From an uncultured Chloroflexia bacterium (GTDB taxonomy: Bacteria > Chloroflexota > Limnocylindria > Limnocylindrales > CSP1-4): DNA of 64,000 nucleotides. The stretch lies in NCBI GenBank assembly GCA_963755115.1, contig CAVWIK010000003.1, forward strand, positions 359,327 to 423,326, written 5' to 3'. Positions 1 to 64,000 of this stretch are shown piece after piece. The notes below the pieces were generated by a model, which searched no databases, was not told where the DNA came from, and was given only the letters and a program-made list of their open reading frames with translations. Position 1 is the stretch's first letter. Every line of letters begins with the position of its first letter. A program made the position numbers and the translations under genes.

Positions 1-738
1 GATGAAGAAGATCAGGGCACCGAGCGGCTGCTGGAAGATGTACCAGTTCGTGAACCAGCCTCCCTGGTTGTTCACGATCTGGTTGAGGCTCATCGTGCCG
101 GCCAGCAGGATCAGCCCGACCACCGACAGCGTCAGCGGGATCTCGTAGCTGATGACCTGCGCCGCAGAGCGGAGACCGCCCAGCAGCGAGTACTTGTTGA
201 AGCTCGACCAGCCCGCCATCAGCAGCCCGACGACGGCGAGGCCGCCGATCGCGAAGAAGTAGAGGAGCCCGATGTTCATGTCCGCGCCGAAGACGTTGGG
301 CGCGAACGGGATCACCAGCAGGCTCAGGACGCTGGTCAGGTAGACGACGACCGGCGCCCACGTGAAGACGAGTGGGTCGACGCCGGTCGGGGTGAAGTCC
401 TCCTTCATGAGGACCTTGAGGCCGTGGACCACCGACAGGAGCGAGCCGAAGGGACCGACGCGGTCCGGCCCGATCCGGAGGTTCATCAGGGCGATGACCT
501 TCATCTCCATGAAGATGATCAGGAACGCGGTCGGGATCGTCATCAGCAGGATGACCGTGACGGCCACCACGAACCGGACGATCGCCATGTTGTTCGCGAG
601 CAGGTCGACGATCGTCGGGCCGAGGATGGCGACGAACGCGACGAGCGCGATCGTCAGCGCCAGCAGCACGGGCACGACCGTGAACACGATCTTGCCGGGG
701 AGCGTGAGCCTCGACCAGGACCGCCCGATGACCGTCAT
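1..738 (-). CDS. nuoH: NADH-quinone oxidoreductase subunit H (3' end runs off the window)
   Basis: Manual translation from ATG 738: hydrophobic protein with MKVIALMNLRIGPDRVGPFG...GLKVLMKED, GWSSFNKYSLLGGLRSAAQVISYEIP. Not in the ORF track. Confidence 0.95.
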   Translation of the reverse strand, partial: MTVIGRSWSRLTLPGKIVFTVVPVLLALTIALVAFVAILGPTIVDLLANNMAIVRFVVAVTVILLMTIPTAFLIIFMEMKVIALMNLRIGPDRVGPFGSLLSVVHGLKVLMKEDFTPTGVDPLVFTWAPVVVYLTSVLSLLVIPFAPNVFGADMNIGLLYFFAIGGLAVVGLLMAGWSSFNKYSLLGGLRSAAQVISYEIPLTLSVVGLILLAGTMSLNQIVNNQGGWFTNWYIFQQPLGALIFFI

Positions 739-745
739 GTCGCCG

Positions 746-1966
746 TCACTTGTCGACGCCGCCCATGATCGGGTCGAGGCTGGCCATGACGGCCATGGTG
801 TCGGCGACGAGGTGGCCCGGAACGGTGAGCCCGACGGACTGGAGGTTCACGAACGAGGGGTCGTGGATCCGCATCCGGAACGGCTGGTCCGTGCCGTCGC
901 TGATGACATAGGCGGCGTACTGGCCGCGTGGCCCCTCGATGCCGGCATAGGCGCGTCCGGGCCGCGGCCGGAGCAGCCTCGGCAGCTTCGCCATGATCGG
1001 CCCGTCGGGCATCTGGTGGAGGCACTGGTCGATGATCCGCAGGCTCTGCTTGATCTCGTCCATCCGGAGCAGGTAGCGCGCCAGGCAGTCGCCCTCCGAC
1101 CGGGTCGGGATGTCGAAGTCGAGCTCCGGGAAGACGCTGTACGGGTGGGCGCGGCGCAGGTCGAACGGCACGCCGGTCGCCCGCAGGTTCGGGCCGGTCA
1201 GGCACATCCGCAGCGCGGTCGCGGTGTCGATCGTCCCGAGGCCGCGCATCCGGCGCACGAAGATCTCGTTCTCGTTGAGGAGCGCGTTGCCGGACTCGAT
1301 CTGCTCGGCCGCGTGGCTCATCCAGTCGCCGAGGCGGCTCATGAACTCGTGGTTCAGGTCGCCGTTCACGCCGCCGATCCGGAAGTAGTTGAACAGCATC
1401 CGCTGGCCGGTGAGCGACGCGAGGAGGTCGACGATCTCGTCGCGCTCGATGAACGACCACAGGATCGGTGTCAGGCCGCCGAGGTCGAGGGCCATCCAGC
1501 CGAGGAAGAGGGCGTGACTCGCGATCCGGTTGAGCTCGGTCGAGAGGACCCGGATGTACTCGGCGCGGCGCGGGACCTGGACGTCGAGGAGCTTCTCGAA
1601 CGCCATGACCCCGGGCCACTCGCAGAAGAGCGAGCTGACGTACTCGAGCGGGTCGAGGTAGCAGATCGCCTGGTGATAGTCGGCGTTCTCGCACAGCTTC
1701 TCGACGCCGCGATGGAGGTAGCCAAGGACCGGGTCGAGGTCGACGACCTTCTCGCCGTCGAGCTTGAGGACGACCCGCAGCACGCCGTGGGTGGACGGGT
1801 GCTGCGGCCCCATGTTGATGAGCATCTCGCCGTCGCCGAGCGTGTAGAACTCGGCCTCGCGCTCGGTCCGCGGCGGATAGGGCGGGACGGGCTCGTAGAC
1901 GCCGAGCTCGCGGTCGAGCGTCACGCGGGGATCGTCGGCGGAGGGGCGTTGCGCGGTGACGGGCAT
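746..1966 (-). CDS. nuoD: NADH-quinone oxidoreductase subunit D
   Basis: NMGPQHPSTHGVLR, GYLHRGVEK, EGPRG and C-terminal DPIMGGVDK motifs. Confidence 0.96.
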   Translation of the reverse strand: MPVTAQRPSADDPRVTLDRELGVYEPVPPYPPRTEREAEFYTLGDGEMLINMGPQHPSTHGVLRVVLKLDGEKVVDLDPVLGYLHRGVEKLCENADYHQAICYLDPLEYVSSLFCEWPGVMAFEKLLDVQVPRRAEYIRVLSTELNRIASHALFLGWMALDLGGLTPILWSFIERDEIVDLLASLTGQRMLFNYFRIGGVNGDLNHEFMSRLGDWMSHAAEQIESGNALLNENEIFVRRMRGLGTIDTATALRMCLTGPNLRATGVPFDLRRAHPYSVFPELDFDIPTRSEGDCLARYLLRMDEIKQSLRIIDQCLHQMPDGPIMAKLPRLLRPRPGRAYAGIEGPRGQYAAYVISDGTDQPFRMRIHDPSFVNLQSVGLTVPGHLVADTMAVMASLDPIMGGVDK

Positions 1967-1984
1967 GGTCGGCTGGGACCTCGA

Positions 1985-2533
1985 TCAGTCCGGCGCGCGA
2001 CGGAGCAGCGTCGCGGCCGGGGCGTTGCGTGGCGTGTGGGTCCGCTCCATCGGCCGGACGCCACCGCCCGGCGAGCGCGCGGCGTCGTCGGCGAGGTAGA
2101 AGTCCTTGCGGAGCGGGAAGCTCATGTAGTCGGGCGGCATGTAGATGCGGCGCAGGTCCCGGTTGCCCTCGAAGGTGATCCCGAACATGTCGTACGCCTC
2201 GCGCTCCTGCCACTCCGCGCCCTTCCAGAGGAACGTCGCGGAGGGGACCCGCGGATCCTCGCGGGAGAGACCGTCGGCGACGACCCGGAGCCAGTCCGGC
2301 GTGGTGTCGCTCCACAGGTGGTAGACGACCTGCATGACCTCGCCGGTGTCGACGCCCGCGAGGTCGGCGAGGAACTCGAAGCGGAACTCGGGCTCGTCGT
2401 GGAGCGCGGTCAGGACGGGGACCACGTCGCCGGCCGCGATGCGCATCTCCGTCTCGTCATGCCGCTGCCGGATGGGCCCGGTGAGCTGGTCGGCGAAGCG
2501 CGACTCGAGGCGGGCCTTGAACCGTCGATCCAC
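1985..2533 (-). CDS. nuoC: NADH-quinone oxidoreductase subunit C
   Basis: WQEREAYDMFGITFEG and FPLRKDF motifs. GTG start 2 nt after the nuoB stop. Confidence 0.92.
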   Translation of the reverse strand: MDRRFKARLESRFADQLTGPIRQRHDETEMRIAAGDVVPVLTALHDEPEFRFEFLADLAGVDTGEVMQVVYHLWSDTTPDWLRVVADGLSREDPRVPSATFLWKGAEWQEREAYDMFGITFEGNRDLRRIYMPPDYMSFPLRKDFYLADDAARSPGGGVRPMERTHTPRNAPAATLLRRAPD

Positions 2534-2535
2534 GC

Positions 2536-3258
2536 TCAGACGTCCTGCGGGACGGTGGGCCCGATGGCCCGCTCCGGCCAGTGGCCCCGGCGATCCTTGA
2601 CCAGCTGCTGGAGCTTCATCATCCCGTAGATGAGGCCCTCCGGGCGCGGCGGGCAGCCCGGGATATAGACGTCGACCGGCATCACCCGGTCGATCCCCTC
2701 GACCGTCGAGTAGCTCCGCTTGTAGCGACCACCGGAGCACGTGCAGTCGCCCAGGGCGACGCACCACTTCGGCTCGGGCATCTGCTCCCACAGGCGGACG
2801 AGCGGGCCGGCCATCTTCGTCGTCAGGGTCCCCGCGACGATGAGGACATCGGCCTGGCGCGGGCTCGCACGGAACGGGAACATCCCCCAGCGGTCCATGT
2901 CGTTCTTGGACGTCGCGGCCGACATCATCTCGATCGCACAGCAGGCCAGCCCCGACAGCAGCGGCCAGAGGCTGTTCATGCGGATGAGGTCCAGGACGTA
3001 GTCGGCCTTCGTCGGGATGACCTCGAGCGCGCCGCTCCAGCGCGCATCGTCGCGCCGTCCAAGCCCGCTCGCCTCGAACTCGCGCAGGTGCGTGATGTCG
3101 CTGGGTCGGCCGCCCTCGTACGCCGCCGGATCGGCCGCCTGCCAGAGGGTGTTCGGGACGACGATCGGCGCCAGGACGTCGCGCTCGCCGTCGGCCGGCG
3201 TGAGTGCCGACTCTTCCGCGGCCTTGGGGCCCTTCGGGCGGCTCGGCGTCAGCGCCAC
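2536..3258 (-). CDS. nuoB: NADH-quinone oxidoreductase subunit B
   Basis: GLACCAIEM, SPRQAD, PVDVYIPGCPPRPE (cluster N2 ligands), with an N-terminal extension. Confidence 0.96.
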   Translation of the reverse strand: MALTPSRPKGPKAAEESALTPADGERDVLAPIVVPNTLWQAADPAAYEGGRPSDITHLREFEASGLGRRDDARWSGALEVIPTKADYVLDLIRMNSLWPLLSGLACCAIEMMSAATSKNDMDRWGMFPFRASPRQADVLIVAGTLTTKMAGPLVRLWEQMPEPKWCVALGDCTCSGGRYKRSYSTVEGIDRVMPVDVYIPGCPPRPEGLIYGMMKLQQLVKDRRGHWPERAIGPTVPQDV

Positions 3259-3617
3259 GTCAGGGCTCCCTTCCGCCAGGCATACGCCAGCCCGAGCAGC
3301 AGGATCGTCACGAAGATCACCATGCTGACGAGCCCGCCCGCGAGCGCGTCGATGTCGAGCGAGTTGAAGTTGATCGCCCAGAGGTAGATGAAGACCACCT
3401 CGATGTCGAAGGCGACGAAGAGCAGCGCATAGATGTAGAACGACAGGCCGAACCGACCGTGGGTGTCACCGTAGGTGTCGATGCCGGACTCGTACGGGAG
3501 GCCCTTGTGCTCGTCCCCACGGTTCCGATGCGACACGATCCAGGCCGCGCCGATGGTCAGGAAGACGAACGACACGCCCGCGAAGGCGAAGCCCACGATG
3601 TACCAGATGCCGGTCAA
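3249..3617 (-). CDS. nuoA: NADH-quinone oxidoreductase subunit A
   Basis: Three TM segments, PYESG and FVAFDIEVVFIYLW. TTG start with GGGAG upstream. Confidence 0.95.
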   Translation of the reverse strand: MTGIWYIVGFAFAGVSFVFLTIGAAWIVSHRNRGDEHKGLPYESGIDTYGDTHGRFGLSFYIYALLFVAFDIEVVFIYLWAINFNSLDIDALAGGLVSMVIFVTILLLGLAYAWRKGALTWR

Positions 3618-3812
3618 CCGAACTCCCTTCGAGCGACAGGCCGGAGGGCTCGCGTCGCTGGCTGGAGACCCCTGAGCGAGCGGGCAGGCGCACCCGCACG
3701 AGGCGCACCGACGCCTGTCGGCATTCTAGCAGTGGGAGCGGGCCGGAGCGGCGGCGGGAGGGGTGCCCGGACGGTGCCGGGATCGTGCTCGCGGGCCGCG
3801 GGCGGGATGCGT

Positions 3813-3863
3813 CGGGGAGCGGCGCGCGCCGAGCGCGCGTGCAGGTTCGCGCGCCGCTCCCCG
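3813..3863. repeat. Perfect 16-bp inverted repeat with a 19-nt loop in the intergenic region upstream of nuoA
   Basis: CGGGGAGCGGCGCGCG (3813-3828) and CGCGCGCCGCTCCCCG (3848-3863). Confidence 0.85.
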
Positions 3864-3930
3864 TCAGGTCGTGCCCGACCGTGGCAAATCGTGCGCGACG
3901 GCCGAGATGAGGGGCAATAGGTATATCGCC

Positions 3931-5156
3931 CTAGTCCGGGGCGCTCCGGGGTGGTACCCGCCGGCCGGGCTGACGGAAGGCGAAGGCCGATGGGAGCGGC
4001 CCGTCCGGCCATGCCCGGCCGAAGCCCATCACGCGGAATCGGCCCATCGCCGCCGGGTCGAGCATCCGCATGAGCGCCGAGCGGACGACCAGGTACTCGT
4101 CGAGCGAGGTCGCCGGATCGGCCTGGATCGCCCGCAGCCGCTCCTCGATACCGAGCCCCACGAGCGCCTCGGCCTGGGTCGTGATGCCGACGGTCGTCAG
4201 CCCGGCCCGGTGCGCTGCGCGCTCGACCGCGGTGACGTCGACATGCGCGGTCAGGTCCTGGCGGCCGACATGGCGGTACGGGTCGTCGTGCACCTGGTGG
4301 CGGACGTAGGCGCGGAGCGTGCCGTCGGGACGGCGTGCGGGATCGTACAGGTCGGTCGCCGGTGCGCCGTAGTCGATGAGGAGGAGCAGCCCGCGACGCA
4401 GACCGCCGGCCGCCTCGGCGACCCACCGATCGAGGTCGAGGCAGATCTCGGCGGTCTGGCCGTCGGCCAGGTCGATGCTCTCCGCTTCGAGGCGCGCGGC
4501 GAGACCCTCGGTCGGCTCGACCTCGACCTCGGTGAAGGGCCCGGCGGGCGACACGTCGACCGCGAGCTCGCGCAGGGTCAGTCCGCGCCGTCGGACGCGA
4601 TGGACCGGGAGGGCGTCGAGGACCTCGTTCGCGACGATGACGCCGTCGATCGGCTCCGGGGCGCCGGCCAGCCCGGCGTCGTCGAGCATGGCGGCCAGCC
4701 CTGACGCCGCGAGCCGGTCGCGGATCTCGACGATCCGGTGGGCGGACATCTCGACGGGCTGGTAGCGCACCCGTTCCTCGAGCGATGAGCCGCGGAGCGC
4801 TCCGAGCAGCGCGACCGCGAGCGCGCCGGTTCCCGCCCCGATACTCGCGGACGGTGAACCGGTCGGGCTCGCCGAGATGATGCCACGTCTCGAGGACGAG
4901 CCCCGACAGGGTCGCGCCGAAGATCGGGTGGAGCTCAGGGGCGGTGATGAAGTCGCCGGCGCGGCCGGGCCGGGGGTCCGGGCCGGCGTAGTAGCCCGCG
5001 TCCCCGTCGTAGAGGCTGATGGCCATGAACCGCGCGAACGGCATCGGGCCGTCACGCCGGATCTCGTCGCGGATGCGATCGGCGAGCTCGGCGTCCTCGC
5101 CGACCGCCGTCGAGGTCGGTCGGTGGCTCGCGTCGCAGGCCGGGCTCGATGTCCAT
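3931..5156 (-). CDS. MidA/NDUFAF7-family SAM-dependent methyltransferase (two apparent frameshifts, ~5105 and ~4840)
   Basis: Joined frames give MPFARFMAISLY..GYY..GDFITAPELHPIFG, E-x-GAGTG-x-LA, ANEVLDALP, LLIDYG, QDLTAHVD. Confidence 0.85.
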
Positions 5157-5159
5157 CGG

Positions 5160-6213
5160 TCAGCCGGCCGCCTGTCGCCCGATGACGAGCCGGATCCCGG
5201 GTCCGACCAGGGTGTGACCGCCGAGCAGGATCGGGATCGTCGCAGCCGCAGCGGCGGCCGTCAGCTCGCGCAGCCAGGGGTCCCCGATCCGCTCGGCGAG
5301 CAGCAGGTCCGAGGCGAAGCGGTCCTCGGCCGGCGGCCAGGCTCGCTCGTCGGCGCCGAGGCGATGGGCGAGAAGCACGCGCGTGTCGATGATCGCCGCG
5401 TCGGCCAGCGCGGCCAGGTGCGTCCCGAGGGACGCCGGTCCGTCCCGGTCGAGCAGGGCTCCCAGGACGGAGGCGGGTCGGCGCTGCCCCACCACGCTCG
5501 TGCGCAGGCCCCGTTCTTCGATGAGGGCCCGCGTCCGCGACCGCGTGTGCGTCTCCAGCCAGGCGACCGTCGCGGCGGAGGTCCGGCCGGCGACGAGCAA
5601 CTCGGCCCGCCGATCCGCCGCGACCGAGCGGATGGACGCCAGTCGGGATCGCACCTGGCTCGTGTCGACCGATCGCTGACCGGGCGGCTCCGCGACGCCG
5701 ATGAGGACGAGGTCGACCGGCCCGTCCAGGTCGATCGCGAGGCGCCAGCGACGACGAAGGTCGGTGACGGCGTAGCCGGCCTGCTCGGCCAGCCAGCGCG
5801 GCAGCGCGTTGTCGCCGGGGAGGTCCGGGACCACGGCGAGGCCGTCGGTCGCGCACGAGACCGCGATGACATCGGCGGAGTAGCGGTTGTTGGCGACGGC
5901 CCGCCGGTCGTCCGCCGCAGGCTGCGGCGACCAGGTCGCGACGGTCACGGGCGGTCGCGAGCGGGATCGCGCCGGAGCCAAGGATCACGAGGCCGCCCGG
6001 TCGGTCGGCGCGGACGAGGTCGCGGAGGCGTCTCCCGAACGGTGTATCGTCGGGCGGCCCGGCGACGATCCGGACATCGGCCGCTCCGGCCGCCTCGAAG
6101 CCGGACCGGTGGCGCACCGCGAGAGCGGCACGCGCGCCGGCGACCCAGCGTTCGATGAGACCGGCGTCCGGGGCCGGATCGGGGTGGAGGATGCGGACGG
6201 CGACCGGTCGCAT
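5160..6213 (-). CDS. Conserved hypothetical protein, possibly CofC/MobA-like nucleotidyltransferase fold with a C-terminal extension (frameshift ~5920)
   Basis: NNRYSAD and LAIDLDGPVDL (resembles the CofC DvDtpeDL motif). The fold call is by resemblance only. Confidence 0.5.
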
Positions 6214-6258
6214 CCGGCGAGTCTAGGGCCCGGATCGCCCGATGAGCCCGAGGAGGCC

Positions 6259-6885
6259 GTGACCGACCGTCGAGTCCGCGCGTACATCGGTCTCGGGGCG
6301 AACGTCGGCGACGCCGAGAGGACCCTGACCGAGGCGGTCCACGCCCTCGGATCCGCGCCCGGACTGCGGCTCCGCGGCGTCTCGCGCCTGTACGCGACGG
6401 TCCCGGTCGGCGTGACCGACCAGCCCGAGTTCCGCAACGCTGCGGTCGCCCTCGACGTCCCCGCCGGCCCGGACCCCGCGGCGGGCGCGACGACGCTGCT
6501 GATCGCGCTCAAGGACCTGGAACGAGCTGCCGGTCGTCGCGCCGGTCGCCGCTGGGGGCCGCGCGAGCTCGATCTCGACCTGCTGGTCTTCGGCCGGGCG
6601 CGGCTTGCCATCGAACGCCCACCCGACGCCCGGTCGATCGACGCGGCCGCCGACCCGGCCAGGGCGGCGAGGCTGCTGGAGGTCCCGCACCGCGATGCCA
6701 GCGAGCGGCTCTTCGTCCTGGCGCCGCTCGCGGACCTGGCGCCCGGGCTCGTTCCGCCCGGCTGGGGCGAGACCGTCGACACCGCCCGTCGTCGCCGGCT
6801 CGCGCTCGAGGGCGAGGCGGCCGTTCGGCCGATCGGCACCTGGGATGCCGCGGCGGGTCGCTGGCGCCGGCGTCAGCCGAGGTAG
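6259..6885 (+). CDS. folK: 2-amino-4-hydroxy-6-hydroxymethyldihydropteridine diphosphokinase
   Basis: AYIGLGANVG, QPEFRNAAV, RWGPRELDLDLL, PH..ERLFVLAPL. AGGAGG RBS before GTG 6259. Confidence 0.95.
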   Translation: MTDRRVRAYIGLGANVGDAERTLTEAVHALGSAPGLRLRGVSRLYATVPVGVTDQPEFRNAAVALDVPAGPDPAAGATTLLIALKDLERAAGRRAGRRWGPRELDLDLLVFGRARLAIERPPDARSIDAAADPARAARLLEVPHRDASERLFVLAPLADLAPGLVPPGWGETVDTARRRRLALEGEAAVRPIGTWDAAAGRWRRRQPR

Positions 6886-7595
6886 CGGGTCTCGAGCGTC
6901 GTCTCCACCGCGGTCCCGTCCGGCCCCGGCTCGACGCGATAGGCCCAGGCGGCGGGTCTCGACGCGACGACCGCGTGCAGCTCACCGTCCCGGAAGACGA
7001 GGGCCGCTCCGTCATCGGCGGCATACCCCGCGGGCAGCCGCCGTTCCGCGACGAGCCGCTGGTAGAGCGGCCGGCGTCCCGGCTCGCCGTCGTAGTGCGG
7101 GCAGTGGCTGCCGGCGATGAACCCGAGGCCATCGTCGATCGGCGCGAGCTCCGGCCCGAAGGAGTCCGTGGTGCCGCCCTCGAACCAGCACAGCGATCCG
7201 GCCGACAGGCCGGCCATGACGATCCCGGCCTCGTACGCGGCGCGCAGGATGCGATCCACCCCGTGGACCCGCCACACGGCGAGCATGTTCATGGTGTTCC
7301 CGCCCCCGACGTAGATGACGTCCTGGGCGAGCAGGAACCGCTCGATGTCCGTGACGGATCGGGAGAACAGCTCGAGGTGCGAGGCCTCCACGGCCTTCGG
7401 GTCGAACGCGGCGTGGAATTCCTCGATGTACGCCACCGAGTCGCCGCTGGCCGTCCCGAGGAAGCACACGCGCGGGCGCTCGACACCGCGCGTCCGCCGC
7501 GCCAGCGCGAGGAGCTCGTCGTCGAGCAGCGGGTTCTCCGGCTCCATCGAGAAGCCGCCGCCACCCATCGCCACGATCCAGCGCGGTGGTTCCAT
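6873..7595 (-). CDS. pepE: Peptidase E / peptidase S51 family
   Basis: IYVGGGNT, GLSAGS nucleophile elbow, PHYD. Confidence 0.85.
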   Translation of the reverse strand: MEPPRWIVAMGGGGFSMEPENPLLDDELLALARRTRGVERPRVCFLGTASGDSVAYIEEFHAAFDPKAVEASHLELFSRSVTDIERFLLAQDVIYVGGGNTMNMLAVWRVHGVDRILRAAYEAGIVMAGLSAGSLCWFEGGTTDSFGPELAPIDDGLGFIAGSHCPHYDGEPGRRPLYQRLVAERRLPAGYAADDGAALVFRDGELHAVVASRPAAWAYRVEPGPDGTAVETTLETRYLG

Positions 7596-7651
7596 GCGCC
7601 GATGCTACGCTCCGCATCTGGCCCACCGCCCGCCCAGCCGGAGACCCATCG

Positions 7652-8638
7652 ATGACGAAGATCGGCTACGCCGCGATGCTCGAGCAGTTCCACCCGACCG
7701 ACCTGCTCGACTGGTGTGCCGCGGCCGAGACGGCCGGCTTCGAGGCGGGGTTCATGGTCAGCGAGCACTTCCACCCATGGACGCCACAGCAGGGCCAGAG
7801 CGCGTTCGCGTGGTCGTTCATGGGGGCGCTCGGGACGCGCACGTCGCTGCCGTTCGGGACCGCCGTCACGTGCCCAGGCTTCCGCTACCACCCCGCGGTC
7901 ATCGCCCATGCGGCCGCGACCCTGGGCGCCATGTACCCGGGTCGGTTCTACCTGGGTCTGGGCGCCGGCGAGGCGCTCAACGAGCACGTCGTCGGGGGGG
8001 TCTGGCCGGAGATCGGCATCCGCAGCGCGATGATGTTCGAGGCCATCGAGATCATCAACAAGCTGTTCACCGGCAAGGTCGTGAAGCACAAGGGCGAGCA
8101 TTTCACGCTCGAGAGCGCCCGCTTGTACACGATCCCGGAGGAGCCGGTGAAGGTCTACGTCGCGACGGCCGGACCCATCAACGCGAAGAAGGCCGGCAAG
8201 TTCGCGGACGGGATGATCACGGTGGGCGCGGCCGACGAGAAGATCAAGATGCTGTGGGAGAAATGCGACGAGGGCTGCCTCGAGGCCGGCAAGCCCATCG
8301 GGACCCCGAAGCTGCTCCAGATCCACGTGTCCTGGGCCCGCACGGACGAGGAGGCGATCCAGAACGCGGTCGTCGAGTGGCCGAACGGCGGGATGCCGTT
8401 CCCCAAGCAGGACATCAAGAACCCCGAGGACTTCGCGGCGATGGCCAAGCTCGTCCGGCCCGAGGACTTCAAGAACCGTGTTCTCATGACCAGCGACCTC
8501 GAGGCGCACACCGCCCACATCCAGCACTACGTGGACATGGGCTTCGACGAGATCCACCTCCACAACGTCGGGCGCAACCAGGCCGAGTTCATCGAGGTCT
8601 TCGGTCGCGAGGTCCTGCCGAAGCTGCGGCTCGGCTGA
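7652..8638 (+). CDS. F420-dependent LLM-class oxidoreductase (G6PDH/Fgd-like)
   Basis: SEHFHPW, TAVTCPGFRYHPAVIAHAAATL, LGLGAGEALNEH. GGAG RBS. Confidence 0.88.
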   Translation: MTKIGYAAMLEQFHPTDLLDWCAAAETAGFEAGFMVSEHFHPWTPQQGQSAFAWSFMGALGTRTSLPFGTAVTCPGFRYHPAVIAHAAATLGAMYPGRFYLGLGAGEALNEHVVGGVWPEIGIRSAMMFEAIEIINKLFTGKVVKHKGEHFTLESARLYTIPEEPVKVYVATAGPINAKKAGKFADGMITVGAADEKIKMLWEKCDEGCLEAGKPIGTPKLLQIHVSWARTDEEAIQNAVVEWPNGGMPFPKQDIKNPEDFAAMAKLVRPEDFKNRVLMTSDLEAHTAHIQHYVDMGFDEIHLHNVGRNQAEFIEVFGREVLPKLRLG

Positions 8639-8643
8639 CCGGG

Positions 8644-8659
8644 CGCCTCGTAAGAGGCG
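8644..8659. terminator. Short GC hairpin between convergent genes
   Basis: CGCCTC-GTAA-GAGGCG just after the oxidoreductase stop; no U-tract. Confidence 0.4.
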
Positions 8660-8677
8660 GGCGCCGGCGCCGGTTCT

Positions 8678-9658
8678 CTAGAGCCGCACCCTCGGCGGCG
8701 AGTCGCGGTCGAACATGTGGACGGTGTCGACGAACCGGACCTGCTTGGTCTGGTAGGCCATCACGAGCGAGTGCGTCCGGGCGCCGCCGCCGAAGAAGCG
8801 GACGCCTTCGAGCAGGTCGCCCGCGGTCACGCCGGTCGCGGCGAAGACGAGGTTCTCGCCGGGCGCCAGGTCCTCCGCCCGATAGACGCGGGTCTCGTCG
8901 CCGTGGCCCATCCGTGCGCCCCGCTCGCGCTCCTCGTCGCTGCGATATCGGAACCGCGCCTGGATCTCGCCGCCGAGACAGCGCATCGCGGCCGCCGTGA
9001 TCACGCCCTCCGGCGCCCCGCCGATCCCCATCACGGCATGCACGCCGGTGCCGGACACGGCCGTCGAGATCGCGGCCGAGAGGTCGCCGTCGCCGATGAG
9101 CTTGATCCTGGCGCCCGCCTCCCGGACCTCGGCGATGAGCGCGTCGTGGCGCGGCCGCTCCAGGATGACGACGGTGATGTCGCGGATGCGCCGGCCGAGC
9201 GCGTCGGCGATCCGTTGCAGGTTCTCTGTCGGCGACTCGCGGATGTCGACCTTGCCGGCCACCCCGGGCCCGACGCAGATCTTCTCCATGTACGTGTCCG
9301 GGGCATGGGTGAGGCCGCCGGTCTCGGACGCGGCGAGGACCGTGATCGCGCCGGCCTGGCCGTGGGCCACGAGGTTCGTCCCCTCGAGCGGGTCCACCGC
9401 GATGTCGACGCGCGGCGCGTCCGGATCGAGATGTGCCCGGCCGACCTCCTCGCCGATGTAGAGCATCGGGGCCTCGTCGCGTTCCCCCTCGCCGATGACG
9501 ATCCGGCCGGCGAAGTCGATCTCGTCCATCGTCTTGCGCATGGCTTCGGTAGCCAGCTGGTCGGCGCCGTGCCGATCGCCGCGACCCATCGAGCGCGCCG
9601 AGGCGATGGCCGCCTCTTCGGTCACGCGCACCATCTCCAGCGCGAGGAGCTGTTCCAT
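8678..9658 (-). CDS. glpX: Fructose-1,6-bisphosphatase class II
   Basis: [40 protein letters not shown]. Confidence 0.96.
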
Positions 9659-9670
9659 GCGGTTCCCCGA

Positions 9671-11227
9671 TCAGTGACGGAAGTGGCGACGACCCGTGAA
9701 CACCATCGCGAGATGATGGCGGTCGGCGACCTCGATGGCCATCTCGTCGCGGATCGAGCCGCCCGGCTGGATGATGGCGGTCACGCCGGCATTGGCCGCG
9801 GCCTGGATGCCATCGGGGAACGGGAAGTAGGCGTCCGATGCCATGACGGCGAGCCGGGCCCGGTCACCTGCGCGGCGGAGTGCGATCTCGACGGAGACCT
9901 GCCGCGATGCCTGTCCCGCGCCGATCCCGACGGTCGCCCCGTTGCGGGCGAGGACGATCGCATTGGACCGGACGTGGCGGACCGCGCGCCAGGCGAAGAG
10001 CAGGTCGGTCAGCTCTTCGAGCGTGGGCCGCCGCTTGGTGACCACCTGGAGCCGCCCGCGGTCGAGGCCGAGGTCGTCCTGCGTCTCCACGAGCAGCCCG
10101 CCGGCGACCCGCTTGAAGTCGAGGCTCGCGATGCCGTAGTCGCGCATCCCCTCGGTCGGGTCCGCCGGGACCGCGAGCAGCTCCACGCCGGTCTTCTCGC
10201 GCAGGATCCCGATGGCCGACTGGCTGAAGCCGGGCGCCACGACCGCCTCGTAGGAGTTCGCCGCGATCTCGCGCGCGGTCGCGCCGTCGAGCTCGCGATT
10301 GACCGCGACGATCCCGCCGAACGAGGCCACCGGATCGGTCTCGAGGGCGTGGCGATACGCCTCGACGAGTTCGTCGTCCGAGGCGAGCCCGACGGGGTCG
10401 GTGTGCTTGACGATCGCGACCGTCGGGGCGGTGTAGTCGCGGGCGATCCGATACGCGGCGTCGAGGTCGAGCAGGTTGTTGAACGAGGGCTGGTCGCCCT
10501 GGAGCTGCGTCGCGTCGGCCAGCGTGCCGCTGCGGTGGGTCGTCTCGCGGTAGAAGGCCGCCCGCTGGTGCGGGTTCTCCCCGTAGCGCAGGTCGTCCAC
10601 CTTCTCGAGGACCATCGCGAGGCGTCGCGGAAAGATGTTCCCGGAGATCTGGTTGAGGTAGGCGGCGATCTCCGCGTGGTACGCGGCGACCATGCTGAAG
10701 GCCTCGGCGGCGAGGCTGGCCCGGGTCTCCGCGCTCACGAGGCCGCGCTCGCGCAGCTCCGCGACGATCCGGTCGTACTGCGACGGGTCCGAGGCCGCCG
10801 CCACCCCGGCCGAGTTGCGGGCCGCGGCGCCGAGGAGCGCGGCACCCCCGACATCGATCATCTCGATCGCCTCGTCGAGACCGACGAGCTTGACGCCGAC
10901 GGCCGGGGCGAACGGCTTGACGTTGACGATGACGAGATCGATGGGGACGATGCCCTGCGCCTCGAGCTCGGCCATCTGGGCGGGCACGTCCCGTCGGGCG
11001 AGGATGCCCGCATAGACGGCGTGGTGGAAGGTCTTGACCTGGCCGCCGACCGTCGTCTGGCCGTCGGTCAGCTCGGCGACCGATCTGACCTCGATCCCGT
11101 CGCTCGCGAGGAACTCGCGGGTGCCGTCGGTGGCGTAGATGTCGACGTCGAGTGCATGCAGATCGCGCGCGAGAGCGGTGATGCCTGCGCGATCGGCGAC
11201 TGACAGCAGGGCTCGCACCCGGGGCAT
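9671..11227 (-). CDS. purH: Bifunctional AICAR formyltransferase / IMP cyclohydrolase
   Basis: [59 protein letters not shown] before ATG 11227. Confidence 0.96.
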
Positions 11228-11379
11228 TCCTCCCGTCCGACGGCTCCCCGGCGCGCTCGGGGGTCGCCGCGGAGAGGCGCCCCGTGGTGGGTCGATGGCG
11301 CCGCACCGCTCGGCCGAGTATAGCGCCCGGCATGGCATACTCCGGGGCGTCCACTGACATCCTGCGATGAGGTCGGCGC

Positions 11380-11829
11380 GTGACGCTCGCCCCCTGGGAC
11401 TACCTCTTCCTCTCGTTCAACAGCAAGAACTTCCCGGACCTGTTCCACCCGACGTGGATCGCCTCCCTGGTCCTGCTCGTCGTGCTCGCGGTCCTGTACT
11501 GGGCCCGGACCCGCGCGCTCCACCGGCACCCGCCGTACACCGAGATGTGGGAGTGGCTGTGGTGGACCGGGCTGATCACGTTCAGCCTGCTCATGGTCGA
11601 GGCGTTGTTCGTGTTCGACTTCTTCATCGTCCTGACCACCGAGATCATCGGCATCGGCACTCTCGTGTGGGTCCGGTTCATGCGGTTCCCGCCGATGCTC
11701 CGGGCGTACGAGACGAAGCTCGCCCGCGAGCGCTACTACACGAAACAGAAGTTCGCCGTCCCGGAGGCCACGATCCGGCGCCGGGGCGCGGGCGGCAAGC
11801 GGTCGCGCGGCCAGCGACGCCGGCGCTGA
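11380..11829 (+). CDS. Hypothetical membrane protein (about 3 TM segments, basic tail)
   Basis: 149 aa, hydrophobic segments, typical codon use. Confidence 0.7.
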   Translation: MTLAPWDYLFLSFNSKNFPDLFHPTWIASLVLLVVLAVLYWARTRALHRHPPYTEMWEWLWWTGLITFSLLMVEALFVFDFFIVLTTEIIGIGTLVWVRFMRFPPMLRAYETKLARERYYTKQKFAVPEATIRRRGAGGKRSRGQRRRR

Positions 11830-11854
11830 CGCGCCGGTCCGAGGCGCACGGTCG

Positions 11855-12322
11855 ATGACCATCGAGATCCACCGGTTCGGGGTCGGCCATCGGCGCCCGG
11901 AAGGGCCGCCCGGCACCACGGGCCTGACCGGTCGGACGATCCATTCGGACATGCGCGGCCTGATCGCCGAACTCGCGTTCGCGCGCGGGGCGCACATCGA
12001 GCCGCACGCGAACCCGAACACGACCTGGTTCATCGTCATCGAGGGCGGCGGCTGGGTCGGGGTCGGCGAGGAGCGGACCCGGGTCGCGGCCGGCGAGGCC
12101 GTCCTGTGGCCGGCGGACGTGACGCACACCGCCTGGACCGAGCACTCCGAGATGCGCGCGTTCGTCGTCGAGTTCATGGGGGCGGACGATACGGGCGTCG
12201 GGGCGTTCCTTGAAGGCCGCGCCGTCGAGATCGCCGCCATCACCGGCGAACGGGCCGACGGCGAGCTCGTCGAGCGCCCGTCGGACCGCTCGACGGATCC
12301 CGGGAGTGGTGAGCCGGCCTGA
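11855..12322 (+). CDS. Cupin-domain protein
   Basis: PHANPNTTWFIVIEGGG and WPADVTHTA cupin motifs. Confidence 0.8.
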   Translation: MTIEIHRFGVGHRRPEGPPGTTGLTGRTIHSDMRGLIAELAFARGAHIEPHANPNTTWFIVIEGGGWVGVGEERTRVAAGEAVLWPADVTHTAWTEHSEMRAFVVEFMGADDTGVGAFLEGRAVEIAAITGERADGELVERPSDRSTDPGSGEPA

Positions 12323-12364
12323 CCGCGGACGAGCCGCGATCAGGCCGGGGTCTCCTCCGGTGAC

Positions 12365-13882
12365 TTATCCGTCAAGGCGATCGGCGGCGTCGAGCAGGTC
12401 GAGGAAGTCGTGGACCTGGTCGGTCGCCGGCAGATCGCCGGCCGACTCGTCCGCGACCTGCAGGATCTCGCCGAGATCGAGCCGGCCGTCGAACGGGCTG
12501 TCGCGCAGGACCTCCGCCGAGGCCGCCACGATGGCATCGAAGCGGAAGTGCGGGTCCGTCCGCTCGAACGAGTTCGCCAGGTCGTGGCCGGTCACGTCGC
12601 GAGCAAGCTCCCGGCTCCCCCCATCGTCGGGATCGGTCCAGCGCAGCCGGACCGTCGCGAGCCGGTCGCCGTCGCGGATCCCCTCGCGGAGCCGGACCGC
12701 GTACAGCGCGGTCACCGCGTGGCCGGCGCCGATCGCCCCGGCCTCGACGTTCGGGTCGGTGAAGTCCTGGTCGGCGACGTCGCGGTTCTCGTATCCGACC
12801 AGCCGGTAGGCGGCGACGAGGTTCGGATCGAACTCGACCTGCACGCGGGCGTCGAGCGCGACGGACTGGAGCGTCGTGGTCAGCCGGTCACGAAACAGCG
12901 TCCGTGCCTCCTCGACATCGTTGACGTAGGCGTAGAACCCGTCGCCCTGGTCGGCGAGCTGTTCGAGCAGCGCGTCGTTGTAGTTGCCCATCCCGACGCC
13001 GACGCTCACGAGCTCGATCCCGGCGTCCGCGTCGTGACGGATCTGGCCCAGGATCCCGGCGCTGTCGGTCAGCCCGACGTTCGCGACCCCGTCGGAGGCG
13101 AGCACGACCCGGTCGATCCCGTCCTCGGTCAGGGCATCGCGGGCCTGCTCGTAGCCGAGCCGGAGCCCGGCCTCGAGGTTGGTCGAGCCGCCCGGCTTCA
13201 GGTGATCGATGGCGTCGAGGATCGTGTCGCGGTCCCGCGCCGAGGTCGAGGGCAGGACCACCCGCGCGTCGTCGCCGAACGTCACGACCGCCACCCGGTC
13301 GTCCCGGCCGAGCCCGTCGACGAGGATGCGCAGCGCGTCCTTGACGAGCTCGAGGCGGCCCTCCCGCTGCATCGAGCCCGAGGTATCGATGACGAACGTG
13401 AGCGAGGCGTCCTGCCGGGCGCGATCGCGGACGGGACGAGCCTGGAGCCCGATCCGCACCGTGACCTCGTCGGGGTCGGTGAACGGCGTCGGACCGCCGT
13501 CGGCGGAGATCTCGAACGCGTCGTCATCGGGCGCCCGGTAGCCCTGGTCGAAGGCGTTGACCCACTCCTCGACACGGACGCTCGCCGGATCGGGTCGGTG
13601 GCCGTCCTCGATGTAGCGCTGGGCGATGCCGTAGGACGCGGTGTCGACATCGAGGGCGAACGTGGAGACCCGGTCCTCGTCCGGGTCGACGAAGGGGTTG
13701 ACGCCCGGGTCCTGGTAGGTCACCCCGTCATAGGGCGTGCTCCGGGGCTGCTCGGGCGCCGCGGTCGGCTGGTGGTGGCCCGGGTCGGATCGCTCCGATG
13801 TCCCGTAGGAGGCCGACGAGGAACTGCTGCACCCGCTCGCCACGAGGGCGACGGCAGCCAGGGACAGGAGTGGCTTGCGCAT
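12365..13882 (-). CDS. VWA-domain lipoprotein (YfbK-like)
   Basis: Lipobox LVASG-C18, STFALDVDTASY, MIDAS motif DTSGS, LASDGVANVG, RLVGYENR. Confidence 0.88.
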   Translation of the reverse strand: MRKPLLSLAAVALVASGCSSSSSASYGTSERSDPGHHQPTAAPEQPRSTPYDGVTYQDPGVNPFVDPDEDRVSTFALDVDTASYGIAQRYIEDGHRPDPASVRVEEWVNAFDQGYRAPDDDAFEISADGGPTPFTDPDEVTVRIGLQARPVRDRARQDASLTFVIDTSGSMQREGRLELVKDALRILVDGLGRDDRVAVVTFGDDARVVLPSTSARDRDTILDAIDHLKPGGSTNLEAGLRLGYEQARDALTEDGIDRVVLASDGVANVGLTDSAGILGQIRHDADAGIELVSVGVGMGNYNDALLEQLADQGDGFYAYVNDVEEARTLFRDRLTTTLQSVALDARVQVEFDPNLVAAYRLVGYENRDVADQDFTDPNVEAGAIGAGHAVTALYAVRLREGIRDGDRLATVRLRWTDPDDGGSRELARDVTGHDLANSFERTDPHFRFDAIVAASAEVLRDSPFDGRLDLGEILQVADESAGDLPATDQVHDFLDLLDAADRLDG

Positions 13883-14082
13883 GGCGCAACCTCCCTGCGA
13901 AGAGCCCGCGAGGGCTCCCGGCCACGTGGGCGGGATCGACGGTGCGGTCCCGCAGGTCCCGAATCGACGCCGCGATGTGCGTCGTCGGGCCGTCGCCACG
14001 ACGCCGGTCGGGGCCTGCCGGTTCCCGCCTCGTGGGATGGCCTCCTCCGGGCGCTCCCCGGGCCCGCGGGTCCGATCCCGCT

Positions 14083-15342
14083 TCAGGCCCGGATCAGCCC
14101 CCGGCGCCGAGCCGCGCTCCGGATCCGCCCGCCGAGCCGCTTCGTCTGCCGGGCGAGCCCGCTGATCCGCGTCTGGCCGGTGTACGTCACGGGTGGCGGG
14201 AATGGCGTCGCCGCCATCCGCTCGTCGAACCGTGTGGGGTCCTCGCCAGGCTCGAAGACGTGCCCGAGGTCGTGGCGCCCGAGGAACCCCGTGAACGTCG
14301 CGAACCTCGCGGCGTGGCCGCGCTGGAGCTCGCCATAGTCGGCCTCCTCGTACAGCTCGGCCGCATCCGTCTCGGGTGGCACGGCGGTCATGATCCGGTG
14401 CGGGATCCCGAAGTAGCGGGCGAGCTCGAGCGTCCGGGAGTCGTGGGCCAGGACGTACGCGGGGGTCCCGGCCAGGAGCGCGGCGATGTTGCCGTGGATC
14501 CGGGTGCCGAACGAGAAGTCCACGTCGCGCAGTCCCTCGATCCACGGCCACGGGTCGACGTACATGCGCGTCCGGTCCTGCTGGAAGAGCGGATGCGACG
14601 CATGGATCGGGTTCAGGGCGTGGTCGTCGGGGGCCGGCGCCGGGTCGCCCCAGAGCATCAGCTCGAGTGTCGCGAGGTCCTGCGCGATGTATCGGAGGGC
14701 CGGGTAGCGCTCGACGTGCGACATGACGAGCGGGCCCATCGCCTTGACATACGGCGAGACGTTCATCGCGATCGGGGTCGCGCCGGTCAGGGCCGGCACC
14801 CGCTTCTCGACGACGAGGCGGTCCCCATGGAGGAACATCGAGGGGCAGCCGATGACCTCGACGTCGCGGAAGCCGAGACCCTGCAGGTAGTCATACGTGA
14901 ACTCGCCACGCACGCCGACCGAGGGGGCCCGGTCGAGCGCCGCGCGCATGAAGGCCCGGACGGAGCCTTCGAGCCGCGCCAGCTTGGCCGCGTCGTACTT
15001 CACCGTCGACTGGGCGCCGACCCCGAGCACGACGACCGGGATCGTCAGGCGCTCGATCAGTCGTGTCATGGCGATGAGCTTGGCCTCGAAGCTCGGGCGG
15101 AAGGCATTCGCCAGCGGGACGACGTACGCATCGAAGCGCTCGTTGATCCGATCGGCACCCAGCCGGTCGGCCTCGAACCGGTCGGGCGTGATCTCGATCC
15201 CGCTCGTGGCGAGGAGCTTGTACGCGGCCTCGATGAAGATGAGGTTGCCGCTGTTGTTGCCGATGAGGTTCTGCTCGAGCGTGCGCTCGGGGGAGACCAC
15301 CTCGAACGGATCCTTGGGGGCGCGGAGGAGGATGCGCTTCAC
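14083..15342 (-). CDS. Polysaccharide pyruvyl transferase family protein
   Basis: GNNSGN, VGVRGEFT, VIGCPS, FSFGTRIHG. Confidence 0.8.
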   Translation of the reverse strand: MKRILLRAPKDPFEVVSPERTLEQNLIGNNSGNLIFIEAAYKLLATSGIEITPDRFEADRLGADRINERFDAYVVPLANAFRPSFEAKLIAMTRLIERLTIPVVVLGVGAQSTVKYDAAKLARLEGSVRAFMRAALDRAPSVGVRGEFTYDYLQGLGFRDVEVIGCPSMFLHGDRLVVEKRVPALTGATPIAMNVSPYVKAMGPLVMSHVERYPALRYIAQDLATLELMLWGDPAPAPDDHALNPIHASHPLFQQDRTRMYVDPWPWIEGLRDVDFSFGTRIHGNIAALLAGTPAYVLAHDSRTLELARYFGIPHRIMTAVPPETDAAELYEEADYGELQRGHAARFATFTGFLGRHDLGHVFEPGEDPTRFDERMAATPFPPPVTYTGQTRISGLARQTKRLGGRIRSAARRRGLIRA

Positions 15343-15399
15343 GCCGGCAACGATATCGTCCGCGGCCGCCCCGGGTCGCCGGCCGTCCCGAGTGCGGCC

Positions 15400-16041
15400 T
15401 CAGCGAAGCGCGAGGATGGCGCCGAGCTGGCTCAGCACGCGCGCGGTGGCACCCCAGACCGACAGCCCCTCCACCTCGTAGGCGCCGTAGCGCAGCGGCC
15501 AGTCGCGGACCGTCCGTTCGACGATCCGGATCGACGCTCCGGGCAGGAACGCGTCCATCCGCGGCTCGACGATCCGTGCCACCTCGCGCGGTGACGGCGC
15601 GAGCACGGGCTGTCGCGCGGCGAGCGCGACGACCGGCGTGACCGCGAAGTCACTCACCGGGATCCAGAACGACTCCAGGACGCCGACGACCCGGACCCCC
15701 GCGGCGACGGGGTCGAGCGCGACCTCCTCGGCCGCCTCCCGCAGGGCCGTGGCGACGACATCGGCATCGTCGGGCTCCGCCTTGCCTCCCGGAAAGCTCA
15801 CCTCGCCGGAATGGTGGCCGCCGCCGGTCGTCCGCTCGATGAGGACGATCCGTGCCGCCCCCTCGGCATCGGGGTAGAGGAGCGCGAGGACGGCCGCGGG
15901 ACGACCGGGCCGACCACGCGGTGGCGTGCGGGCGGGCCGCAGGTCGTCGCGACCGACGAGGACCGGCATGAGGACCTCGGCCGGCGCCGGCAGCGGCTCG
16001 GGCAGGACCGCCAGCCGCTCGACCGCGTCCGCGAACCGCAT
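15400..16041 (-). CDS. Nudix hydrolase, CoA pyrophosphatase type
   Basis: HSGEVSFPGGKAE...ALREAAEEVAL Nudix box and VWGATA. Confidence 0.88.
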   Translation of the reverse strand: MRFADAVERLAVLPEPLPAPAEVLMPVLVGRDDLRPARTPPRGRPGRPAAVLALLYPDAEGAARIVLIERTTGGGHHSGEVSFPGGKAEPDDADVVATALREAAEEVALDPVAAGVRVVGVLESFWIPVSDFAVTPVVALAARQPVLAPSPREVARIVEPRMDAFLPGASIRIVERTVRDWPLRYGAYEVEGLSVWGATARVLSQLGAILALR

Positions 16042-16057
16042 CGCCGCCGGTCGCCGG

Positions 16058-18798
<2,741 letters not shown>

Positions 18799-18832
18799 CT
18801 GTTCGTTCTCGTGCGTGTCTGGTGGCCGCGGA

Positions 18833-19877
18833 TCAGCGCGGGTCTGGCTGGTGGGCCAGCTCGAAGAAGTGGCGGGCGGCCTCGGTGGCCTCGTCGGAGA
18901 GGTCCGTCGGCAGGACGACCCGCACGCGGGTGTAGAGATCGCCGTACGTGTCGGCGCCGAGCTTCGGCATCCCCTGCCCCGCGAGTCGGAACATCCGCCC
19001 GGGCTGGGTCCCGGCGGGGATCTTGAGGAGTCCGCGACCCTTGATGGTCCGGACCGGCACCTCGGCCCCGAGCAGGGCCTCCTCCAGGGTCACGGGCAGC
19101 TCGCGCTCGAGATCCGCGCCACGGCGGGTGAAGATCTTGTGGGGCGTCATCCGCACGACCACGTGCAGGTCGCCGCCACCCGGCGCCTTGCCGGAGAGCC
19201 GGACCCGGGTGCCGGTGTCGGCGCCGCGCGGGATCGTGACCTCGAGGCGCTTGCCGTCGAGCTCGATCAGCCGGGTCGTCCCGTGATAGGCCTCCTCGAG
19301 CGTGATGTCGGCGATGGCCTCGGCGGCGGGCGCCTGCCGGCGACTGCCGGCGGTCCCGCGCGGTCCCGTTCGCGCCCGCGGACGACGCGGACTGGTCGAG
19401 CCCGAGACCGGCGGCGATGTCGTCGAACGTGGCCCCGCCGGTCGGGCGGCGGCCGCGACCCGGGCTCGACGACGCCACGGTCGGGCCGTCGTCGCCGAAG
19501 AAGACCCGGAAGAAGTCACTGAACTCGCCGGCGTCGCCGGTCGTGTGGAACTCGTATCGGACGCCGCCACCACCGGGGTTCGAGAACCCCGCGAACGGGC
19601 TGCCCGCGGGGCCGCTGCCGGACGAGCCCCAGCCGGTCCCAAGGGCGTCATAGCGCTGGCGCTTGCCCGGGTCGGACAGGACCTCGTTGGCCTCGTTGAT
19701 GTCCTTGAAGCGCTGCTCGGCGACCCGGTCGTCGGGCTTCGCATCGGGGTGATGCTGACGGGCGAGCTTCCGGAAGGCCTTCTTGATCTCGGCCTGTGAC
19801 GCCGTCCTCGGCACGCCGAGGACGGCGTAGTAGTCCTTGTACTCGAGGCCCGGCGCCCCGGGCCTGCTACCTGCCAA
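18833..19877 (-). CDS. dnaJ: DnaJ class B (CbpA-like) co-chaperone without zinc finger (frameshift ~19380)
   Basis: YKDYY...HHPD J-domain, G/F-rich linker, C-terminal [16 protein letters not shown] start with GGGAGG RBS. Confidence 0.9.
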
Positions 19878-19890
19878 CCTGGTCCTCCCG

Positions 19891-22377
19891 TCAGGAGCTC
19901 TTGACCACCACGGGCGGCTGGTCGGTCGGGAAGTCCCGACGCCGGACGCGAGGCTCCGGCGATGGCTCGATGGGGTCGTCGCCCTTGACGACCTTCGGGG
20001 GCTCGGCCGGGAGGCCCTTCGGCTTGCGCCGGAGGGCGGCCTCCAGGACCTGCTCCATGTTGTCGACGAGGATGAGCTTGATCGACTTGCGGATCTCCTC
20101 GGGGATATCGCGCAGGTCCTTCTCGTTCTTCCTCGGGAGGATGACGATCTTGGCGCCCGAGAGGTGGGCGGCCAGGATCTTGCTCTTGAGCCCGCCGATC
20201 GGGAGGACCCGACCGCGCAGGGTGATCTCACCAGTCATCGCCACGTCCTTGCGCACGGGGATGCCGGTCAGGGCGCTCACGATGGCCGTGGCCATGGTGA
20301 TCCCGGCCGAGGGACCATCCTTGGGGATGGCGCCCGCAGGCACGTGGATGTGCAGGGTGTTCCGCTCGAAGACCTCGCGCGGGATGCCGAGCGCGTGCGC
20401 GTTGGCACGGGTCCACGAGAGACCGGCGCGTGCCGATTCCCGCATGACCTCACCCAGCTGGCCGGTGAGGATGAAGTCCTCCTTGCCTTCCATCCGGGTG
20501 ACCTCGATGGCGACGACGTCGCCGCCGACCTCGGTCACGACCAGGCCCGTCGCCGAGCCGATCTGGTCCTCGGCCTCGAGCTCGCCGTACTCGAACCGCT
20601 GCGGGCCGAGCAGCTCCGCGAGCTTCTTCGGGTCGATGACGGTCTTGCGCTTGCGGCCCTCGGCGACCTGCCGGGCGACCTTGCGCATGACGTTGGCGAG
20701 CTCGCGCTCGAGGTTCCGGACACCCGCTTCGTGGGTGTAGGCGCGGACGAGCTCGGTCATCGCCTCGTCGGTGATCTCGATGTGCTTGGCCTGCAGGCCG
20801 TGGTTCTTCATCTGCTTGGGGACGAGGAACCGCTTCCCGATCTCGATCTTCTCCTGCTCCGTGTAGCCGGGGAGCTGGACGACCTCCATCCGGTCGCGCA
20901 GGGCGGCGGGGATGGGATCGAGCAGGTTCGCGGTCGCCACGAAGAGGACCTTGGAGAGGTCGAACGGCACCTCGAGGTAGTTGTCCTGGAAGGTGTTGTT
21001 CTGCTCCGGGTCGAGGACCTCGAGCAGCGCCGAGCTCGGATCGCCACGGAAGTCCATGCCGATCTTGTCGACCTCGTCGAGCATGAACACGGGGTTGTTC
21101 GTGCCGCCGGTCTTGATGCTCTGGATGATGCGACCCGGCAGGGCGCCGATGTACGTGCGCCGGTGCCCGCGGATCTCCGCCTCGTCGTGGATGCCGCCGA
21201 GGCTCATCCGGACGAACTTGCGACCCATGGCCCGGGCGATGCTCTTGCCGAGCGAGGTCTTGCCGACGCCGGGCGGTCCGACGAAGGCGAGGATCGGGCT
21301 GCGGATCTCGTCGGCGAGGGTCCGTACGGCGAGGTACTCGAGGATCCGCTCCTTGATCTTCTCGAGGCCGTAGTGGTCCTCGTCGAGGATGCGGGCGGCT
21401 TCCTTGATGTCGAGCTGGTCATCCGTGGAGACGTTCCATGGCAGGCCGACGAGCCAGTCCACGTAGGTCCGGATGACCCCGACCTCGGGCGACGCCGACG
21501 GGATCCGGCTCATCCGGTCGATCTCCTTGATCGCCCGGACCTTGATCTCCTCGGGCATCCCGGCGCTCTCGACCTTGTCGCGCAGCTCGTTGATCTCGGC
21601 CTGCTGCGGGTCGTCCTCGCCCAGCTCGCGCTGGATGGCCTTCAGCTGCTCGCGGAGGATGTACTCCCGCTGGGTCTTGTCCATCTCGGACTTGACCTCG
21701 GACTGGATCCGCCCCTTCAGCTCGAGGATCTCGATCTGGCGGCCGAGGAAGTTCGACACGAGCTTGAGGCGCTCGACGATGTCGACCGTCTCGAGGAGCT
21801 CCTGGCGCTGCTCGGTCGTCATGTCCGGGCTGTAGGCGACCATGTCGGCCAGCAGGCCCGGCTCGGTGATGTTGCGCGCGGCCACGGCGGCCTCCGGCGG
21901 GACCGGCGCGCCGTTCGCGACGTACTGCTCGATCTGGGCCTGGACGGTCCGCATCAGCGCCTGGACCTCGAGGCCGGTGGGGCTCTCGTCGGCCAGCTCG
22001 GTGACCGTCGCCCGCAGGTACGGGCCGGTCTCCGTGAAGCCGTGGACGCGCAGGCGCGACTGGCCCTGGACGATGGCCCGGACGGTGCCGTCCTGGAGCT
22101 GCACGACCTGGGCGATCTTCGCGAGCGTGCCGATCTCGTAGAGCTCGGACGGGTCGTCGATGTCTTCCTGCTCGGCGTGTCGCTGGGTCACCAGCGCGAT
22201 GGGCCCGCCGTCGGCGACCGCGGCGTTGAGCGCGTTCACACTCTTCTCGCGGCCCACCTGGAGCGGGACGATCATCTCCGGGAAGATGACCGTCTCCCGC
22301 AGGGCGACGAGGGGCAGTTCTCGCGGTCCGGCGGTGGTCGGCTGCTTCTCGACCGGGGTGGACGGTCGCTTGGCCAT
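19891..22377 (-). CDS. lon: ATP-dependent Lon protease
   Basis: [21 protein letters not shown] catalytic Ser, PIGGLKSK. Confidence 0.97.
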
Positions 22378-22401
22378 CAGGGTGTTCTCCTAGTGCTGGT
22401 G

Positions 22402-22785
22402 CTACGCGCTGGTGCGTGTGTCGTGGGGTTGCGGTGATCCGGTCGGATCGCCGGTCGGTTCGGGTTCGGACGCCTCGACGGCGGCCGTTCCCTCGGCATA
22501 CAAGGCCTCGAGGATCCGCGCCCCCAGGCGCTCCTCGAGCTCGAAGAGGATCCGGATGCCGGCGAGGTTCACCCCGCGCTCCCGGGTCAGGTGGCGGATC
22601 CACAGGATCCGGCGGATGTCGTTCTCGCTGTAGAGGCGGATGTTGGTCGGCGTCCGTGCCGGGCAGAGGAGCCCCTCGTCCTCGTAGATCCGCAGCGTCC
22701 GGGGATGCGCGCTGACGAGCGTCGCGGCCACGCTGATGACGTAGACGGGCTGCGTCGGGTCTCGATCCGGACGGGTGACTGTCAT
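22402..22785 (-). CDS. hspR: MerR-family heat-shock repressor
   Basis: VYVISVAATLVSAHPRTLRIYEDEGLL..R..RLYSENDI..GVNLAGI. First gene of the lon-dnaJ-clpB run. Confidence 0.85.
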   Translation of the reverse strand: MTVTRPDRDPTQPVYVISVAATLVSAHPRTLRIYEDEGLLCPARTPTNIRLYSENDIRRILWIRHLTRERGVNLAGIRILFELEERLGARILEALYAEGTAAVEASEPEPTGDPTGSPQPHDTRTSA

Positions 22786-22790
22786 CCCGG

Positions 22791-22821
22791 ATGCTAAGAA
22801 CGTTGACAATGGCGTTGTCAA
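22791..22821 (-). promoter_or_regulatory. hspR promoter (TTGACA -35, 19-nt spacer, TAGCAT -10) overlapped by a TTGACA-N7-TGTCAA operator
   Basis: Palindrome at 22803-22821. The -10 (22796-22791) lies 5 nt from the ATG. Confidence 0.7.
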
Positions 22822-22889
22822 GAGTTCTGCGCTATCCGTTGATTGAATTCCTTGGTCGAGCCGGCGTCCGGGATGCCGGGCCGGGGCCC

Positions 22890-23573
22890 TCAGGCGTCGG
22901 CGCCGATGGGCTCCGTGTCGCCGATGAGCTGGCCGTGGAGGAGCTCCTGGCACTCCGCCTTGCCGATGGCGATCACCTTGTCGCCCTCGAGCATGACGGT
23001 GTCGGGACGGAGCGGCGTCGCGACGCCGTCGCGAATCACCGCGAAGAGCGAACAGCCCTCCGGGATCGAGAGGTCCTTCGGCGCCCGGCCGATGGCCGGC
23101 GATCCCGCCTGGAGGTGCGCCTCGATCAGCTCGAGCTCGCCCTCACCGAGCGTGGCCAGGTGGAGCAGCTCGTGGACGGGGATGTCCTGCTCGATCGAGC
23201 CCAGGATCATCCGGGTCGGGCTGATCAGCTCGTCGACGCCGAGGTGGCGGAAGAGCTGCTCGTTCTTGGGGTTGTTGACGCGGGCGATCGTCCGCGGGAC
23301 GTCGAAATGGTGCTTGGCCATCTGGCAGATCACGAGGTTGTCCTCGTCGTCGCCCGTGACGGCCGCCACGACGTCGGCGCGGTTGCAGCCGGCCTCGGCG
23401 AGATACTTGCCCTCGCAGCCGTCGTGCGGGATGACGATCGAGCCGATCTCGTCGGCGATCTGGCCCGCGCGCGACGGGTCCTTCTCCATGAGCGCGACCT
23501 CATGGCCCGCTTCGACGAGCTCCTTGGCGAGGTAGTAGCCGACCTTTCCGCCACCGACGACGAGCACGAACAC
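22890..23573 (-). CDS. trkA: TrkA/KtrA-family potassium regulatory subunit (RCK_N + RCK_C)
   Basis: VVGGGKVG, VTGDDEDN, IARVNNP. GTG follows the upstream stop by 1 nt. Confidence 0.9.
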   Translation of the reverse strand: MFVLVVGGGKVGYYLAKELVEAGHEVALMEKDPSRAGQIADEIGSIVIPHDGCEGKYLAEAGCNRADVVAAVTGDDEDNLVICQMAKHHFDVPRTIARVNNPKNEQLFRHLGVDELISPTRMILGSIEQDIPVHELLHLATLGEGELELIEAHLQAGSPAIGRAPKDLSIPEGCSLFAVIRDGVATPLRPDTVMLEGDKVIAIGKAECQELLHGQLIGDTEPIGADA

Positions 23574-23574
23574 G

Positions 23575-24099
23575 TCAGGCCTCCGTGGCGCGGGCCGGGG
23601 TCGCGTCGGCCCCGGCGGCCGGCGCCGCTTCATGATCAAGATGATGGTCGCCGCCCGGGTGCGTCCCGGACGGTCGGAGCAGGCCGCCCATGCCCGAGGC
23701 CGGGAAGCCGAGGTAGGCGTTGACCGCGTCGAGCATCAGTCCCGTGCGGCACAGCGTCGCGAGGCCGAGGGCCGCGTACGCCTCCGCGCGGAGCGGGTCG
23801 TTGATCTTGGCGATCACGCGCTCGATGCCGAGCGCCTCGGCGGCGAGCTGGGCCGACATGACGTTGCGGTTGTCGCCCTCGGTCATCGCGAGGAAGACGT
23901 CCGCGCCCTCCGCGCCGGCCCGGAGGAGGACGTCCTCGTCCGTGCCGTCACCCCGGATGGCCCGACCGCCGAATGACGATGGCAGGCGGTCGAACGCGTC
24001 GGTCCGCACGTCCACGATGGTCACCTCGTGGCCGGCCTTGTCGTAGGACGCCGCGATCGCGGCGCCCACCCGGCCGCAGCCCACGATGACGATCTTCAC
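23575..24099 (-). CDS. trkA: Short TrkA-family protein (RCK_N only)
   Basis: IVGCGRVG, AMTEGDNRN, VIAKINDP. GTGA overlap with the upstream USP gene. Confidence 0.85.
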   Translation of the reverse strand: MKIVIVGCGRVGAAIAASYDKAGHEVTIVDVRTDAFDRLPSSFGGRAIRGDGTDEDVLLRAGAEGADVFLAMTEGDNRNVMSAQLAAEALGIERVIAKINDPLRAEAYAALGLATLCRTGLMLDAVNAYLGFPASGMGGLLRPSGTHPGGDHHLDHEAAPAAGADATPARATEA

Positions 24100-24553
24100 G
24101 CTGCCTCCTCGGGCATCGGCTCTCGCACCACCCACACGGTGCACGGCGCGTTCTGCAGGATGTACGGGATCGTCCGGCCGATGGCGAAGTCGCCACCGAA
24201 GCGCGTCCGAACGGGACGCCGAGGACGATCAGGTCGGCGTCGCGCTCGACCGCCTCGTCGACGATCGCAGCCCCGACGTCACGGGCCTGGAGCAAGACCG
24301 GTTCGAGGACCTGCTTGGACTCCTCGGCCACCGTCTCGGCGAGGTCGAGCACCCGCTGGACCTCCTCCGATCGACCCGCGATGTCGGCGTCGAGCGGCAG
24401 GGTCCAGTCGATCTCGACGACATGCACGGCGATCAGCTCGGCCTTGGCCAGGCGCGCGTAGTCCGCGACGAGGCGGACGATGCGGGCGTCACTCGGGCCG
24501 CCGTTGAGGGCGATGACCGCGCGCTTGAACGCCGGAGTGTGGCTGTCTGACAT
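24096..24553 (-). CDS. Universal stress protein (frameshift ~24208)
   Basis: AIVDEAVERDADLIVLG. The shifted frame continues GGDFAIGRTIPYILQNAPCTVWVVR. Confidence 0.85.
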
Positions 24554-24586
24554 ACGCGGCGGTCACGATACCACCGTCCGCGCGGC

Positions 24587-26638
24587 CTACTCGTTCGGCC
24601 GTTCCGCCGCGTCCGACGGAGGCTCGAAGAGCTCGGGGTCCTCGCGTCGATACGGGACACCGACCACCACGGTGTGCGGGCGTCCGAGCAAGACCGCCCG
24701 CAGGCGCTTCGAGGCCTGGTTGTAGAGGATCCGCTCCCACCAGCTCCGCGCGACGTACTCCGGGATGATCACGAACGTGATCGGGTCGGGCTTGTCCGGC
24801 GGCCACGCGGCGTCAAGGACCTCCAGGTAGGCGAGCAGCGGACCGCCCAACGCGCGGTACGGCGACTCGACGACGACGAGTGGCACGCCGGGCACCTGAC
24901 GTTCGAACGCCTCGCGCAGGGCGGACGCCGACTCCGCGTCGTCAGAGATGTAGACGGCGCGGATGTCATCGCTGATCGCGCGGGCGACGTTGACGGCCTG
25001 GACGACGGCCCGATTGAGACCCGGGATCGGGACGACGACCCGCTGCTCGCGGTGCGGGGCCGTCACGATGAGATCGGGCCGCACCGCCAGCTCGCCCTTC
25101 GAGCGTTGGTACTGGTGGCTGATGAACAGCATCATCAGGACCAGCGTCGGGACGAGGATCACGACGAGGTAGGCGCCGTCGACGAACTTCTCGGACGTGA
25201 CCACGACCAGGACCACCGCGGTCAGGACGGCGCCCAGGGCGTTGACGACCATCCGCCATCGCCAGCCGGTGGATCGCTCGTCGAACCAATGGCGGACCAT
25301 CCCGATCTGGCTGAGCGTGAAGCACACGAAGACACCGACCGAGTAGAGCGGGATGAGCGAGTGCGTGTCGCCGCCGAATGCCCAAAGGATCCCGAATGCG
25401 ACCGCCGCCAGCAGGACGATGCCCCACGAATAGGCCAGGCGGTCGCCGCGGAACGAGAACTGGCGAGGCATGTAGCCGTCCACGGCGAGGATCGCGGCGA
25501 GCCGCGGGAAGGCGTTGAAGCTCGTGTTCGCGGCGAGGAACAGGATCAGGGCCGTGCTGGCCGCGAAGACCACGTACAGGATCGAGCCGTTGCCGTAGGC
25601 CGTGCGCGCGGCCAGGGCGACGACCGACGGACCACCTTCCTGCGTCGGGAGCAGGCCGTACTGGACGGCGAACAGGGTCAATCCGATGAACAGCACGCCC
25701 AGCAGCACAGCCATCGCGGTCATCGTGTTCGCGGCATTCTTCGCCTCGGGCGGCTTGAAGGCCGGGACCCCGTTCGCGATGGCCTCGACGCCGGTCAGCG
25801 CGACGGAGCCGCCGGCGAAGGCCTTGAGGAGCAGCACGACGCCGAGGACCTCGGAACCGAACGGGACGGCGTCGGGTTCGGGCGGAAGCTGGGGGACGGT
25901 CCCGCCGATGATGTTGATGAGCCCGATCGCCACGATCCCGAGCGCGAGCGACACGAAGAGGTAGGTGGGGATCGCGAAGATGTTCCCGGATTCGCGCAGG
26001 CCGCGCAGGTTCGCGATCGTGATGAGCGAGATCGAGACGAAGGCGATCTCGATCCGGTAGTCGTACACGGCGGGGATGACCGACTGGATCTGGGCGATGG
26101 CCGAGGCCGTCGAGACGGCGACCGTCATCACGTAGTCGATGAGAAGCGCGGCGGCCGCGATGAGGCCGAAGATCGGGGCGAGGTTCGTCCGGGCCACGAC
26201 GTAGGCACCCCCACCGCCCGGGTAGGCACGGCAGACCTGCCGGTATGACACCGAGACGACGGCCAGCAGGACCGAGATCGCGACCGCCACCTGGATGGAG
26301 AGCAGGACGGCGCTGGCTCCGGCGAGGACGAGGACCCGCAGGATCTCCTCGGTGGCGTAGGCCGAGGAGCTGATCGCATCCGAGCTGAAGATCGCGAGCG
26401 CCTTGGTCTTCGAGAGTCGCTCTCCGAGCTCCTCCTCGGTCGAGAGCGGGCGACCGAACACGACCCCGCGAACGCGTGCGAGGAACCGGCCGGCCGGCGT
26501 CTGGGGGACGTTGGCGGCGGGCTTGGCCACCATCTGGCCGGGTCCCGTGTAGCGGAAGAACGGCGCGTGCGGGCGTTCGACGCGGACGCGCCGGTCCGCG
26601 GGTTTGCGACCCTTCAGGGGCCGCCGGCCACCGATCAA
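24587..26638 (-). CDS. kimA: KimA/YdaO-type APC-superfamily potassium transporter
   Basis: LAIFSSDAISSSAYATEE (D..Y pair as in KimA), GGGAY, GVEAIAN, and a cytoplasmic C-terminal domain (VVVESPYR). Confidence 0.8.
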   Translation of the reverse strand: MIGGRRPLKGRKPADRRVRVERPHAPFFRYTGPGQMVAKPAANVPQTPAGRFLARVRGVVFGRPLSTEEELGERLSKTKALAIFSSDAISSSAYATEEILRVLVLAGASAVLLSIQVAVAISVLLAVVSVSYRQVCRAYPGGGGAYVVARTNLAPIFGLIAAAALLIDYVMTVAVSTASAIAQIQSVIPAVYDYRIEIAFVSISLITIANLRGLRESGNIFAIPTYLFVSLALGIVAIGLINIIGGTVPQLPPEPDAVPFGSEVLGVVLLLKAFAGGSVALTGVEAIANGVPAFKPPEAKNAANTMTAMAVLLGVLFIGLTLFAVQYGLLPTQEGGPSVVALAARTAYGNGSILYVVFAASTALILFLAANTSFNAFPRLAAILAVDGYMPRQFSFRGDRLAYSWGIVLLAAVAFGILWAFGGDTHSLIPLYSVGVFVCFTLSQIGMVRHWFDERSTGWRWRMVVNALGAVLTAVVLVVVTSEKFVDGAYLVVILVPTLVLMMLFISHQYQRSKGELAVRPDLIVTAPHREQRVVVPIPGLNRAVVQAVNVARAISDDIRAVYISDDAESASALREAFERQVPGVPLVVVESPYRALGGPLLAYLEVLDAAWPPDKPDPITFVIIPEYVARSWWERILYNQASKRLRAVLLGRPHTVVVGVPYRREDPELFEPPSDAAERPNE

Positions 26639-26869
26639 CGGATCTCCAGTGGTTGGGCGATGCGCGGCTGCGGCGCCGGTGTCCTCGGCGGAACCGCGTC
26701 GGCGATCACGGCGTGTCCGCGTCCCACGAGGTCGGCCTCGAGCCGATTGGCGGTCTGGTTATACAGCAATCGGTCCCACCGGTGACGCACGATGCAGTCG
26801 GGTCGCGATGCGGGACCGCCGATCCTCGGGCGTGGATCGCGCGTCCCGACGCGGCATCCGGCCGGTACG

Positions 26870-27592
26870 TCAGACACCGTGGCGCAGCCGCTCCGCGAGC
26901 CGGTCGGGCAGGCCGACGGCCCGCATCGCCGACATGACGGCGTCGATGTCGTAGGCCACCCGGTGCCAGGTCGCGGTGCCGGCCCCCGGGTCCAGCACGA
27001 GGTAGCTCGCGCGCGGATCGCCGTCCCTCGGCTGGCCGACGCTGCCGGGGTTGAGGAACACCCGCCGGCCGTCGAACGCCAGCGTCTCGCCGTCGTTCGG
27101 CTCGTGGCCGCGGACGCGATCCCCGTCCTCGACGAAGGCGACGGGCACGTGCGTGTGCCCGTGGAGGCCATGCCGGGTCGCCAGCACAGCGAGGCTCGCC
27201 CTGGCCGCCCGCTCGCTCGTGACGTACTCCCAGGTCGGATCGCGCGGGCTGCCGTGGACGAGCGTGATCTCGCCCTCGACGTGGCGGTCGGGCAGCCCCG
27301 CGAGCCACGCCCGGGTCGCGTCGCCGATCCGGCGGCGGGTCCACTCCATCGCCGACCGCGCCTCGGGGTTGAAGTACTCGATCTCGCTCCCGCCGACCGC
27401 GGCCGCGTCGTGGTTGCCGCGGACCCCCACCGCGCCGAGACCCGACAGGCGCTCGACCACGGCGTCGGGTTCCGGACCGTAGCCGACGACGTCCCCGAGG
27501 TGCCAGACGGCATCGACGGATCGGGCGTGGGCGAGGACGGCCTCGAGGGCGACGAGGCTGCTGTGGATGTCCGAGAGGACAGCGATCCGCAT
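26870..27592 (-). CDS. Calcineurin-like metallophosphoesterase
   Basis: SDIH, LGDVVGYG, GNHD, HGHTH, NPGSVGQPRDG. Confidence 0.9.
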   Translation of the reverse strand: MRIAVLSDIHSSLVALEAVLAHARSVDAVWHLGDVVGYGPEPDAVVERLSGLGAVGVRGNHDAAAVGGSEIEYFNPEARSAMEWTRRRIGDATRAWLAGLPDRHVEGEITLVHGSPRDPTWEYVTSERAARASLAVLATRHGLHGHTHVPVAFVEDGDRVRGHEPNDGETLAFDGRRVFLNPGSVGQPRDGDPRASYLVLDPGAGTATWHRVAYDIDAVMSAMRAVGLPDRLAERLRHGV

Positions 27593-27618
27593 CGATTCGT
27601 CAGCCTAGCAGCGGCCGG

Positions 27619-28398
27619 CTACCACGGCCGACGCCGTCTCGCGGCCGGATCGCGGGGATAGCCCGACGGCACGCGGCCGCGCGACGTGACGATGACGAGC
27701 CGATGGCCCTCGAGACCGCCGACGGCCGTCGCCACCGAACCGACGGTCCCGCCGCCGAGCGCCTGGATGGCCCGCCCTGCCGCGGCGACCTCATCGACGA
27801 TGTCGCCACGCTTCCAGGCCACGAGCACGCCGCCTGGTGCCAGGAGCGGGAGGCTCAGCTCGACGAGATCGGCCAGGCTCGCGACCGCCCGCGCGGTCAC
27901 GGCCGGCCAGCGACCCCGATGGGCGGGCTCCCGGGCGAGTGCCTCGGCACGGACGGCCGCGACCTCGACCGTGGGTGGGCCGGCGGCCTGCGCGGCGACC
28001 ACCTCCAGGAACCGGGCCTTCTTGCCGACCGGCTCGACGAGAAGCGCCTGCTCGGCCGGGAGCGCCCACGCCAGCGGCAACCCCGGGTAGCCGCCACCGG
28101 AACCCAGGTCGAGGAACCGCGTGATGCCCCGCTCGCGGAGCGGCGCGAGGCCGGTCAGGCTGTCGAGGACGTGGGCGAGCGCGACCTCGGCCGGGTCGCG
28201 GATGCCGGTCAGGTTGATGGCGTTCGTCCAGGCCAGCAGCAGCCGGACGTGGTGGTCGATCGCGGTTCGCGCCGATGGCGGCAGGTCCAGGCCGAGCTCC
28301 GCGAGCCCGGCGTCGAGGGCGAGGCCGTACTCGGGCGGGAGCTCGGAAAGGCCTTCGACGCGCGTCGGGAGCGGCTCACGCGCGGGATGGATGGGCAC
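27619..28398 (-). CDS. rsmG: 16S rRNA m7G527 methyltransferase
   Basis: NLTGI..HVLDSL, DLGSGGGYPG, RAE, TARAVA. AGGAGG RBS. Confidence 0.93.
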   Translation of the reverse strand: MPIHPAREPLPTRVEGLSELPPEYGLALDAGLAELGLDLPPSARTAIDHHVRLLLAWTNAINLTGIRDPAEVALAHVLDSLTGLAPLRERGITRFLDLGSGGGYPGLPLAWALPAEQALLVEPVGKKARFLEVVAAQAAGPPTVEVAAVRAEALAREPAHRGRWPAVTARAVASLADLVELSLPLLAPGGVLVAWKRGDIVDEVAAAGRAIQALGGGTVGSVATAVGGLEGHRLVIVTSRGRVPSGYPRDPAARRRRPW

Positions 28399-28601
28399 GC
28401 CTCCTGTCGTTCACGTGCCGAGTCCCGCGCGGCGCCACTCCCGGCGTCGGCATCGTTCGCACCACGGGTCGAGGTTCGGTCTTCCGCTCTCCGTCCGGTT
28501 TCACGGCCGGGTTTCCCCGGACCCCTCGCGGACCTCGGTACCCTTGCTGACCCCTGTGCGGATGCCGGACGTTACGACCCGCGGCGCGGTGCGTCAACGC
28601 G

Positions 28602-28644
28602 GTTATCCACCAAGTGCACGGGGCGCGGCGGTTTCGTGGATAAC
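28602..28644. promoter_or_regulatory. Two inverted DnaA-box-like 9-mers
   Basis: TTATCCACC (28603-28611, +) and TTATCCACG (28635-28643, -), each one mismatch from TTATCCACA. Confidence 0.6.
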
Positions 28645-28687
28645 TCCAGGCCCCGCGCCCCGCCCGGTGGCCCCTGCCGGCCGCGGT

Positions 28688-29044
28688 TCAGCTGGAGCGG
28701 CCACTCCCGCGGACCGGGCGGCCGAGCGTCCGGCGCACGACGTCGATGACCTCGTCGACGTACTGGTCGGCCTCGCCGGCCTCGGCCGCGGTGCGGACGC
28801 AGCCCTGGACGTGATCCTCGAGGAGCAGGATCGAGAGCGAGTCGACGGCGGCCCGCAGCGCCGCGGTCTGCTGGAGGATGTCGACGCAGTACTCCTCGCG
28901 CTCGATCATCCGGGCGATGCCGCGCACCTGGCCCTCCATCCGCGAGAGCCGGCGGACGAGCTGGGCCTTGTCCTTGGTGTAGCTATGTCGGAAATGGCTC
29001 GGGTCGGGGGTATGAGCCTGACCGCGGGCGGGGCTGGACGGCAT
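28688..29044 (-). CDS. csoR: CsoR-family metal-sensing repressor
   Basis: RLSRMEGQVRGI, Y-C and H-x3-C (HVQGC) Cu(I) ligand set. Confidence 0.9.
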   Translation of the reverse strand: MPSSPARGQAHTPDPSHFRHSYTKDKAQLVRRLSRMEGQVRGIARMIEREEYCVDILQQTAALRAAVDSLSILLLEDHVQGCVRTAAEAGEADQYVDEVIDVVRRTLGRPVRGSGRSS

Positions 29045-29094
29045 GGATGGTGACCTCGAGTCTTCGCGGATCGGCGACCTCCGGCGATCGTACC

Positions 29095-29111
29095 ATACTC
29101 CCTGGGGGTAT
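29095..29111. promoter_or_regulatory. CsoR-type operator
   Basis: ATACTCCCTGGGGGTAT: TAC/GTA arms flanking C/G tracts, about 50 nt upstream of csoR. Confidence 0.75.
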
Positions 29112-29174
29112 CACGACGCCCCGTCGGTCACGACCTTGCCGGTTCCGACGACGCTTCGGCTAGACTGTGGGCCG

Positions 29175-29725
29175 ATGGACCCTCGACGGCCCGAGACGGC
29201 CTCGTTCGCGCACGCCAGCGAGGCGGAGATGGCTCGCATCCTCGACTTCTACGCGGTCCGTTGGGAGTACGAGCCCCACACGTTCCCGATCCTGTGGAAC
29301 CTCGATGGAGCCGTCGTCGAGAGCTTCTCGCCGGACTTCTATCTCCCGGACCTCGACCTCTACCTCGAGATGACGACCCTCCGCCAGAAGCTCGTCCGCA
29401 AGAAGAACCGGAAGCTCCGCCGGCTGCGCGAGCTGTACCCCGACCTCAACGTGAAGCTGTTCTATGCCCGCGACTTCCGCGCCCTGATGCTCAAGTACGG
29501 GCGGCTGGCGCTCGCCGACGGGTTGTCCGGCACCCTGGGCCAGGTCGTCCCGGTGCGCGACCTGGCCGTCGACGTCCCGGATCGCCGATGTCGGTCTCGC
29601 GGCCGCCGCCGCGCCGGCCGCCGCAGCCGCGCCGTCCCGCCACCGACCTCCACCCCGGCCGCGCCGGCCCGACGTCGCCGCCCGGTCGCGCCCGGCTCGA
29701 CCGCGAAGGGCCCGGCGACCACGCG

Positions 29726-29729
<4 letters not shown>
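29175..29729 (+). CDS. Hypothetical protein with PD-(D/E)xK-like nuclease signature, coupled to hpt
   Basis: WEYEPHTF...FSPDFYLPDLDLYLEMTT. Low-complexity tail with a possible frameshift ~29580. ATGA overlap with hpt. Confidence 0.65.
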
Positions 29730-30743
<1,014 letters not shown>

Positions 30744-30757
30744 GCATCGCGCCGACC

Positions 30758-31659
30758 GTGGACCGTCTCGAGGGGGTCTGGAACATCGTCCCGACGCCGT
30801 TCACCCCCGACGGGGCGCTCGACGCGTCCGGTCTCCCGCGACTGACGTCGTTCGTGGCCGGCTGCGGCGTGGACGGCATGACGATCCTCGGCGTCCTCGG
30901 TGAGGCCGGCAAGCTCTCGGACGACGAGCGACGGGTCGTCATCGATGGCGTCATCGGGGCCGCCGGCGACGTGCCGGTCTGCGTCGGCATCAGCCACGCC
31001 GCCACGGACCGCGCCGTGGCCTTCGCCCGCGACGCGCAGGCCAAGGGCGCGCACTCGGTCATGCTCGCGCCCCCCGCCCTCGCCCGTCCCGACGACGCCG
31101 CGATCCTGGCGCACTACCTTGCGGTGGCCGAGGCGGTCACGCTCCCGGTCGTCGTCCAGGATCATCCCGCGAGCAGCGGCGTCCCCATGTCCGTCGAGGT
31201 GCTGGCGACCATCGCGGAGCGCGCTCCGACGTGCCGCGTCGTGAAGCTCGAGGACGAGCCCAGTCCGCCGAAGATCGGCCGCCTGGTCGCGGCCGCCCCG
31301 GGCATCCGGGTCCTGGGCGGTCTCGGGGCCATCATGCTGCTCGAGGAGCTCCGGCGCGGTGCCGTCGGGACGATGACCGGGTTCGGGTTCCCGGAGCTCC
31401 TCGTCGAGATCGTCGCGTGCTATCGCTCCGGCGACGAGGCGCGGCTCGGGAGCGGTTCCACCGGATCCTGCCCCTCATCCGCTTCGAGAACCAGCCCGGG
31501 CTGAACCTCGCGATCCGCAAGCACATCTACCGACGGCGCGGGGCGATCGCCTCCGAGCGCGTCCGGGCGCCCGGACCGCGGCTCGACCCGGGGACCATCG
31601 CCGACCTCGACGCGATCCTGGTGGCGCTCGGCCTCGCCGACCGGCTGACGGCCGCGTGA
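30758..31659 (+). CDS. DapA-family class I aldolase/dehydratase (frameshift ~31445)
   Basis: PTPF, GVLGE, VVQDHP, Schiff-base Lys in VVKLED. Confidence 0.85.
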
Positions 31660-31690
31660 CCGCCGTGTCCGCGTAGGGCGGCCGCCGAAC

Positions 31691-32458
31691 CTAGGGCAGC
31701 GCCCGGATCATGCCGCCATCGACCGGGACGATGGCCCCGGTCACGAACGACGCCGCGGGCGAGAGCAGGAACGCCGCGACCCGGCCCAGCTCGTCGGGGT
31801 CGCCGTAGCGCCCGAGCGGGATGCGATCGATGGTCCGCTGCCGGATCTCCTCGACGGACACGCCCATGCTCGCGGACCTCGCGGCGTCCAGCTGGGCGAT
31901 CCGGTCGGTCGAGAGACGGCCCGGGGCCAGGCCGTTGATCCGGATCGGCGCGATCTCCTCGACCATCGACTTGAGCAAGCCCGCCAGCCCTGGCCGGATG
32001 AGATTGGAGGTCGTCAGGCCCGGGATCGGCTCGCGGACCGAGCTCGAGAGGATGATGAGCACCGCCGGGTCGCGACCCTCGCGGAGGTGCGGGAGCGCGG
32101 CGCGCAGGAGCCGGATGGCGCTCCACAGCGTGCCGTCGATGGCGCGGGTCCAGGCGGCCTCGTCGAGGTCCTCGAAGCGGCCGGGCGGCGGACCGCCCGA
32201 ATTCACCACGAGGAGGTCCAGCCCTCCGAACGCGTCGACGACGGCGTGGACGGCGGCCGCCGGGCCATCGGGCGTCGAGAGGTCCGCCGGCACGGCGAGG
32301 GCGTCGAGCCGGGCCGCCTGCGCGTCGAGTCGCTCGCTCGCGCGGGCCACGAGCCCGACCCGCGCCCCCTCGGCTCGCAGGACGCCGCCGACGGCCCCGC
32401 CGAGACCGCCGCTGCCGCCACCGACGAGGGCGCGCGCGCCCGTCAATCCCAGGTCCAT
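31691..32458 (-). CDS. Short-chain dehydrogenase/reductase
   Basis: GGSGGLG, NSGGPPPG, SNLIR, RYGDPDELG, VDGG. AGGAGG RBS. Confidence 0.9.
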   Translation of the reverse strand: MDLGLTGARALVGGGSGGLGGAVGGVLRAEGARVGLVARASERLDAQAARLDALAVPADLSTPDGPAAAVHAVVDAFGGLDLLVVNSGGPPPGRFEDLDEAAWTRAIDGTLWSAIRLLRAALPHLREGRDPAVLIILSSSVREPIPGLTTSNLIRPGLAGLLKSMVEEIAPIRINGLAPGRLSTDRIAQLDAARSASMGVSVEEIRQRTIDRIPLGRYGDPDELGRVAAFLLSPAASFVTGAIVPVDGGMIRALP

Positions 32459-32531
32459 GGATCCTCCTTGGTCGGAGCGCGATGGTATCGGCTGGGGAGA
32501 GGCGCCGTCCCGCCCACGGACGGCGGAGGGC

Positions 32532-33337
32532 TCACGGCGCGAGCTCGAGGCGTGGCCGTCGTTCCACCTCGATCGCGAACCAGCGTTCCTGTCCGCCGGC
32601 CGACCGGTGGCGGAAGACGAACCGCCCGTCCGGCCAGGCCTCGGTCGGGGTCGCCCGGCCCGGCCGGGCGCGCGGCCGGGTGTCCGGCGGGCCTCCATCC
32701 GGGCCACCCGCCGGCGGCCCGTACAGGGCCCCGAACGCCGAGACGGCGCCGGACGGCCGGTCCTGCTGCATCGCCACCGACACGGCGCCGCCAGGGGTCA
32801 CCCGCCAGACGTCGATCGTGGCGGCCCCGAGCCGGCTGGCCGCCACCGGCCACGGGGGCGCACCAGCCCAGCTCGCGGACCCCTTCCGAGACGAGCGGCG
32901 TGACCGGGATCGCGGGGTCCGCCGGGCCGCGTGCCGCGGTGGCCGGCTCGAGCGCTCGCCAGACGCGGACCGTCTGGTCGCGCCAGACCTCGACCGATGC
33001 CACCAGCCAGGTCGATGGATCCAGGCAGAAGTCGGCGACCCTGGCCCCGCCGTCCCCGGCCGGACCGTCGGACCGGCCGTGGCGGATGGCCGAGCGAGGG
33101 CGCCGGCGGCCGCATCGAGCGAGGCCGGTGGCCCATCGCCGGCGCCGACGGCTCGACCACGGTCGCGCGCCCGCGCCCCAGCCCCACGGATCGACGACGC
33201 CGAGGGCGAGACCGATCGTGACCAGGGCGATCCACAGGGCCGACACGCGGCCGGTCGGCGGTCAGCGCGACGGGCTCGAAGGTCCCGTCTCGTGGCGGGC
33301 GATCCGGAGGCGTCTCCGGTCCGTGCCTGCCGTCCAT
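32532..33337 (-). CDS. Hypothetical protein with one N-terminal TM segment (several apparent frameshifts)
   Basis: Coding-like segments across three frames: LWIALVTIGLALGVVDPW, CLDPSTWLVASVE, WCAP, WPDGRFVF. Confidence 0.55.
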
Positions 33338-33349
33338 GGCGCCCGGCGG

Positions 33350-34110
33350 TCAGTCCTCGCCGAGGTAGGCCTTGCGCACGGTCTCGTTCTGCTTGACCTC
33401 CTCCGCCGGGCCGGTCAGCACGACGCGGCCCGTCTGGAGGACGTAGGCGCGATGGGCGATCGACAGCGCCTGGAGCGCGTTCTGCTCGACGAGCAGGACG
33501 GTCGTCCCCTGGGCGTTGATCTCCTTGATCGTCGAGAAGACCTGCTGGACGAGGATCGGCGACAGGCCGAGCGACGGCTCGTCGAGCAGGAGGACGCGCG
33601 GTTGGGACATGAGGGCCCGCCCGATCGCGAGCATCTGCTGCTCGCCGCCGGACAGCGTGCCGCCGAGCTGGTGCGTCCGCTCGCGAAGCCGCGGAAACAG
33701 GTCCATGACCCGGTCGATGTCGGGCTGGATGGTGTTCTGGTCCCGCGTGAAGGCGCCCATCAGCAGGTTCTCGAGCACGCTCATCCGCGAGAAGATCCGG
33801 CGGCCCTCGGGGGCGTGCCCGATGCCCTCGTGCACGAGGCGGTGTGCGGCGACCCGGGAGATGTCCTTGCCCTCGAAGATCGACCTTGCCCGCGCCGCGG
33901 GTGGAGCAGGCCGCTGATCGTCTTGAGCGTCGTGGTCTTGCCGGCACCGTTCGCCCCGATCAGCGTGACGATCTCGCCACGACCGACGGTCAGGGAGATC
34001 CCCTGGAGCGCGTGGATGTTGCCGTAGTAGGTGTTGACGTCCTCGAGCACGAGCATCGTGGAATCGCCGACATTGGTCCCGGGCTGGCTCTGCGTCGCGG
34101 TGGCGGTCAT
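33350..34110 (-). CDS. livF: Branched-chain amino acid ABC transporter ATPase (frameshift ~33885)
   Basis: GANGAGKTT, LSGGEQQM, LLDEPSLGL. Confidence 0.92.
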
Positions 34111-35153
34111 TCGGCCGGCGCTCCCAGGTAGGCCTCGATGACCCTGGGGTCGCGGCGGACCTCGGCCGGCGTGCCCTCGGCGATCTTCTCGCCGTGGTCG
34201 AGGACGGTGACGCGATCGCTGATGCCCATGACGACCCGCATGTCGTGCTCGATGAGGAGCACCGTCAGCGACAGGTCGCGCCGGAGCCGCCCGATGAGTT
34301 CGGTCAGCTGCTGGGTCTCCTTGGGGTTCATCCCGGCCGTCGGTTCGTCGAGCAGGAGGAGGACGGGCTCGGATGCCAGGGCACGGGCGATCTCGAGGCG
34401 CCGCTGATCGCCGTACGGCAGGTTCTTCGCGAGCTGATCGCCTTCACCCTTGAGCCCGACGAGCTCGAGCAGCTCCTCGCCCCGGATCCGCGACGTCACC
34501 TCCTCATGGCGATCGCGCGGGGACGAGAACAACGCGTCGATCCAGCTGGCCTTGAGGCGGGTGTGCATCCCCACGAGGACGTTCTCCATCGCGGTCATGT
34601 TGGGGAAGAGGCGGATGTTCTGGAACGTGCGGCCGAGACCCGCCACGACCATGTCGTTCGGGCGGGCGCTGTGGAAGACGCCGAACCGCCGCAGGAACCG
34701 TTCATACCGCGGCGTCCGGGCCACCCCGGTCACGAGGATGATCAGCAGCAGGATCACGCTGATGAAGATCCCGAGGATGATCGTGCCCTCGCTCGCGCCG
34801 AGGAGCGCGAACAGGATGGTGACGAGCGCGGCGATCCCGGGGACGAACAGCCAGATCAGCGGTTCGAGCCAGACCTTGCGCGACCGGGCGATCATCGTGC
34901 TGCCGTGGAAGTCGATGGTCCCGGCGGTCGGGTCGTAGATCCCGGCGATGATGTTGAAGAAGGTCGTCTTCCCGGCGCCATTGGGCCCGATGAGGCTGAC
35001 GATCGACTGTCGCGGGATCGTGAAGTCGATGCTGTTCACGGCGACCAGGCCACCGAACCGCTTGGTGACCTTCTGCGCGTGGAGGATGTCGGGCTCGGTC
35101 GTCTCGACCGCGGCCGGGGCGACGTCGGTCACGGGGATCGCGGCGTCCGTCAT
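34107..35153 (-). CDS. livG: Branched-chain amino acid ABC transporter ATPase with an internal hydrophobic insertion
   Basis: GPNGAGKTT, RTFQNIRLF, LPYGDQRRLEIARAL, DEPTAG. About 60 extra hydrophobic residues after Walker A. Confidence 0.9.
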   Translation of the reverse strand: MTDAAIPVTDVAPAAVETTEPDILHAQKVTKRFGGLVAVNSIDFTIPRQSIVSLIGPNGAGKTTFFNIIAGIYDPTAGTIDFHGSTMIARSRKVWLEPLIWLFVPGIAALVTILFALLGASEGTIILGIFISVILLLIILVTGVARTPRYERFLRRFGVFHSARPNDMVVAGLGRTFQNIRLFPNMTAMENVLVGMHTRLKASWIDALFSSPRDRHEEVTSRIRGEELLELVGLKGEGDQLAKNLPYGDQRRLEIARALASEPVLLLLDEPTAGMNPKETQQLTELIGRLRRDLSLTVLLIEHDMRVVMGISDRVTVLDHGEKIAEGTPAEVRRDPRVIEAYLGAPAE

Positions 35154-36423
35154 CGCGGGGCCCCCTCACCGGACGACTCCCCGAACATCTCCTCGGCGCC
35201 CGGCGTCTCGCCGAGCGACCCTTCGATGCCCGGGTCCCCGCCGATGTCCTCCCCGATGTCCGCCGCGTAGTCGTCCGCGACGTGCAGCTCGCGACGGCGA
35301 CGCTGGCTCGGGAAGAGGCCCTCGGGTCTGAACAGCATCATCAGCACCAGGGCGATGCCGTACAGGAGGAACTGGTAGTCGAGGAAGTTGATCTTGGCGA
35401 TGTCGATGTGGAGATTGACGAGCGGGAGGTCGAACGGCTGGAAGTTGAACGCCTCCTTGACCGTGTTGAGCTGCTTGAGGAAGACCGCCTGGATCATGTA
35501 CACGATGAACGCGCCGGCCGCCACGCCCCAGATGTTGCCCATGCCGCCGAGGATGACCATGGCGAGGACGGTGAACGAGACGGTGAAGTAGAACTGGTCC
35601 GGCGAGACGATCGTCAGCTTCGAGGCGTTGAAGACGCCGGCCAGGCCGGCGGTCGTCGCGCCGAGCGCGAACGCGAGCAGCTTCGTGACGACGGTGTTGA
35701 TGCCGTTGGCCGCGGCCGCCAGCTCATCCTCCCGGATGGCGTTCCAGGCCCGTCCGACCCGGGAATCCTGGAGCCGGTACAGCAGCGCCATGGCGATCGT
35801 GATGATGAACGGCCATCAGGATGAAATAGGAGAACGGGGTCAGGGCGGAGAAGATCCCGAGGCCAGGCAGCGGCTCCGGCCGGTAGATCCCGCCGATCCC
35901 GTTCGTGCCCTCGGTCCATGGGTCCAGGTTCTTGAAGACGATCGGGACGATCTCGCCGAACCCGAGGGTCATGATCGCGAGGTAGTCGCCGCGCAGGCGC
36001 AGGGTCGGGGCGCCGAGCGCGATCCCGAAGACCGCCGCGACGGCCGCGCCCACCACGAGCATCGGCAGGAACGGCAGGTCCATGTGGGAGATAGGGCGAG
36101 TTGCGAGTAGGCGTACGTGTACGCGCCGATCGCGAAGAAGGCGGCATAGCCCAGGTCCAGCAGCCCGGCCAGGCCGACCACGACGTTGAGCCCCATCGCC
36201 AGGAGGACGAACACGCCCGCGTTGGCGAACGAGTCGTACCACGGGCTGTGGCGCCTGGAGGAAGCTGAGCGGCGGGACCTGGGGCAGGAGGGCGAGCAGC
36301 GTCGTCGCGATCGCCATGCCGACGATGATCGTCGAGGAGCGGTGGTGCATCCGCGAAGTCGGCGATGCGCGCGCGAGGCGTGGTCGGGGTCGGCTTCGCC
36401 TGGGTCGCGGATGCGGCGGTCAT
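35150..36423 (-). CDS. livM: Branched-chain amino acid ABC transporter permease (about 3 frameshifts)
   Basis: [55 protein letters not shown]. Confidence 0.88.
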
Positions 36424-37500
36424 GCCCGGTCTCCGGAATGCCTGGCCGAGGATGCCGGTCGGCTTGAAGATGAGGACGAACGTCAGGATCAGGAAGACGA
36501 GGAACTCGGACCAGCGCGAGAAGCCGAGCGACGACGCGCAGTTCTCGATGAACCCGATGACGAAGCCGCCCAGCACGGCGCCGGTGATGTTGCCGATGCC
36601 GCCGAGCGACCGCCGCGGTGAACGCCTTGAGACCGGCGTTGAAGCCCAGGTCGAACCGGACGTAGCCGAAGCGCAGGCCCCAGACGACGCCGGCCGCCGC
36701 GGCGAGCGCGCCACCCAGCAGGAAGGTCAGCGAGATCGTCTGGTTCATGTCGACGCCCATCAGGGCCGACGCCTCGCGGTCCTGGGCGGTCGCGCGCATC
36801 GCGCGTCCCAGCCGTGGACCGGCTGACGAAGAGCTGGAGGGCGGCCATCAGCGAGAGGGCGAGGACGAAGATGAAGATCGACAGGACCGAGATCGACGCG
36901 CCGCCGACCGGGATCTGCCAGCTCAGCGGGAAGATCTGCGGGGCGGACCGGTCGCCGGTGCCGGCCAGGATCTGGGCGACGTTCTGCAGGATGAACGACA
37001 TGCCGATCGCCGTGATCAGTGGGGCCAGTCGCGGGGCATTGCGCAGCGGCCGGTAGACGGACCGCTCGATCAGGACGTTCAGCCCGCCGATGATCGGCAT
37101 CGTGAAGGCGAGGGCACCCAGGAGCAGGAGGATCAGCGGGATCATGTCGGTCACCGCGCCGGTCTGTCCCATGATCCCGCCGAGGAAGACGACCGACAGG
37201 AAGGCGCCGAGCATGAAGATGTCGCCGTGGGCGAAGTTGATCAGCTCGATGATCCCGTAGACCATCGTGTAGCCCAGGGCGATCAGGGCGTAGATCGCGC
37301 CGATCGACAGCGCGTTGACCGTCTGTTGCAGCGCCGACCGGGAAGCGCCGTCGTCGAGCGGCGAGCCCGACGATCACGGTAGAGCAGCACCCAGAGGATG
37401 GCGAGGTACGCCACGATCCGCGACGATCGCGAGGCCGCGCGACCCGCAGGGTCCGCGAGAGCAGGTTCGGTCGGGTGACCGGACTGGCGATGGCTGTCAC
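36420..37500 (-). CDS. livH: Branched-chain amino acid ABC transporter permease (several frameshifts; ends approximate)
   Basis: [42 protein letters not shown]. Confidence 0.88.
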
Positions 37501-37549
37501 GTCTCGGACCTCGGGGACGATGCCAGGGCCTGAAGCGGTGAAATGGAGC

Positions 37550-37576
37550 GGCCGGGGACCCGGTGGATCCCCGGCC
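37550..37576 (-). terminator. Stem-loop between livK and livH
   Basis: GGCCGGGGATCC-ACC-GGGTCCCCGGCC. The single mismatch is a G-U pair only on the minus (sense) strand. Confidence 0.55.
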
Positions 37577-37592
37577 TCTCGATCATGGTCGG

Positions 37593-38911
37593 TTACTGCG
37601 CGTAGTCGACCTGGGTCTCGAACTTCCAGTCGCCCTTGCCATCGGCGCCGGCCTGGTCGAACGAGTAGATCGACACGATCTTCTGGCTGGTGTCGCCGTT
37701 CGCGTCGAACGTGATCGGCCCGACGATCGTGTCGTGGGTCGCGGCCGTGTCGGTGCCCGCGACGCGGACAGCCTCACGAAGGGCGGCCATGTCAGCCGGG
37801 CTCTTCGCGCCGGCCGCATTGATGGCATCGAGGACGACCTGGGCGCAGGCATAGCCCTGGCCCGCGTAGCCCGTGGCGTCGATGCCGTACTCGGCCTTGT
37901 AGTCGGCGTCGAACTGGTCCTTCTTGTCGAAGGTGCCCGCGCCGGCCAGCGTGCTGTACGAGCTCTTGGCGGCGGCCGCGGCGAGGTTCAGGAACGAGTC
38001 CTTCGTCGCGCCGGAGCCGTCGTTGATGCCGTCGGGACCGACGAACGGGACATCGCCGAGGCCGGCCTGCTGGGCCGCCAGGAGGATGCGCGCGCCGCCG
38101 GTTGCCGTGACGCCACCGAAGTAGATCGCCTCGGGGTTGAGCGCCTTGGCGGCGGTCATGATCGAGACGTAGTCCTGCGTGGTCTTGTGCGCGCCGTCGT
38201 GCTTGACGACGGTGCCGCCGCGGGCCTTGAAGTCGGCCTCGAACGCGTCGGCGACGCCCTTCCCGAAGGTCTCGGTGTCATCGATGATGTAGACCGAGTT
38301 CTTCTTGAGCGTGTCGTGGATGTACTGCGACGCCGCCGGACCCTGGACATCGTCCGTGGTGACGACGCGGATGTAGTTGTTCGGCTTGGTGACGGCGGAT
38401 CTCCGCCGCCGGGTCACCCTTGGTCAGGTCCGGGTTCGTGTTGGCCGGCGAGCACTGCAGCAGGCCGCCCTCGTTCGAGATCGGGATCTGCGCCTTGGCG
38501 ACGCTCGAGTTGAGCGGGCCGATGACCGCGACGACGTTCGGCGTCGGCCACGACCTTGGTCATGTTGCCGCGCCGGTCTGCGGGTCGTGCGCGCCGTTGA
38601 GCGCGTCGTCGTAGATGGCCGAGTCCGGCACTTCGATGGCGTAGCCGCCGGCTGCGCCGCCGGCCTGCTTCACCGCGAGCCGGATGCCGTTGATGATCGG
38701 GTCCGACGCCGCCTTCTCGCTGCCCTGGAGCGGGAGCTCGATGGCGATCGTGGCCTTGCCCTTGCTCGTGTCGCCCTGCGGGGCGGCGCTCGAAACGCCA
38801 CCGCCACCGCTGGCGGCCGCGCTCGGAGCGGCGCTGCTGCCGCCGCCGTTGCACGCCGCGAACGCCAGCGATGCTGACGGCCGCGAGCGCACCAATCCTG
38901 TGAAGTTTCAT
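37593..38911 (-). CDS. livK: Branched-chain amino acid-binding lipoprotein (about 3 frameshifts)
   Basis: Lipobox FAA-C, IGPLNSSVA, ISPANT-like segment, RVVTTDDVQG, DANGD. GGAGGAG RBS. Confidence 0.85.
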
Positions 38912-39283
38912 CCAGTACTCCTCCAAATCACCGGTCGAAACCACCGGCCGCCGACCCGAGGCCGGACCGCAGCCGTCCCCCCGTCGCCCTCTCGCCGTCC
39001 GCTCTGCCGCTCCCTGTTCGGGGTGGGCGAGACGGGTGTCGGTGCGTGCCGGGGTGGTGGCTGCCGATCCGCATCCGGGCGGCGCGCAGGTGGCCGCCGA
39101 AGCGATGCCGTATCATAGCGGCCGGCGAACCGATTGCAATACCGGTCGGCCGCACCCGTCAGCCCGTCGCGAGCGCCCATCGCTCGCCGCCCGACGAGGG
39201 GAGCGCGGGCCCGGTACGACCTCACGGTCGAGCCCCGGTCGGGGGTGAACGGTCGCCCAACCCTGCGAGGTTGCACGTTCCGC

Positions 39284-39749
39284 GTGGAGTACCTGGTCCG
39301 AGCAGCCCGTGTCACGGACATCGATCGGCTCGTCGCCTTGAGCGACGGGACCTTTCAGACCGCCCGTGACGAGGGCCCGCTCGCGGCCGCGGACCTCATG
39401 CGACAACTCGTCTACCTGCCGCAGGCCAGCATCGTGGTCGCAGAAGCGCAACGCACGGTCGTCGGCGGGGGAGTCCTCGCCCTGCGGCCGTCGGTGCGTT
39501 CCGGCGGTTACGTCGGGACGATCGACCTCCTGGTCATCGATCCCGACCACGATCCTCGACCGGATCACGGAGGCGCTCGTCGAAGAGCTCCTCCGCTCGG
39601 CCAGCAACAAGGGCTGCACCGTCGTCGAGACGGTCCGGCCCGATGATCCCGCGGCCCTGGCTCGCCTGCGAACGATGGGCTTTGGCGAGGCCGGACCGCG
39701 AATGGAACGTATCGTGACCGCGGCGGGAGCTGCCGCGCGTCGCGCCTGA
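39284..39749 (+). CDS. GNAT-family acetyltransferase (frameshift ~39555)
   Basis: YLVRAA..DI, IDLLVIDP, then LVEELLRSASNKGC and MGF in the next frame. Confidence 0.7.
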
Positions 39750-39813
39750 TGATCGTCCTCGCCGTGCAGCGTCATCGCGCCGACGAGGCGAACCGCTAGA
39801 CCAAGGAGTCAGT

Positions 39814-41660
39814 GTGAGCAAGAACGTCGCCGTCTTCGTAGACGTCGCGAACATCTTCTATGCGGCCAAGGCGGCCGGGGTGGACATCGACTACGTCACC
39901 CTGCTGAAGTCCGCCTCCGCGGGGCGCGATCTCGTGCGCGCCTATGCATACACGGGGCTGGACCCCGACAACGAGAACCAGCGCAACTTCCATGAGTTCC
40001 TGCGCCGCCACGGCTACAAGGTGGTCAGCAAGGACATCCGCAAGTACGGCGACGGCAAGGTCAAGGCCAACCTGGACATCGAGCTGGTCGTCGACATGAT
40101 GAAGACGGCCCGGAACCTCGACATCGCGATCGTCGTGTCCGGGCGACGGCGACTTCGCACCGGCCATCCGCGCCGTCCAGGAGATGGGCGTCCGCTGCGA
40201 GGTCATCAGCTTCCGCGGCAACACGAGCTCCGACCTCATCGAGGTGGCGGACCTGTTCACCGACATCACGCAGCTCGCCCGCGTCGAGAAGGGGTCGCGC
40301 TCCGGACGGCGGGTCGTCCGAGGACGATGCGGACCTGTCGATGACCGAGGTCCCCGACAAGCAGACCGAGGGGACCGGCGCCGGCCGTGGTCGAGGCCGC
40401 GGCCGGGGTCGCGGGCGGGCCGCCGAGCCGGAGCCCGTGGCGGCAGCATCGCCGAGTCGCGGCCGTGGGCGTGGACGCCCGGTCGCCGTGGCCGGTGCGG
40501 TCGCCCCGGCGGCCGCTGCCGTCGTGGCCCTGCCCGGCGAGCGCCTGTCGCGCGCCGGATCGCTGTCCGAGGCGGACCTCGCGAGCGCCGAGGTGTTCAC
40601 GCTGGACGATGTCGTCGCCGTGGGCGATGACGCCGAGGCGCCGATCCGCACCGATGGACCGATCCTGGAGGGCGACGACGCACCGCGCCGTCGCCGTCGT
40701 CGAGGCGGTCGCGGTCGCGGTCGCGGTCGCGGTCGTGACGGCGAGCTGGAAGGCGCCCCGTTGACCGGATGGGAGCGGCGTGGTCGCCGCCTCGGACGGC
40801 GAGGGCCCGATCGATCTCGAGGAGGACGAGGACGAAGCGGAGCTCGACGTGGTTGCCGCCGCGCCCAAGAGCCCGCGACCGACGCCGTTCGGCTCGGTCT
40901 GGGACTCCCAGCTGGGGACACCGACCCCGAGGTCGTCCGAGACCTTCGCGCCGATCGTCGACGACGAGGACTTCGACGAGCCCGAGATCCCCGAGTACCT
41001 CATCGCCGAGCAGCGCCGCGGCAGCGCGCAGCGCAGTGGCGCCGGCGGTGGCGGTGGCGGTCGAGGCGGGCCGCGCGGTGGTCGCGCCGCCTACCAGTCC
41101 GCCGTGTCGCGCGAGCGATACGGTCGCGGTGGCGGCGGCGGTGGTGGCGGCATCAACCGCTACCCCGACGTGAGCGGCCGGACGAACCGCCCGCGCGAGG
41201 ACCGCTCGTACGACCGCGGTCCGCGACCGGCATCCGCCGCGCCGGCACCGCGCGCGGACCCCGGGTGAGTGGAGCGAGGTGCCGCCGGAGCTCGAGGCAC
41301 AGCTGCGCGCGCAGCTCGCCCAGAAGACGGTCGCCCCGAGCGCCGCCCCGACCCCGCCGGTCGCCGCCGTGGAATCGGCCCCCGAGGTCGCGCGCGGAGA
41401 CGCCGAAGCGTCGGACGACGCGCAAGACCGCGACGCCGTCGGACGACGGAGCCGCGAGCGCGACGGCCGACAAGCCGGCCGCCAAGCCTCGGGCGACGCG
41501 CAAGCCCGCGGCGACGACCGCGGCCGGTGCCGAGAAGCCGGCCGCGAAGTCGCGGACGACACGCAAGGCGGCCACCACCGGCGACGTCGAGGGCGCGGCG
41601 GAGGCCGCTCCCGAGAAGCCTGCCGCGAAGCCGCGGACGCGCAAGCCCGCCTCTGCCTGA
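39814..41660 (+). CDS. NYN (LabA/DUF88) domain protein with a long disordered RG/acidic/AKP tail (about 5 frameshifts)
   Basis: VFVDVANI, KANLDIELVVD, VSG-DGDF, EV. Then (GR)n, acidic and KPAAK-rich segments in successive frames to TGA 41660. Confidence 0.8.
40707..40736 (+). repeat. GGTCGC hexamer tandem repeat encoding (Gly-Arg)n
   Basis: GGTCGC x4 followed by GGTCGT. Confidence 0.85.
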
Positions 41661-41667
41661 CCCCGCG

Positions 41668-42921
41668 ATGCAGGGCGCTCGGACCCGCGGGCACGGCCCG
41701 GCGCTGGCCGCCGCCGGCGCCATCATCCGGGGTGGGTCCGTGCACGCCGTGCTGCTCAGCGGGCCGGGCGGGGTCGGCAAGACGACGCTTGCGCTGGACC
41801 TTGCGGCGGGCCTGCTGTGCACGTCGGCCGACCCTGCCGCGCGTCCATGCCGGGTGTGCCGCGGCTGCCGGCTGGTCGAGCACGGCGACCACCCGGACCT
41901 GCACCTGCTCGGACCGGAAGGGCCGGGCGGCCAGGTCACGATCGGCACCGACGACCCGCCGGTCCGCGGCGTCCGCGACCTCGTCGCCGAGCTCGCCCTG
42001 CTGCCCCTCGAGGGCGGCGCGAGGGTGGCCATCATCGAGGCCGCCCACCGCATGAACGAGCCAGCACAGGGTGCCCTGCTCAAGACCCTCGAGGAGCCGC
42101 CGGCCGGCGTCACGATCATCCTCTGCGCCGACGAGGAGGCTCGCCTCCTGCCGACGGTCCGGTCGCGCTGCGCGCGCATCCGCCTCGGGCCGGTCGGACC
42201 GCGTGACGTCGAGGCGATCCTCGGGGAGCGAGGCGTGGCCGACCCGCCACTCGCCGCCCGACTCGCACGGCTCTCCGGGGGTCGCCCGGGGCTCGCGCTG
42301 GCCTACGCGCAGGCGCCCGACGCGCTGCTCGCGCGCGACGAGCTCGCGCGCGTCGCCCTCGATCTCCTCGACGCCGGTCCCGCGGCTCGCCTCGCCGCGA
42401 TCCGCGAGGCGCTGCCGCGCGCCCTCGCCCACGACGCGGCGCTCGACGACGCGGCCGCACGGCAGACCGGAGCCGCGGAGCCGAACGGCGCGACCCCCGC
42501 CCGGGGTCGACGCCGGACCAGATCGACGGCCCCGGCGCCGGTCGAGGGCAACGGCGGCGACGTCCCGACCGGCGAGGGAGCGGCGGCCGGTGACGCCGGC
42601 GTGGACCCGGTCGAGGAGAGCGCGTCGCCGAGGGCCGTGGCGGCGCCCCTCCGGCGACACGCGGCCGAGACGCTCATCACGATCTGGACGGAGGTGGCAC
42701 GCGACCTCGCGATCACGCAGGCCGGCGGCGGGCGCTCCATCCACGACCCGGGTCTCCACGACGAGCTCGTCGCGTCGGCCATCGCCATCCCGCCCGGGAG
42801 CGCCGCCGAGGCGCTGCGCGTCCTGGAGCGGGCCGGCATGCTCATCGCCGCGAACGTCAACCCGGAGCTCGTGCTGGACAGCATCGTCCTGTCCTGGCCG
42901 CGCCGGCGCCACGCGGCCTGA
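41668..42921 (+). CDS. holB: DNA polymerase III delta' subunit
   Basis: GPGGVGKT, C..PCRVCRGC zinc motif, HPDLH, ALLKTLEEPP, LPTVRSRC. Confidence 0.9.
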   Translation: MQGARTRGHGPALAAAGAIIRGGSVHAVLLSGPGGVGKTTLALDLAAGLLCTSADPAARPCRVCRGCRLVEHGDHPDLHLLGPEGPGGQVTIGTDDPPVRGVRDLVAELALLPLEGGARVAIIEAAHRMNEPAQGALLKTLEEPPAGVTIILCADEEARLLPTVRSRCARIRLGPVGPRDVEAILGERGVADPPLAARLARLSGGRPGLALAYAQAPDALLARDELARVALDLLDAGPAARLAAIREALPRALAHDAALDDAAARQTGAAEPNGATPARGRRRTRSTAPAPVEGNGGDVPTGEGAAAGDAGVDPVEESASPRAVAAPLRRHAAETLITIWTEVARDLAITQAGGGRSIHDPGLHDELVASAIAIPPGSAAEALRVLERAGMLIAANVNPELVLDSIVLSWPRRRHAA

Positions 42922-43256
42922 TGGCGGACGACGGTCCGGCCGGCCGGCCGGAGGATCCCAGGGCGGCGGCTCGGGTCGACGCGGTCGTGCGCGGGCGGGT
43001 CCAGGGTGTCGGCTTCCGCTATTTCGCCTGGCGCGAGGCGATGGATCTCGACCTTGCGGGCTGGGTCGCGAACGAGATGGACGGCACCGTCCATTGCGTC
43101 GCGGAGGGGCCGCGTCACCTCCTCGAGGAGTACCTCGAGCGGCTCCGGGCCGGTCCACCGGCCGCCTCGATCGACCGGGTCGATGTCGTCTGGATGACGC
43201 CGGTCGGCGGGCTCGGACCGTTCGCCGTGAGGAGCGGTGGCCACCGCGGCGACTGA
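42921..43256 (+). CDS. acyP: Acylphosphatase
   Basis: GRVQGVGFRY, GWVANEMDGTV, GP. Confidence 0.92.
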   Translation: MADDGPAGRPEDPRAAARVDAVVRGRVQGVGFRYFAWREAMDLDLAGWVANEMDGTVHCVAEGPRHLLEEYLERLRAGPPAASIDRVDVVWMTPVGGLGPFAVRSGGHRGD

Positions 43257-43335
43257 GATGGGCCCCACCATCGCCGCGCGCGCACCGGACCGGTGGGCTA
43301 TTCCCGATGGGACCTTCGGTCCGGCATGGTTGGAC

Positions 43336-43614
43336 ATGATGGAGCCGAACTCGCCTGCTGAAGAGTTGCCTGCGCTGTATCGCGCCATCCTCGACCGGGT
43401 CGCGGACCTCGAGTCGGACGGTGCGCGGACGCAGGCCGCCCGCGTGCGCGCGAGCGCCACGAAGATCTACTCGCGAGCGTGGGACGAGCGGGCACGCAAG
43501 GAGCTGATGGCGCTCCTCCGCGGTGCGACGCGGCCGGGATCGGGCGAGCCCGTCATGGCGGCGAACGAACCGTTGACGCACGGCATCCGCTCGAAGAGCG
43601 CCGCCGCCTCCTGA
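43336..43614 (+). CDS. Hypothetical helical protein (start uncertain)
   Basis: Coding-like sequence EELPALYRAILDRVADLE in the co-oriented gene run. Confidence 0.55.
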   Translation: MMEPNSPAEELPALYRAILDRVADLESDGARTQAARVRASATKIYSRAWDERARKELMALLRGATRPGSGEPVMAANEPLTHGIRSKSAAAS

Positions 43615-43642
43615 ACCGGTCCGAGGTCGTAGGCTGTGGCGG

Positions 43643-43945
43643 ATGCCCGCCGAGACGACCACCGACCTCATCGCGCGCGTCCTCGACGCCTACGCGACCC
43701 TGGAGCTCCTCGGCGAGGAGGTCGAGGATGAATGGACCTACGTCACCGACCTCGAGGCCGCATGGCGGGCCCGCCTGACCGAGGTCGCCGACGATCGTCG
43801 CGACGCGGTGGTCGGGCCGGATGTCGTGACCGCCATCGAGGGCGCGATCGCCGAGATCGGCCGCATCGAGGATCCGCACCGGGCGATCGACTGGCTCTCG
43901 ACGTTCCCGCAGCTCGTGCTGATCGCGCTCGGCGACCCGCTGTGA
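43643..43945 (+). CDS. Hypothetical protein
   Basis: 100 aa. TAGGCT lies 7 nt upstream of the ATG; GTGA overlap with the next gene. Confidence 0.7.
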   Translation: MPAETTTDLIARVLDAYATLELLGEEVEDEWTYVTDLEAAWRARLTEVADDRRDAVVGPDVVTAIEGAIAEIGRIEDPHRAIDWLSTFPQLVLIALGDPL

Positions 43946-44616
43946 GGTTCCAGGACGCCGCCCGTGACGCGCGCGCCGTCGTCTACGCCGGCGTGCAGGC
44001 CGACCCGCTCGTCGCCCGCGCGGCGACGCTGCTCGCCGAGGCGACGCTGCCCGAGCGCGTCCTGGCGCGCGCCGTCATGAACGGCGAGTCCCTCGACCCG
44101 GACGTCTGGCGGTCGATGATGCCGTCGCTCTTCCGCGCGGGCGGCGCCGAGCCCGAGGCCAGGGAGCGGGCCGAGTCGATCCTCGCGGTGTCACTGGAGG
44201 TCGCCGACCGCGGCGAGCAGGTCCGCAGCCAGCTCCGCGGCGCCATCGTCGAGGAGCTGACCGCGCGGCTGCTCGCCCGCAGGGTGGACCCGGGCACGGT
44301 CCGGCGAGAGCGGCGGATCCTCTTCGACGGGGTGACCGCCGAGATCCACCCGTATGACGTGACCGTCGAGCGCTCCGGCGCCGCCGAGGCGTACGACTGC
44401 AAGTGGGGTGCGCGCGGCATCAACGCCGACGTCCTGTACCAGCTCGACGACGCGCGATCGCACGCCGTCGACGAGGAGGAGCCGCTCTCGGTCGCGCTGG
44501 TCGTGTTCGACGCCGAGCGATCGTGCCGCGTGCGCCTCGAGCGCCAGACGGCGCCCGTGGCCGGGACGCGGCTCATCGGCCTCGAGCGCCTCGATGACCT
44601 GGGCGCCCCACCATGA
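43942..44616 (+). CDS. Putative PD-(D/E)xK restriction-endonuclease-like protein
   Basis: G..VEELTARLL, PYDV, AYDCKW, VLYQL pattern. Confidence 0.55.
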   Translation: MRFQDAARDARAVVYAGVQADPLVARAATLLAEATLPERVLARAVMNGESLDPDVWRSMMPSLFRAGGAEPEARERAESILAVSLEVADRGEQVRSQLRGAIVEELTARLLARRVDPGTVRRERRILFDGVTAEIHPYDVTVERSGAAEAYDCKWGARGINADVLYQLDDARSHAVDEEEPLSVALVVFDAERSCRVRLERQTAPVAGTRLIGLERLDDLGAPP

Positions 44617-45378
44617 GCCTCGAGGTCGACGAGGCGTACAGCGCGCCGTATCGCGTCCGCTTCGACGAGGCCGGTCCGGACGGTCGCCTCCGGTCGTCGG
44701 CGGTGCTCCGGTTCGCGCAGGACCTCGCCTGGCTGCACTCGGCCGCGGCCGGGTTCGGTCGCGCGTGGTACGCCGAACACCGGCTCACCTGGCTCGTCCG
44801 TGCCGCGGAGCTCGAGCTCTTGGCACCGATCGGGGTCGGGACGACGCTGACCGGCACGACGCAGGTCGTCGGATTCCGGCGCGTCTGGTCGCGTCGCCGC
44901 TCCGAGTTCCGCGATGCCGGACGGCAACCTCGCCGCATGGATCCACATCGACTGGGTCCTCCTCGACGAGCGCGGCGCGCCGACGCGGATCCCGTCGATC
45001 TTCGAGGAGCTCTTCCAGGTGCCGGCCGTCCCGCTGTCGCTCGGACGGGTGCCGCTCCCCGCCGCGCCCGACGACGCGCACCGGATCCGGTTCGCCGTTC
45101 GGCCGCAGGAGCTCGACCCGATGGATCACGTCAACAACGCCGTCTACGCCGATTGGCTCGACGAGGCGGTGATCGGCGCCGGTGACACCGAGGCGACACG
45201 GGCGATTCCGCGGACGGTCCGGCTCGAATACGCCATGCCGGCGGCGCCTGGCGCGATACTCGAGTCCACGGTCTGGCCGGCCGCGGGTGGGTGGTCCTGC
45301 CGGATCAGCAGCGACGACGGCTCGGAGTTGTTGCGTGCGAGCCTGACTGGCGCCGCGACGCCCGGCGACCTGCCCTAG
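44613..45378 (+). CDS. Acyl-ACP/acyl-CoA thioesterase, double hotdog fold (frameshift ~44925)
   Basis: VRFDEAG, QDLA, ELDPMDHVNNAVYADW. Confidence 0.82.
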
Positions 45379-45393
45379 CGCTCGGCGAGGACC

Positions 45394-46191
45394 CTACAGG
45401 CGCCCGAAGACCAGCGTCGCGACCAGAACGACCGCGATCGAGTTCAGGCTGCAGTGGACGACCATCCCGAGGTAGACGTTCCGCTTCCAGCTGACGGCGT
45501 AGACCGTCGGACCGAAGCCGAGGATCCGGGCAACGATCTGCCACGGCGACCAGAAGTGGTAGAGCGAGAAGAGGGTGACGTTGACCAACGGGGCCCACCG
45601 GCCCATGTACTCCATCCGCGGCAGCAGGTAGCCGCGGAAGTAGAGCTCCTCGACGATCGGACCCACGAACCCGTTGATCGCAAAGAACGCGACCAAGGTC
45701 ATTGTCCACACAGCACTGGAGTAGTCGCCGACCTGGTCGAGCGCGATCGGGGTCACGAACCAGTCCGGCAGCCAGCCGAACAGGGTGTCGATCAGCTGGG
45801 GCTCGATGACCTGATGGACGCCGAACCCGACGAAGGCCGCGACGACCAGCGTCGGCACGAGCCAGAGCCAGGTCCGTAGCGGCATCGGCCGGCGGAAGGG
45901 CACGCCGCCGAGCGCCGAGCCCGTGCCACGGCCGGCCCGCAGCACGATGCCGAGCTCGATCGGCACCAGGACGCCGACGATGGCCACGAGGAGCGCCACG
46001 ATCGGCGGCAGGCCGATGCCCTGGACGACCGGCGCGAGGACGACGAAGGCGACGGTCATCAGCGCCCCGGGCACGAGGAACAGGGCGAGCAGCTTGGGGA
46101 TGGGCAGCTGATCGGGAAACGATCGAGCATCGGCACCGGACGCACCGGAGGACGCGAGGGTGGTGGGCGTGGCCGCCAGATCGTCCGTCAT
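45394..46191 (-). CDS. CPBP/Abi (CAAX) intramembrane metalloprotease
   Basis: EELYFRG, FSLYH, HCSLN motifs; multiple TM segments. Confidence 0.88.
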   Translation of the reverse strand: MTDDLAATPTTLASSGASGADARSFPDQLPIPKLLALFLVPGALMTVAFVVLAPVVQGIGLPPIVALLVAIVGVLVPIELGIVLRAGRGTGSALGGVPFRRPMPLRTWLWLVPTLVVAAFVGFGVHQVIEPQLIDTLFGWLPDWFVTPIALDQVGDYSSAVWTMTLVAFFAINGFVGPIVEELYFRGYLLPRMEYMGRWAPLVNVTLFSLYHFWSPWQIVARILGFGPTVYAVSWKRNVYLGMVVHCSLNSIAVVLVATLVFGRL

Positions 46192-46285
46192 GGTTCGGGC
46201 CTCCGGGGATGTCGGGATGTCCAACGATGATGCAGCACGGGTCCGCGTCGTCGGGAACACGGCGGGGATGGCCCTCGACGCCGGG

Positions 46286-46299
46286 CAGGGTCAGCCCGG
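46286..46299. promoter_or_regulatory. AGGG-N4-CCC(T/G) palindrome, copy 1 (upstream of the CPBP gene)
   Basis: CAGGGTCAGCCCGG, about 95 nt from the start codon. A weaker copy GGGGATGGCCCT is at 46264-46275. Confidence 0.6.
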
Positions 46300-46378
46300 A
46301 GCCGGTCGAGGCTCGAAGCATCGAAGGACCGGACGGGCACCAAGGCACCCGTCCGGTCCGAACTGGTCGACGTCGAAG

Positions 46379-47200
46379 CTAGAACTCCTGGCGATCGAAG
46401 ACCAGTTTCGCCCCGACCACGATGGCCGTCATCGAGACGAGCCAGCCGACGAGGGTGATGACCGACGCCGGCTCGCCCTTCGCCGTTGCCATCGCCCAGA
46501 CGCCGATCGAGGTCGGCGAGACCTCGGCGACGATGGGAAGCAGACCTCCGAGGATCTGCGGCACGAGCATGACCGCGAAGGCGATGCCGGCCACACCGGC
46601 GGTCGACTTGACCGCCGCGCCCAGACCGACTGTCAGCGCGATGTAGAACGCCGGCAGGGTCAGGAACAGCAGACCAAACGTGGCGATCGTCGCGAGGTTC
46701 GGCAGGCCGCCGTACACGACCGTCGCGAGCACGGACGATACGACCAGCGGCAGGACCACCGCGGCGCCACTGAAGACGAAGAATGCGGCGAGGAACTTGG
46801 CCGAGATGATGCTGGTCGGCGAGACCGGATTGGTCAGGCTCCAACCGAGCGTTCCCCGGTCTCGCTCGCTCGACACGAGGGCCATCGTTGCGACGATGGC
46901 GATGAGTGGGACGGTCATCCCGGTCCAGCCGAGCAGGACATTGGCGGTCGGATCCATCGTCAGGTTGAGCGGGCTCCGCTCCACTCCGGTTGCCGCCGCT
47001 TGGCTCGTGGCCTTGGTGATGAACGGGATCAGCGTCGTGAAGATCGCGCCGGCGACGGAGATCCCGGCGACGATGAGGGTCTTCGGGCCTTTGAACCACT
47101 CGGTGACTTCCTTGCGGAACGCGGTCCCGAAGCCGAGAAACATGCCGCTACGGGCCTGGCCCTTGGCGGTCGGCCCGAGGGCCGCGGACTGGGCGGTCAT
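46379..47200 (-). CDS. ABC-2 type exporter permease
   Basis: FRKE, SSERDRGTLGWSLTNPVS..AKF; about 6 TM segments. Confidence 0.88.
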   Translation of the reverse strand: MTAQSAALGPTAKGQARSGMFLGFGTAFRKEVTEWFKGPKTLIVAGISVAGAIFTTLIPFITKATSQAAATGVERSPLNLTMDPTANVLLGWTGMTVPLIAIVATMALVSSERDRGTLGWSLTNPVSPTSIISAKFLAAFFVFSGAAVVLPLVVSSVLATVVYGGLPNLATIATFGLLFLTLPAFYIALTVGLGAAVKSTAGVAGIAFAVMLVPQILGGLLPIVAEVSPTSIGVWAMATAKGEPASVITLVGWLVSMTAIVVGAKLVFDRQEF

Positions 47201-48147
47201 GCCGCTACCTCCTTCTGGTCGATGAGTCGCAGGAAGACGGTCTCGAGATCGAGCGTCTCCTCCGAGTTGCTGATGAGGGTCAGGCCCGAATCGACCGCGA
47301 AACGCGTGATCAGGCGCTGGACGTCGGCCAAGGTTCCGTCGGACGCGGTGACGTCGTAGGTCGTCTCGTCGGCGGTGCGCTTCACGACCGTGACCAGGGC
47401 GACGCTCGCGAGCTCCTTGAGCCCGGCGTCGGTCGCCGGGGCAGCCCCGCCGAGGACGACGCGGAGCATATTGCGCGTGAACGAACCCAGGAGGGCCTGG
47501 GTCGGGGCGGCCTTGACGAGGCGTCCGTGGTCGAGGATCGCGACATGGTCGCTGACCCGCTGGACGTCGTCGAGGATGTGCGTGGAGTAGAAGACCGTCG
47601 TCTCGCCCTTCAGCTCGCGCATAAGGTCGAGGACGTCCTTGCGTCCGATCGGATCGAGCGCCGAGACTGGCTCGTCCAGCAGCAGGACGGCAGGCCGCCC
47701 GACGAGGGCCTGGGCGATGCCGAGGCGCTGGCGCATGCCACCCGAGTAGGTCGACGTCCGTCGATCGCCGGCCTCCGCGATGCCGACACGGTCCAGAAGG
47801 TTGGTGATCCAGCCCTCGCGGTCGGCGTCTGCGCCCCGGAAGCGGGCGACGTACCGGAGCGTTTCGCGGCCCGTCATCCATCCGTAAAACCTGGGGTCCT
47901 GGGCGAGGTAGCCGAGCTGGCGCCGATGCTCCCCGGCCGCGGAGACCGGGACGCCGTTGATGGTCGCGCTGCCACCCGTGCTGCGGGCGAGTCCTGCGAG
48001 GACCTTCAACGCGGTCGTCTTGCCCGCCCCGTTCGGGCCGAGGAAGCCGAAGACGGTGCCGCTCGGCACATCAAGGGTCAGATCGGTCAGGGCCTGGACG
48101 CCCTTGTAGTGCTTCGTCAGGCCGACCATCGAGATCGCGTTCGTCAT
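47197..48147 (-). CDS. ABC exporter ATP-binding protein
   Basis: GPNGAGKTT, YSGGMRQR, LLDEP, STH. AAAGGAG RBS. Confidence 0.92.
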   Translation of the reverse strand: MTNAISMVGLTKHYKGVQALTDLTLDVPSGTVFGFLGPNGAGKTTALKVLAGLARSTGGSATINGVPVSAAGEHRRQLGYLAQDPRFYGWMTGRETLRYVARFRGADADREGWITNLLDRVGIAEAGDRRTSTYSGGMRQRLGIAQALVGRPAVLLLDEPVSALDPIGRKDVLDLMRELKGETTVFYSTHILDDVQRVSDHVAILDHGRLVKAAPTQALLGSFTRNMLRVVLGGAAPATDAGLKELASVALVTVVKRTADETTYDVTASDGTLADVQRLITRFAVDSGLTLISNSEETLDLETVFLRLIDQKEVAA

Positions 48148-48239
48148 GCGTGGCTCTCCTTTCCAATGGGTGATTGCCTTCCGGCCAAGCCTGCGATCCA
48201 ACTCCCGCCTCGCCATCCGGGCCGCCCCGACAACAGGTT

Positions 48240-48253
48240 CAGGGTCAGCCCTG
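48240..48253. promoter_or_regulatory. Palindrome copy 2 (upstream of the ABC exporter)
   Basis: CAGGGTCAGCCCTG, about 93 nt from the start codon. Confidence 0.65.
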
Positions 48254-48273
48254 TCCCTTTGCCCCGGGGCGGG

Positions 48274-48483
48274 TCAATCGGCCGTCGATCCGGCCGGGAG
48301 TCGCCAGCCGGGCTCGGGAACGATGTGGCGCATGGCGGTCTGGCCATTCGCCTGGGCGACAGCCGCGAAGAACGCGGCTCGGCGGTGCGAGACGATGCGG
48401 CTGTCCTGGCACGAACAGCCATCTGTGCGGCACGAGCGCGCGACGGGCTGGCTCTGTGCGGTGGTCTCGTCCGATCCATTCAT
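48274..48483 (-). CDS. Small Cys-containing peptide (69 aa)
   Basis: C-x4-C-x-C motif (SCRTDGCSC), GAGGGG RBS-like sequence, co-oriented with the exporter. Confidence 0.5.
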   Translation of the reverse strand: MNGSDETTAQSQPVARSCRTDGCSCQDSRIVSHRRAAFFAAVAQANGQTAMRHIVPEPGWRLPAGSTAD

Positions 48484-48607
48484 GGCTCGTGGCCCCCTCT
48501 GCCTCGCATCCAGCAGTCGCTGGATGACCGCAGCGTGGTCCCCGTGCCGTCACGCACCATCGGGGAGGGCCCGACTTCTCGCTCAGTGAACGCCCGGATC
48601 CGGCCTG

Positions 48608-48619
48608 AGGGCTAACCCG
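48608..48619. promoter_or_regulatory. Palindrome copy 3 (upstream of the small peptide)
   Basis: AGGGCTAACCCG. Confidence 0.55.
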
Positions 48620-48658
48620 GAGCGGCCCAGCCGGACGACGCCGAGACGGACTCGGCGG

Positions 48659-50329
48659 TCAGGTGATCGGGATCTCTGCGACGACGAGGGTTCCCTGGCC
48701 CGCGGGGCTGTCGATCGTCAGCCGACCGCCGAGCGCGGCAACGCGGTCCTGGAGGCCGCGGATCCCGGATCCTCGTGAACGGTCGGCGCCACCGATGCCG
48801 TCGTCGCCGACCTCCACGCGAAGGATCGATCCACGACATTCGGCGCCGATGCTGGCCCGCGTTGCGCCGGCGTACTTGGCCACATTCGCGAGCGCCTCGG
48901 AGACCACGAAGTACGCGGTCGCCTCGACGGCGGGCGACAATCTCCGATCCGGGAGCGAGCTCACCTCCGCAGGCACCGACGAGCGCTCAGCCAGTGCGGT
49001 CATCGCCGCACCGAGACCGGCCTCGGTCAGGATCGCTGGATGGATGCCACGGGCGAGCTCACGAAGCTCCTGGATGGCGATCTTGAGCTCGGCCGCGGCC
49101 GCATCGGCCGCGGCGATCGCCTCGTCGTTCGGCTCGTCCGCGGCGCGAAGCCGCGACCGGAGAAGCCGGAGGGCGAGCGAGAGCGAGACGAGCCGCTGTT
49201 GGGCGCCATCGTGCAGGTCGCGCTCAAGCCGTCGTCGCTCTGCATCGGTAGCTTCCACGATCCTCGCTCGCGAGCGGCGCAACTCCGCCTCCGCGGTTCG
49301 CTGGTCGGTGAAGTCGCGTACGATCGCGGTGACCTCGTCCGCCCCGCTGGGCGCGATCCGCGCCTCGAAATCGCGCGTGCCGCTCGGAAGGTCGAGCGAA
49401 AAGTCATAAGCCTGGAGCTCACCGCTGTCGAGGGCCCGGCTGGCCGCGAGGGCCGCGTCGGATCCCTCCGCGAACATCAGGTCGTGGAGTTGCCGACCGA
49501 TGAGGGCGTCGGTTTCGGCGGCTCCGTTGGCGGCATCGCCGGCTCGCTCGTCGATGTAGTGGCCATCGCGCGCGAATCGGAACATCCGGTCCGGGATCAC
49601 ATCGACCATCGCCTGGAGACGACGCTCGCTCTGGCGATAGAAGCCGATCAGCAGAGCGACCGGGATGGCGGCCGGGGCGAGATCCTTGGCGGCGACGAGG
49701 ATGGCACCGACGTCCTCGGGGACGTCGGCGATCCGTCGGACGATGTTGATGATGAGTGTCGCGAGGAAGACCGCTCCGGCGACGAGGACTGGCAACAGGT
49801 CACGGCGGGCGCGAGCTGGAGCGATGAGCCATCGCCGGAGCACGACGACGCTGGTCATGATCGCGAGGGCCAGGCCCCCGTACAGACCGCTGGACTTGTC
49901 GGCGATGAGGGTCAGGCTGGTCGAGTACAGGATGTTGAGCCCTGTGACGCCGACGGCCAGGATGGCCACGGCCGCGCGATCGACCCGGGTCTCGAGGCGC
50001 CCGCTTGGGTACGCGAGGACGAGCGCGAGAAGGACGATATCGAACGTGTCCTCGAGCGCGAGAGCCAGCTCGTTGACGAGCGGGATCGTTGACCCGATCA
50101 GTGTTCCGATGAACCAGGTCAGCCCCACGAGGGTCATCAAACGGCCGGTCCGGTTCGCCGGCTCGTGGTCCCAGATCGCGAGTCCGCCGTAGAGATAGGT
50201 CAGCCCGATGGCGAGATGGAGCAGGCCCGCGCTGGCCGGCTCCCCGATGCTCACGGCGAAGGCCTCGCCGGCCAGGGCCGCGAGCGTGCCCAGCACGCCG
50301 ATCGTCAGACGGATGGAGCGTCCGCTCAT
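48659..50329 (-). CDS. Membrane sensor histidine kinase (multi-TM, PAS-like, HisKA_3, HATPase)
   Basis: ERDLHDGAQQRL H-box, EALANVAKYA N-box, DDGIGG, GSGIRGL. Confidence 0.92.
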   Translation of the reverse strand: MSGRSIRLTIGVLGTLAALAGEAFAVSIGEPASAGLLHLAIGLTYLYGGLAIWDHEPANRTGRLMTLVGLTWFIGTLIGSTIPLVNELALALEDTFDIVLLALVLAYPSGRLETRVDRAAVAILAVGVTGLNILYSTSLTLIADKSSGLYGGLALAIMTSVVVLRRWLIAPARARRDLLPVLVAGAVFLATLIINIVRRIADVPEDVGAILVAAKDLAPAAIPVALLIGFYRQSERRLQAMVDVIPDRMFRFARDGHYIDERAGDAANGAAETDALIGRQLHDLMFAEGSDAALAASRALDSGELQAYDFSLDLPSGTRDFEARIAPSGADEVTAIVRDFTDQRTAEAELRRSRARIVEATDAERRRLERDLHDGAQQRLVSLSLALRLLRSRLRAADEPNDEAIAAADAAAAELKIAIQELRELARGIHPAILTEAGLGAAMTALAERSSVPAEVSSLPDRRLSPAVEATAYFVVSEALANVAKYAGATRASIGAECRGSILRVEVGDDGIGGADRSRGSGIRGLQDRVAALGGRLTIDSPAGQGTLVVAEIPIT

Positions 50330-50365
50330 CGCGTGACTCTGACACACGGGCATCGGCGCACATAC

Positions 50366-50377
50366 GGGGCTAACCCT
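50366..50377. promoter_or_regulatory. Palindrome copy 4 (between the divergent kinase and response regulator genes)
   Basis: GGGGCTAACCCT. Confidence 0.6.
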
Positions 50378-50405
50378 GTAGGCGCTGCGGTCGTGCCGTG
50401 CCACG

Positions 50406-50771
50406 ATGGCGCCGATGGAGACCATCCTGATCGTCGACGACAATGCCGGCTTCCGCGTCCAGGCGCGCGCGCTGCTCGAGGCCGACGGGTTCGATGTCGT
50501 CGGCGAGTCCGAGGACGGGTCCTCCGGTCTCGCCGCGGCGCGCGCGCTCCGACCGGACCTCGTGCTGCTCGACATCGGCCTCCCCGACGTCGAGGGGTTC
50601 GAGGTGGCCCGGGAACTGGCGATCGACGGCCCTCCGCCCCTCGTGGTCCTGACCTCGAGTCGAGAGGCGGCCGCCTATGGCCCGCGGCTCGACAGCAGCC
50701 GTGTCCTCGGGTTCATCCCGAAGGACGAGCTCTCGGGGGCCACGATTCGCGCCCTCATGGCTGGCGCGTGA
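50406..50771 (+). CDS. Stand-alone receiver-domain response regulator
   Basis: IVDD, LLDIGLPD, LTS, FIPK; no output domain. Confidence 0.88.
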   Translation: MAPMETILIVDDNAGFRVQARALLEADGFDVVGESEDGSSGLAAARALRPDLVLLDIGLPDVEGFEVARELAIDGPPPLVVLTSSREAAAYGPRLDSSRVLGFIPKDELSGATIRALMAGA

Positions 50772-51421
50772 CCCTCCGCCTCGTCCTCGCCGACGACTCG
50801 CTGCTCCTGCGCGAGGGGATCGCCCGGCTGCTCGCCGATGCAGGCTTCGAGGTCGTCGGGCAGGCCGCCGACGCACCCGAGCTGCTCGCCGCGGTGCGCG
50901 AACTCCGACCAGATGTCGCGATCGTGGACATCCGCATGCCGCCCACGCACACCGACGAGGGCCTCCGCGCGGCCGAGGCGATCCGAGCCGAGCACGGGAC
51001 GTCGGTCGGGATCCTGGTCCTGTCCCAGTATGTCGAGACGACCTTCGCGCTCAGGCTGGTGTCGGACGGCGCCGGCGGCGTCGGGTATCTCCTGAAGGAC
51101 CGGGTCGACGACCTCGACGACTTCGCGGACGCCGTCCGTCGGATCGCCAGGGGCGGCTCGGTCATCGACCCCGAGGTCGTGGCCCAGCTCGTCGGACGAC
51201 GACGGACGAAGGTGCCGCTCGACGACCTGACGGAGCGCGAGCGCGAGGTCCTCGCCTTGATGGCCGAGGGCCGCTCGAACCAGGCCATCTGCGACGCGCT
51301 GTTCCTGGCGCCCAAGACCGTCGAGGCGCACATCGCGAACATCTTCTCGAAACTCGAGCTGCTGCCCGCGCCGGACGACCATCGACGGGTGCTGGCCGTC
51401 CTCGCTCACCTGCGCGGCTGA
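50768..51421 (+). CDS. NarL/LuxR-family response regulator
   Basis: LADD, IVDIRMPP, YLLK, LTEREREVLALMAEGRSNQAI...KTVEAHI. Confidence 0.93.
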   Translation: MTLRLVLADDSLLLREGIARLLADAGFEVVGQAADAPELLAAVRELRPDVAIVDIRMPPTHTDEGLRAAEAIRAEHGTSVGILVLSQYVETTFALRLVSDGAGGVGYLLKDRVDDLDDFADAVRRIARGGSVIDPEVVAQLVGRRRTKVPLDDLTEREREVLALMAEGRSNQAICDALFLAPKTVEAHIANIFSKLELLPAPDDHRRVLAVLAHLRG

Positions 51422-51435
51422 CAGGGTCTGCCCTG
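51422..51435. promoter_or_regulatory. Palindrome copy 5 (upstream of the membrane protein gene)
   Basis: CAGGGTCTGCCCTG, about 100 nt before ATG 51537. Confidence 0.6.
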
Positions 51436-51536
51436 ACGGGCTGGCCGGGGGCGCCCCGATGGCAGGCACCGGCGCGGCGGGCATGGTGGACGAAGCCGGC
51501 GAGGACCGGTGGCACACTCAGCCGAGGAGGCCTTCG

Positions 51537-52151
51537 ATGTCTCGTTCACCCATCGCCCGGTTCGCTGGTCCGATCGCTCTCGGGGCCGGCCTGCTGCTCC
51601 TGATCCAACAGCTCGTGATGATGCCGATCGTGGATCGCACGCAGATCGAGACGACGATGGCGAATCCGCTCTTCCCCGTCACGGCCGTCGGCTACTTCAT
51701 CGCGTTCTGCGGGCTGCTCATCGCCCTCGTCGCGGCTTATAGCTGGGAGGCCGACGAGGCGGGTGCCTTCGGCGTCATCGGCTTCCTGGCCGCGCTCGTC
51801 GGCACGATGTTCCTGGCCGGCGACCTGTGGTTCGAAGGCTTCGCCGTGCCGTGGCTTGGCAACGTGGCCCCGGCGTCGCTCCACCTCGCCGGCGGGATGC
51901 TGATGATCGGCGGCTTCACGAGCTATGTGCTCTTCGCGGTCGGCTGGGCGCTGTTCGGCATTGCCAGCATCCGGGCTCGCGTCTTCCCGCTGCCGATCTC
52001 GATCGCCCTCGTCATCGGCGGGCTCGTCGGGTTCCAGGCGGCCGTGCCACCGTTCGCCGTCCCGCTCGCCCTGGCCATCGCGGCGCTCGGGATCTGGATG
52101 ATCCGGACGAGCACTGTCCGCATCCCGGCCACGGTGTTCGCGGTGGCGTGA
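51537..52151 (+). CDS. Hypothetical membrane protein (about 6 TM segments)
   Basis: GAGGAGG RBS; hydrophobic; WFEGFAVP motif. Confidence 0.8.
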   Translation: MSRSPIARFAGPIALGAGLLLLIQQLVMMPIVDRTQIETTMANPLFPVTAVGYFIAFCGLLIALVAAYSWEADEAGAFGVIGFLAALVGTMFLAGDLWFEGFAVPWLGNVAPASLHLAGGMLMIGGFTSYVLFAVGWALFGIASIRARVFPLPISIALVIGGLVGFQAAVPPFAVPLALAIAALGIWMIRTSTVRIPATVFAVA

Positions 52152-52206
52152 ACGACGGACGCGGGCGCGAGGCACAAGACTCGGGCCTGCAACGAGGACG
52201 GGACGA

Positions 52207-52233
52207 AGGCCGCCAGCCGACGGCTGGCGGCCT
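52207..52233 (+). terminator. GC-rich stem-loop downstream of the membrane protein gene
   Basis: AGGCCGCCAGCCG-A-CGGCTGGCGGCCT, perfect inverted repeat. Confidence 0.55.
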
Positions 52234-52453
52234 CAGTCGGTCACGATCCTGCCGGTCACGGTCGCGTCGATGCTGTTCGTCGACGCGCCGAGACTCGTGG
52301 TGTGCTTGACGTGCTGCGAGCCCTTGTCCGGCACCGGTGGCCGGCTCAGGCCAGGACCGGGTCGCCAGCCGGTGGCCGCTGGGGGCCGTTCGGCTCTGTC
52401 CCAGCCCGCGTTCATCGGCGATGATGGTGGTTCGATCGGAAGGGGACACCGAC

Positions 52454-52729
52454 ATGGACAGCAAACGACCATCCGTCGCCGACATCATGACGATCGACCC
52501 CGTCGTCCTCGATGCCGACGCGTCGCTCGAGGAGGCGGACCTCGTGCTTCGCACGACGTTCCTCAGCGGCATCCCGGTCGTCGACCGCGACGGCCGATTG
52601 GTCGGGATCGTCACGCACGCCCATCTCGTGGCGTACCGCTTCGGCCTCGCCAACTTTATCCGGCCCAAGGCCGAACCAGTGCCGAGACGGCGGTCCGACG
52701 ACCCCGCCGAGGGCCACGACCGCCGGTGA
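52454..52729 (+). CDS. Single CBS-domain protein
   Basis: VADIMT..P, SGIPVVD..GRLVGIVT. AGGGG RBS. Confidence 0.75.
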   Translation: MDSKRPSVADIMTIDPVVLDADASLEEADLVLRTTFLSGIPVVDRDGRLVGIVTHAHLVAYRFGLANFIRPKAEPVPRRRSDDPAEGHDRR

Positions 52730-52789
52730 CCGCGCGGCTCGCCGCGGCGGGCCGGTGATGGCTCGCCGCGATGCGCGCGTGATGGACGG

Positions 52790-54031
52790 TCAGACCCGCT
52801 CGAAGGCCATCGCCACGGACCCGCCGCCGCCGAGGCAGAGGGTCGCGAGGCCATAGCGGCCATCGCGTCGGGCGAGCTCGTGGAGGAGCGTCGCTACGAC
52901 CCTGGCGCCCGATGCGCCGACCGGGTGGCCGAGCGCGATCGCGCCGCCGTTCACGTTGACCTTGTCCCAGTCGAAGCCGAGCTCCCGGCCGTCGGCGAGG
53001 ACCTGCGCCGCGAACGCCTCGTTGATCTCGATGAGATCGAACGCCTCGATCGGCATCTCGATCCGATCGAGCAGCCGGCGGACGCCGTGGATCGGGGCGA
53101 GGAAGAGCCACTTGGCCTCGATATCGGCCTGGGCGTACCCGATGATCCTGGCCAGGGGCTTGAGGCCGTACCGCTCGACGGTCCGCTCGCTGACGACGAC
53201 CGTCGCCGCGCCGCCGTCCGTGATGCCGGGCACGTTGCCGGCCGTGGCGGTCGCGCTCGTCGCGTCGCCGCGATCATCGCCGTCCGGCAGGTCGAAGGCA
53301 GGCTTCAGTCGTGCGAGCGCCTCGATCGTCGTGTCCCGCCGTGGGCCCTCGTCGAGCGAGACGATGGTCTCGCGTCCCTTGGCGTCGCGAACCGTGACCG
53401 GGGCGATCTCGGCGTCGAACCGGCCCGCGTCCATGGCCGCGATCGCGTTCATGTGGCTGCGCAGCGCGAACGCGTCCTGGTCCTCGCGACTGATCTGCCG
53501 CGCGATGGCGACGCGTTCCGCGTGCGTGCCGACATGGCAGTCCTCGACCGCGCACCACAGCGCGTCGTGCACGGTCGCGTCGACGACGGCTCCGTCGCCG
53601 AGGCGATAGCCGAAGCGGGCACGCGGCAGGAGGTACGGCGCGCCGTTCATGCTCTCCATCCCACCGGCAACGACGACGTCGGCGTCGCCGGCACGGATCT
53701 CGGCGGCACCGAGCATGATCGCCTTCAGCCCCGAGCCGCAGACCTTGTTGATCGTCGTCGCGCTCGTGGTCACCGGCAGTCCACCGAGGATCGCCGCCTG
53801 GCGCGCGGGTGCCTGGCCGGCGCCGGCCTGGATCACCTGGCCCATGAGGACCTCGTCGACCGGGGTCTCGGCCGGCAGGCCGCTCCGCTCGACCGCCGCC
53901 CGGATCGCGACGCCGCCGAGCTCGACCGCCGGAACGCCGGCCAGCGCGCCACCGAACTTGCCGATCGGCGTCCGTGCCGCGCTGACGAGATAGACGCCGC
54001 CATTGCGGCCAGTTGGGGTCGTGTCATCCAT
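52790..54031 (-). CDS. phaA: Acetyl-CoA acetyltransferase (beta-ketothiolase)
   Basis: NKVCGSGL, NEAFA, GHPVGASG, CLGGG; within the PHA cluster. Confidence 0.92.
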   Translation of the reverse strand: MDDTTPTGRNGGVYLVSAARTPIGKFGGALAGVPAVELGGVAIRAAVERSGLPAETPVDEVLMGQVIQAGAGQAPARQAAILGGLPVTTSATTINKVCGSGLKAIMLGAAEIRAGDADVVVAGGMESMNGAPYLLPRARFGYRLGDGAVVDATVHDALWCAVEDCHVGTHAERVAIARQISREDQDAFALRSHMNAIAAMDAGRFDAEIAPVTVRDAKGRETIVSLDEGPRRDTTIEALARLKPAFDLPDGDDRGDATSATATAGNVPGITDGGAATVVVSERTVERYGLKPLARIIGYAQADIEAKWLFLAPIHGVRRLLDRIEMPIEAFDLIEINEAFAAQVLADGRELGFDWDKVNVNGGAIALGHPVGASGARVVATLLHELARRDGRYGLATLCLGGGGSVAMAFERV

Positions 54032-54100
54032 GATGGTTCTCCGGATCTTGCGTGCGACAGGTCCCCGGTCGGGGCGGGTGGGCTCGCCGGTCGGCCGGCG

Positions 54101-54862
54101 TTACGTGTACAGCCCGCCGTTGATCTCGATGACCTGACCGGTGATGTAGTTGCCGTTGGTGACGAGGTAGGCGACGAGCTGGGCGATCTCCTCCGGCTGC
54201 CCGAAGCGGCCCATCGGGACCTTCGCCAGGATCGCGGACCGGACATCCTCGGGCATGGCCGCGATCATCTCGGTCTCGATGAACCCGGGCGCGATCGCAT
54301 TGACCGTCACGCCCTTGCGGGCGACCTCGAGCGCGACCGACTTCGTGAAGCCGACGACGCCCGCCTTCGCGGCCGCGTAGTTGGCCTGGCCGAAGTTGCC
54401 GTGGAGGCCGACCACGGAGCTGATGCTGACGATCCGGCCGTATCCGGCCTGGACCATGTGCGGGAGGACACGCGAGGTCATGTGGAACATGCTCGTGAGG
54501 TTCGTCTGGATGACGGCATCCCACTCCTCGAACGTCATCTTGGCCATCGAGCGGTCGCGGGTGATGCCGGCGTTGTTGACCAGGACATCGATCTTGCCGA
54601 AATGCTCGGCGACGCTGTCGACGGCCGGTCCGATGGCCGGCGCATCGAGAAGGTCGAGGCCGAAGATGAACGCCTGGCCGCCGGACGCGACGATCTCGGC
54701 GGCCACCGCTTCGGCATCCGCCTTGTTGTCGTGCGCTGCCTCCCCGGGGAGATAGGCGACGGCCACGGAGGCGCCGTGTCGTCCGAGTTCGAGAGCGATC
54801 GCCCGGCCGATGCCGCGCGATCCGCCGGTGACGAGGCAGGACCTGCCGGTCATCTCAGCCAT
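54101..54862 (-). CDS. phaB: Acetoacetyl-CoA reductase
   Basis: GGSRGIG, NNAGITRD, GNFGQANYAAAKAG; adjacent to the thiolase and phasin genes. Confidence 0.85.
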   Translation of the reverse strand: MAEMTGRSCLVTGGSRGIGRAIALELGRHGASVAVAYLPGEAAHDNKADAEAVAAEIVASGGQAFIFGLDLLDAPAIGPAVDSVAEHFGKIDVLVNNAGITRDRSMAKMTFEEWDAVIQTNLTSMFHMTSRVLPHMVQAGYGRIVSISSVVGLHGNFGQANYAAAKAGVVGFTKSVALEVARKGVTVNAIAPGFIETEMIAAMPEDVRSAILAKVPMGRFGQPEEIAQLVAYLVTNGNYITGQVIEINGGLYT

Positions 54863-54941
54863 CGCTGGACCTCCTTGACTCGGCCGGACAGACGGGGCCG
54901 GCCGGCGATCGCCGGTCGACCCCGTGGTATCGGCCGCTTGT

Positions 54942-55334
54942 TCAGCGGGTGATGGCTTCGGTCGCCGACGTGGCTGCCTTGACGGCGGTCTGCCAGCTCT
55001 CGAGGGTCGCCTGCTGCGTGCGCTTGACCAGCGTCGAGAACTGCTCGACCGCCTGCCGGTTGCCCTTCACGCCCATGTCGAACAGGCGCAGGCCCGCTTC
55101 CATGGCGGCGTTCTGCGCTTCGAAGGCGGTCTTGATGGTCGCCTCGCTCTGGACCGACCAGGTGCCGAGCAGGTCGCGGCTGAGCGCGGCGCTGTCGTTC
55201 ACATAAGATCGCGCCGCCTCGAACGAGGCCCTCGCGGTCTCGGTGCCATTGCGTGCGGCCTGCGTCGCGATGCGACTTGCTTCCTTGACGGCAGCGGCTG
55301 CCGACTCGGGAATCTCGCTCGTCGTGGTGGACAT
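54942..55334 (-). CDS. phaP: Phasin-like PHA granule protein
   Basis: 130 aa, Ala/Thr-rich and helical, no Cys or His; AGGAGG RBS; position in the pha cluster. Confidence 0.65.
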   Translation of the reverse strand: MSTTTSEIPESAAAAVKEASRIATQAARNGTETARASFEAARSYVNDSAALSRDLLGTWSVQSEATIKTAFEAQNAAMEAGLRLFDMGVKGNRQAVEQFSTLVKRTQQATLESWQTAVKAATSATEAITR

Positions 55335-55388
55335 CGTCGTCCTCCTTCGGCTACTATCCAGCTGCCTCTATTTGCGCGACAACTCTAT

Positions 55389-55401
55389 GTGCATATTGCA
55401 C
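55389..55401. promoter_or_regulatory. Palindrome in the AT-richer divergent phaP/phaQ promoter region
   Basis: GTGCA-TAT-TGCAC, next to TAGGAT (55411-55416, +) and TTGACA (55422-55417, -). Confidence 0.45.
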
Positions 55402-55466
55402 TTAGTGTGGTAGGATTGTCAAGTGCCGCCGGCAAGGGCGGAGAAGAGGACCTCGAAAGACGCGCC

Positions 55467-56084
55467 ATGCCTGACCGCCGAACGACCACCGATGCCAGCG
55501 CCGCTCCCGATCGGCCGCGCCGTGCCCGCGCCGTCCGGCCACCTGGCGCGGCTGCGAGTCCTGCGCCGGAGCCCCTCGACGTCGATGGGCAGGCCCCCGC
55601 TGCCGACGGCCACGCCGCTGCTGACGGCCCCGGCCCCGCCGAGCCGGCCGAGCCGGCCGAGACGGCCGAGGCGGCCGAGGCGGCCGATGAGCGCGAGGCG
55701 TTTCCCGGCTGGCCACCGCGCGACTTCCTATCGCCGTTCGTCCTTCTCGCGGTCTCGCTCCAGCGGGCTCACGGCTACGCGATCGAGGACCTCCTGCGTG
55801 GCTTCGGCCTGTTCGGGATCACGATGAGCACCCTGTACCGCACCCTCCGGCAGATGGAGAAGGACGGCTTCCTCGAGTCGGTCTGGGAACCCGGTCCGAC
55901 CGGCCCGGCCCGCCGCATGTACACGATCACCGATGCCGGCGATGCCTGGCTGGAGAGCTCGGCGGCGATGCTCAATGTCTATCGCGAGACGATCGACCGG
56001 TTCTTCGGCCTGTATGACGCTGGCCCCGGCGCGAGGCGCCGCCAGCCCGACGAGCCGACTGGTGAAAAGGAGACACGGCAATGA
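55467..56084 (+). CDS. phaQ: PhaQ-like PadR-family PHB-responsive repressor with a low-complexity N-terminal extension
   Basis: [43 protein letters not shown] closely follows Bacillus megaterium PhaQ as I recall it. Confidence 0.8.
55638..55688 (+). repeat. 9-bp tandem repeat encoding (AEP/AEA)n in the PhaQ extension
   Basis: GCCGAG(C/A/G)CG x5 plus a partial unit. Confidence 0.75.
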
Positions 56085-56812
56085 CGAAGACCGGAGCAGC
56101 GGGCACCTCGACCGATCCATACGAGGTCTGGCGCGAGATGTACGACGCCAACGAGCGCGCCTGGAGCACGGCCCTCGACCAGGCGATGAACAGTCCGGAG
56201 TTCGGCGAATCGAGCGGGAAGATGCTCGAGACCATGCTCGCCGCACAGAAGGCCGTCCGCACCAGCATGCGCACCTTCCTCGAATCGATCAACGTGCCGA
56301 CCCGCGAGGACATCGCCGGGCTCGGCGAGATCGTGATCGGGGTCGAGGAGAAGGTCGACCAGGTCCTCGACCGCCTCGACGCCATCGAACAGGCCATCCG
56401 CGCCGTCCCCGCCGGTCCCCCGGGCCCGACGGGTGAGGCTGGCCCGATCGGTCCGGGCGGTCCGGTCGGTGCGGTCGGTCCTGCCGGTGCCATCGGTCCC
56501 GCGGGTCCTGCCGGTGCCGCTGGCCCCGTCGGTCCGGCCGGTGTCGTTGGCGCCGGGGTCCCGCCGGTGCCTGCTGGTCCCGTCGGTCCGGCCGGTGCCC
56601 CCGGTGTCGCTGGTGCCGTGGGTCCCGCCGGGCCCGCAGGACCCGCTGGCTCCGTCGCTCCGGCTGCGTCCGTCGGAGCCGCCGTGCCCGCCGCGCCGGT
56701 CGCCCGCACCACGACGGCCAAGCCCGCCGCTCCCGCCAAGAAACGCGCCCCGGCCAAGACCACGACTCGTGCCAAGCCCGCCAAGGGCACCAGCGCAAGG
56801 GGCATCCGATGA
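56081..56812 (+). CDS. phaR: Class IV PHA synthase subunit PhaR fused to a collagen-like domain and a Lys/Ala/Pro tail
   Basis: [12 protein letters not shown]....AMNSPEF...[18 protein letters not shown] matches the Bacillus PhaR pattern. ATGA-coupled to both phaQ and phaC. Confidence 0.82.
56414..56656 (+). repeat. Collagen-like Gly-X-Y repeat (16 + 9 triplets, interrupted by VPPVPA)
   Basis: [48 protein letters not shown] / [27 protein letters not shown]. Confidence 0.9.
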
Positions 56813-57879
56813 CGACCTCGCCGTGGCCGGAATGGCCGAACGCCGAGACCATGTGGTCATCGAACGAACGAGCGCTGGAGATGGCGCGAGCCCTGCTCAC
56901 GTCGCCGGACGCACCCGTCGGTCTGACCCCGAAGGAGCTCATCTGGCGCAAGAACAAGGCTCGCCTGTACCGCTACATCCGCTCCGAGCCGGCGACCCAC
57001 AAGACGCCGATCTTCCTGGTCCTACCGCTCATCAACCGGGCCTACATCCTTGACCTCCGTCCGGGAGCGAGCTTCGTCGAGTTCCTGCTCGGCGAAGGCT
57101 TCGACGTCTTCCTCATCGACTGGGGTACGCCGGGCGACGAGGATCGGGCGCTCGACGTCACGACGCTCATCACCCGCTACCTGCCGCGCGCCGCGAAGGC
57201 GATCCAGCGGACGACGGGTTCGGAGCAGATGACGGTCCTCGGCTACTGCATCGGCGGCACGTTGGCGGCCTGCTTCGCGGCCCTCAACCCGGACATCACG
57301 CGCAACCTCGTCCTGCTGACGGCCCCGCTCGACTTCGCGAACGCCGGGCAGTTCGGCCAGATGACGCGACGGGACGTCTTCCCGATCGATCAACTGGTCG
57401 ACACGTTCCCGATCGTGCCGGGACAGATGCCGGAGGTCGGTTCGAAGCTGCTCAACCCGATGTCCAGCTACGTGGGGACGTATCGCCAGCTCTGGGACAA
57501 GCTCGCCGATCCCAAGTTCGACGTCACCGCCTGGCAGGCGATGTACCGCTGGGTGAACGAAGGCGTGCCATTCGCCGGGGCGGCGTTCCGCCAGTGGATC
57601 GTCGAGTTCTACCAGGAGAACCGGCTGTCCCAGGACACGCTCGAGATGGATGGCCGCCCGGTGCGCCTGTCGGACATCCGCTGCCCGCTGCTCAACATCG
57701 CCGCGAGTCGCGACCAGATCGCGCCCCGGGCGACGACGAATATCGCGACGGAGCGCGTCAGCAGCGACGACGCGTCAGAGATCCTCGTCGAGGGCGGCCA
57801 CGTCGGGATCGTCGTCGGCCGGAATGCCAGCCAGAACCTCTGGCCCAAGGTCGGCGTCTGGCTCGCCGAGCACGACTGA
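56809..57879 (+). CDS. phaC: PHA synthase catalytic subunit, class III/IV size (356 aa)
   Basis: [32 protein letters not shown], lipase-like box GYCIGG, catalytic D (RDQI) and H (GGHVG). Confidence 0.93.
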
Positions 57880-57895
57880 CCCGACCGACCGGAGG

Positions 57896-60193
57896 CTAGG
57901 CGACCAGCGGGACCGGCGTCCCGATCAGCTCGGCGAGCCGCTGCCCGTCGGGCTGGACCAGTTCGGCGACCCGTGCCGGGTCGACGTCCGCGACGATGAT
58001 CTGGCCGATCTCGGTCCGAACGACCGTGAAGATGCCCAGCTCGTGCATGCGCTGCGTCTGGAGCCGGTTGTCCTCGGTCGGGGTGAGGTAGTGGAGGGAC
58101 GCGGCCCCGTAGCGGTGGATCAGGAAGAGCTGCGTGAGCGTCATCAGCCGGCGCCGGCGGATCGACGGCTCGGTGTGCTGGTCCCGGATCGAGAGGATGC
58201 TCCGACCCCGCCGGTCGACGATGCTCGCGAAGATCACGTCGGCCAGGGGCTCCTCGGAGTCGTCGAGGACGCGGAGCTCGAGCAGATCGGAGCCCGCGGT
58301 GTGGGGTCGCAGCTCGACGCGGATCGTCCCCGGCCGCTCCCAGCGGGTCGACCAGGCGGCGAGCCAGCCCTCGAGCAGCCTCGTCGGGACCTCCGTCTGG
58401 ACGAGGTGCTGATGCTGCGTCGAGCCCTTGCCCATGGCCTTCGTCGCGGCGGTCCGTCCCGACGCGGCCATCAGCGCGGCATCGAGCCGGTCGCCGCCGA
58501 CGAGGGACTGCGGGGTCCGATACGGCGATTCGAGCAGCCGGAACTTGCGCTGGAGCCGGGCGAGGGCGAGCATGCCGTCCTCGCGTAGGGCCCTCGTGAA
58601 CTCCTCGGCGGCGAGGCCGTCGATCTGGTGGCCGCCGTACGTGATGAAGTTGAACACGAACCCGAGCTTGCCGAGGTCCTCGGGGAACCGCCGCATCTCC
58701 TCGTCGCTCAGGCCGGTGGTGTCCCAGTTGAACGAGGGCGAGAGGTTGTACGCGAGCATCTTGTCCGGGTACTCGGCATGGATCGCCTCCGCGAAGCGTC
58801 GCGCGTCCTCGAGATCGGCGGTCTTGGTCTCCATCCACAACAGGTCGGCGAACGGCGCCGCAGCCAGCGACTTGGCGATCGCGTAGTCGATCCCGCCCTG
58901 GACCTGGAAGTAGCCGTCCGGGGTCTTGGGCAGCTCAGGATCCCAGGTGACCCGGATGCCGAGCTCGTCGGCCTTCGCCCGGATCTCCGAGAAGGACGCG
59001 CGACGCGCGAAGGCACGCCATGCCTCGAGCGCCATGTCGAACCGCTCGCCCTCGGCGATGCGGTCCTCGAGGATGTCCGCGACGGCCTCGCCATAGGTCA
59101 TGAGGCCGGCCTCCGCCTGCCAGGTCTCGGCGTAGCGGGTGTCGATCGCGTCGAGCAGGTGCTCGGTCGGGGTGCCGGGCTCGGCCGCGCGGATCGCCTC
59201 GGCGTTCCGTTCGATCACCGTCATGAGCCCGACCTGGACGAGCCACGCCGTGGCGCGCTGCATCTCGGCCTCGGGCACCGCGAACAGGAGGTGGCCCCGG
59301 ATGTCATCGAGGCCGAGGTCGAACAGCGCCTTCTGGATCGCGAGGAAGGCCACCCGGTAGCTCGGCAGCCCGAGGTTCGTCGCCCCGAGGATGAACGGCT
59401 GATCCCGCTCGTCGCCGCGGTCGTCGAGGAACGTCGCCGCCTCGGCGTCGGTCCGCGCGACGATGATCCCGGGCACTCGCATGATGTCGAGCTGGAAGCG
59501 CGCCGCGTTGAGCCGCTTGTTCTGCTCGTCCTGGGCGACGAGGACCTTGCCGCTCTGGTGCCCGCACTTCTTGGCGCCCGGCTTCTGGTCCTCGATGTGG
59601 TAGCCGGGCACGCCGACCTCGACGAATCGACGGACGAGGTTCCGGACGTGCGCATCGCCGCCATGCCCCGTGTCGGCGTCCGCGATGATGAATGGGCGGA
59701 AGTCGACCTCGGGGGTGGTCCGCCGTCGCTCCTCGGTCATCTGGGACCGGGCGAAATACTGGTTCTTGTCGGCCGCGAGCAGCGCACGGACGAGGCCGGC
59801 TGCCTCGTCGGGGACCTGTCCGAGCGGGTAGCTCGCCAGGTCGGGCCCGGGATCCTCCGCCTTCGACCCCTTCGCCGAGGTCGCCCAACCGCCGAGGTAG
59901 ATGGCCTCGATGCCGAGCCGCTTCATGACGACCGCCTGGCCCGGGGAGTACGGCCCGAAGGTCGTGATCTGCCGGCCTTCGGCGAACAGCTCGCGGAGCC
60001 GGGCATGGAACGCCTCGGCGGCCGTCCGGGCGACCGTGTAGTCGGGCTGGATCGTGCCCTGCTGGGCGGCGACCTCACGCGCGGTGTGGAGTCGCACGAT
60101 CCCCTCGAACCGGGGCTGGGCGAACCACTCGCGAGCGGCGTCGACCTGGATCTCGAACGGATCCGCGGTGGTGGGCATGGCAAGCGCGCTCAT
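57896..60193 (-). CDS. aceA: Long-form isocitrate lyase (mycobacterial ICL2 type, about 765 aa)
   Basis: KKCGHQ catalytic motif, [23 protein letters not shown], and a C-terminal domain RRLMTL..LIHRY..HY.TPT.DN resembling ICL2. Confidence 0.93.
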
Positions 60194-60203
60194 CGGTCGG
60201 TCG

Positions 60204-60395
60204 TCACTCGTTGGAATGGTCCCGCGAGCAGTCGTCGGGGCACTCGCAGTCGGCCCAGAAGCTGTACGGGTAGGTGCCGCCCCCGACGGAGGTGCGCTCG
60301 TCGTCCGCTGTCCGACCGGTATCGAGCCCATGTGCCGGCGTCGCCATGGCGAACGGCGTCGGGACGGGGTGTCGGGGATCCGGGGTGTATTCCAT
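60204..60395 (-). CDS. Small Cys/His peptide (63 aa) directly upstream of aceA
   Basis: ATG 60395 to TGA 60204, ending [18 protein letters not shown]; 10-nt gap to the aceA ATG. Confidence 0.55.
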
Positions 60396-60467
60396 CGGGC
60401 GACCTGCGTAGCGGGGCTGGGAGAGCGACCTTACGGGGTCGTCGGCCCATCCGTCCAATCGAAAGTT

Positions 60468-60494
60468 TGATGGGGTATCATCGACAGCATCGAT
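60468..60494. promoter_or_regulatory. Two abutting LysR-type T-N11-A boxes
   Basis: TGAT-GGGGT-ATCA (60468-60480) and ATCGA-CAGCA-TCGAT (60480-60494), between the divergent aceA and LysR genes. Confidence 0.65.
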
Positions 60495-60515
60495 CACTGA
60501 CGGGGAGGTCGTTCC

Positions 60516-61439
60516 ATGCTTCTCGGGCAGATCGAAGGGTTCGTCGAGATCGCTCGGCAGGGGAACCTGGGTCGTGCCGCACACGCCCTCTCGATCAGCC
60601 AGCCGGCACTCAGCGCCCGCCTCCAGGGACTCGAGGTGGAGCTCGGCGCCTCGCTCTTCCGGCGGACCCATGCGGGCATGGTCCTCACGCCGGCCGGCCG
60701 CGCCTTCCTGCCGCATGCGGACCGTGCGATCGAAGCGATCCGCAGCGGCGGTTCACTCGTCCGGCAGCTCGAGCACGGGGTCATCGGCGAGCTCGCGCTC
60801 GCGGTCGCCCCCGCCGTCAGCGCCTACGTGCTGCCGGAGATCCTGGTGCGGTTCACGGAGCGACACCCCGACGTCCGGCTGCTCGTGCGCACCGGCCACT
60901 CGGAGGAGATCGTCGACCTGGTGGCGCGCGGCGAGGTCGACCTCGGGATCGTCCGCCAGCTCCGCGACGCGCGCGTCCGCAGCCTCCCGCTCTACGAGGA
61001 CGAGCTCCTCATGGTCGCGCGACCGGACCACCCGTTCGCCATCGCGGGGACCGTCGACGTCGAGGAGATCAGCCGCGCGCAGCTCATCCTGTTCGACCGC
61101 ACGTCGAGCTACTACGACGTGACGAATGCGCTGTTCCGCGTCGCCGGCGTCATCCCGCGGGGCGTCACCGAGGTCGACAACATCGAGGCGGCCAAGCGGA
61201 TGGTCGAGCGTGGTCTCGGCGTCGCGCTGCTCCCCGGGACGGCGGTCGCCGACGCGCTGGCCGCCGGCTCGCTCAAGGAGATCCGGCTCGCCGGGGCGGC
61301 GACCATCCGGCGGCAGATCGTGGCGGTCGAGCGGCTCGGCGAGCGTCCCGCGTCGCCGTCCCTGACCACCCTGTGGGAGCTCCTCGACCGGATCCCGGAG
61401 CTCATCCCCCGGGCACTGCCGATCGCCGCCGACGGCTGA
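60516..61439 (+). CDS. LysR-family transcriptional regulator
   Basis: GNLGRAAHALSISQPALSARLQGLE..LFRRT..LTPAG helix-turn-helix, followed by a substrate-binding domain. Confidence 0.94.
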   Translation: MLLGQIEGFVEIARQGNLGRAAHALSISQPALSARLQGLEVELGASLFRRTHAGMVLTPAGRAFLPHADRAIEAIRSGGSLVRQLEHGVIGELALAVAPAVSAYVLPEILVRFTERHPDVRLLVRTGHSEEIVDLVARGEVDLGIVRQLRDARVRSLPLYEDELLMVARPDHPFAIAGTVDVEEISRAQLILFDRTSSYYDVTNALFRVAGVIPRGVTEVDNIEAAKRMVERGLGVALLPGTAVADALAAGSLKEIRLAGAATIRRQIVAVERLGERPASPSLTTLWELLDRIPELIPRALPIAADG

Positions 61440-61557
61440 GCCGGGCCGACCGCTGGGTGCCAGGCCGATCCGGCGCCGGCCAGCTCCGGCACGACCTCGT
61501 GGCCGGACCGCCGGCCGAGCGGTTACGCTGCGGGTCCCCAAGGAGGAGACCACGCCG

Positions 61558-62124
61558 ATGCGCGTCACCGTCACCCCGGAGCAGATCCAGTCCGCGTTCG
61601 AGGCCGTGAAGGACGATCCATCCTTCGACGAGAGCCGGGGCCTGTGGGAGCGCGGGCGACCGCCGGTCGAGATGATCCAGGCGATGTGCCTGCGGCCAGA
61701 GATCCTGCGCGGCTTCGCGGGCTTCGGCGACGCCGTCTACCCGGGCGGGCTGCTCGAGCGGCGGGTCAAGGAGCTGGTGATCATCACGGCTTCGAAGACC
61801 AACGAGTGCCAGTTCTGCACGTACTCGCACTGCGACCTCGTCGACATCGCGGACATCGTCGCGGACCCGTTGATCGTCATCGAGCAGACCGATGGGCTCC
61901 CGCCGCGCGAGCGTCTCGGGATCGAGTACACCCGCGCGGCGATGCACGACTCGAACGCGATCCCGGAGTCGCTCTCGCAGCAACTGCACGAGCACTTCAC
62001 CGACCCGGAGCTCGTCGAGCTCACGTTCCTGATCGGCTACATCAACATGCTCAACCTGTTCAACAACCTCCTGCAGGTCCGCTACAACGGGGAGTACAGC
62101 CTCCTGAAGACCCCGGTCGGCTGA
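61558..62124 (+). CDS. AhpD/carboxymuconolactone decarboxylase-family protein
   Basis: KELVI..S..NECQFCTYSH (CxxC...H). AAGGAG RBS. Confidence 0.85.
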   Translation: MRVTVTPEQIQSAFEAVKDDPSFDESRGLWERGRPPVEMIQAMCLRPEILRGFAGFGDAVYPGGLLERRVKELVIITASKTNECQFCTYSHCDLVDIADIVADPLIVIEQTDGLPPRERLGIEYTRAAMHDSNAIPESLSQQLHEHFTDPELVELTFLIGYINMLNLFNNLLQVRYNGEYSLLKTPVG

Positions 62125-62194
62125 CGGCCTGCGTAACGATCCAAGTACCTTCGGGCGCTGGTCCCGTTAACAGCACGGCGGTACGGTCGCCGGC

Positions 62195-62320
62195 ATGGAC
62201 CTCTCGTCGCACCTCCTCCTTGCGGCCGGGCACCCGATGATCCTCGACGTCGTCATCGGGATCGTGTGCGGGATCGCGATCGGGCTGGGTCTTTCGTCAC
62301 TCCGCTCCAGCTCGCGCTAG
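62195..62320 (+). CDS. Small single-TM protein (41 aa), not in the ORF track
   Basis: MDLSSHLLLAAGHPMILDVVIGIVCGIAIGLGLSSLRSSSR. TACGGT lies 7 nt upstream of the ATG. Confidence 0.5.
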   Translation: MDLSSHLLLAAGHPMILDVVIGIVCGIAIGLGLSSLRSSSR

Positions 62321-62351
62321 CGCTGATCCCGGGGCCGCCGCCAGCGCGGCA

Positions 62352-62795
62352 TCACGCGAGGAGCCAGTAGACCTCGGTCCAGACCTCGGCGGGATCGTCG
62401 GAGTGCGGTCCGTAGACCTCCCACCGCGCACCGGTGAGAGGGAGTCCCTGCTCGGCGCACCAGTCCATCACGGCCCGATGGGCGGACCCGAGCCGGGCAT
62501 ACGAGCCGCGATGGACGGTCATCGCGACCCGCCCCGCAGGCAGGCTCGAGGGCACCACGCGTCCGGTGAGCGGGCATGGCTCGGCCCGCTCCACGCCGAC
62601 CTCGACATGCGGCACGTCGTCGCGGTACAGCATGACGTTGCGACAACCGCGCTCGATCCCGCTCGCGCGGAGGCACGACCACACCTCGTCGAGGAGTTCC
62701 TTCCAGAGCGTCGGGAACGCATGCCACGTCGTGGTCGCGGTGACGACCAGGGTCGGACGGGCCACCGCGTCGGTCACGATCACCTGGTAGCCCAT
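62352..62795 (-). CDS. GyrI-like small-molecule-binding protein
   Basis: LPAGRVAMTVHRGSYARL..AH..WC..WEVY. Confidence 0.85.
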   Translation of the reverse strand: MGYQVIVTDAVARPTLVVTATTTWHAFPTLWKELLDEVWSCLRASGIERGCRNVMLYRDDVPHVEVGVERAEPCPLTGRVVPSSLPAGRVAMTVHRGSYARLGSAHRAVMDWCAEQGLPLTGARWEVYGPHSDDPAEVWTEVYWLLA

Positions 62796-62886
62796 GCCCC
62801 ACCTTCCGCTGCCGCACGCTCCACGTGGCGCCCGCGACAGCATCGCATCCGGGCGGCCGGACCCGCCGGCCGCCCGGGTCGGACGC

Positions 62887-63678
62887 CTACGACGCCCGTT
62901 CGCGGTCGTACAGCCGTCGCGCCCAGATGTAGCCGGCGACCGAGATCGCGATGCACCATGCGACCGCGACCACGCCGCTGTCGCCGATCGCGGTGCCGAG
63001 CAGGAGCCCCCGCACGGTCTCGATGAGCGGCGTGAACGGCTGGTGCTCGGCGAACCAGCTCAACCCCGGCGGCATCGACTCGGTCGGGACGAAGCCGCTG
63101 CTCAGGAACGGCAGGAACACCAGGAACATCGGGAGGTTGCTCGCGGTCTCCACGCTGTTCGCCGACATCCCGAGGGCGACGGACAGCCACGAGATCGCGA
63201 ACGCCGCGAGCGCGAGCAGGCCGGTCGCCGCGAGCCACTCGATCGGACCCGTGGTGGAGCGGAACCCGATCAGCACGGCGACGACCATGACGATGACGAT
63301 GGCCAGCATCGTCTGGATCACGCTGCCGACGACGTGGCCCGTCAGGACGGACACGCGGGCGATGTCCATCGTCCGGAACCGGGCGATGATCCCTTCGGTC
63401 ATGTCCATCGAGACCGAGATCGCCGTGCCCTGGGAGGCGCCCGCGACGGTGATGAGGAGGATCCCCGGGACGACGTACGCGATGTAGGCGTCGCGACCGC
63501 CGGACACGAGACCGAGACCTGCTCCGAGCGTGCCGCCGAAGACGTACACGAACAGCAGCAGGAGCACGACCGGGATCCCCGCGATGAAGAAGGTCAGCGA
63601 CGGGTAGCGGCGCATCCGGCGGAGGTTGCGCCGGAGCATGGTGGCCGAGTCGGCAAGGACGAGCGGATACGCGGTCAT
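62887..63678 (-). CDS. DrrB-like ABC-2 exporter permease
   Basis: YVVPGILL, DMTEGIIARFRTM, FLSSGFVP..MP..HQP. Confidence 0.9.
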   Translation of the reverse strand: MTAYPLVLADSATMLRRNLRRMRRYPSLTFFIAGIPVVLLLLFVYVFGGTLGAGLGLVSGGRDAYIAYVVPGILLITVAGASQGTAISVSMDMTEGIIARFRTMDIARVSVLTGHVVGSVIQTMLAIVIVMVVAVLIGFRSTTGPIEWLAATGLLALAAFAISWLSVALGMSANSVETASNLPMFLVFLPFLSSGFVPTESMPPGLSWFAEHQPFTPLIETVRGLLLGTAIGDSGVVAVAWCIAISVAGYIWARRLYDRERAS

Positions 63679-64000
63679 GGGACAGTCACCTTCGGTTCGT
63701 CTGGGTGGCCGGTGAGCGACAGGAACACGTCGTCGAGGTCCGGGGTCAGGAGCGAGAGCTCGCCGACATCGATCGAACCCGCGTCGAGCTTGTCGAGGAG
63801 GGCGCGAAGCGCGTCGATCCCGCCGTCGCTCGGGACCTGGAGGGTGAGCGACTCGTCGTCGCGCGACGCGCCGTCGAACGCCCGCGCCGCCCGCTCGAGC
63901 TGCTCGGCATCGGCGAACGAGAGCTGGATGTGGCCGCCCGGCACGAGCCGCTTCAGCTCGTCGGGCGTGCCCTCGGCGACCAGCACCCCACGGTCGAGGA
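63675..64000 (-). CDS. DrrA-like ABC exporter ATPase, C-terminal part (5' end outside the window)
   Basis: LVAEGTPDELK...PDLDDVFLSLTG; ATGA overlap with the permease. Confidence 0.85.
   Translation of the reverse strand, partial: LDRGVLVAEGTPDELKRLVPGGHIQLSFADAEQLERAARAFDGASRDDESLTLQVPSDGGIDALRALLDKLDAGSIDVGELSLLTPDLDDVFLSLTGHPDEPKVTVP

Follow-up and report, generated by a model that had tools for sequence, protein, structure and literature searches.

Here, we describe a chromosomal gene cluster that is probably functional and would make and package a poly(3-hydroxybutyrate)-type polyester. It comes from an uncultured bacterium of soil or freshwater (Chloroflexota, class Limnocylindria) and is built from class IV-like parts in a separate deep lineage. 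Judged by their sequences, its PhaR-type subunit, PhaQ-type regulator and operator are class IV-like. The lineage is set apart by a PhaC clade that lies outside class III and has no demonstrable sister relationship to that of the Bacillota, by a class III-like layout, by a phasin-like protein that is not of the Bacillus type and by a lineage-specific PhaR tail. In the textbook view, the PhaR subunit and the PhaQ repressor belong to Bacilli.

Within the window, i.e. the whole 64,000-nucleotide stretch of DNA analysed, six intact ORFs lie between positions 52790 and 57879 (Table 1). As the first-pass annotation had placed them, an arm of phaA, phaB and a phasin-like gene on the minus strand diverges from a phaQ-phaR-phaC operon on the plus strand, in which ATGA overlaps join phaQ to phaR and phaR to phaC (translational coupling). 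The same annotation had set a whole pathway including phaA against a Bacillus cluster that lacks this gene. Indeed, phaA is present here and missing from our Bacillota reference locus (L080, GCA_050457685.1; phaJ-phaP-phaQ / phaR-phaB-phaC).

Table 1. Features of the Limnocylindria pha cluster; positions are those of the window.
Feature	Position	Strand	Evidence
phaA, acetyl-CoA acetyltransferase (thiolase II), 413 aa	52790..54031	-	TIGR01930 432 bits vs 240.55 cut-off
phaB, acetoacetyl-CoA reductase-type SDR, 253 aa	54101..54862	-	51% identical to Bacillota PhaB
Phasin-like gene ('phaP'), 130 aa	54942..55334	-	Position, conservation, predicted helices
Candidate PhaQ operator, 21-bp 9-3-9 palindrome CTATGTGCATATTGCACTTAG	55385..55405		Spacer conservation
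TTGACA, candidate -35 of phaP-phaB-phaA promoter	55417..55424	-	TTGTCAA block conserved in spacer alignment
phaQ-like PadR-family repressor gene, 205 aa	55467..56084	+	TIGR02719 80 bits; Pfam PadR 56 bits
phaR-like small synthase subunit gene, 243 aa	56081..56812	+	TIGR02132 72.8 bits; Pfam Collagen 34.5 bits
phaC, short (class III/IV-type) PHA synthase catalytic subunit, 356 aa	56809..57879	+	TIGR01836 325 bits

Host, descent and distribution

The cluster sits on a 1.08 Mb contig of a 3.94 Mb genome that is 79.6% complete and whose four contigs all have a GC content of 70.6-71.3%. With a GC content of 0.67-0.73 and a GC3 of 0.80-0.91, the pha genes equal the neighbouring genes, and the earlier reading of a high-GC, non-Bacillota host with host-like codon usage is borne out. 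The six-gene layout recurs with synteny in about 39 related species; orthologues of the cluster proteins are 60-92% identical with conserved gene order and operator, and the close homologues at 73-84% identity all come from Limnocylindria-type MAGs with the same synteny. The cluster is carried by 23 of the 401 genomes of the class and by about 5 of the 25 from the host's genus. In genome G285, the flanking ICL-LysR genes match at the same 81% DNA identity as the cluster itself, a pattern consistent with vertical inheritance and later losses. In one genome from the host's genus, the homology with the window begins exactly at the phaC/ICL junction. In view of the patchy occurrence, the proposal of an old, assimilated system has to be qualified.

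Could the cluster have been acquired recently from Bacillota, or could the contig be a misbinned Bacillota fragment, the case that the first-pass annotation had raised against itself? The Bacillus-like parts list, the patchiness and the start of homology at the phaC/ICL junction would point that way. However, the proteins are just 31-51% identical to those of Bacillota, the Bacillota locus has a GC content of 36% against about 70% here, and the length of the contig, its agreement in composition with the other three, the GC3 shared with the neighbours, the exclusively Limnocylindria-type close homologues and the equal identity of pha and ICL-LysR genes to G285 all argue for a resident locus. 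The synteny in related species speaks against both a recent transfer and misbinning, and we regard a Bacillota origin of either kind as effectively refuted.

The first-pass annotation had noted that class IV synthases and PhaQ regulation are described mainly from Bacillus; the module is nevertheless not rare outside this genus. A search with the PhaR core returned at least 652 clusters at 50% identity, so that the module appears widespread, and PadR-x-PhaR-like-PhaC loci are present in other metagenomic lineages.

The two-subunit synthase

The small subunit consists of a core (residues 1-110), a spacer of collagen-like GXY triplets (112-159 and 166-192, 25 triplets in all) and a basic Ala/Lys/Pro tail (193-243) that contains 11 K/R, no D/E and a PAKK motif. 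In some relatives the GXY spacer is absent or swapped for 24-aa coiled-coil repeats; the tail is basic throughout. The protein is the best or only match of Bacillota PhaR in the genome, at 31% identity and with a shared region limited to the N-terminal ~100 aa. Its match to the PhaR profile TIGR02132 spans positions 8-97 of 189 and stays below the cut-off (72.8 vs 148.4 bits), true Bacillota PhaRs scoring 167-228 bits.

Is this protein instead a truncated PhaE, and the system one of class III (PhaEC)? Homology does link the core to the C-terminus of PhaE (hhalign 95.3%, E 2e-8, score 56.0), Pfam PHA_synth_III_E (PF09712) scores 21.3 bits against a threshold of 25.7, and our class III references (L092-L097, from purple sulfur and other gammaproteobacteria) share the two-subunit synthase, the short PhaC and the layout, in which phaE-phaC diverges from phaA-(phasin)-phaB. 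Bacillota PhaR is, however, matched far more strongly (hhalign 99.6%, E 1e-23, score 136.9), TIGR01834 (PhaE) reaches only 19.7 of the required 154.95 bits, the PhaE profiles match over their C-terminal part only, and the large N-terminal region of about 200 aa that belongs to class III PhaE (~320-420 aa) is missing. A grouping with PhaE was thus not found, and the subunit is PhaR-type, as first assigned.

The PhaC subunit is the only PhaC in the genome and the best or only match there of Bacillota PhaC; its TIGR01836 score lies below the cut-off of 365.3 bits. The box GYC147IGG, D302 and H331 align with the catalytic residues of Bacillota and class III references, and neither the triad nor the lipase box varies among 36 orthologues. 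Directly after the catalytic Asp, this protein has Gln and its relatives have Gln, Pro, Ala or Leu, whereas every other group aligned has His. PhaC is 42% identical to its Bacillota counterpart and 31-34% to the class III gammaproteobacterial ones. In the ML tree, Limnocylindria PhaC forms its own clade (100/100 support) outside the class III clade (98/97), and the tree shows a polytomy rather than a sister relationship to the PhaC of Bacillota. AU tests reject neither Limnocylindria with Bacillota class IV (p 0.086) nor Limnocylindria with class III (p 0.36), so that a class IV assignment draws no positive support from the PhaC tree. The latter value is compatible with the class III reading, but the ML topology, the PhaC identities and the presence of a PhaQ-type regulator with its operator stand against it, and we consider a class III system with a truncated PhaE unlikely.

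How far, then, does the likeness to class IV reach? With the clusters of Bacillus and Priestia, the Limnocylindria cluster shares a short PhaC whose box reads GYC(I/M)GG and whose triad is Cys-Asp-His, a small PhaR-type partner encoded just upstream, a PadR-family PhaQ-type regulator with a similar operator core, and phaB within the cluster. Identities to the reference locus are nevertheless limited (PhaC 42%, PhaQ 33%, PhaR 31%, PhaB 51%), and the specific HMM scores are all under their cut-offs. Whereas Bacillus phaQ is co-transcribed with phaP, phaQ here heads the phaR-phaC operon; phaA is included, phaB lies on the other arm and phaJ is lacking. Unlike in Bacillus, the phasin-like protein is not PhaP_Bmeg, PhaQ carries an additional N-terminal region of about 90 aa, and PhaR, beyond the shared first 100 aa, continues into GXY triplets and the basic tail rather than a coiled coil. 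The first-pass annotation had labelled the cluster class IV and had PhaQ, PhaR and PhaC follow the B. megaterium proteins motif by motif. The PhaR-type subunit, the PhaQ-like regulator and the catalytic triad agree with this, and the class IV label suits the parts. The label and the motif-by-motif likeness are weakened by scores below cut-off for the NCBIfam (TIGRFAM) profiles suggested as a check, by the divergent PhaR C-terminus, by the separate PhaC clade and by a phasin-like protein that is not of the Bacillus type.

The collagen-like stretch and basic tail on a synthase subunit are the most unusual element of the locus. In Cupriavidus necator, PhaM activates PhaC1, serves as a nucleoid tether and carries C-terminal PAKKA motifs (PMC9049629, PMC3556143). 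The PhaR tail encoded here is Ala/Lys/Pro-rich with PAKK and belongs to a protein that presumably binds the synthase; PhaM, however, is not a homologue of a synthase subunit, and we take the resemblance as compositional and claim no homology. We tentatively speculate, while thinking it rather doubtful, that the core could dock on PhaC, the GXY spacer could trimerise or form a rigid rod, and the basic PAKK tail could tether nascent PHB granules to the nucleoid, one polypeptide serving as synthase subunit or activator and as granule-segregation factor.

Regulation, monomer supply and granule coat

For the PhaQ-like protein, TIGR02719 is the best model (80 bits against a cut-off of 139.35; next PadR model 38.6 bits), and the protein is the best match in the genome of Bacillota PhaQ, to which it is 33% identical over 121 aa. 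The N-terminal extension is Pro/Ala/Glu-rich and holds a 9-bp tandem repeat, and the ATG start is conserved among relatives. All aligned phaP-phaQ spacers from Limnocylindria keep the candidate operator; it is matched once in the window where 0.01 matches are expected, and this is the sole match at 0 or 1 mismatch in the genome. Similar sites are found upstream of the L084 PadR gene and in the Bacillota phaQ-phaR spacer, the Bacillota site sharing a similar core, GTGCA-N3-T[G/A]CAC, in the divergent spacer. Best-model and best-match comparisons together with this core support a PhaQ-like regulator, as initially proposed, and a putative operator that resembles the Bacillota one. A promoter of the phaP-phaB-phaA arm may be formed by TTGACA and, 17 nt downstream and within the palindrome, TGCAAT, as judged from consensus; the TTGACA element was absent from the output of the promoter scan.

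On this arm, PhaA has both Thiolase_N and Thiolase_C and is 79-92% identical to its orthologues in related loci. PhaB is the best match of Bacillota PhaB in the genome; since HMM scores leave it indistinguishable from FabG (TIGR01830 298 bits; TIGR01829 285 bits vs a cut-off of 302), it is assigned by context. The third protein is kept in at least 31 relatives with a mean column identity of 81%, and a GGAGGA ribosome-binding site precedes the ATG of its gene by 6-11 nt. Its best family match, Phasin_2, is not significant (15.8 bits, E 0.016), and an AF2 model of low confidence (mean pLDDT 46.6) shows three long helices. Position, conservation and this model weakly suggest a phasin. A Bacillus-type phasin was ruled out: PhaP_Bmeg (PF09602) gave no match in the protein even at E 10, and BLASTP against Bacillota PhaP found no similarity (E 0.07).

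In agreement with the first-pass annotation, no PHA depolymerase is recognisable in the window, and none is clearly present in the 79.6%-complete genome: PF10503 gave a sub-threshold match on another contig, TIGR01849 nothing, and NF050089 generic hydrolase matches outside the window. This result, the scores under curated cut-offs, the replaced His next to the catalytic Asp and the loss of the cluster in many relatives could all be read as signs of a decaying or non-PHA relic, e.g. if PhaC acted as an esterase while fatty-acid metabolism used the SDR and the thiolase. But the six ORFs are intact and translationally coupled, the triad and lipase box do not vary among the orthologues, and sequence, order and operator are kept between species; we judge a relic to be very improbable.

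Proposed function and implications

For a functional polyester cluster, we infer active enzymes, a need for both synthase subunits, and a PhaQ-like protein that binds DNA and responds to PHB. PhaA would condense two acetyl-CoA, PhaB would convert acetoacetyl-CoA into (R)-3-hydroxybutyryl-CoA, and polymerisation would be carried out by the short PhaC (Cys147-Asp302-His331) together with the small PhaR-type partner from the overlapping upstream gene, the small helical phasin-like protein forming the granule coat. The PhaQ-like repressor, encoded by the first gene of the synthase operon, would bind between the divergent promoters, at the single 21-bp palindrome. Nascent PHB would titrate it away, by analogy with the PhaQ of Bacillus, and phasin, monomer supply and synthase would be derepressed together.

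Previous studies linked both PhaR and PhaQ with Bacilli (10.1101/693432; PMC9049629) and described the biology of PhaQ for B. megaterium (PMC9049629). Here, the occurrence of a Bacillus-like repressor, operator and small synthase subunit in Chloroflexota shows that such parts are not Bacillus-specific. The same module, a PadR repressor with a similar operator, a short PhaR-type subunit and a short PhaC, is found in an abundant uncultured class of soil and freshwater Chloroflexota. The small-subunit family is large, and in profile space it falls between PhaR and PhaE. The division into class III and class IV, on which the annotation of PHA synthases relies, is weakened by this; as part of the rather doubtful reading above, a family bridging PhaR and PhaE would, if true, argue that the two classes are ends of one continuum. 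The locus offers a testable operator-repressor pair, and its collagen-like and basic tail could inform granule organisation. For some Limnocylindria, a capacity for carbon storage is suggested, which bears on their ecology.

An intact PHB cluster in a Limnocylindria genome

The six-gene cluster, which the first-pass annotation had placed at 52790-57879, was recovered by an ORF list and family scans with all six reading frames intact and the coordinates exact. The ATG start codon of phaQ at 55467 is kept in relatives, and the ATGA overlaps found at both the phaQ/phaR and the phaR/phaC junctions indicate translational coupling within a plus-strand operon. For the phasin-like protein, the best family match was Phasin_2 at 15.8 bits, and the structural model predicts three long helices at low confidence (mean pLDDT 46.6).

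Genes of the pha cluster and the candidate operator in the window
Feature	Position	Strand	Product or description	Family match or sequence
phaA	52790-54031	-	413 aa; thiolase	TIGR01930, 432 bits
phaB	54101-54862	-	253 aa; SDR	
phasin-like gene	54942-55334	-	130 aa	no significant family match
candidate operator palindrome	55385-55405		shared phaP-phaQ spacer motif	CTATGTGCATATTGCACTTAG
phaQ-like gene	55467-56084	+	205 aa	PadR family
phaR-like gene	56081-56812	+	243 aa	top match TIGR02132
phaC	56809-57879	+	356 aa	top match TIGR01836

Does the cluster belong to the genome in which it lies? GC content is even along the window (0.67-0.76), and the GC3 of the six pha genes (0.80-0.91) is near that of the neighbouring genes (0.84-0.93), which bears out the earlier reading of host-like high-GC codons. 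Searching the genome collection with PhaC, we found about 40 loci that share 73-84% identity, and almost all of them belong to MAGs filed as Candidatus Limnocylindrales, Limnocylindria or 'uncultured Chloroflexia'; as Limnocylindria is a class of Chloroflexota by our taxonomy check, the host is indeed not a member of Bacillota. The alternative of a misbinned Bacillota fragment was ruled out by these relatives together with the size of the contig (1.08 Mb) and the uniform composition of the 3.94 Mb assembly, whose four contigs each have 70.6-71.3% GC. We conclude that the PHB cluster is real, intact and native to its host. The window was rightly described as free of a depolymerase, since specific PhaZ models had no match there: PF10503, TIGR01849 and NF050089 gave nothing specific in the window or the genome, although with a genome only 79.6% complete the absence of a depolymerase is not proven.

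The small subunit and its synthase

Class III synthases consist of PhaE and PhaC, class IV synthases of the Bacillus type of PhaR and PhaC. The window subunit had been claimed as PhaR, and we checked the opposing possibility of a grouping with PhaE. It scored 72.8 bits on the PhaR model (TIGR02132) versus 19.7 bits on the PhaE model (TIGR01834). In profile-profile comparisons, the Limnocylindria core matched Bacillota PhaR at 99.6% (E 1e-23, score 137) and class III gammaproteobacterial PhaE at 95.3% (E 2e-8, score 56, the alignment lying at the PhaE C-terminus), while Bacillota PhaR and PhaE matched each other at 26% only. Thus, the window subunit falls on the PhaR side, as claimed, and also bridges the PhaR and PhaE families. 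PhaR has been linked to Bacilli and two Clostridia (10.1101/693432), and the only classes listed for Chloroflexi were I or III (PMC8312272). Our literature search found no paper connecting Limnocylindria with PHA; in the IMG annotation, some of these proteins are already named 'PhaR subunit' or 'PHA_synth_III_E/Collagen'.

The PhaR core (residues 1-110) was compared exhaustively with 1.84 billion representatives; 652 clusters passed E <= 1e-3, of which 142 also passed E <= 1e-10, and low-GC members reached 167-228 bits on TIGR02132, over the cut-off. No PhaR was found in 14 control genomes. Small subunits adjoining PhaC in Solirubrobacterales and Planctomycetota reached no more than 15-29 bits with the PhaR model, and those of Nitrososphaera were PhaE-like (65 bits). 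In the Solirubrobacterales and Thermoleophilia loci L041-L060, the PhaC-adjoining subunits are 125-145 aa long and very weakly PhaR-like (15-23 bits), with Ser/Arg/Gly-rich tails and phaB directly downstream; they are a further unstudied branch of short-subunit synthases.

Past its core, the window PhaR carries 16 + 9 GXY triplets (residues 112-159 and 166-192) and a tail (residues 193-243) that contains a PAKK motif and 11 K/R but zero D/E. GXY tracts (median 17 triplets) occur in 82 of the 120 nearest PhaR relatives, counted as clusters; the remainder carry tandem coiled-coil repeats of 24 aa, which are of the type AKIDRIAKRLDTIERAVRSRPAEV in the related loci L006, L011, L016, L025 and L040, or lack a spacer. 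A basic Ala/Lys/Pro tail ends every one of the 120. The C-terminal half of PhaR (56414-56812, residues 112-243; relatives L001-L040) is modular. The PAKKA motifs of C. necator PhaM anchor granules to the nucleoid (PMC9049629), and by analogy we speculate that the window PhaR tail might act in a PhaM-like granule tethering.

The window PhaC shows the catalytic residues GYC147IGG, D302 and H331. The residue following the catalytic Asp (window 57709-57717, PhaC residues 301-303) is Gln, Pro, Ala or Leu in 36/36 Limnocylindria PhaCs, and His in every other group aligned, i.e. Bacillota, gammaproteobacteria, Nitrososphaera, Solirubrobacterales and the metagenomic loci L084 and L085. We calculated an ML tree (LG+C20) with six class III sequences, all with an adjoining PhaE over the cut-off, two Bacillota class IV sequences, and sequences from actinobacteria, planctomycetes and thaumarchaea. 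In this tree, the Limnocylindria PhaCs formed one clade (100/100 support), which falls outside the class III clade (98/97 support) and shares a polytomy with two metagenomic lineages and the Bacillota class IV sequences. By AU test, neither a grouping with Bacillota (p 0.086) nor one with class III (p 0.36) was rejected. The class IV identity given in the first-pass annotation is therefore supported by the partner subunit and the regulator, but not by the PhaC tree.

The regulator and its candidate operator

The window PhaQ has an N-terminal extension of ~90 aa, acidic and Pro/Ala/Glu-rich, that is absent from Bacillota PhaQ. Within this variable extension, a 9-bp tandem repeat (GCCGAGCCG, 55638-55700, 5.6 copies) codes for an acidic repeat of the PAEPAE type. 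The phaP-phaQ spacers of 38 loci have a 9-3-9 palindrome in common, which occurs once in the window versus 0.01 expected. A scan of the whole genome (3.94 Mb) at 0 or 1 mismatch returned this sole match and no further operator copies, which suggests that this locus is the only one under the PhaQ-like regulator; likewise, no candidate depolymerase sharing the operator was found in the genome. A near-identical palindrome, AGGTGCACACTGCACAT, lies directly upstream of the PadR gene in L084, an unrelated high-GC metagenomic locus of the order PadR-x-PhaR-like-PhaC, and by sequence comparison the Bacillota phaQ-phaR spacer contains TATGTGCAATTTACACCTAT.

A TTGACA conserved on the minus strand stands 17 nt from TGCAAT, the latter within the palindrome. 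This consensus suggests that a repressor on the palindrome would block the putative phaP-phaB-phaA promoter; in the phaQ direction, the consensus scan gave no convincing promoter. In B. megaterium, PhaQ represses phaQ-phaP, and thus its own gene, in a PHB-responsive manner (PMC9049629).

Layout, spread and descent of the cluster

The Bacillota reference locus L080 (GCA_050457685.1, 36% GC, NCBI genome), whose PhaR is one of the low-GC members over the TIGR02132 cut-off, shows the canonical order phaJ-phaP(PhaP_Bmeg)-phaQ(PadR) / phaR-phaB-phaC and, as had been stated for Bacillus, lacks phaA. The window proteins align with its PhaB at 51% identity (252 aa), PhaC at 42% (343 aa), PhaQ at 33% (121 aa) and PhaR at 31% over the N-terminal 102 aa only; the phasin-like protein gave no alignment of note with its PhaP (E 0.07). 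In the reverse search, the L080 PhaQ, PhaR, PhaB and PhaC each had their window counterpart as best, or sole, match in the genome. Unlike in Bacillus, the synthase operon starts with phaQ, the cluster contains phaA, and the divergent arm carries phaB together with the phasin gene; the phasin is at best Phasin_2-like, and the PhaR core is followed by GXY triplets and a basic tail. Class III gammaproteobacterial loci likewise have phaA, phaB and the phasin gene divergent from the synthase. Both synthase types occur in one locus on the JGI metagenome contig L085 (3300054730, 1-8530), which encodes a class I-like 605-aa PhaC, phaB, a PadR gene and a Phasin_2-like gene, as well as a short PhaC, an Esterase_PHB depolymerase-type gene and a PhaR/PhaE-like subunit of 279 aa whose N-terminal motifs are repeated.

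Convergent on phaC, a long ICL2-type isocitrate lyase and a divergent LysR regulator occupy 57896-61439. The ICL-LysR pair also converges on phaC in at least eight related loci (L002, L005, L021, L022, L031, L036, L037, L099), so that two acetyl-CoA-consuming routes are repeatedly neighbours.

The arrangement of phaA-phaB-phaP divergent from phaQ-phaR-phaC was found in ~39 of ~40 related loci. In G285, a genome of the same family and another genus, blastn identity to the window is equally high (~81%) in phaA/phaB, in phaC and in the ICL-LysR genes beside them, which fits vertical descent. PhaC is present in 23/401 sampled genomes of the class (12/65 genera) and in about 5/25 genomes of the window's own genus. 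G333, of the same genus, has the ICL-LysR genes at 81% DNA identity without pha genes: the pha cluster is a presence/absence polymorphism within this genus. At position 10412 of the G333 locus L098 (G333:C3), the match to the window starts at precisely 57892, immediately behind the phaC stop; the junction (57879-57896) is the convergent phaC/ICL border, and unrelated DNA takes the place of the cluster.

In summary, the observation made in the first-pass annotation stands, its interpretation only in part. Of the 'old, assimilated' system, the age within the class agrees with the synteny and with G285, while the spread, in the class as in the genus, is patchy. The cluster is class IV-like by its parts, yet a lineage of its own with an unusual PhaR tail, and its conserved layout despite this patchy spread indicates that it is old within the class and was repeatedly lost or exchanged.

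Follow-up and report, generated by a model that had tools for sequence, protein, structure and literature searches.

A PhaR-type PHA synthase subunit with a collagen-like tract and a basic tail in uncultured Limnocylindria (Chloroflexota)

In the class IV PHA synthase system of Bacillus/Priestia megaterium, the gene for PhaR lies beside that for a PhaC of about 355 aa, the two being co-translated, and the cluster also includes a PadR repressor of the PhaQ type. Granules can be tethered to the nucleoid by PhaM, PhaF, PhaH and AlgP via C-terminal DNA-binding regions (PMC13052382, PMC9049629, PMC3556143), which are histone-like in PhaM, PhaF and AlgP (PMC13052382, PMC9049629, PMC3556143). In addition, PhaM binds and activates PhaC, and in PhaF the two functional ends are separated by a zipper for oligomerisation (PMC9049629, PMC13052382).

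The window, namely the whole stretch of 64,000 nucleotides that was analysed, originates from an uncultured soil Chloroflexota bacterium of the class Limnocylindria. It contains a complete phaA-phaB-phasin / phaQ-phaR-phaC cluster, within which phaR is translationally coupled to phaC. The genes and the ribosome-binding sequence are as follows, with positions in the window.

52790..54031, minus strand: phaA-like thiolase (Thiolase_N and Thiolase_C; syntenic)
54101..54862, minus strand: phaB-like acetoacetyl-CoA reductase of the SDR type (adh_short, E 7e-60; syntenic)
54942..55334, minus strand: phasin-like gene of 130 aa in divergent orientation to phaQ-phaR-phaC (Phasin_2, weak match with E 0.016)
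55740..56084, plus strand: phaQ-like gene for a PadR-family repressor, conserved part, the true start being uncertain and further upstream (TIGR02719 repress_PhaQ, E 1.4e-22; PF03551)
56067..56072, plus strand: AAGGAG Shine-Dalgarno sequence, 8 nt 5' of the phaR ATG (direct sequence reading)
56081..56812, plus strand: phaR, 243 aa, the partner subunit of the PHA synthase, bearing the collagen-like tract and the basic tail (uninterrupted ORF; TIGR02132, E 3.3e-20; PF01391 above cut-off)
56809..57879, plus strand: phaC, catalytic subunit of a class III/IV-type PHA synthase, 356 aa (TIGR01836, 325 bits; PhaC_N, Abhydrolase_1)

ATGA overlaps join phaR to its neighbours on both sides, at 56081-56084 to the PadR/PhaQ-like gene upstream and at 56809-56812 to phaC downstream. 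Synteny of the cluster extends to nearly all of the 66 loci compared: phaC lies immediately 3' of phaR in nearly all of them, the phaQ-like gene is kept 5' of phaR in most, and the phasin-like gene is conserved in position, with 60-79% identity. The arrangement is that of class IV PhaR, the hosts of which are Bacillota, whereas the host here belongs to Chloroflexota. The PhaR protein itself is divided into the following parts.

56114..56410, plus strand: N-terminal domain of the PhaR type spanning residues 12-110, predicted to form three helices (TIGR02132 over residues 12-101; AF2)
56303..56407, plus strand: last helix of this domain, residues 75-109, I/L/V occupying all a and d positions of its 4.5 heptads (AF2 block with the highest pLDDT, 87-94)
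56414..56557, plus strand: Gly-X-Y run 1, 16 unbroken triplets, residues 112-159 (triplet count; Pfam Collagen)
56558..56575, plus strand: VPP-VPA interruption, residues 160-165, two triplets devoid of Gly, register retained (triplet count)
56576..56656, plus strand: Gly-X-Y run 2, 9 triplets, residues 166-192 (second Pfam Collagen stretch)
56657..56809, plus strand: basic Ala/Pro/Lys/Thr tail, residues 193-243 (51 residues), net charge +11 (composition and charge count)

With regard to the N-terminal domain, residues 12-101 match positions 8-97 of the 189 of TIGR02132 (phaR_Bmeg) with 72.8 bits (E 3.3e-20). Since nothing in the window protein corresponds to the C-terminal half of Bacillus PhaR, which is replaced, this score remains under the equivalog cut-off (148.4); homology is clear at the domain level, but full-length equivalence is not. 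In Metabacillus PhaR (L064) the domain is followed by an acidic linker and a further helix, whereas the window PhaR continues with 25 triplets and the tail. Neither PhaE model reached its cut-off over its full length (PF09712, 21.3 bits vs 25.7; TIGR01834, 19.7 bits vs 154.95), the weak match to these models of ~310-325 positions being confined to their last ~70-90 positions. Alignment of 64 homologues revealed 37 invariant columns in the domain. By sequence comparison, this conserved helical domain of 110 residues and the PhaC-accompanying part of PhaR/PhaE are homologous. AlphaFold2 predicts helices at residues 13-36, 41-69 and 75-108 with a pLDDT of about 80-94. A Foldseek search of the model against the PDB returned no match with E < 1, such a small helical domain being uninformative, and for the PhaR domain a profile search of PDB sequences detected no relative with a solved structure.

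The a and d positions of the last helix are occupied by I78, L81, V85, V88, V92, V95, L99, I102, I106 and V109. The helix, which abuts the Gly-X-Y tract, also contains the sequence R98-L-D-A-I-E103, corresponding to an R-h-x-x-h-E motif. This motif, reportedly a trimer motif (Kammerer et al. 2005), occurs at the same position in nearly all Limnocylindrales PhaR and is repeated in the variants with coiled-coil repeats, and was absent from the Bacillaceae PhaR in the same comparison.

The collagen-like tract scores 34.5 bits against Pfam Collagen (PF01391; gathering score 27.2), and in the profile search of PDB sequences it matches only collagens and BclA. In the AF2 monomer, a single-chain prediction, residues 112-243 are unstructured (pLDDT < 50). 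At the DNA level, TRF reports repeat periods of 9, 27 and 54 bp, and the repeats have diverged (64-84% matches). Compared with the preceding 54-bp copy, the copy encoding VPPVPA has one base fewer and then an extra T 16-17 nt on, and the stretch between the two, at about 56553-56572, is read in a shifted frame. The two resulting Gly-to-Val positions lie in the middle of the tract and would break a triple helix locally. Beyond the tract, the tail is also Arg-rich, includes [14 protein letters not shown]...RAKPAKG, and carries PAKK/AKPA motifs. The original prediction, made from the letters of the DNA, had described an intact frame, ATGA-coupled on both sides, that encodes a PhaR-like part ending in a coiled coil, 25 Gly-X-Y triplets in residues 112-192, and a Lys/Ala/Pro/Thr-rich C-terminus like that of PhaF. 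All of this is borne out: the ORF is open and overlaps both phaQ and phaC, the TIGR02132 match is followed by the heptad helix, the 16 and 9 triplets counted share one register, and the 51-residue tail is basic.

The same prediction had noticed a repeat rich in GGT, unlike the neighbouring genes, and the counts agree. Glycine in the repeat is encoded by GGT 18 times, GGC 6, GGG 2 and GGA 1 (18/27 GGT), vs 13 GGT among the 187 Gly codons of six genes nearby (7%). From 0.92 in the N-domain, GC3 decreases to 0.63 in the repeat, and this drop falls in a tract where codon positions 1-2 are almost wholly G/C. A foreign origin of the GGT bias was considered and rejected: homologues also leave GGC in the tract, though for GGA/GGG, and genome-wide the share of GGC falls from 56% to 34% when Pro follows.

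A database search with the window PhaR returned 1983 matches, and the architecture was scored in the best 120. Among these, 118 carry 9-23 Gly-X-Y triplets, with breaks in only 2, and in these 118 the first Gly keeps a constant distance from the last helix, +39 or +37 relative to the PTRED anchor. Across the homologues, the number of unbroken triplets per homologue ranges from 7 to 29. In the first seven triplets of 33 species, Gly was found at each position in 33/33, all four codons being used, and X and Y are variable across the same species. The composition of the homologue tracts differs between these two positions, X being Pro in 53% of cases and Y in 4%, with 42% Ala and 22% Thr at Y. 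An invariant Gly with turned-over codons and variable X and Y points to selection that maintains the Gly-X-Y periodicity of the tract, and not to recent slippage. All carriers among the relatives examined are Limnocylindria (Chloroflexota) MAGs having the same cluster, and the architecture recurs in over 100 assemblies obtained independently (JGI, ENA, NCBI and Logan). In distant PhaR-like proteins, at least five triplets were present in only 2 of 150 cluster representatives, both of them close relatives; judged from this sampling, the Gly-X-Y module is lineage-specific. The search for PhaR joined to collagen that had been proposed at the outset thus recovered the architecture, as a family trait of Limnocylindria PhaR and not as one unique to the window.

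Some related species harbour duplicated coiled-coil segments instead of Gly-X-Y (in two independent clades), or no spacer. As the middle module can be swapped or missing, the nearly constant element is the basic tail and not the collagen, and the Gly-X-Y module is, on the evidence of these sequences, evolutionarily dispensable in several related species. The tail is present in nearly all family members regardless of their spacer, with few outliers (L049, L056 and L063). The original prediction had named homologues with only a variable Pro/Ala linker as an outcome that would speak against it; instead, Gly-X-Y proved to be conserved, and the alternative spacers are coiled-coil segments.

The charge of the extension deserves consideration in its own right. 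Tract and tail together are net +5 to +22 in every Gly-X-Y-bearing homologue, and in most homologues the tract itself is K/R-rich and strongly cationic, with +5 to +11 per chain. Homologues with an uncharged tract, the window protein included, possess the most basic tails (+8 to +11 vs mostly +2 to +7). This split is significant in a Mann-Whitney test that ignores kinship (p 0.0013), and the Spearman correlation between Gly-X-Y charge and tail charge is not (rho -0.22, p 0.27). Similar A/K/P tails are found in the same genome on nucleic-acid-binding proteins, i.e., the ribosomal proteins S20, L21 and L15 and an rRNA methyltransferase. In most homologues, the cationic Gly-X-Y tract may therefore belong to a binding surface rather than form an inert stalk, which qualifies the rigid-stalk role first assigned to it.

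Taken together, these features can be explained by a PhaR that acts as the non-catalytic partner in a PHA synthase of two components (class IV-like, Bacillus-type) and that, with an oligomeric rod-like spacer and a polyanion (DNA)-binding tail similar to those of PhaM and PhaF, would hold the synthase or granule on the nucleoid. We regard this explanation, as a whole, as having about an even chance of being correct. It departs from the earlier idea of a PhaR stalk that combines catalysis with granule positioning, in that the catalytic subunit is PhaC and the positioning would fall to its partner. The heptad coiled coil of the last helix would oligomerise PhaR, probably as a trimer, and bring the chains into register exactly at the start of Gly-X-Y, following which 25-27 triplets would zip into a Hyp-free collagen triple helix of the bacterial type. 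The predicted rod would measure about 23 nm (81 residues x 0.286 nm per residue), with VPPVPA as a flexible point. The Lys/Ala/Pro tails, each +11, would bind a polyanion, nucleoid DNA being the likeliest by analogy with PhaF and PhaM. In this way, the synthase would be kept on the nucleoid at a set distance, together with the granule that it starts, and such a tether would control the number, spacing and inheritance of granules. In sister species, tandem coiled-coil copies or the tail alone would fill the same role, and in most homologues a polycationic collagen-like rod may lie along the polyanion. Prolyl 4-hydroxylase (PF13640) was not found in the genome, which is about 80% complete; bacterial collagens need no prolyl hydroxylase. 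The other collagen-like protein of this genome is of the usual membrane-anchored kind.

Several observations count against this explanation. Several related species do without the tract, the AF2 monomer shows no structure in residues 112-243, the two Gly-to-Val positions interrupt the tract, the tail could instead bind RNA, polyphosphate or the granule surface, and PhaC enzymes act as dimers, which offers no simple match to a trimeric partner. A bolder version, which we put forward tentatively and consider somewhat doubtful, is that of a "collagen-tailed PHA synthase": a cytoplasmic collagen triple helix would serve as a structural component of the enzyme complex, in that PhaR trimers, with the coiled coil as nucleus, form a rod of about 15-25 nm, bind DNA directly through rod and tails together and display up to three PhaC, so that granules would be seeded and spaced along the nucleoid, the rod being polycationic in most species. 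If so, the interchange with coiled coils in sister species would represent a natural experiment, in which rod length or valency is selected and not chemistry.

Gly-X-Y could also be a flexible, polyproline-II-like linker of low complexity, which separates the PhaC-binding domain from the basic tail as an entropic spacer, forms no triple helix and owes its three-residue period to the 9-, 27- and 54-bp duplications. The periods reported by TRF, a triplet number varying from 7 to 29 between species with some lacking the tract, the absence of predicted structure in the AF2 monomer and the tolerated VPPVPA break in the window copy would all suit such a linker. However, a disordered linker needs neither a Gly conserved in 100% of the every-third positions of 33 species despite complete codon turnover, nor a fixed tract start with almost no out-of-register breaks in 118 homologues, nor strongly asymmetric X and Y compositions, and this weakens the linker explanation, as does the nature of the alternative spacers, coiled-coil segments being oligomeric rods as well and not random P/A linkers. 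We consider it rather unlikely. Unlikely too, in our opinion, is that the extension, anchored on the granule via PhaR-PhaC, forms a cationic coat which prevents granule coalescence by charge repulsion in a phasin-like manner, or binds polyphosphate or RNA and not DNA. The net positive extensions of all Gly-X-Y homologues, the K/R-rich tracts of most of them and the RNA-binding ribosomal proteins of the same genome that carry the same tail type are in line with it, and AlgP positions polyphosphate granules with a PhaF-like tail (PMC13052382). Yet the cluster already holds a separate, conserved phasin-like gene, and tails of this kind on PhaF and PhaM are documented as DNA-binding (PMC9049629, PMC13052382); present evidence favours no one polyanion over another.

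That the repeat or its frame stems from misassembly or misannotation of a GC-rich, low-complexity region seems highly improbable. Frameshifts in the tract do occur in related long-read MAG loci (L005, L010, L017, L020, L031, L036 and L050), and VPPVPA resembles two compensating 1-nt indels. Nevertheless, the frame is open from an ATG preceded by a Shine-Dalgarno sequence to a stop overlapping the phaC start, and since more than 100 independent assemblies share the architecture, an artefact in kind is ruled out; at most, the local VPPVPA detail or the exact copy number could be in error. Two of these loci, L010 and L050, had been candidates for a true PhaR-collagen-PhaC fusion, which was rejected. 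As the +1 frame holds the usual basic tail and its stop codon, both represent single frameshifts in long-read MAGs.

With regard to previous descriptions, databases already label relatives with Pfam Collagen and PHA_synth_III_E, and in open-access text no paper was found on a collagen-like PhaR/PhaE, nor anything on PHA in Limnocylindria. The collagen-tailed PhaR architecture thus appears to be undescribed in print, and the initial statement that no collagen-containing PHA synthase had been described stands for the open-access literature and not for the domain labels of databases.

Bacterial collagen-like proteins are known as components of the surface, the spore coat or phage fibres, and a conserved collagen-like tract in a cytoplasmic enzyme subunit would, if confirmed, broaden the range of uses known for the triple helix. 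Protein engineers would gain from it a small Hyp-free collagen possessing a built-in nucleation domain. The architecture suggests that uncultured soil Chloroflexota built the granule tether into the synthase subunit itself, in contrast to Cupriavidus, Pseudomonas and Caulobacter, which position granules with the separate proteins PhaM, PhaF and PhaH. The natural variants (7-29 triplets, coiled-coil repeats or tail only) constitute a ready series for spacer length and charge, and an effect of the spacer on granule number or size would be a practical variable for bioplastic production.

Compared with known systems, the N-terminal helical domain is homologous to that of class IV PhaR, and the C-terminus resembles the Lys/Ala/Pro-rich one of the synthase/granule proteins PhaM (Cupriavidus necator) and PhaF (Pseudomonas putida), PhaM having PAKKA motifs where the window tail has [14 protein letters not shown]. 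No homology to the phasin domain of PhaF/PhaI was detected with TIGR01837 (E 0.024, 14.7 bits vs a cut-off of 94.7) or PF05597 (no match), nor was homology to PhaM established. The tail of the window protein sits on an obligatory-type synthase subunit, beyond a collagen-like tract, whereas PhaM and PhaF possess no such tract. As for the tract, its NCBIfam and PDB matches are SclB, Lcl and BclA. Scl1/Scl2 of Streptococcus, BclA of Bacillus and Lcl of Legionella are likewise Hyp-free (Gly-X-Y)n proteins with Pro mainly at X; they share with the window PhaR family Ala/Thr/Lys at Y and a repeat number that varies between strains or species. Scl proteins, moreover, also carry a non-collagenous helical domain directly N-terminal to the tract. 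However, Scl, BclA and Lcl are surface, exosporium or secreted proteins, whereas the window PhaR lacks a signal peptide or anchor and is predicted to be a cytoplasmic enzyme subunit. A more remote parallel is offered by ColQ acetylcholinesterase and the class A scavenger receptors, in which an enzyme or receptor with a coiled-coil or proline-rich attachment module is followed by a collagen triple helix, and basic clusters on the helix bind a polyanion and anchor the complex at a distance. These are, in contrast to the window PhaR, eukaryotic, extracellular and hydroxylated, and unrelated to it in sequence, so that the likeness is one of analogy.

The phaR frame (56081-56812, +) is uninterrupted and codes for 243 residues, with an AAGGAG located 8 nt 5' of its ATG. 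This ATG overlaps the stop codon of the upstream gene (ATGA), and the phaR stop overlaps likewise the downstream ATG, in agreement with the original observation of an intact frame coupled on both sides. TIGR02132, the NCBIfam model of the Bacillus megaterium-type PHA synthase subunit PhaR, matches residues 12-101 (72.8 bits, E 3.3e-20), a score that falls short of the equivalog cut-off, since the match covers only the model's first half; PhaE models gave only faint matches. The neighbouring genes are as follows.

56809-57879, downstream of phaR: PhaC, class III/IV-type (TIGR01836, 325 bits)
Upstream of phaR: PadR-family gene, nearest to the PHB-responsive repressor PhaQ (E 1.4e-22)
Divergent from phaQ-phaR-phaC: phasin-like gene, acetoacetyl-CoA-reductase-type SDR and thiolase

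This is a complete two-component PHA cluster of the Bacillus type, and homology and context show the window protein to be PhaC's partner of the PhaR type. Upstream of the conserved PadR domain, the phaQ-like frame stays open for about 270 codons (window 54924-55740, +), and this part includes an Ala/Pro/Glu-rich stretch and overlaps the phasin gene on the opposite strand. Convergent with and immediately downstream of phaC, an isocitrate lyase family protein of 811 aa (PF00463, E 9e-116) is encoded at 57896-60331 (-), which places a glyoxylate-shunt enzyme beside an acetyl-CoA-consuming PHA cluster.

The Pfam Collagen model PF01391 scores 34.5 bits on PhaR (gathering score 27.2), which by sequence criteria qualifies as a collagen-like protein. 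Direct counting gave 16 Gly-X-Y triplets (residues 112-159), a Gly-free VPP-VPA stretch keeping the register (160-165) and nine further triplets (166-192), in agreement with the 25 initially reported. The last 51 residues are rich in Ala, Pro, Lys, Thr and Arg and have a net charge of +11, which, together with the TIGR02132 match, bears out the PhaR-like N-terminus and basic Lys/Ala/Pro/Thr tail described at the outset. When the copies of the 54-bp repeat were aligned, copy 2 was found to be one base short near a G run and to carry one extra T 16-17 nt later, being read out of frame in between; in the repeat's own frame, VPPVPA becomes GPA GAA, giving 27 uninterrupted triplets. The break is either a real compensated frameshift pair, which would argue that the downstream triplets and the tail are needed, or two assembly errors; uncompensated frameshifts in the Gly-X-Y tract are seen in related long-read MAGs.

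The abundance of GGT codons noted in the repeat is real, since 18 of the tract's 27 Gly codons (56414-56656) are GGT, versus 13 of the 187 in six genes nearby, and GC3 drops in the tract to 0.63 from about 0.91. Such a bias might indicate a foreign origin, which we reject, as GGC avoidance is family-wide and the genome itself lowers GGC before Pro. The homologue tracts contain 176 GGA, 163 GGG, 99 GGC and 35 GGT codons, compared with GGC at 84 of 156 Gly codons in their N-terminal domains; genome-wide, where a Pro codon follows, the share of GGC among Gly codons drops from 56% to 34% and that of GGT climbs from 10% to 17%. The move away from GGC is therefore common to the family, and the GGT preference is peculiar to this genome. 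We read the shift as a local effect of composition and context, codon positions 1-2 of the tract being almost entirely G/C, amplified here by duplication of a GGT-rich unit. The homologous tracts of loci L001-L062 use many A/T-ending codons (GGA, GCA, GCT, ACA) in genomes whose GC3 is otherwise about 0.9.

The combination of PhaR/PhaE with collagen recurs in relatives: PhaR gave 1983 matches among 5.8 billion proteins, and 118 of the best 120 carry a tract of 9-23 triplets (median 18), with breaks in only two. Almost all of these 120 have precomputed Pfam Collagen and PHA_synth_III_E assignments, some sources naming them so, and the distance from the invariant PTRED motif to the first Gly is fixed (+39 or +37). 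Species-representative genomes yielded 66 PhaR loci, nearly all from MAGs labelled Limnocylindria/Limnocylindrales or 'uncultured Chloroflexia', with the entire PHA cluster syntenic in nearly all. A few labels differ: the PhaR of L013, labelled 'Solirubrobacterales', is identical with the one in the Chloroflexi MAG L016, and L004, labelled 'Verrucomicrobiia', falls among the Gly-X-Y rows of the PhaR tree. Bacillaceae PhaR forms the distant outgroup. The PhaR domain is patchy in the class (17 of 301 sampled genomes, 11 of 57 genera; about 4 of 24 genomes in the window's own genus). Among distant PhaR-like clusters, at least five triplets were found in only 2 of 150 representatives, both close relatives, and the collagen-like module is therefore one lineage's innovation. 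Apparent single PhaR-tract-PhaC frames occur at L010:4001-5635 and L050:4001-5644, and also at L036; in L010 and L050, a natural fusion is rejected, since the usual basic tail and stop codon lie in the +1 frame, so that each of these two long-read MAGs has a single frameshift instead.

A codon alignment of the first seven triplets, gap-free across 33 species, has Gly at each Gly position in 33 of 33, with all four codons used, while amino acids change freely at X and Y. The latter two positions are not equivalent, X being 53% Pro, 18% Ala and 14% Arg, and Y 42% Ala, 22% Thr, 11% Lys and only 4% Pro. The tract DNA repeats (periods 9, 27 and 54 bp) are diverged, with 64-84% matches. Recent slippage alone could also produce a periodic tract, but Gly constancy despite codon turnover, X/Y asymmetry and repeat divergence argue against it and for purifying selection on every-third Gly in a defined phase. 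Such selection is the signature expected of a triple helix, and falls short of proof.

Beyond the N-terminal domain, three forms were distinguished: (a) 7-29 Gly-X-Y triplets and a basic tail; (b) no spacer, just the basic tail (e.g., L024, L030, L033, L034, L055); and (c) the last coiled-coil segment in two to three tandem copies (e.g., 'AKIDRIAKRLDTIERAVRSRPAEV') and a basic tail (L037-L044). In form (c), the repeat unit of about 24 aa, containing R-L-D-T-I-E, replaces the Gly-X-Y tract (e.g., L037:4001-4696). On the N-domain tree, poorly resolved with 108 columns only, form (c) makes up two separate well-supported clades with differing repeat sequences, and spacer-less forms are nested among Gly-X-Y forms. 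In P0089, one of the relatives nearest to the window protein by N-domain, a duplicated helix and an Ala/Lys tail take the place of Gly-X-Y. The extension of Gly-X-Y-bearing PhaR has a net charge of +5 to +22, the tract alone contributing +5 to +11 in most. The most basic tails (+8 to +11, the others having mostly +2 to +7; Mann-Whitney p 0.0013, without phylogenetic correction) are those of the five homologues with an uncharged tract, the window protein included. In a few outlying relatives (L049, L056 and L063), the tail charge is just 0 to +2. Selection keeps a polycationic C-terminus in nearly all members and varies a putatively oligomeric, rod-forming spacer.

AlphaFold2, run with a 64-sequence alignment, placed helices at residues 13-36, 41-69 and 75-108, the last with the highest confidence; beyond residue 111, the single-chain model is unstructured, as expected. 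All a and d positions of residues 78-109 are I, L or V, and R98-L-D-A-I-E103 fits the R-h-x-x-h-E pattern, a motif reported to direct short coiled coils into trimers (Kammerer et al. 2005). The motif is kept at this helix position in nearly all Limnocylindrales PhaR and recurs in every duplicated unit of the coiled-coil-repeat variants; Bacillaceae PhaR lacks it.

From these features we infer the key structural and binding properties of PhaR. The terminal coiled coil would oligomerise the protein, probably as a trimer, and set the register for a Hyp-free triple helix with a predicted length of about 23 nm (81 residues x 0.286 nm). A search of the genome, which is about 80% complete, found no prolyl hydroxylase gene; bacterial collagens are not known to need this enzyme. 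A polyanion would be bound by the basic tails, joined in most species by a rod that is basic as well. Similar A/K/P-rich tails are carried in the same genome by ribosomal proteins S20, L21 and L15 and a probable rRNA methyltransferase, identified by sequence (minus-strand offsets count from the reverse-complemented contig end):

C2 offsets 1696905-1697865 (-): A/K/P-tailed ORF
C3 offsets 809119-809926 (-): A/K/P-tailed ORF
C2:1236355-1237555 (+): A/K/P-tailed ORF
C2:1206542-1209062 (+): A/K/P-tailed ORF

These point to nucleic-acid binding in general and do not single out DNA; it is because of this resemblance to ribosomal Ala/Lys/Pro extensions that some databases call PhaR homologues 'ribosomal protein L12E/...'. 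By analogy, the preferred candidate is DNA, since the histone-like tails of PhaM and PhaF bind DNA for PHB granules, PhaM additionally binding and activating PhaC (PMC13052382, PMC9049629, PMC3556143).

Our search of open-access text found no literature on collagen-like PhaR/PhaE or on PHA metabolism in Limnocylindria, in line with the initial statement that no described collagen-containing PHA synthase was known; a collagen-tailed PhaR is conserved, unexpected and directly testable. Other collagen-like frames of this genome and of related genomes of the same genus and order are the following.

C2:1906308-1906580 (-), same genome, outside the window: the genome's one other collagen-like protein (Pfam Collagen, 77 bits)
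G015:C3:469514-470880, G014:C204:1450-2451, G028:C6:54638-56056 and G010:C10:108672-109204: larger collagen-like ORFs, open frames of 280-1024 aa

Gly-X-Y proteins are therefore recurrent in the lineage. The C2 protein is of the usual extracellular, acidic/zwitterionic type, in contrast with PhaR: a membrane helix at the N-terminus anchors it, and its roughly 24 triplets, (GDPGEPGAK)n, are accompanied by a globular C-terminal part. Unlike this protein and unlike Scl, BclA and Lcl, PhaR lacks any signal for export or anchoring. As the models of the phasin domain do not match it, it is not a member of the PhaM and PhaF families; rather, it probably works like such a tether fused onto the PhaR subunit.
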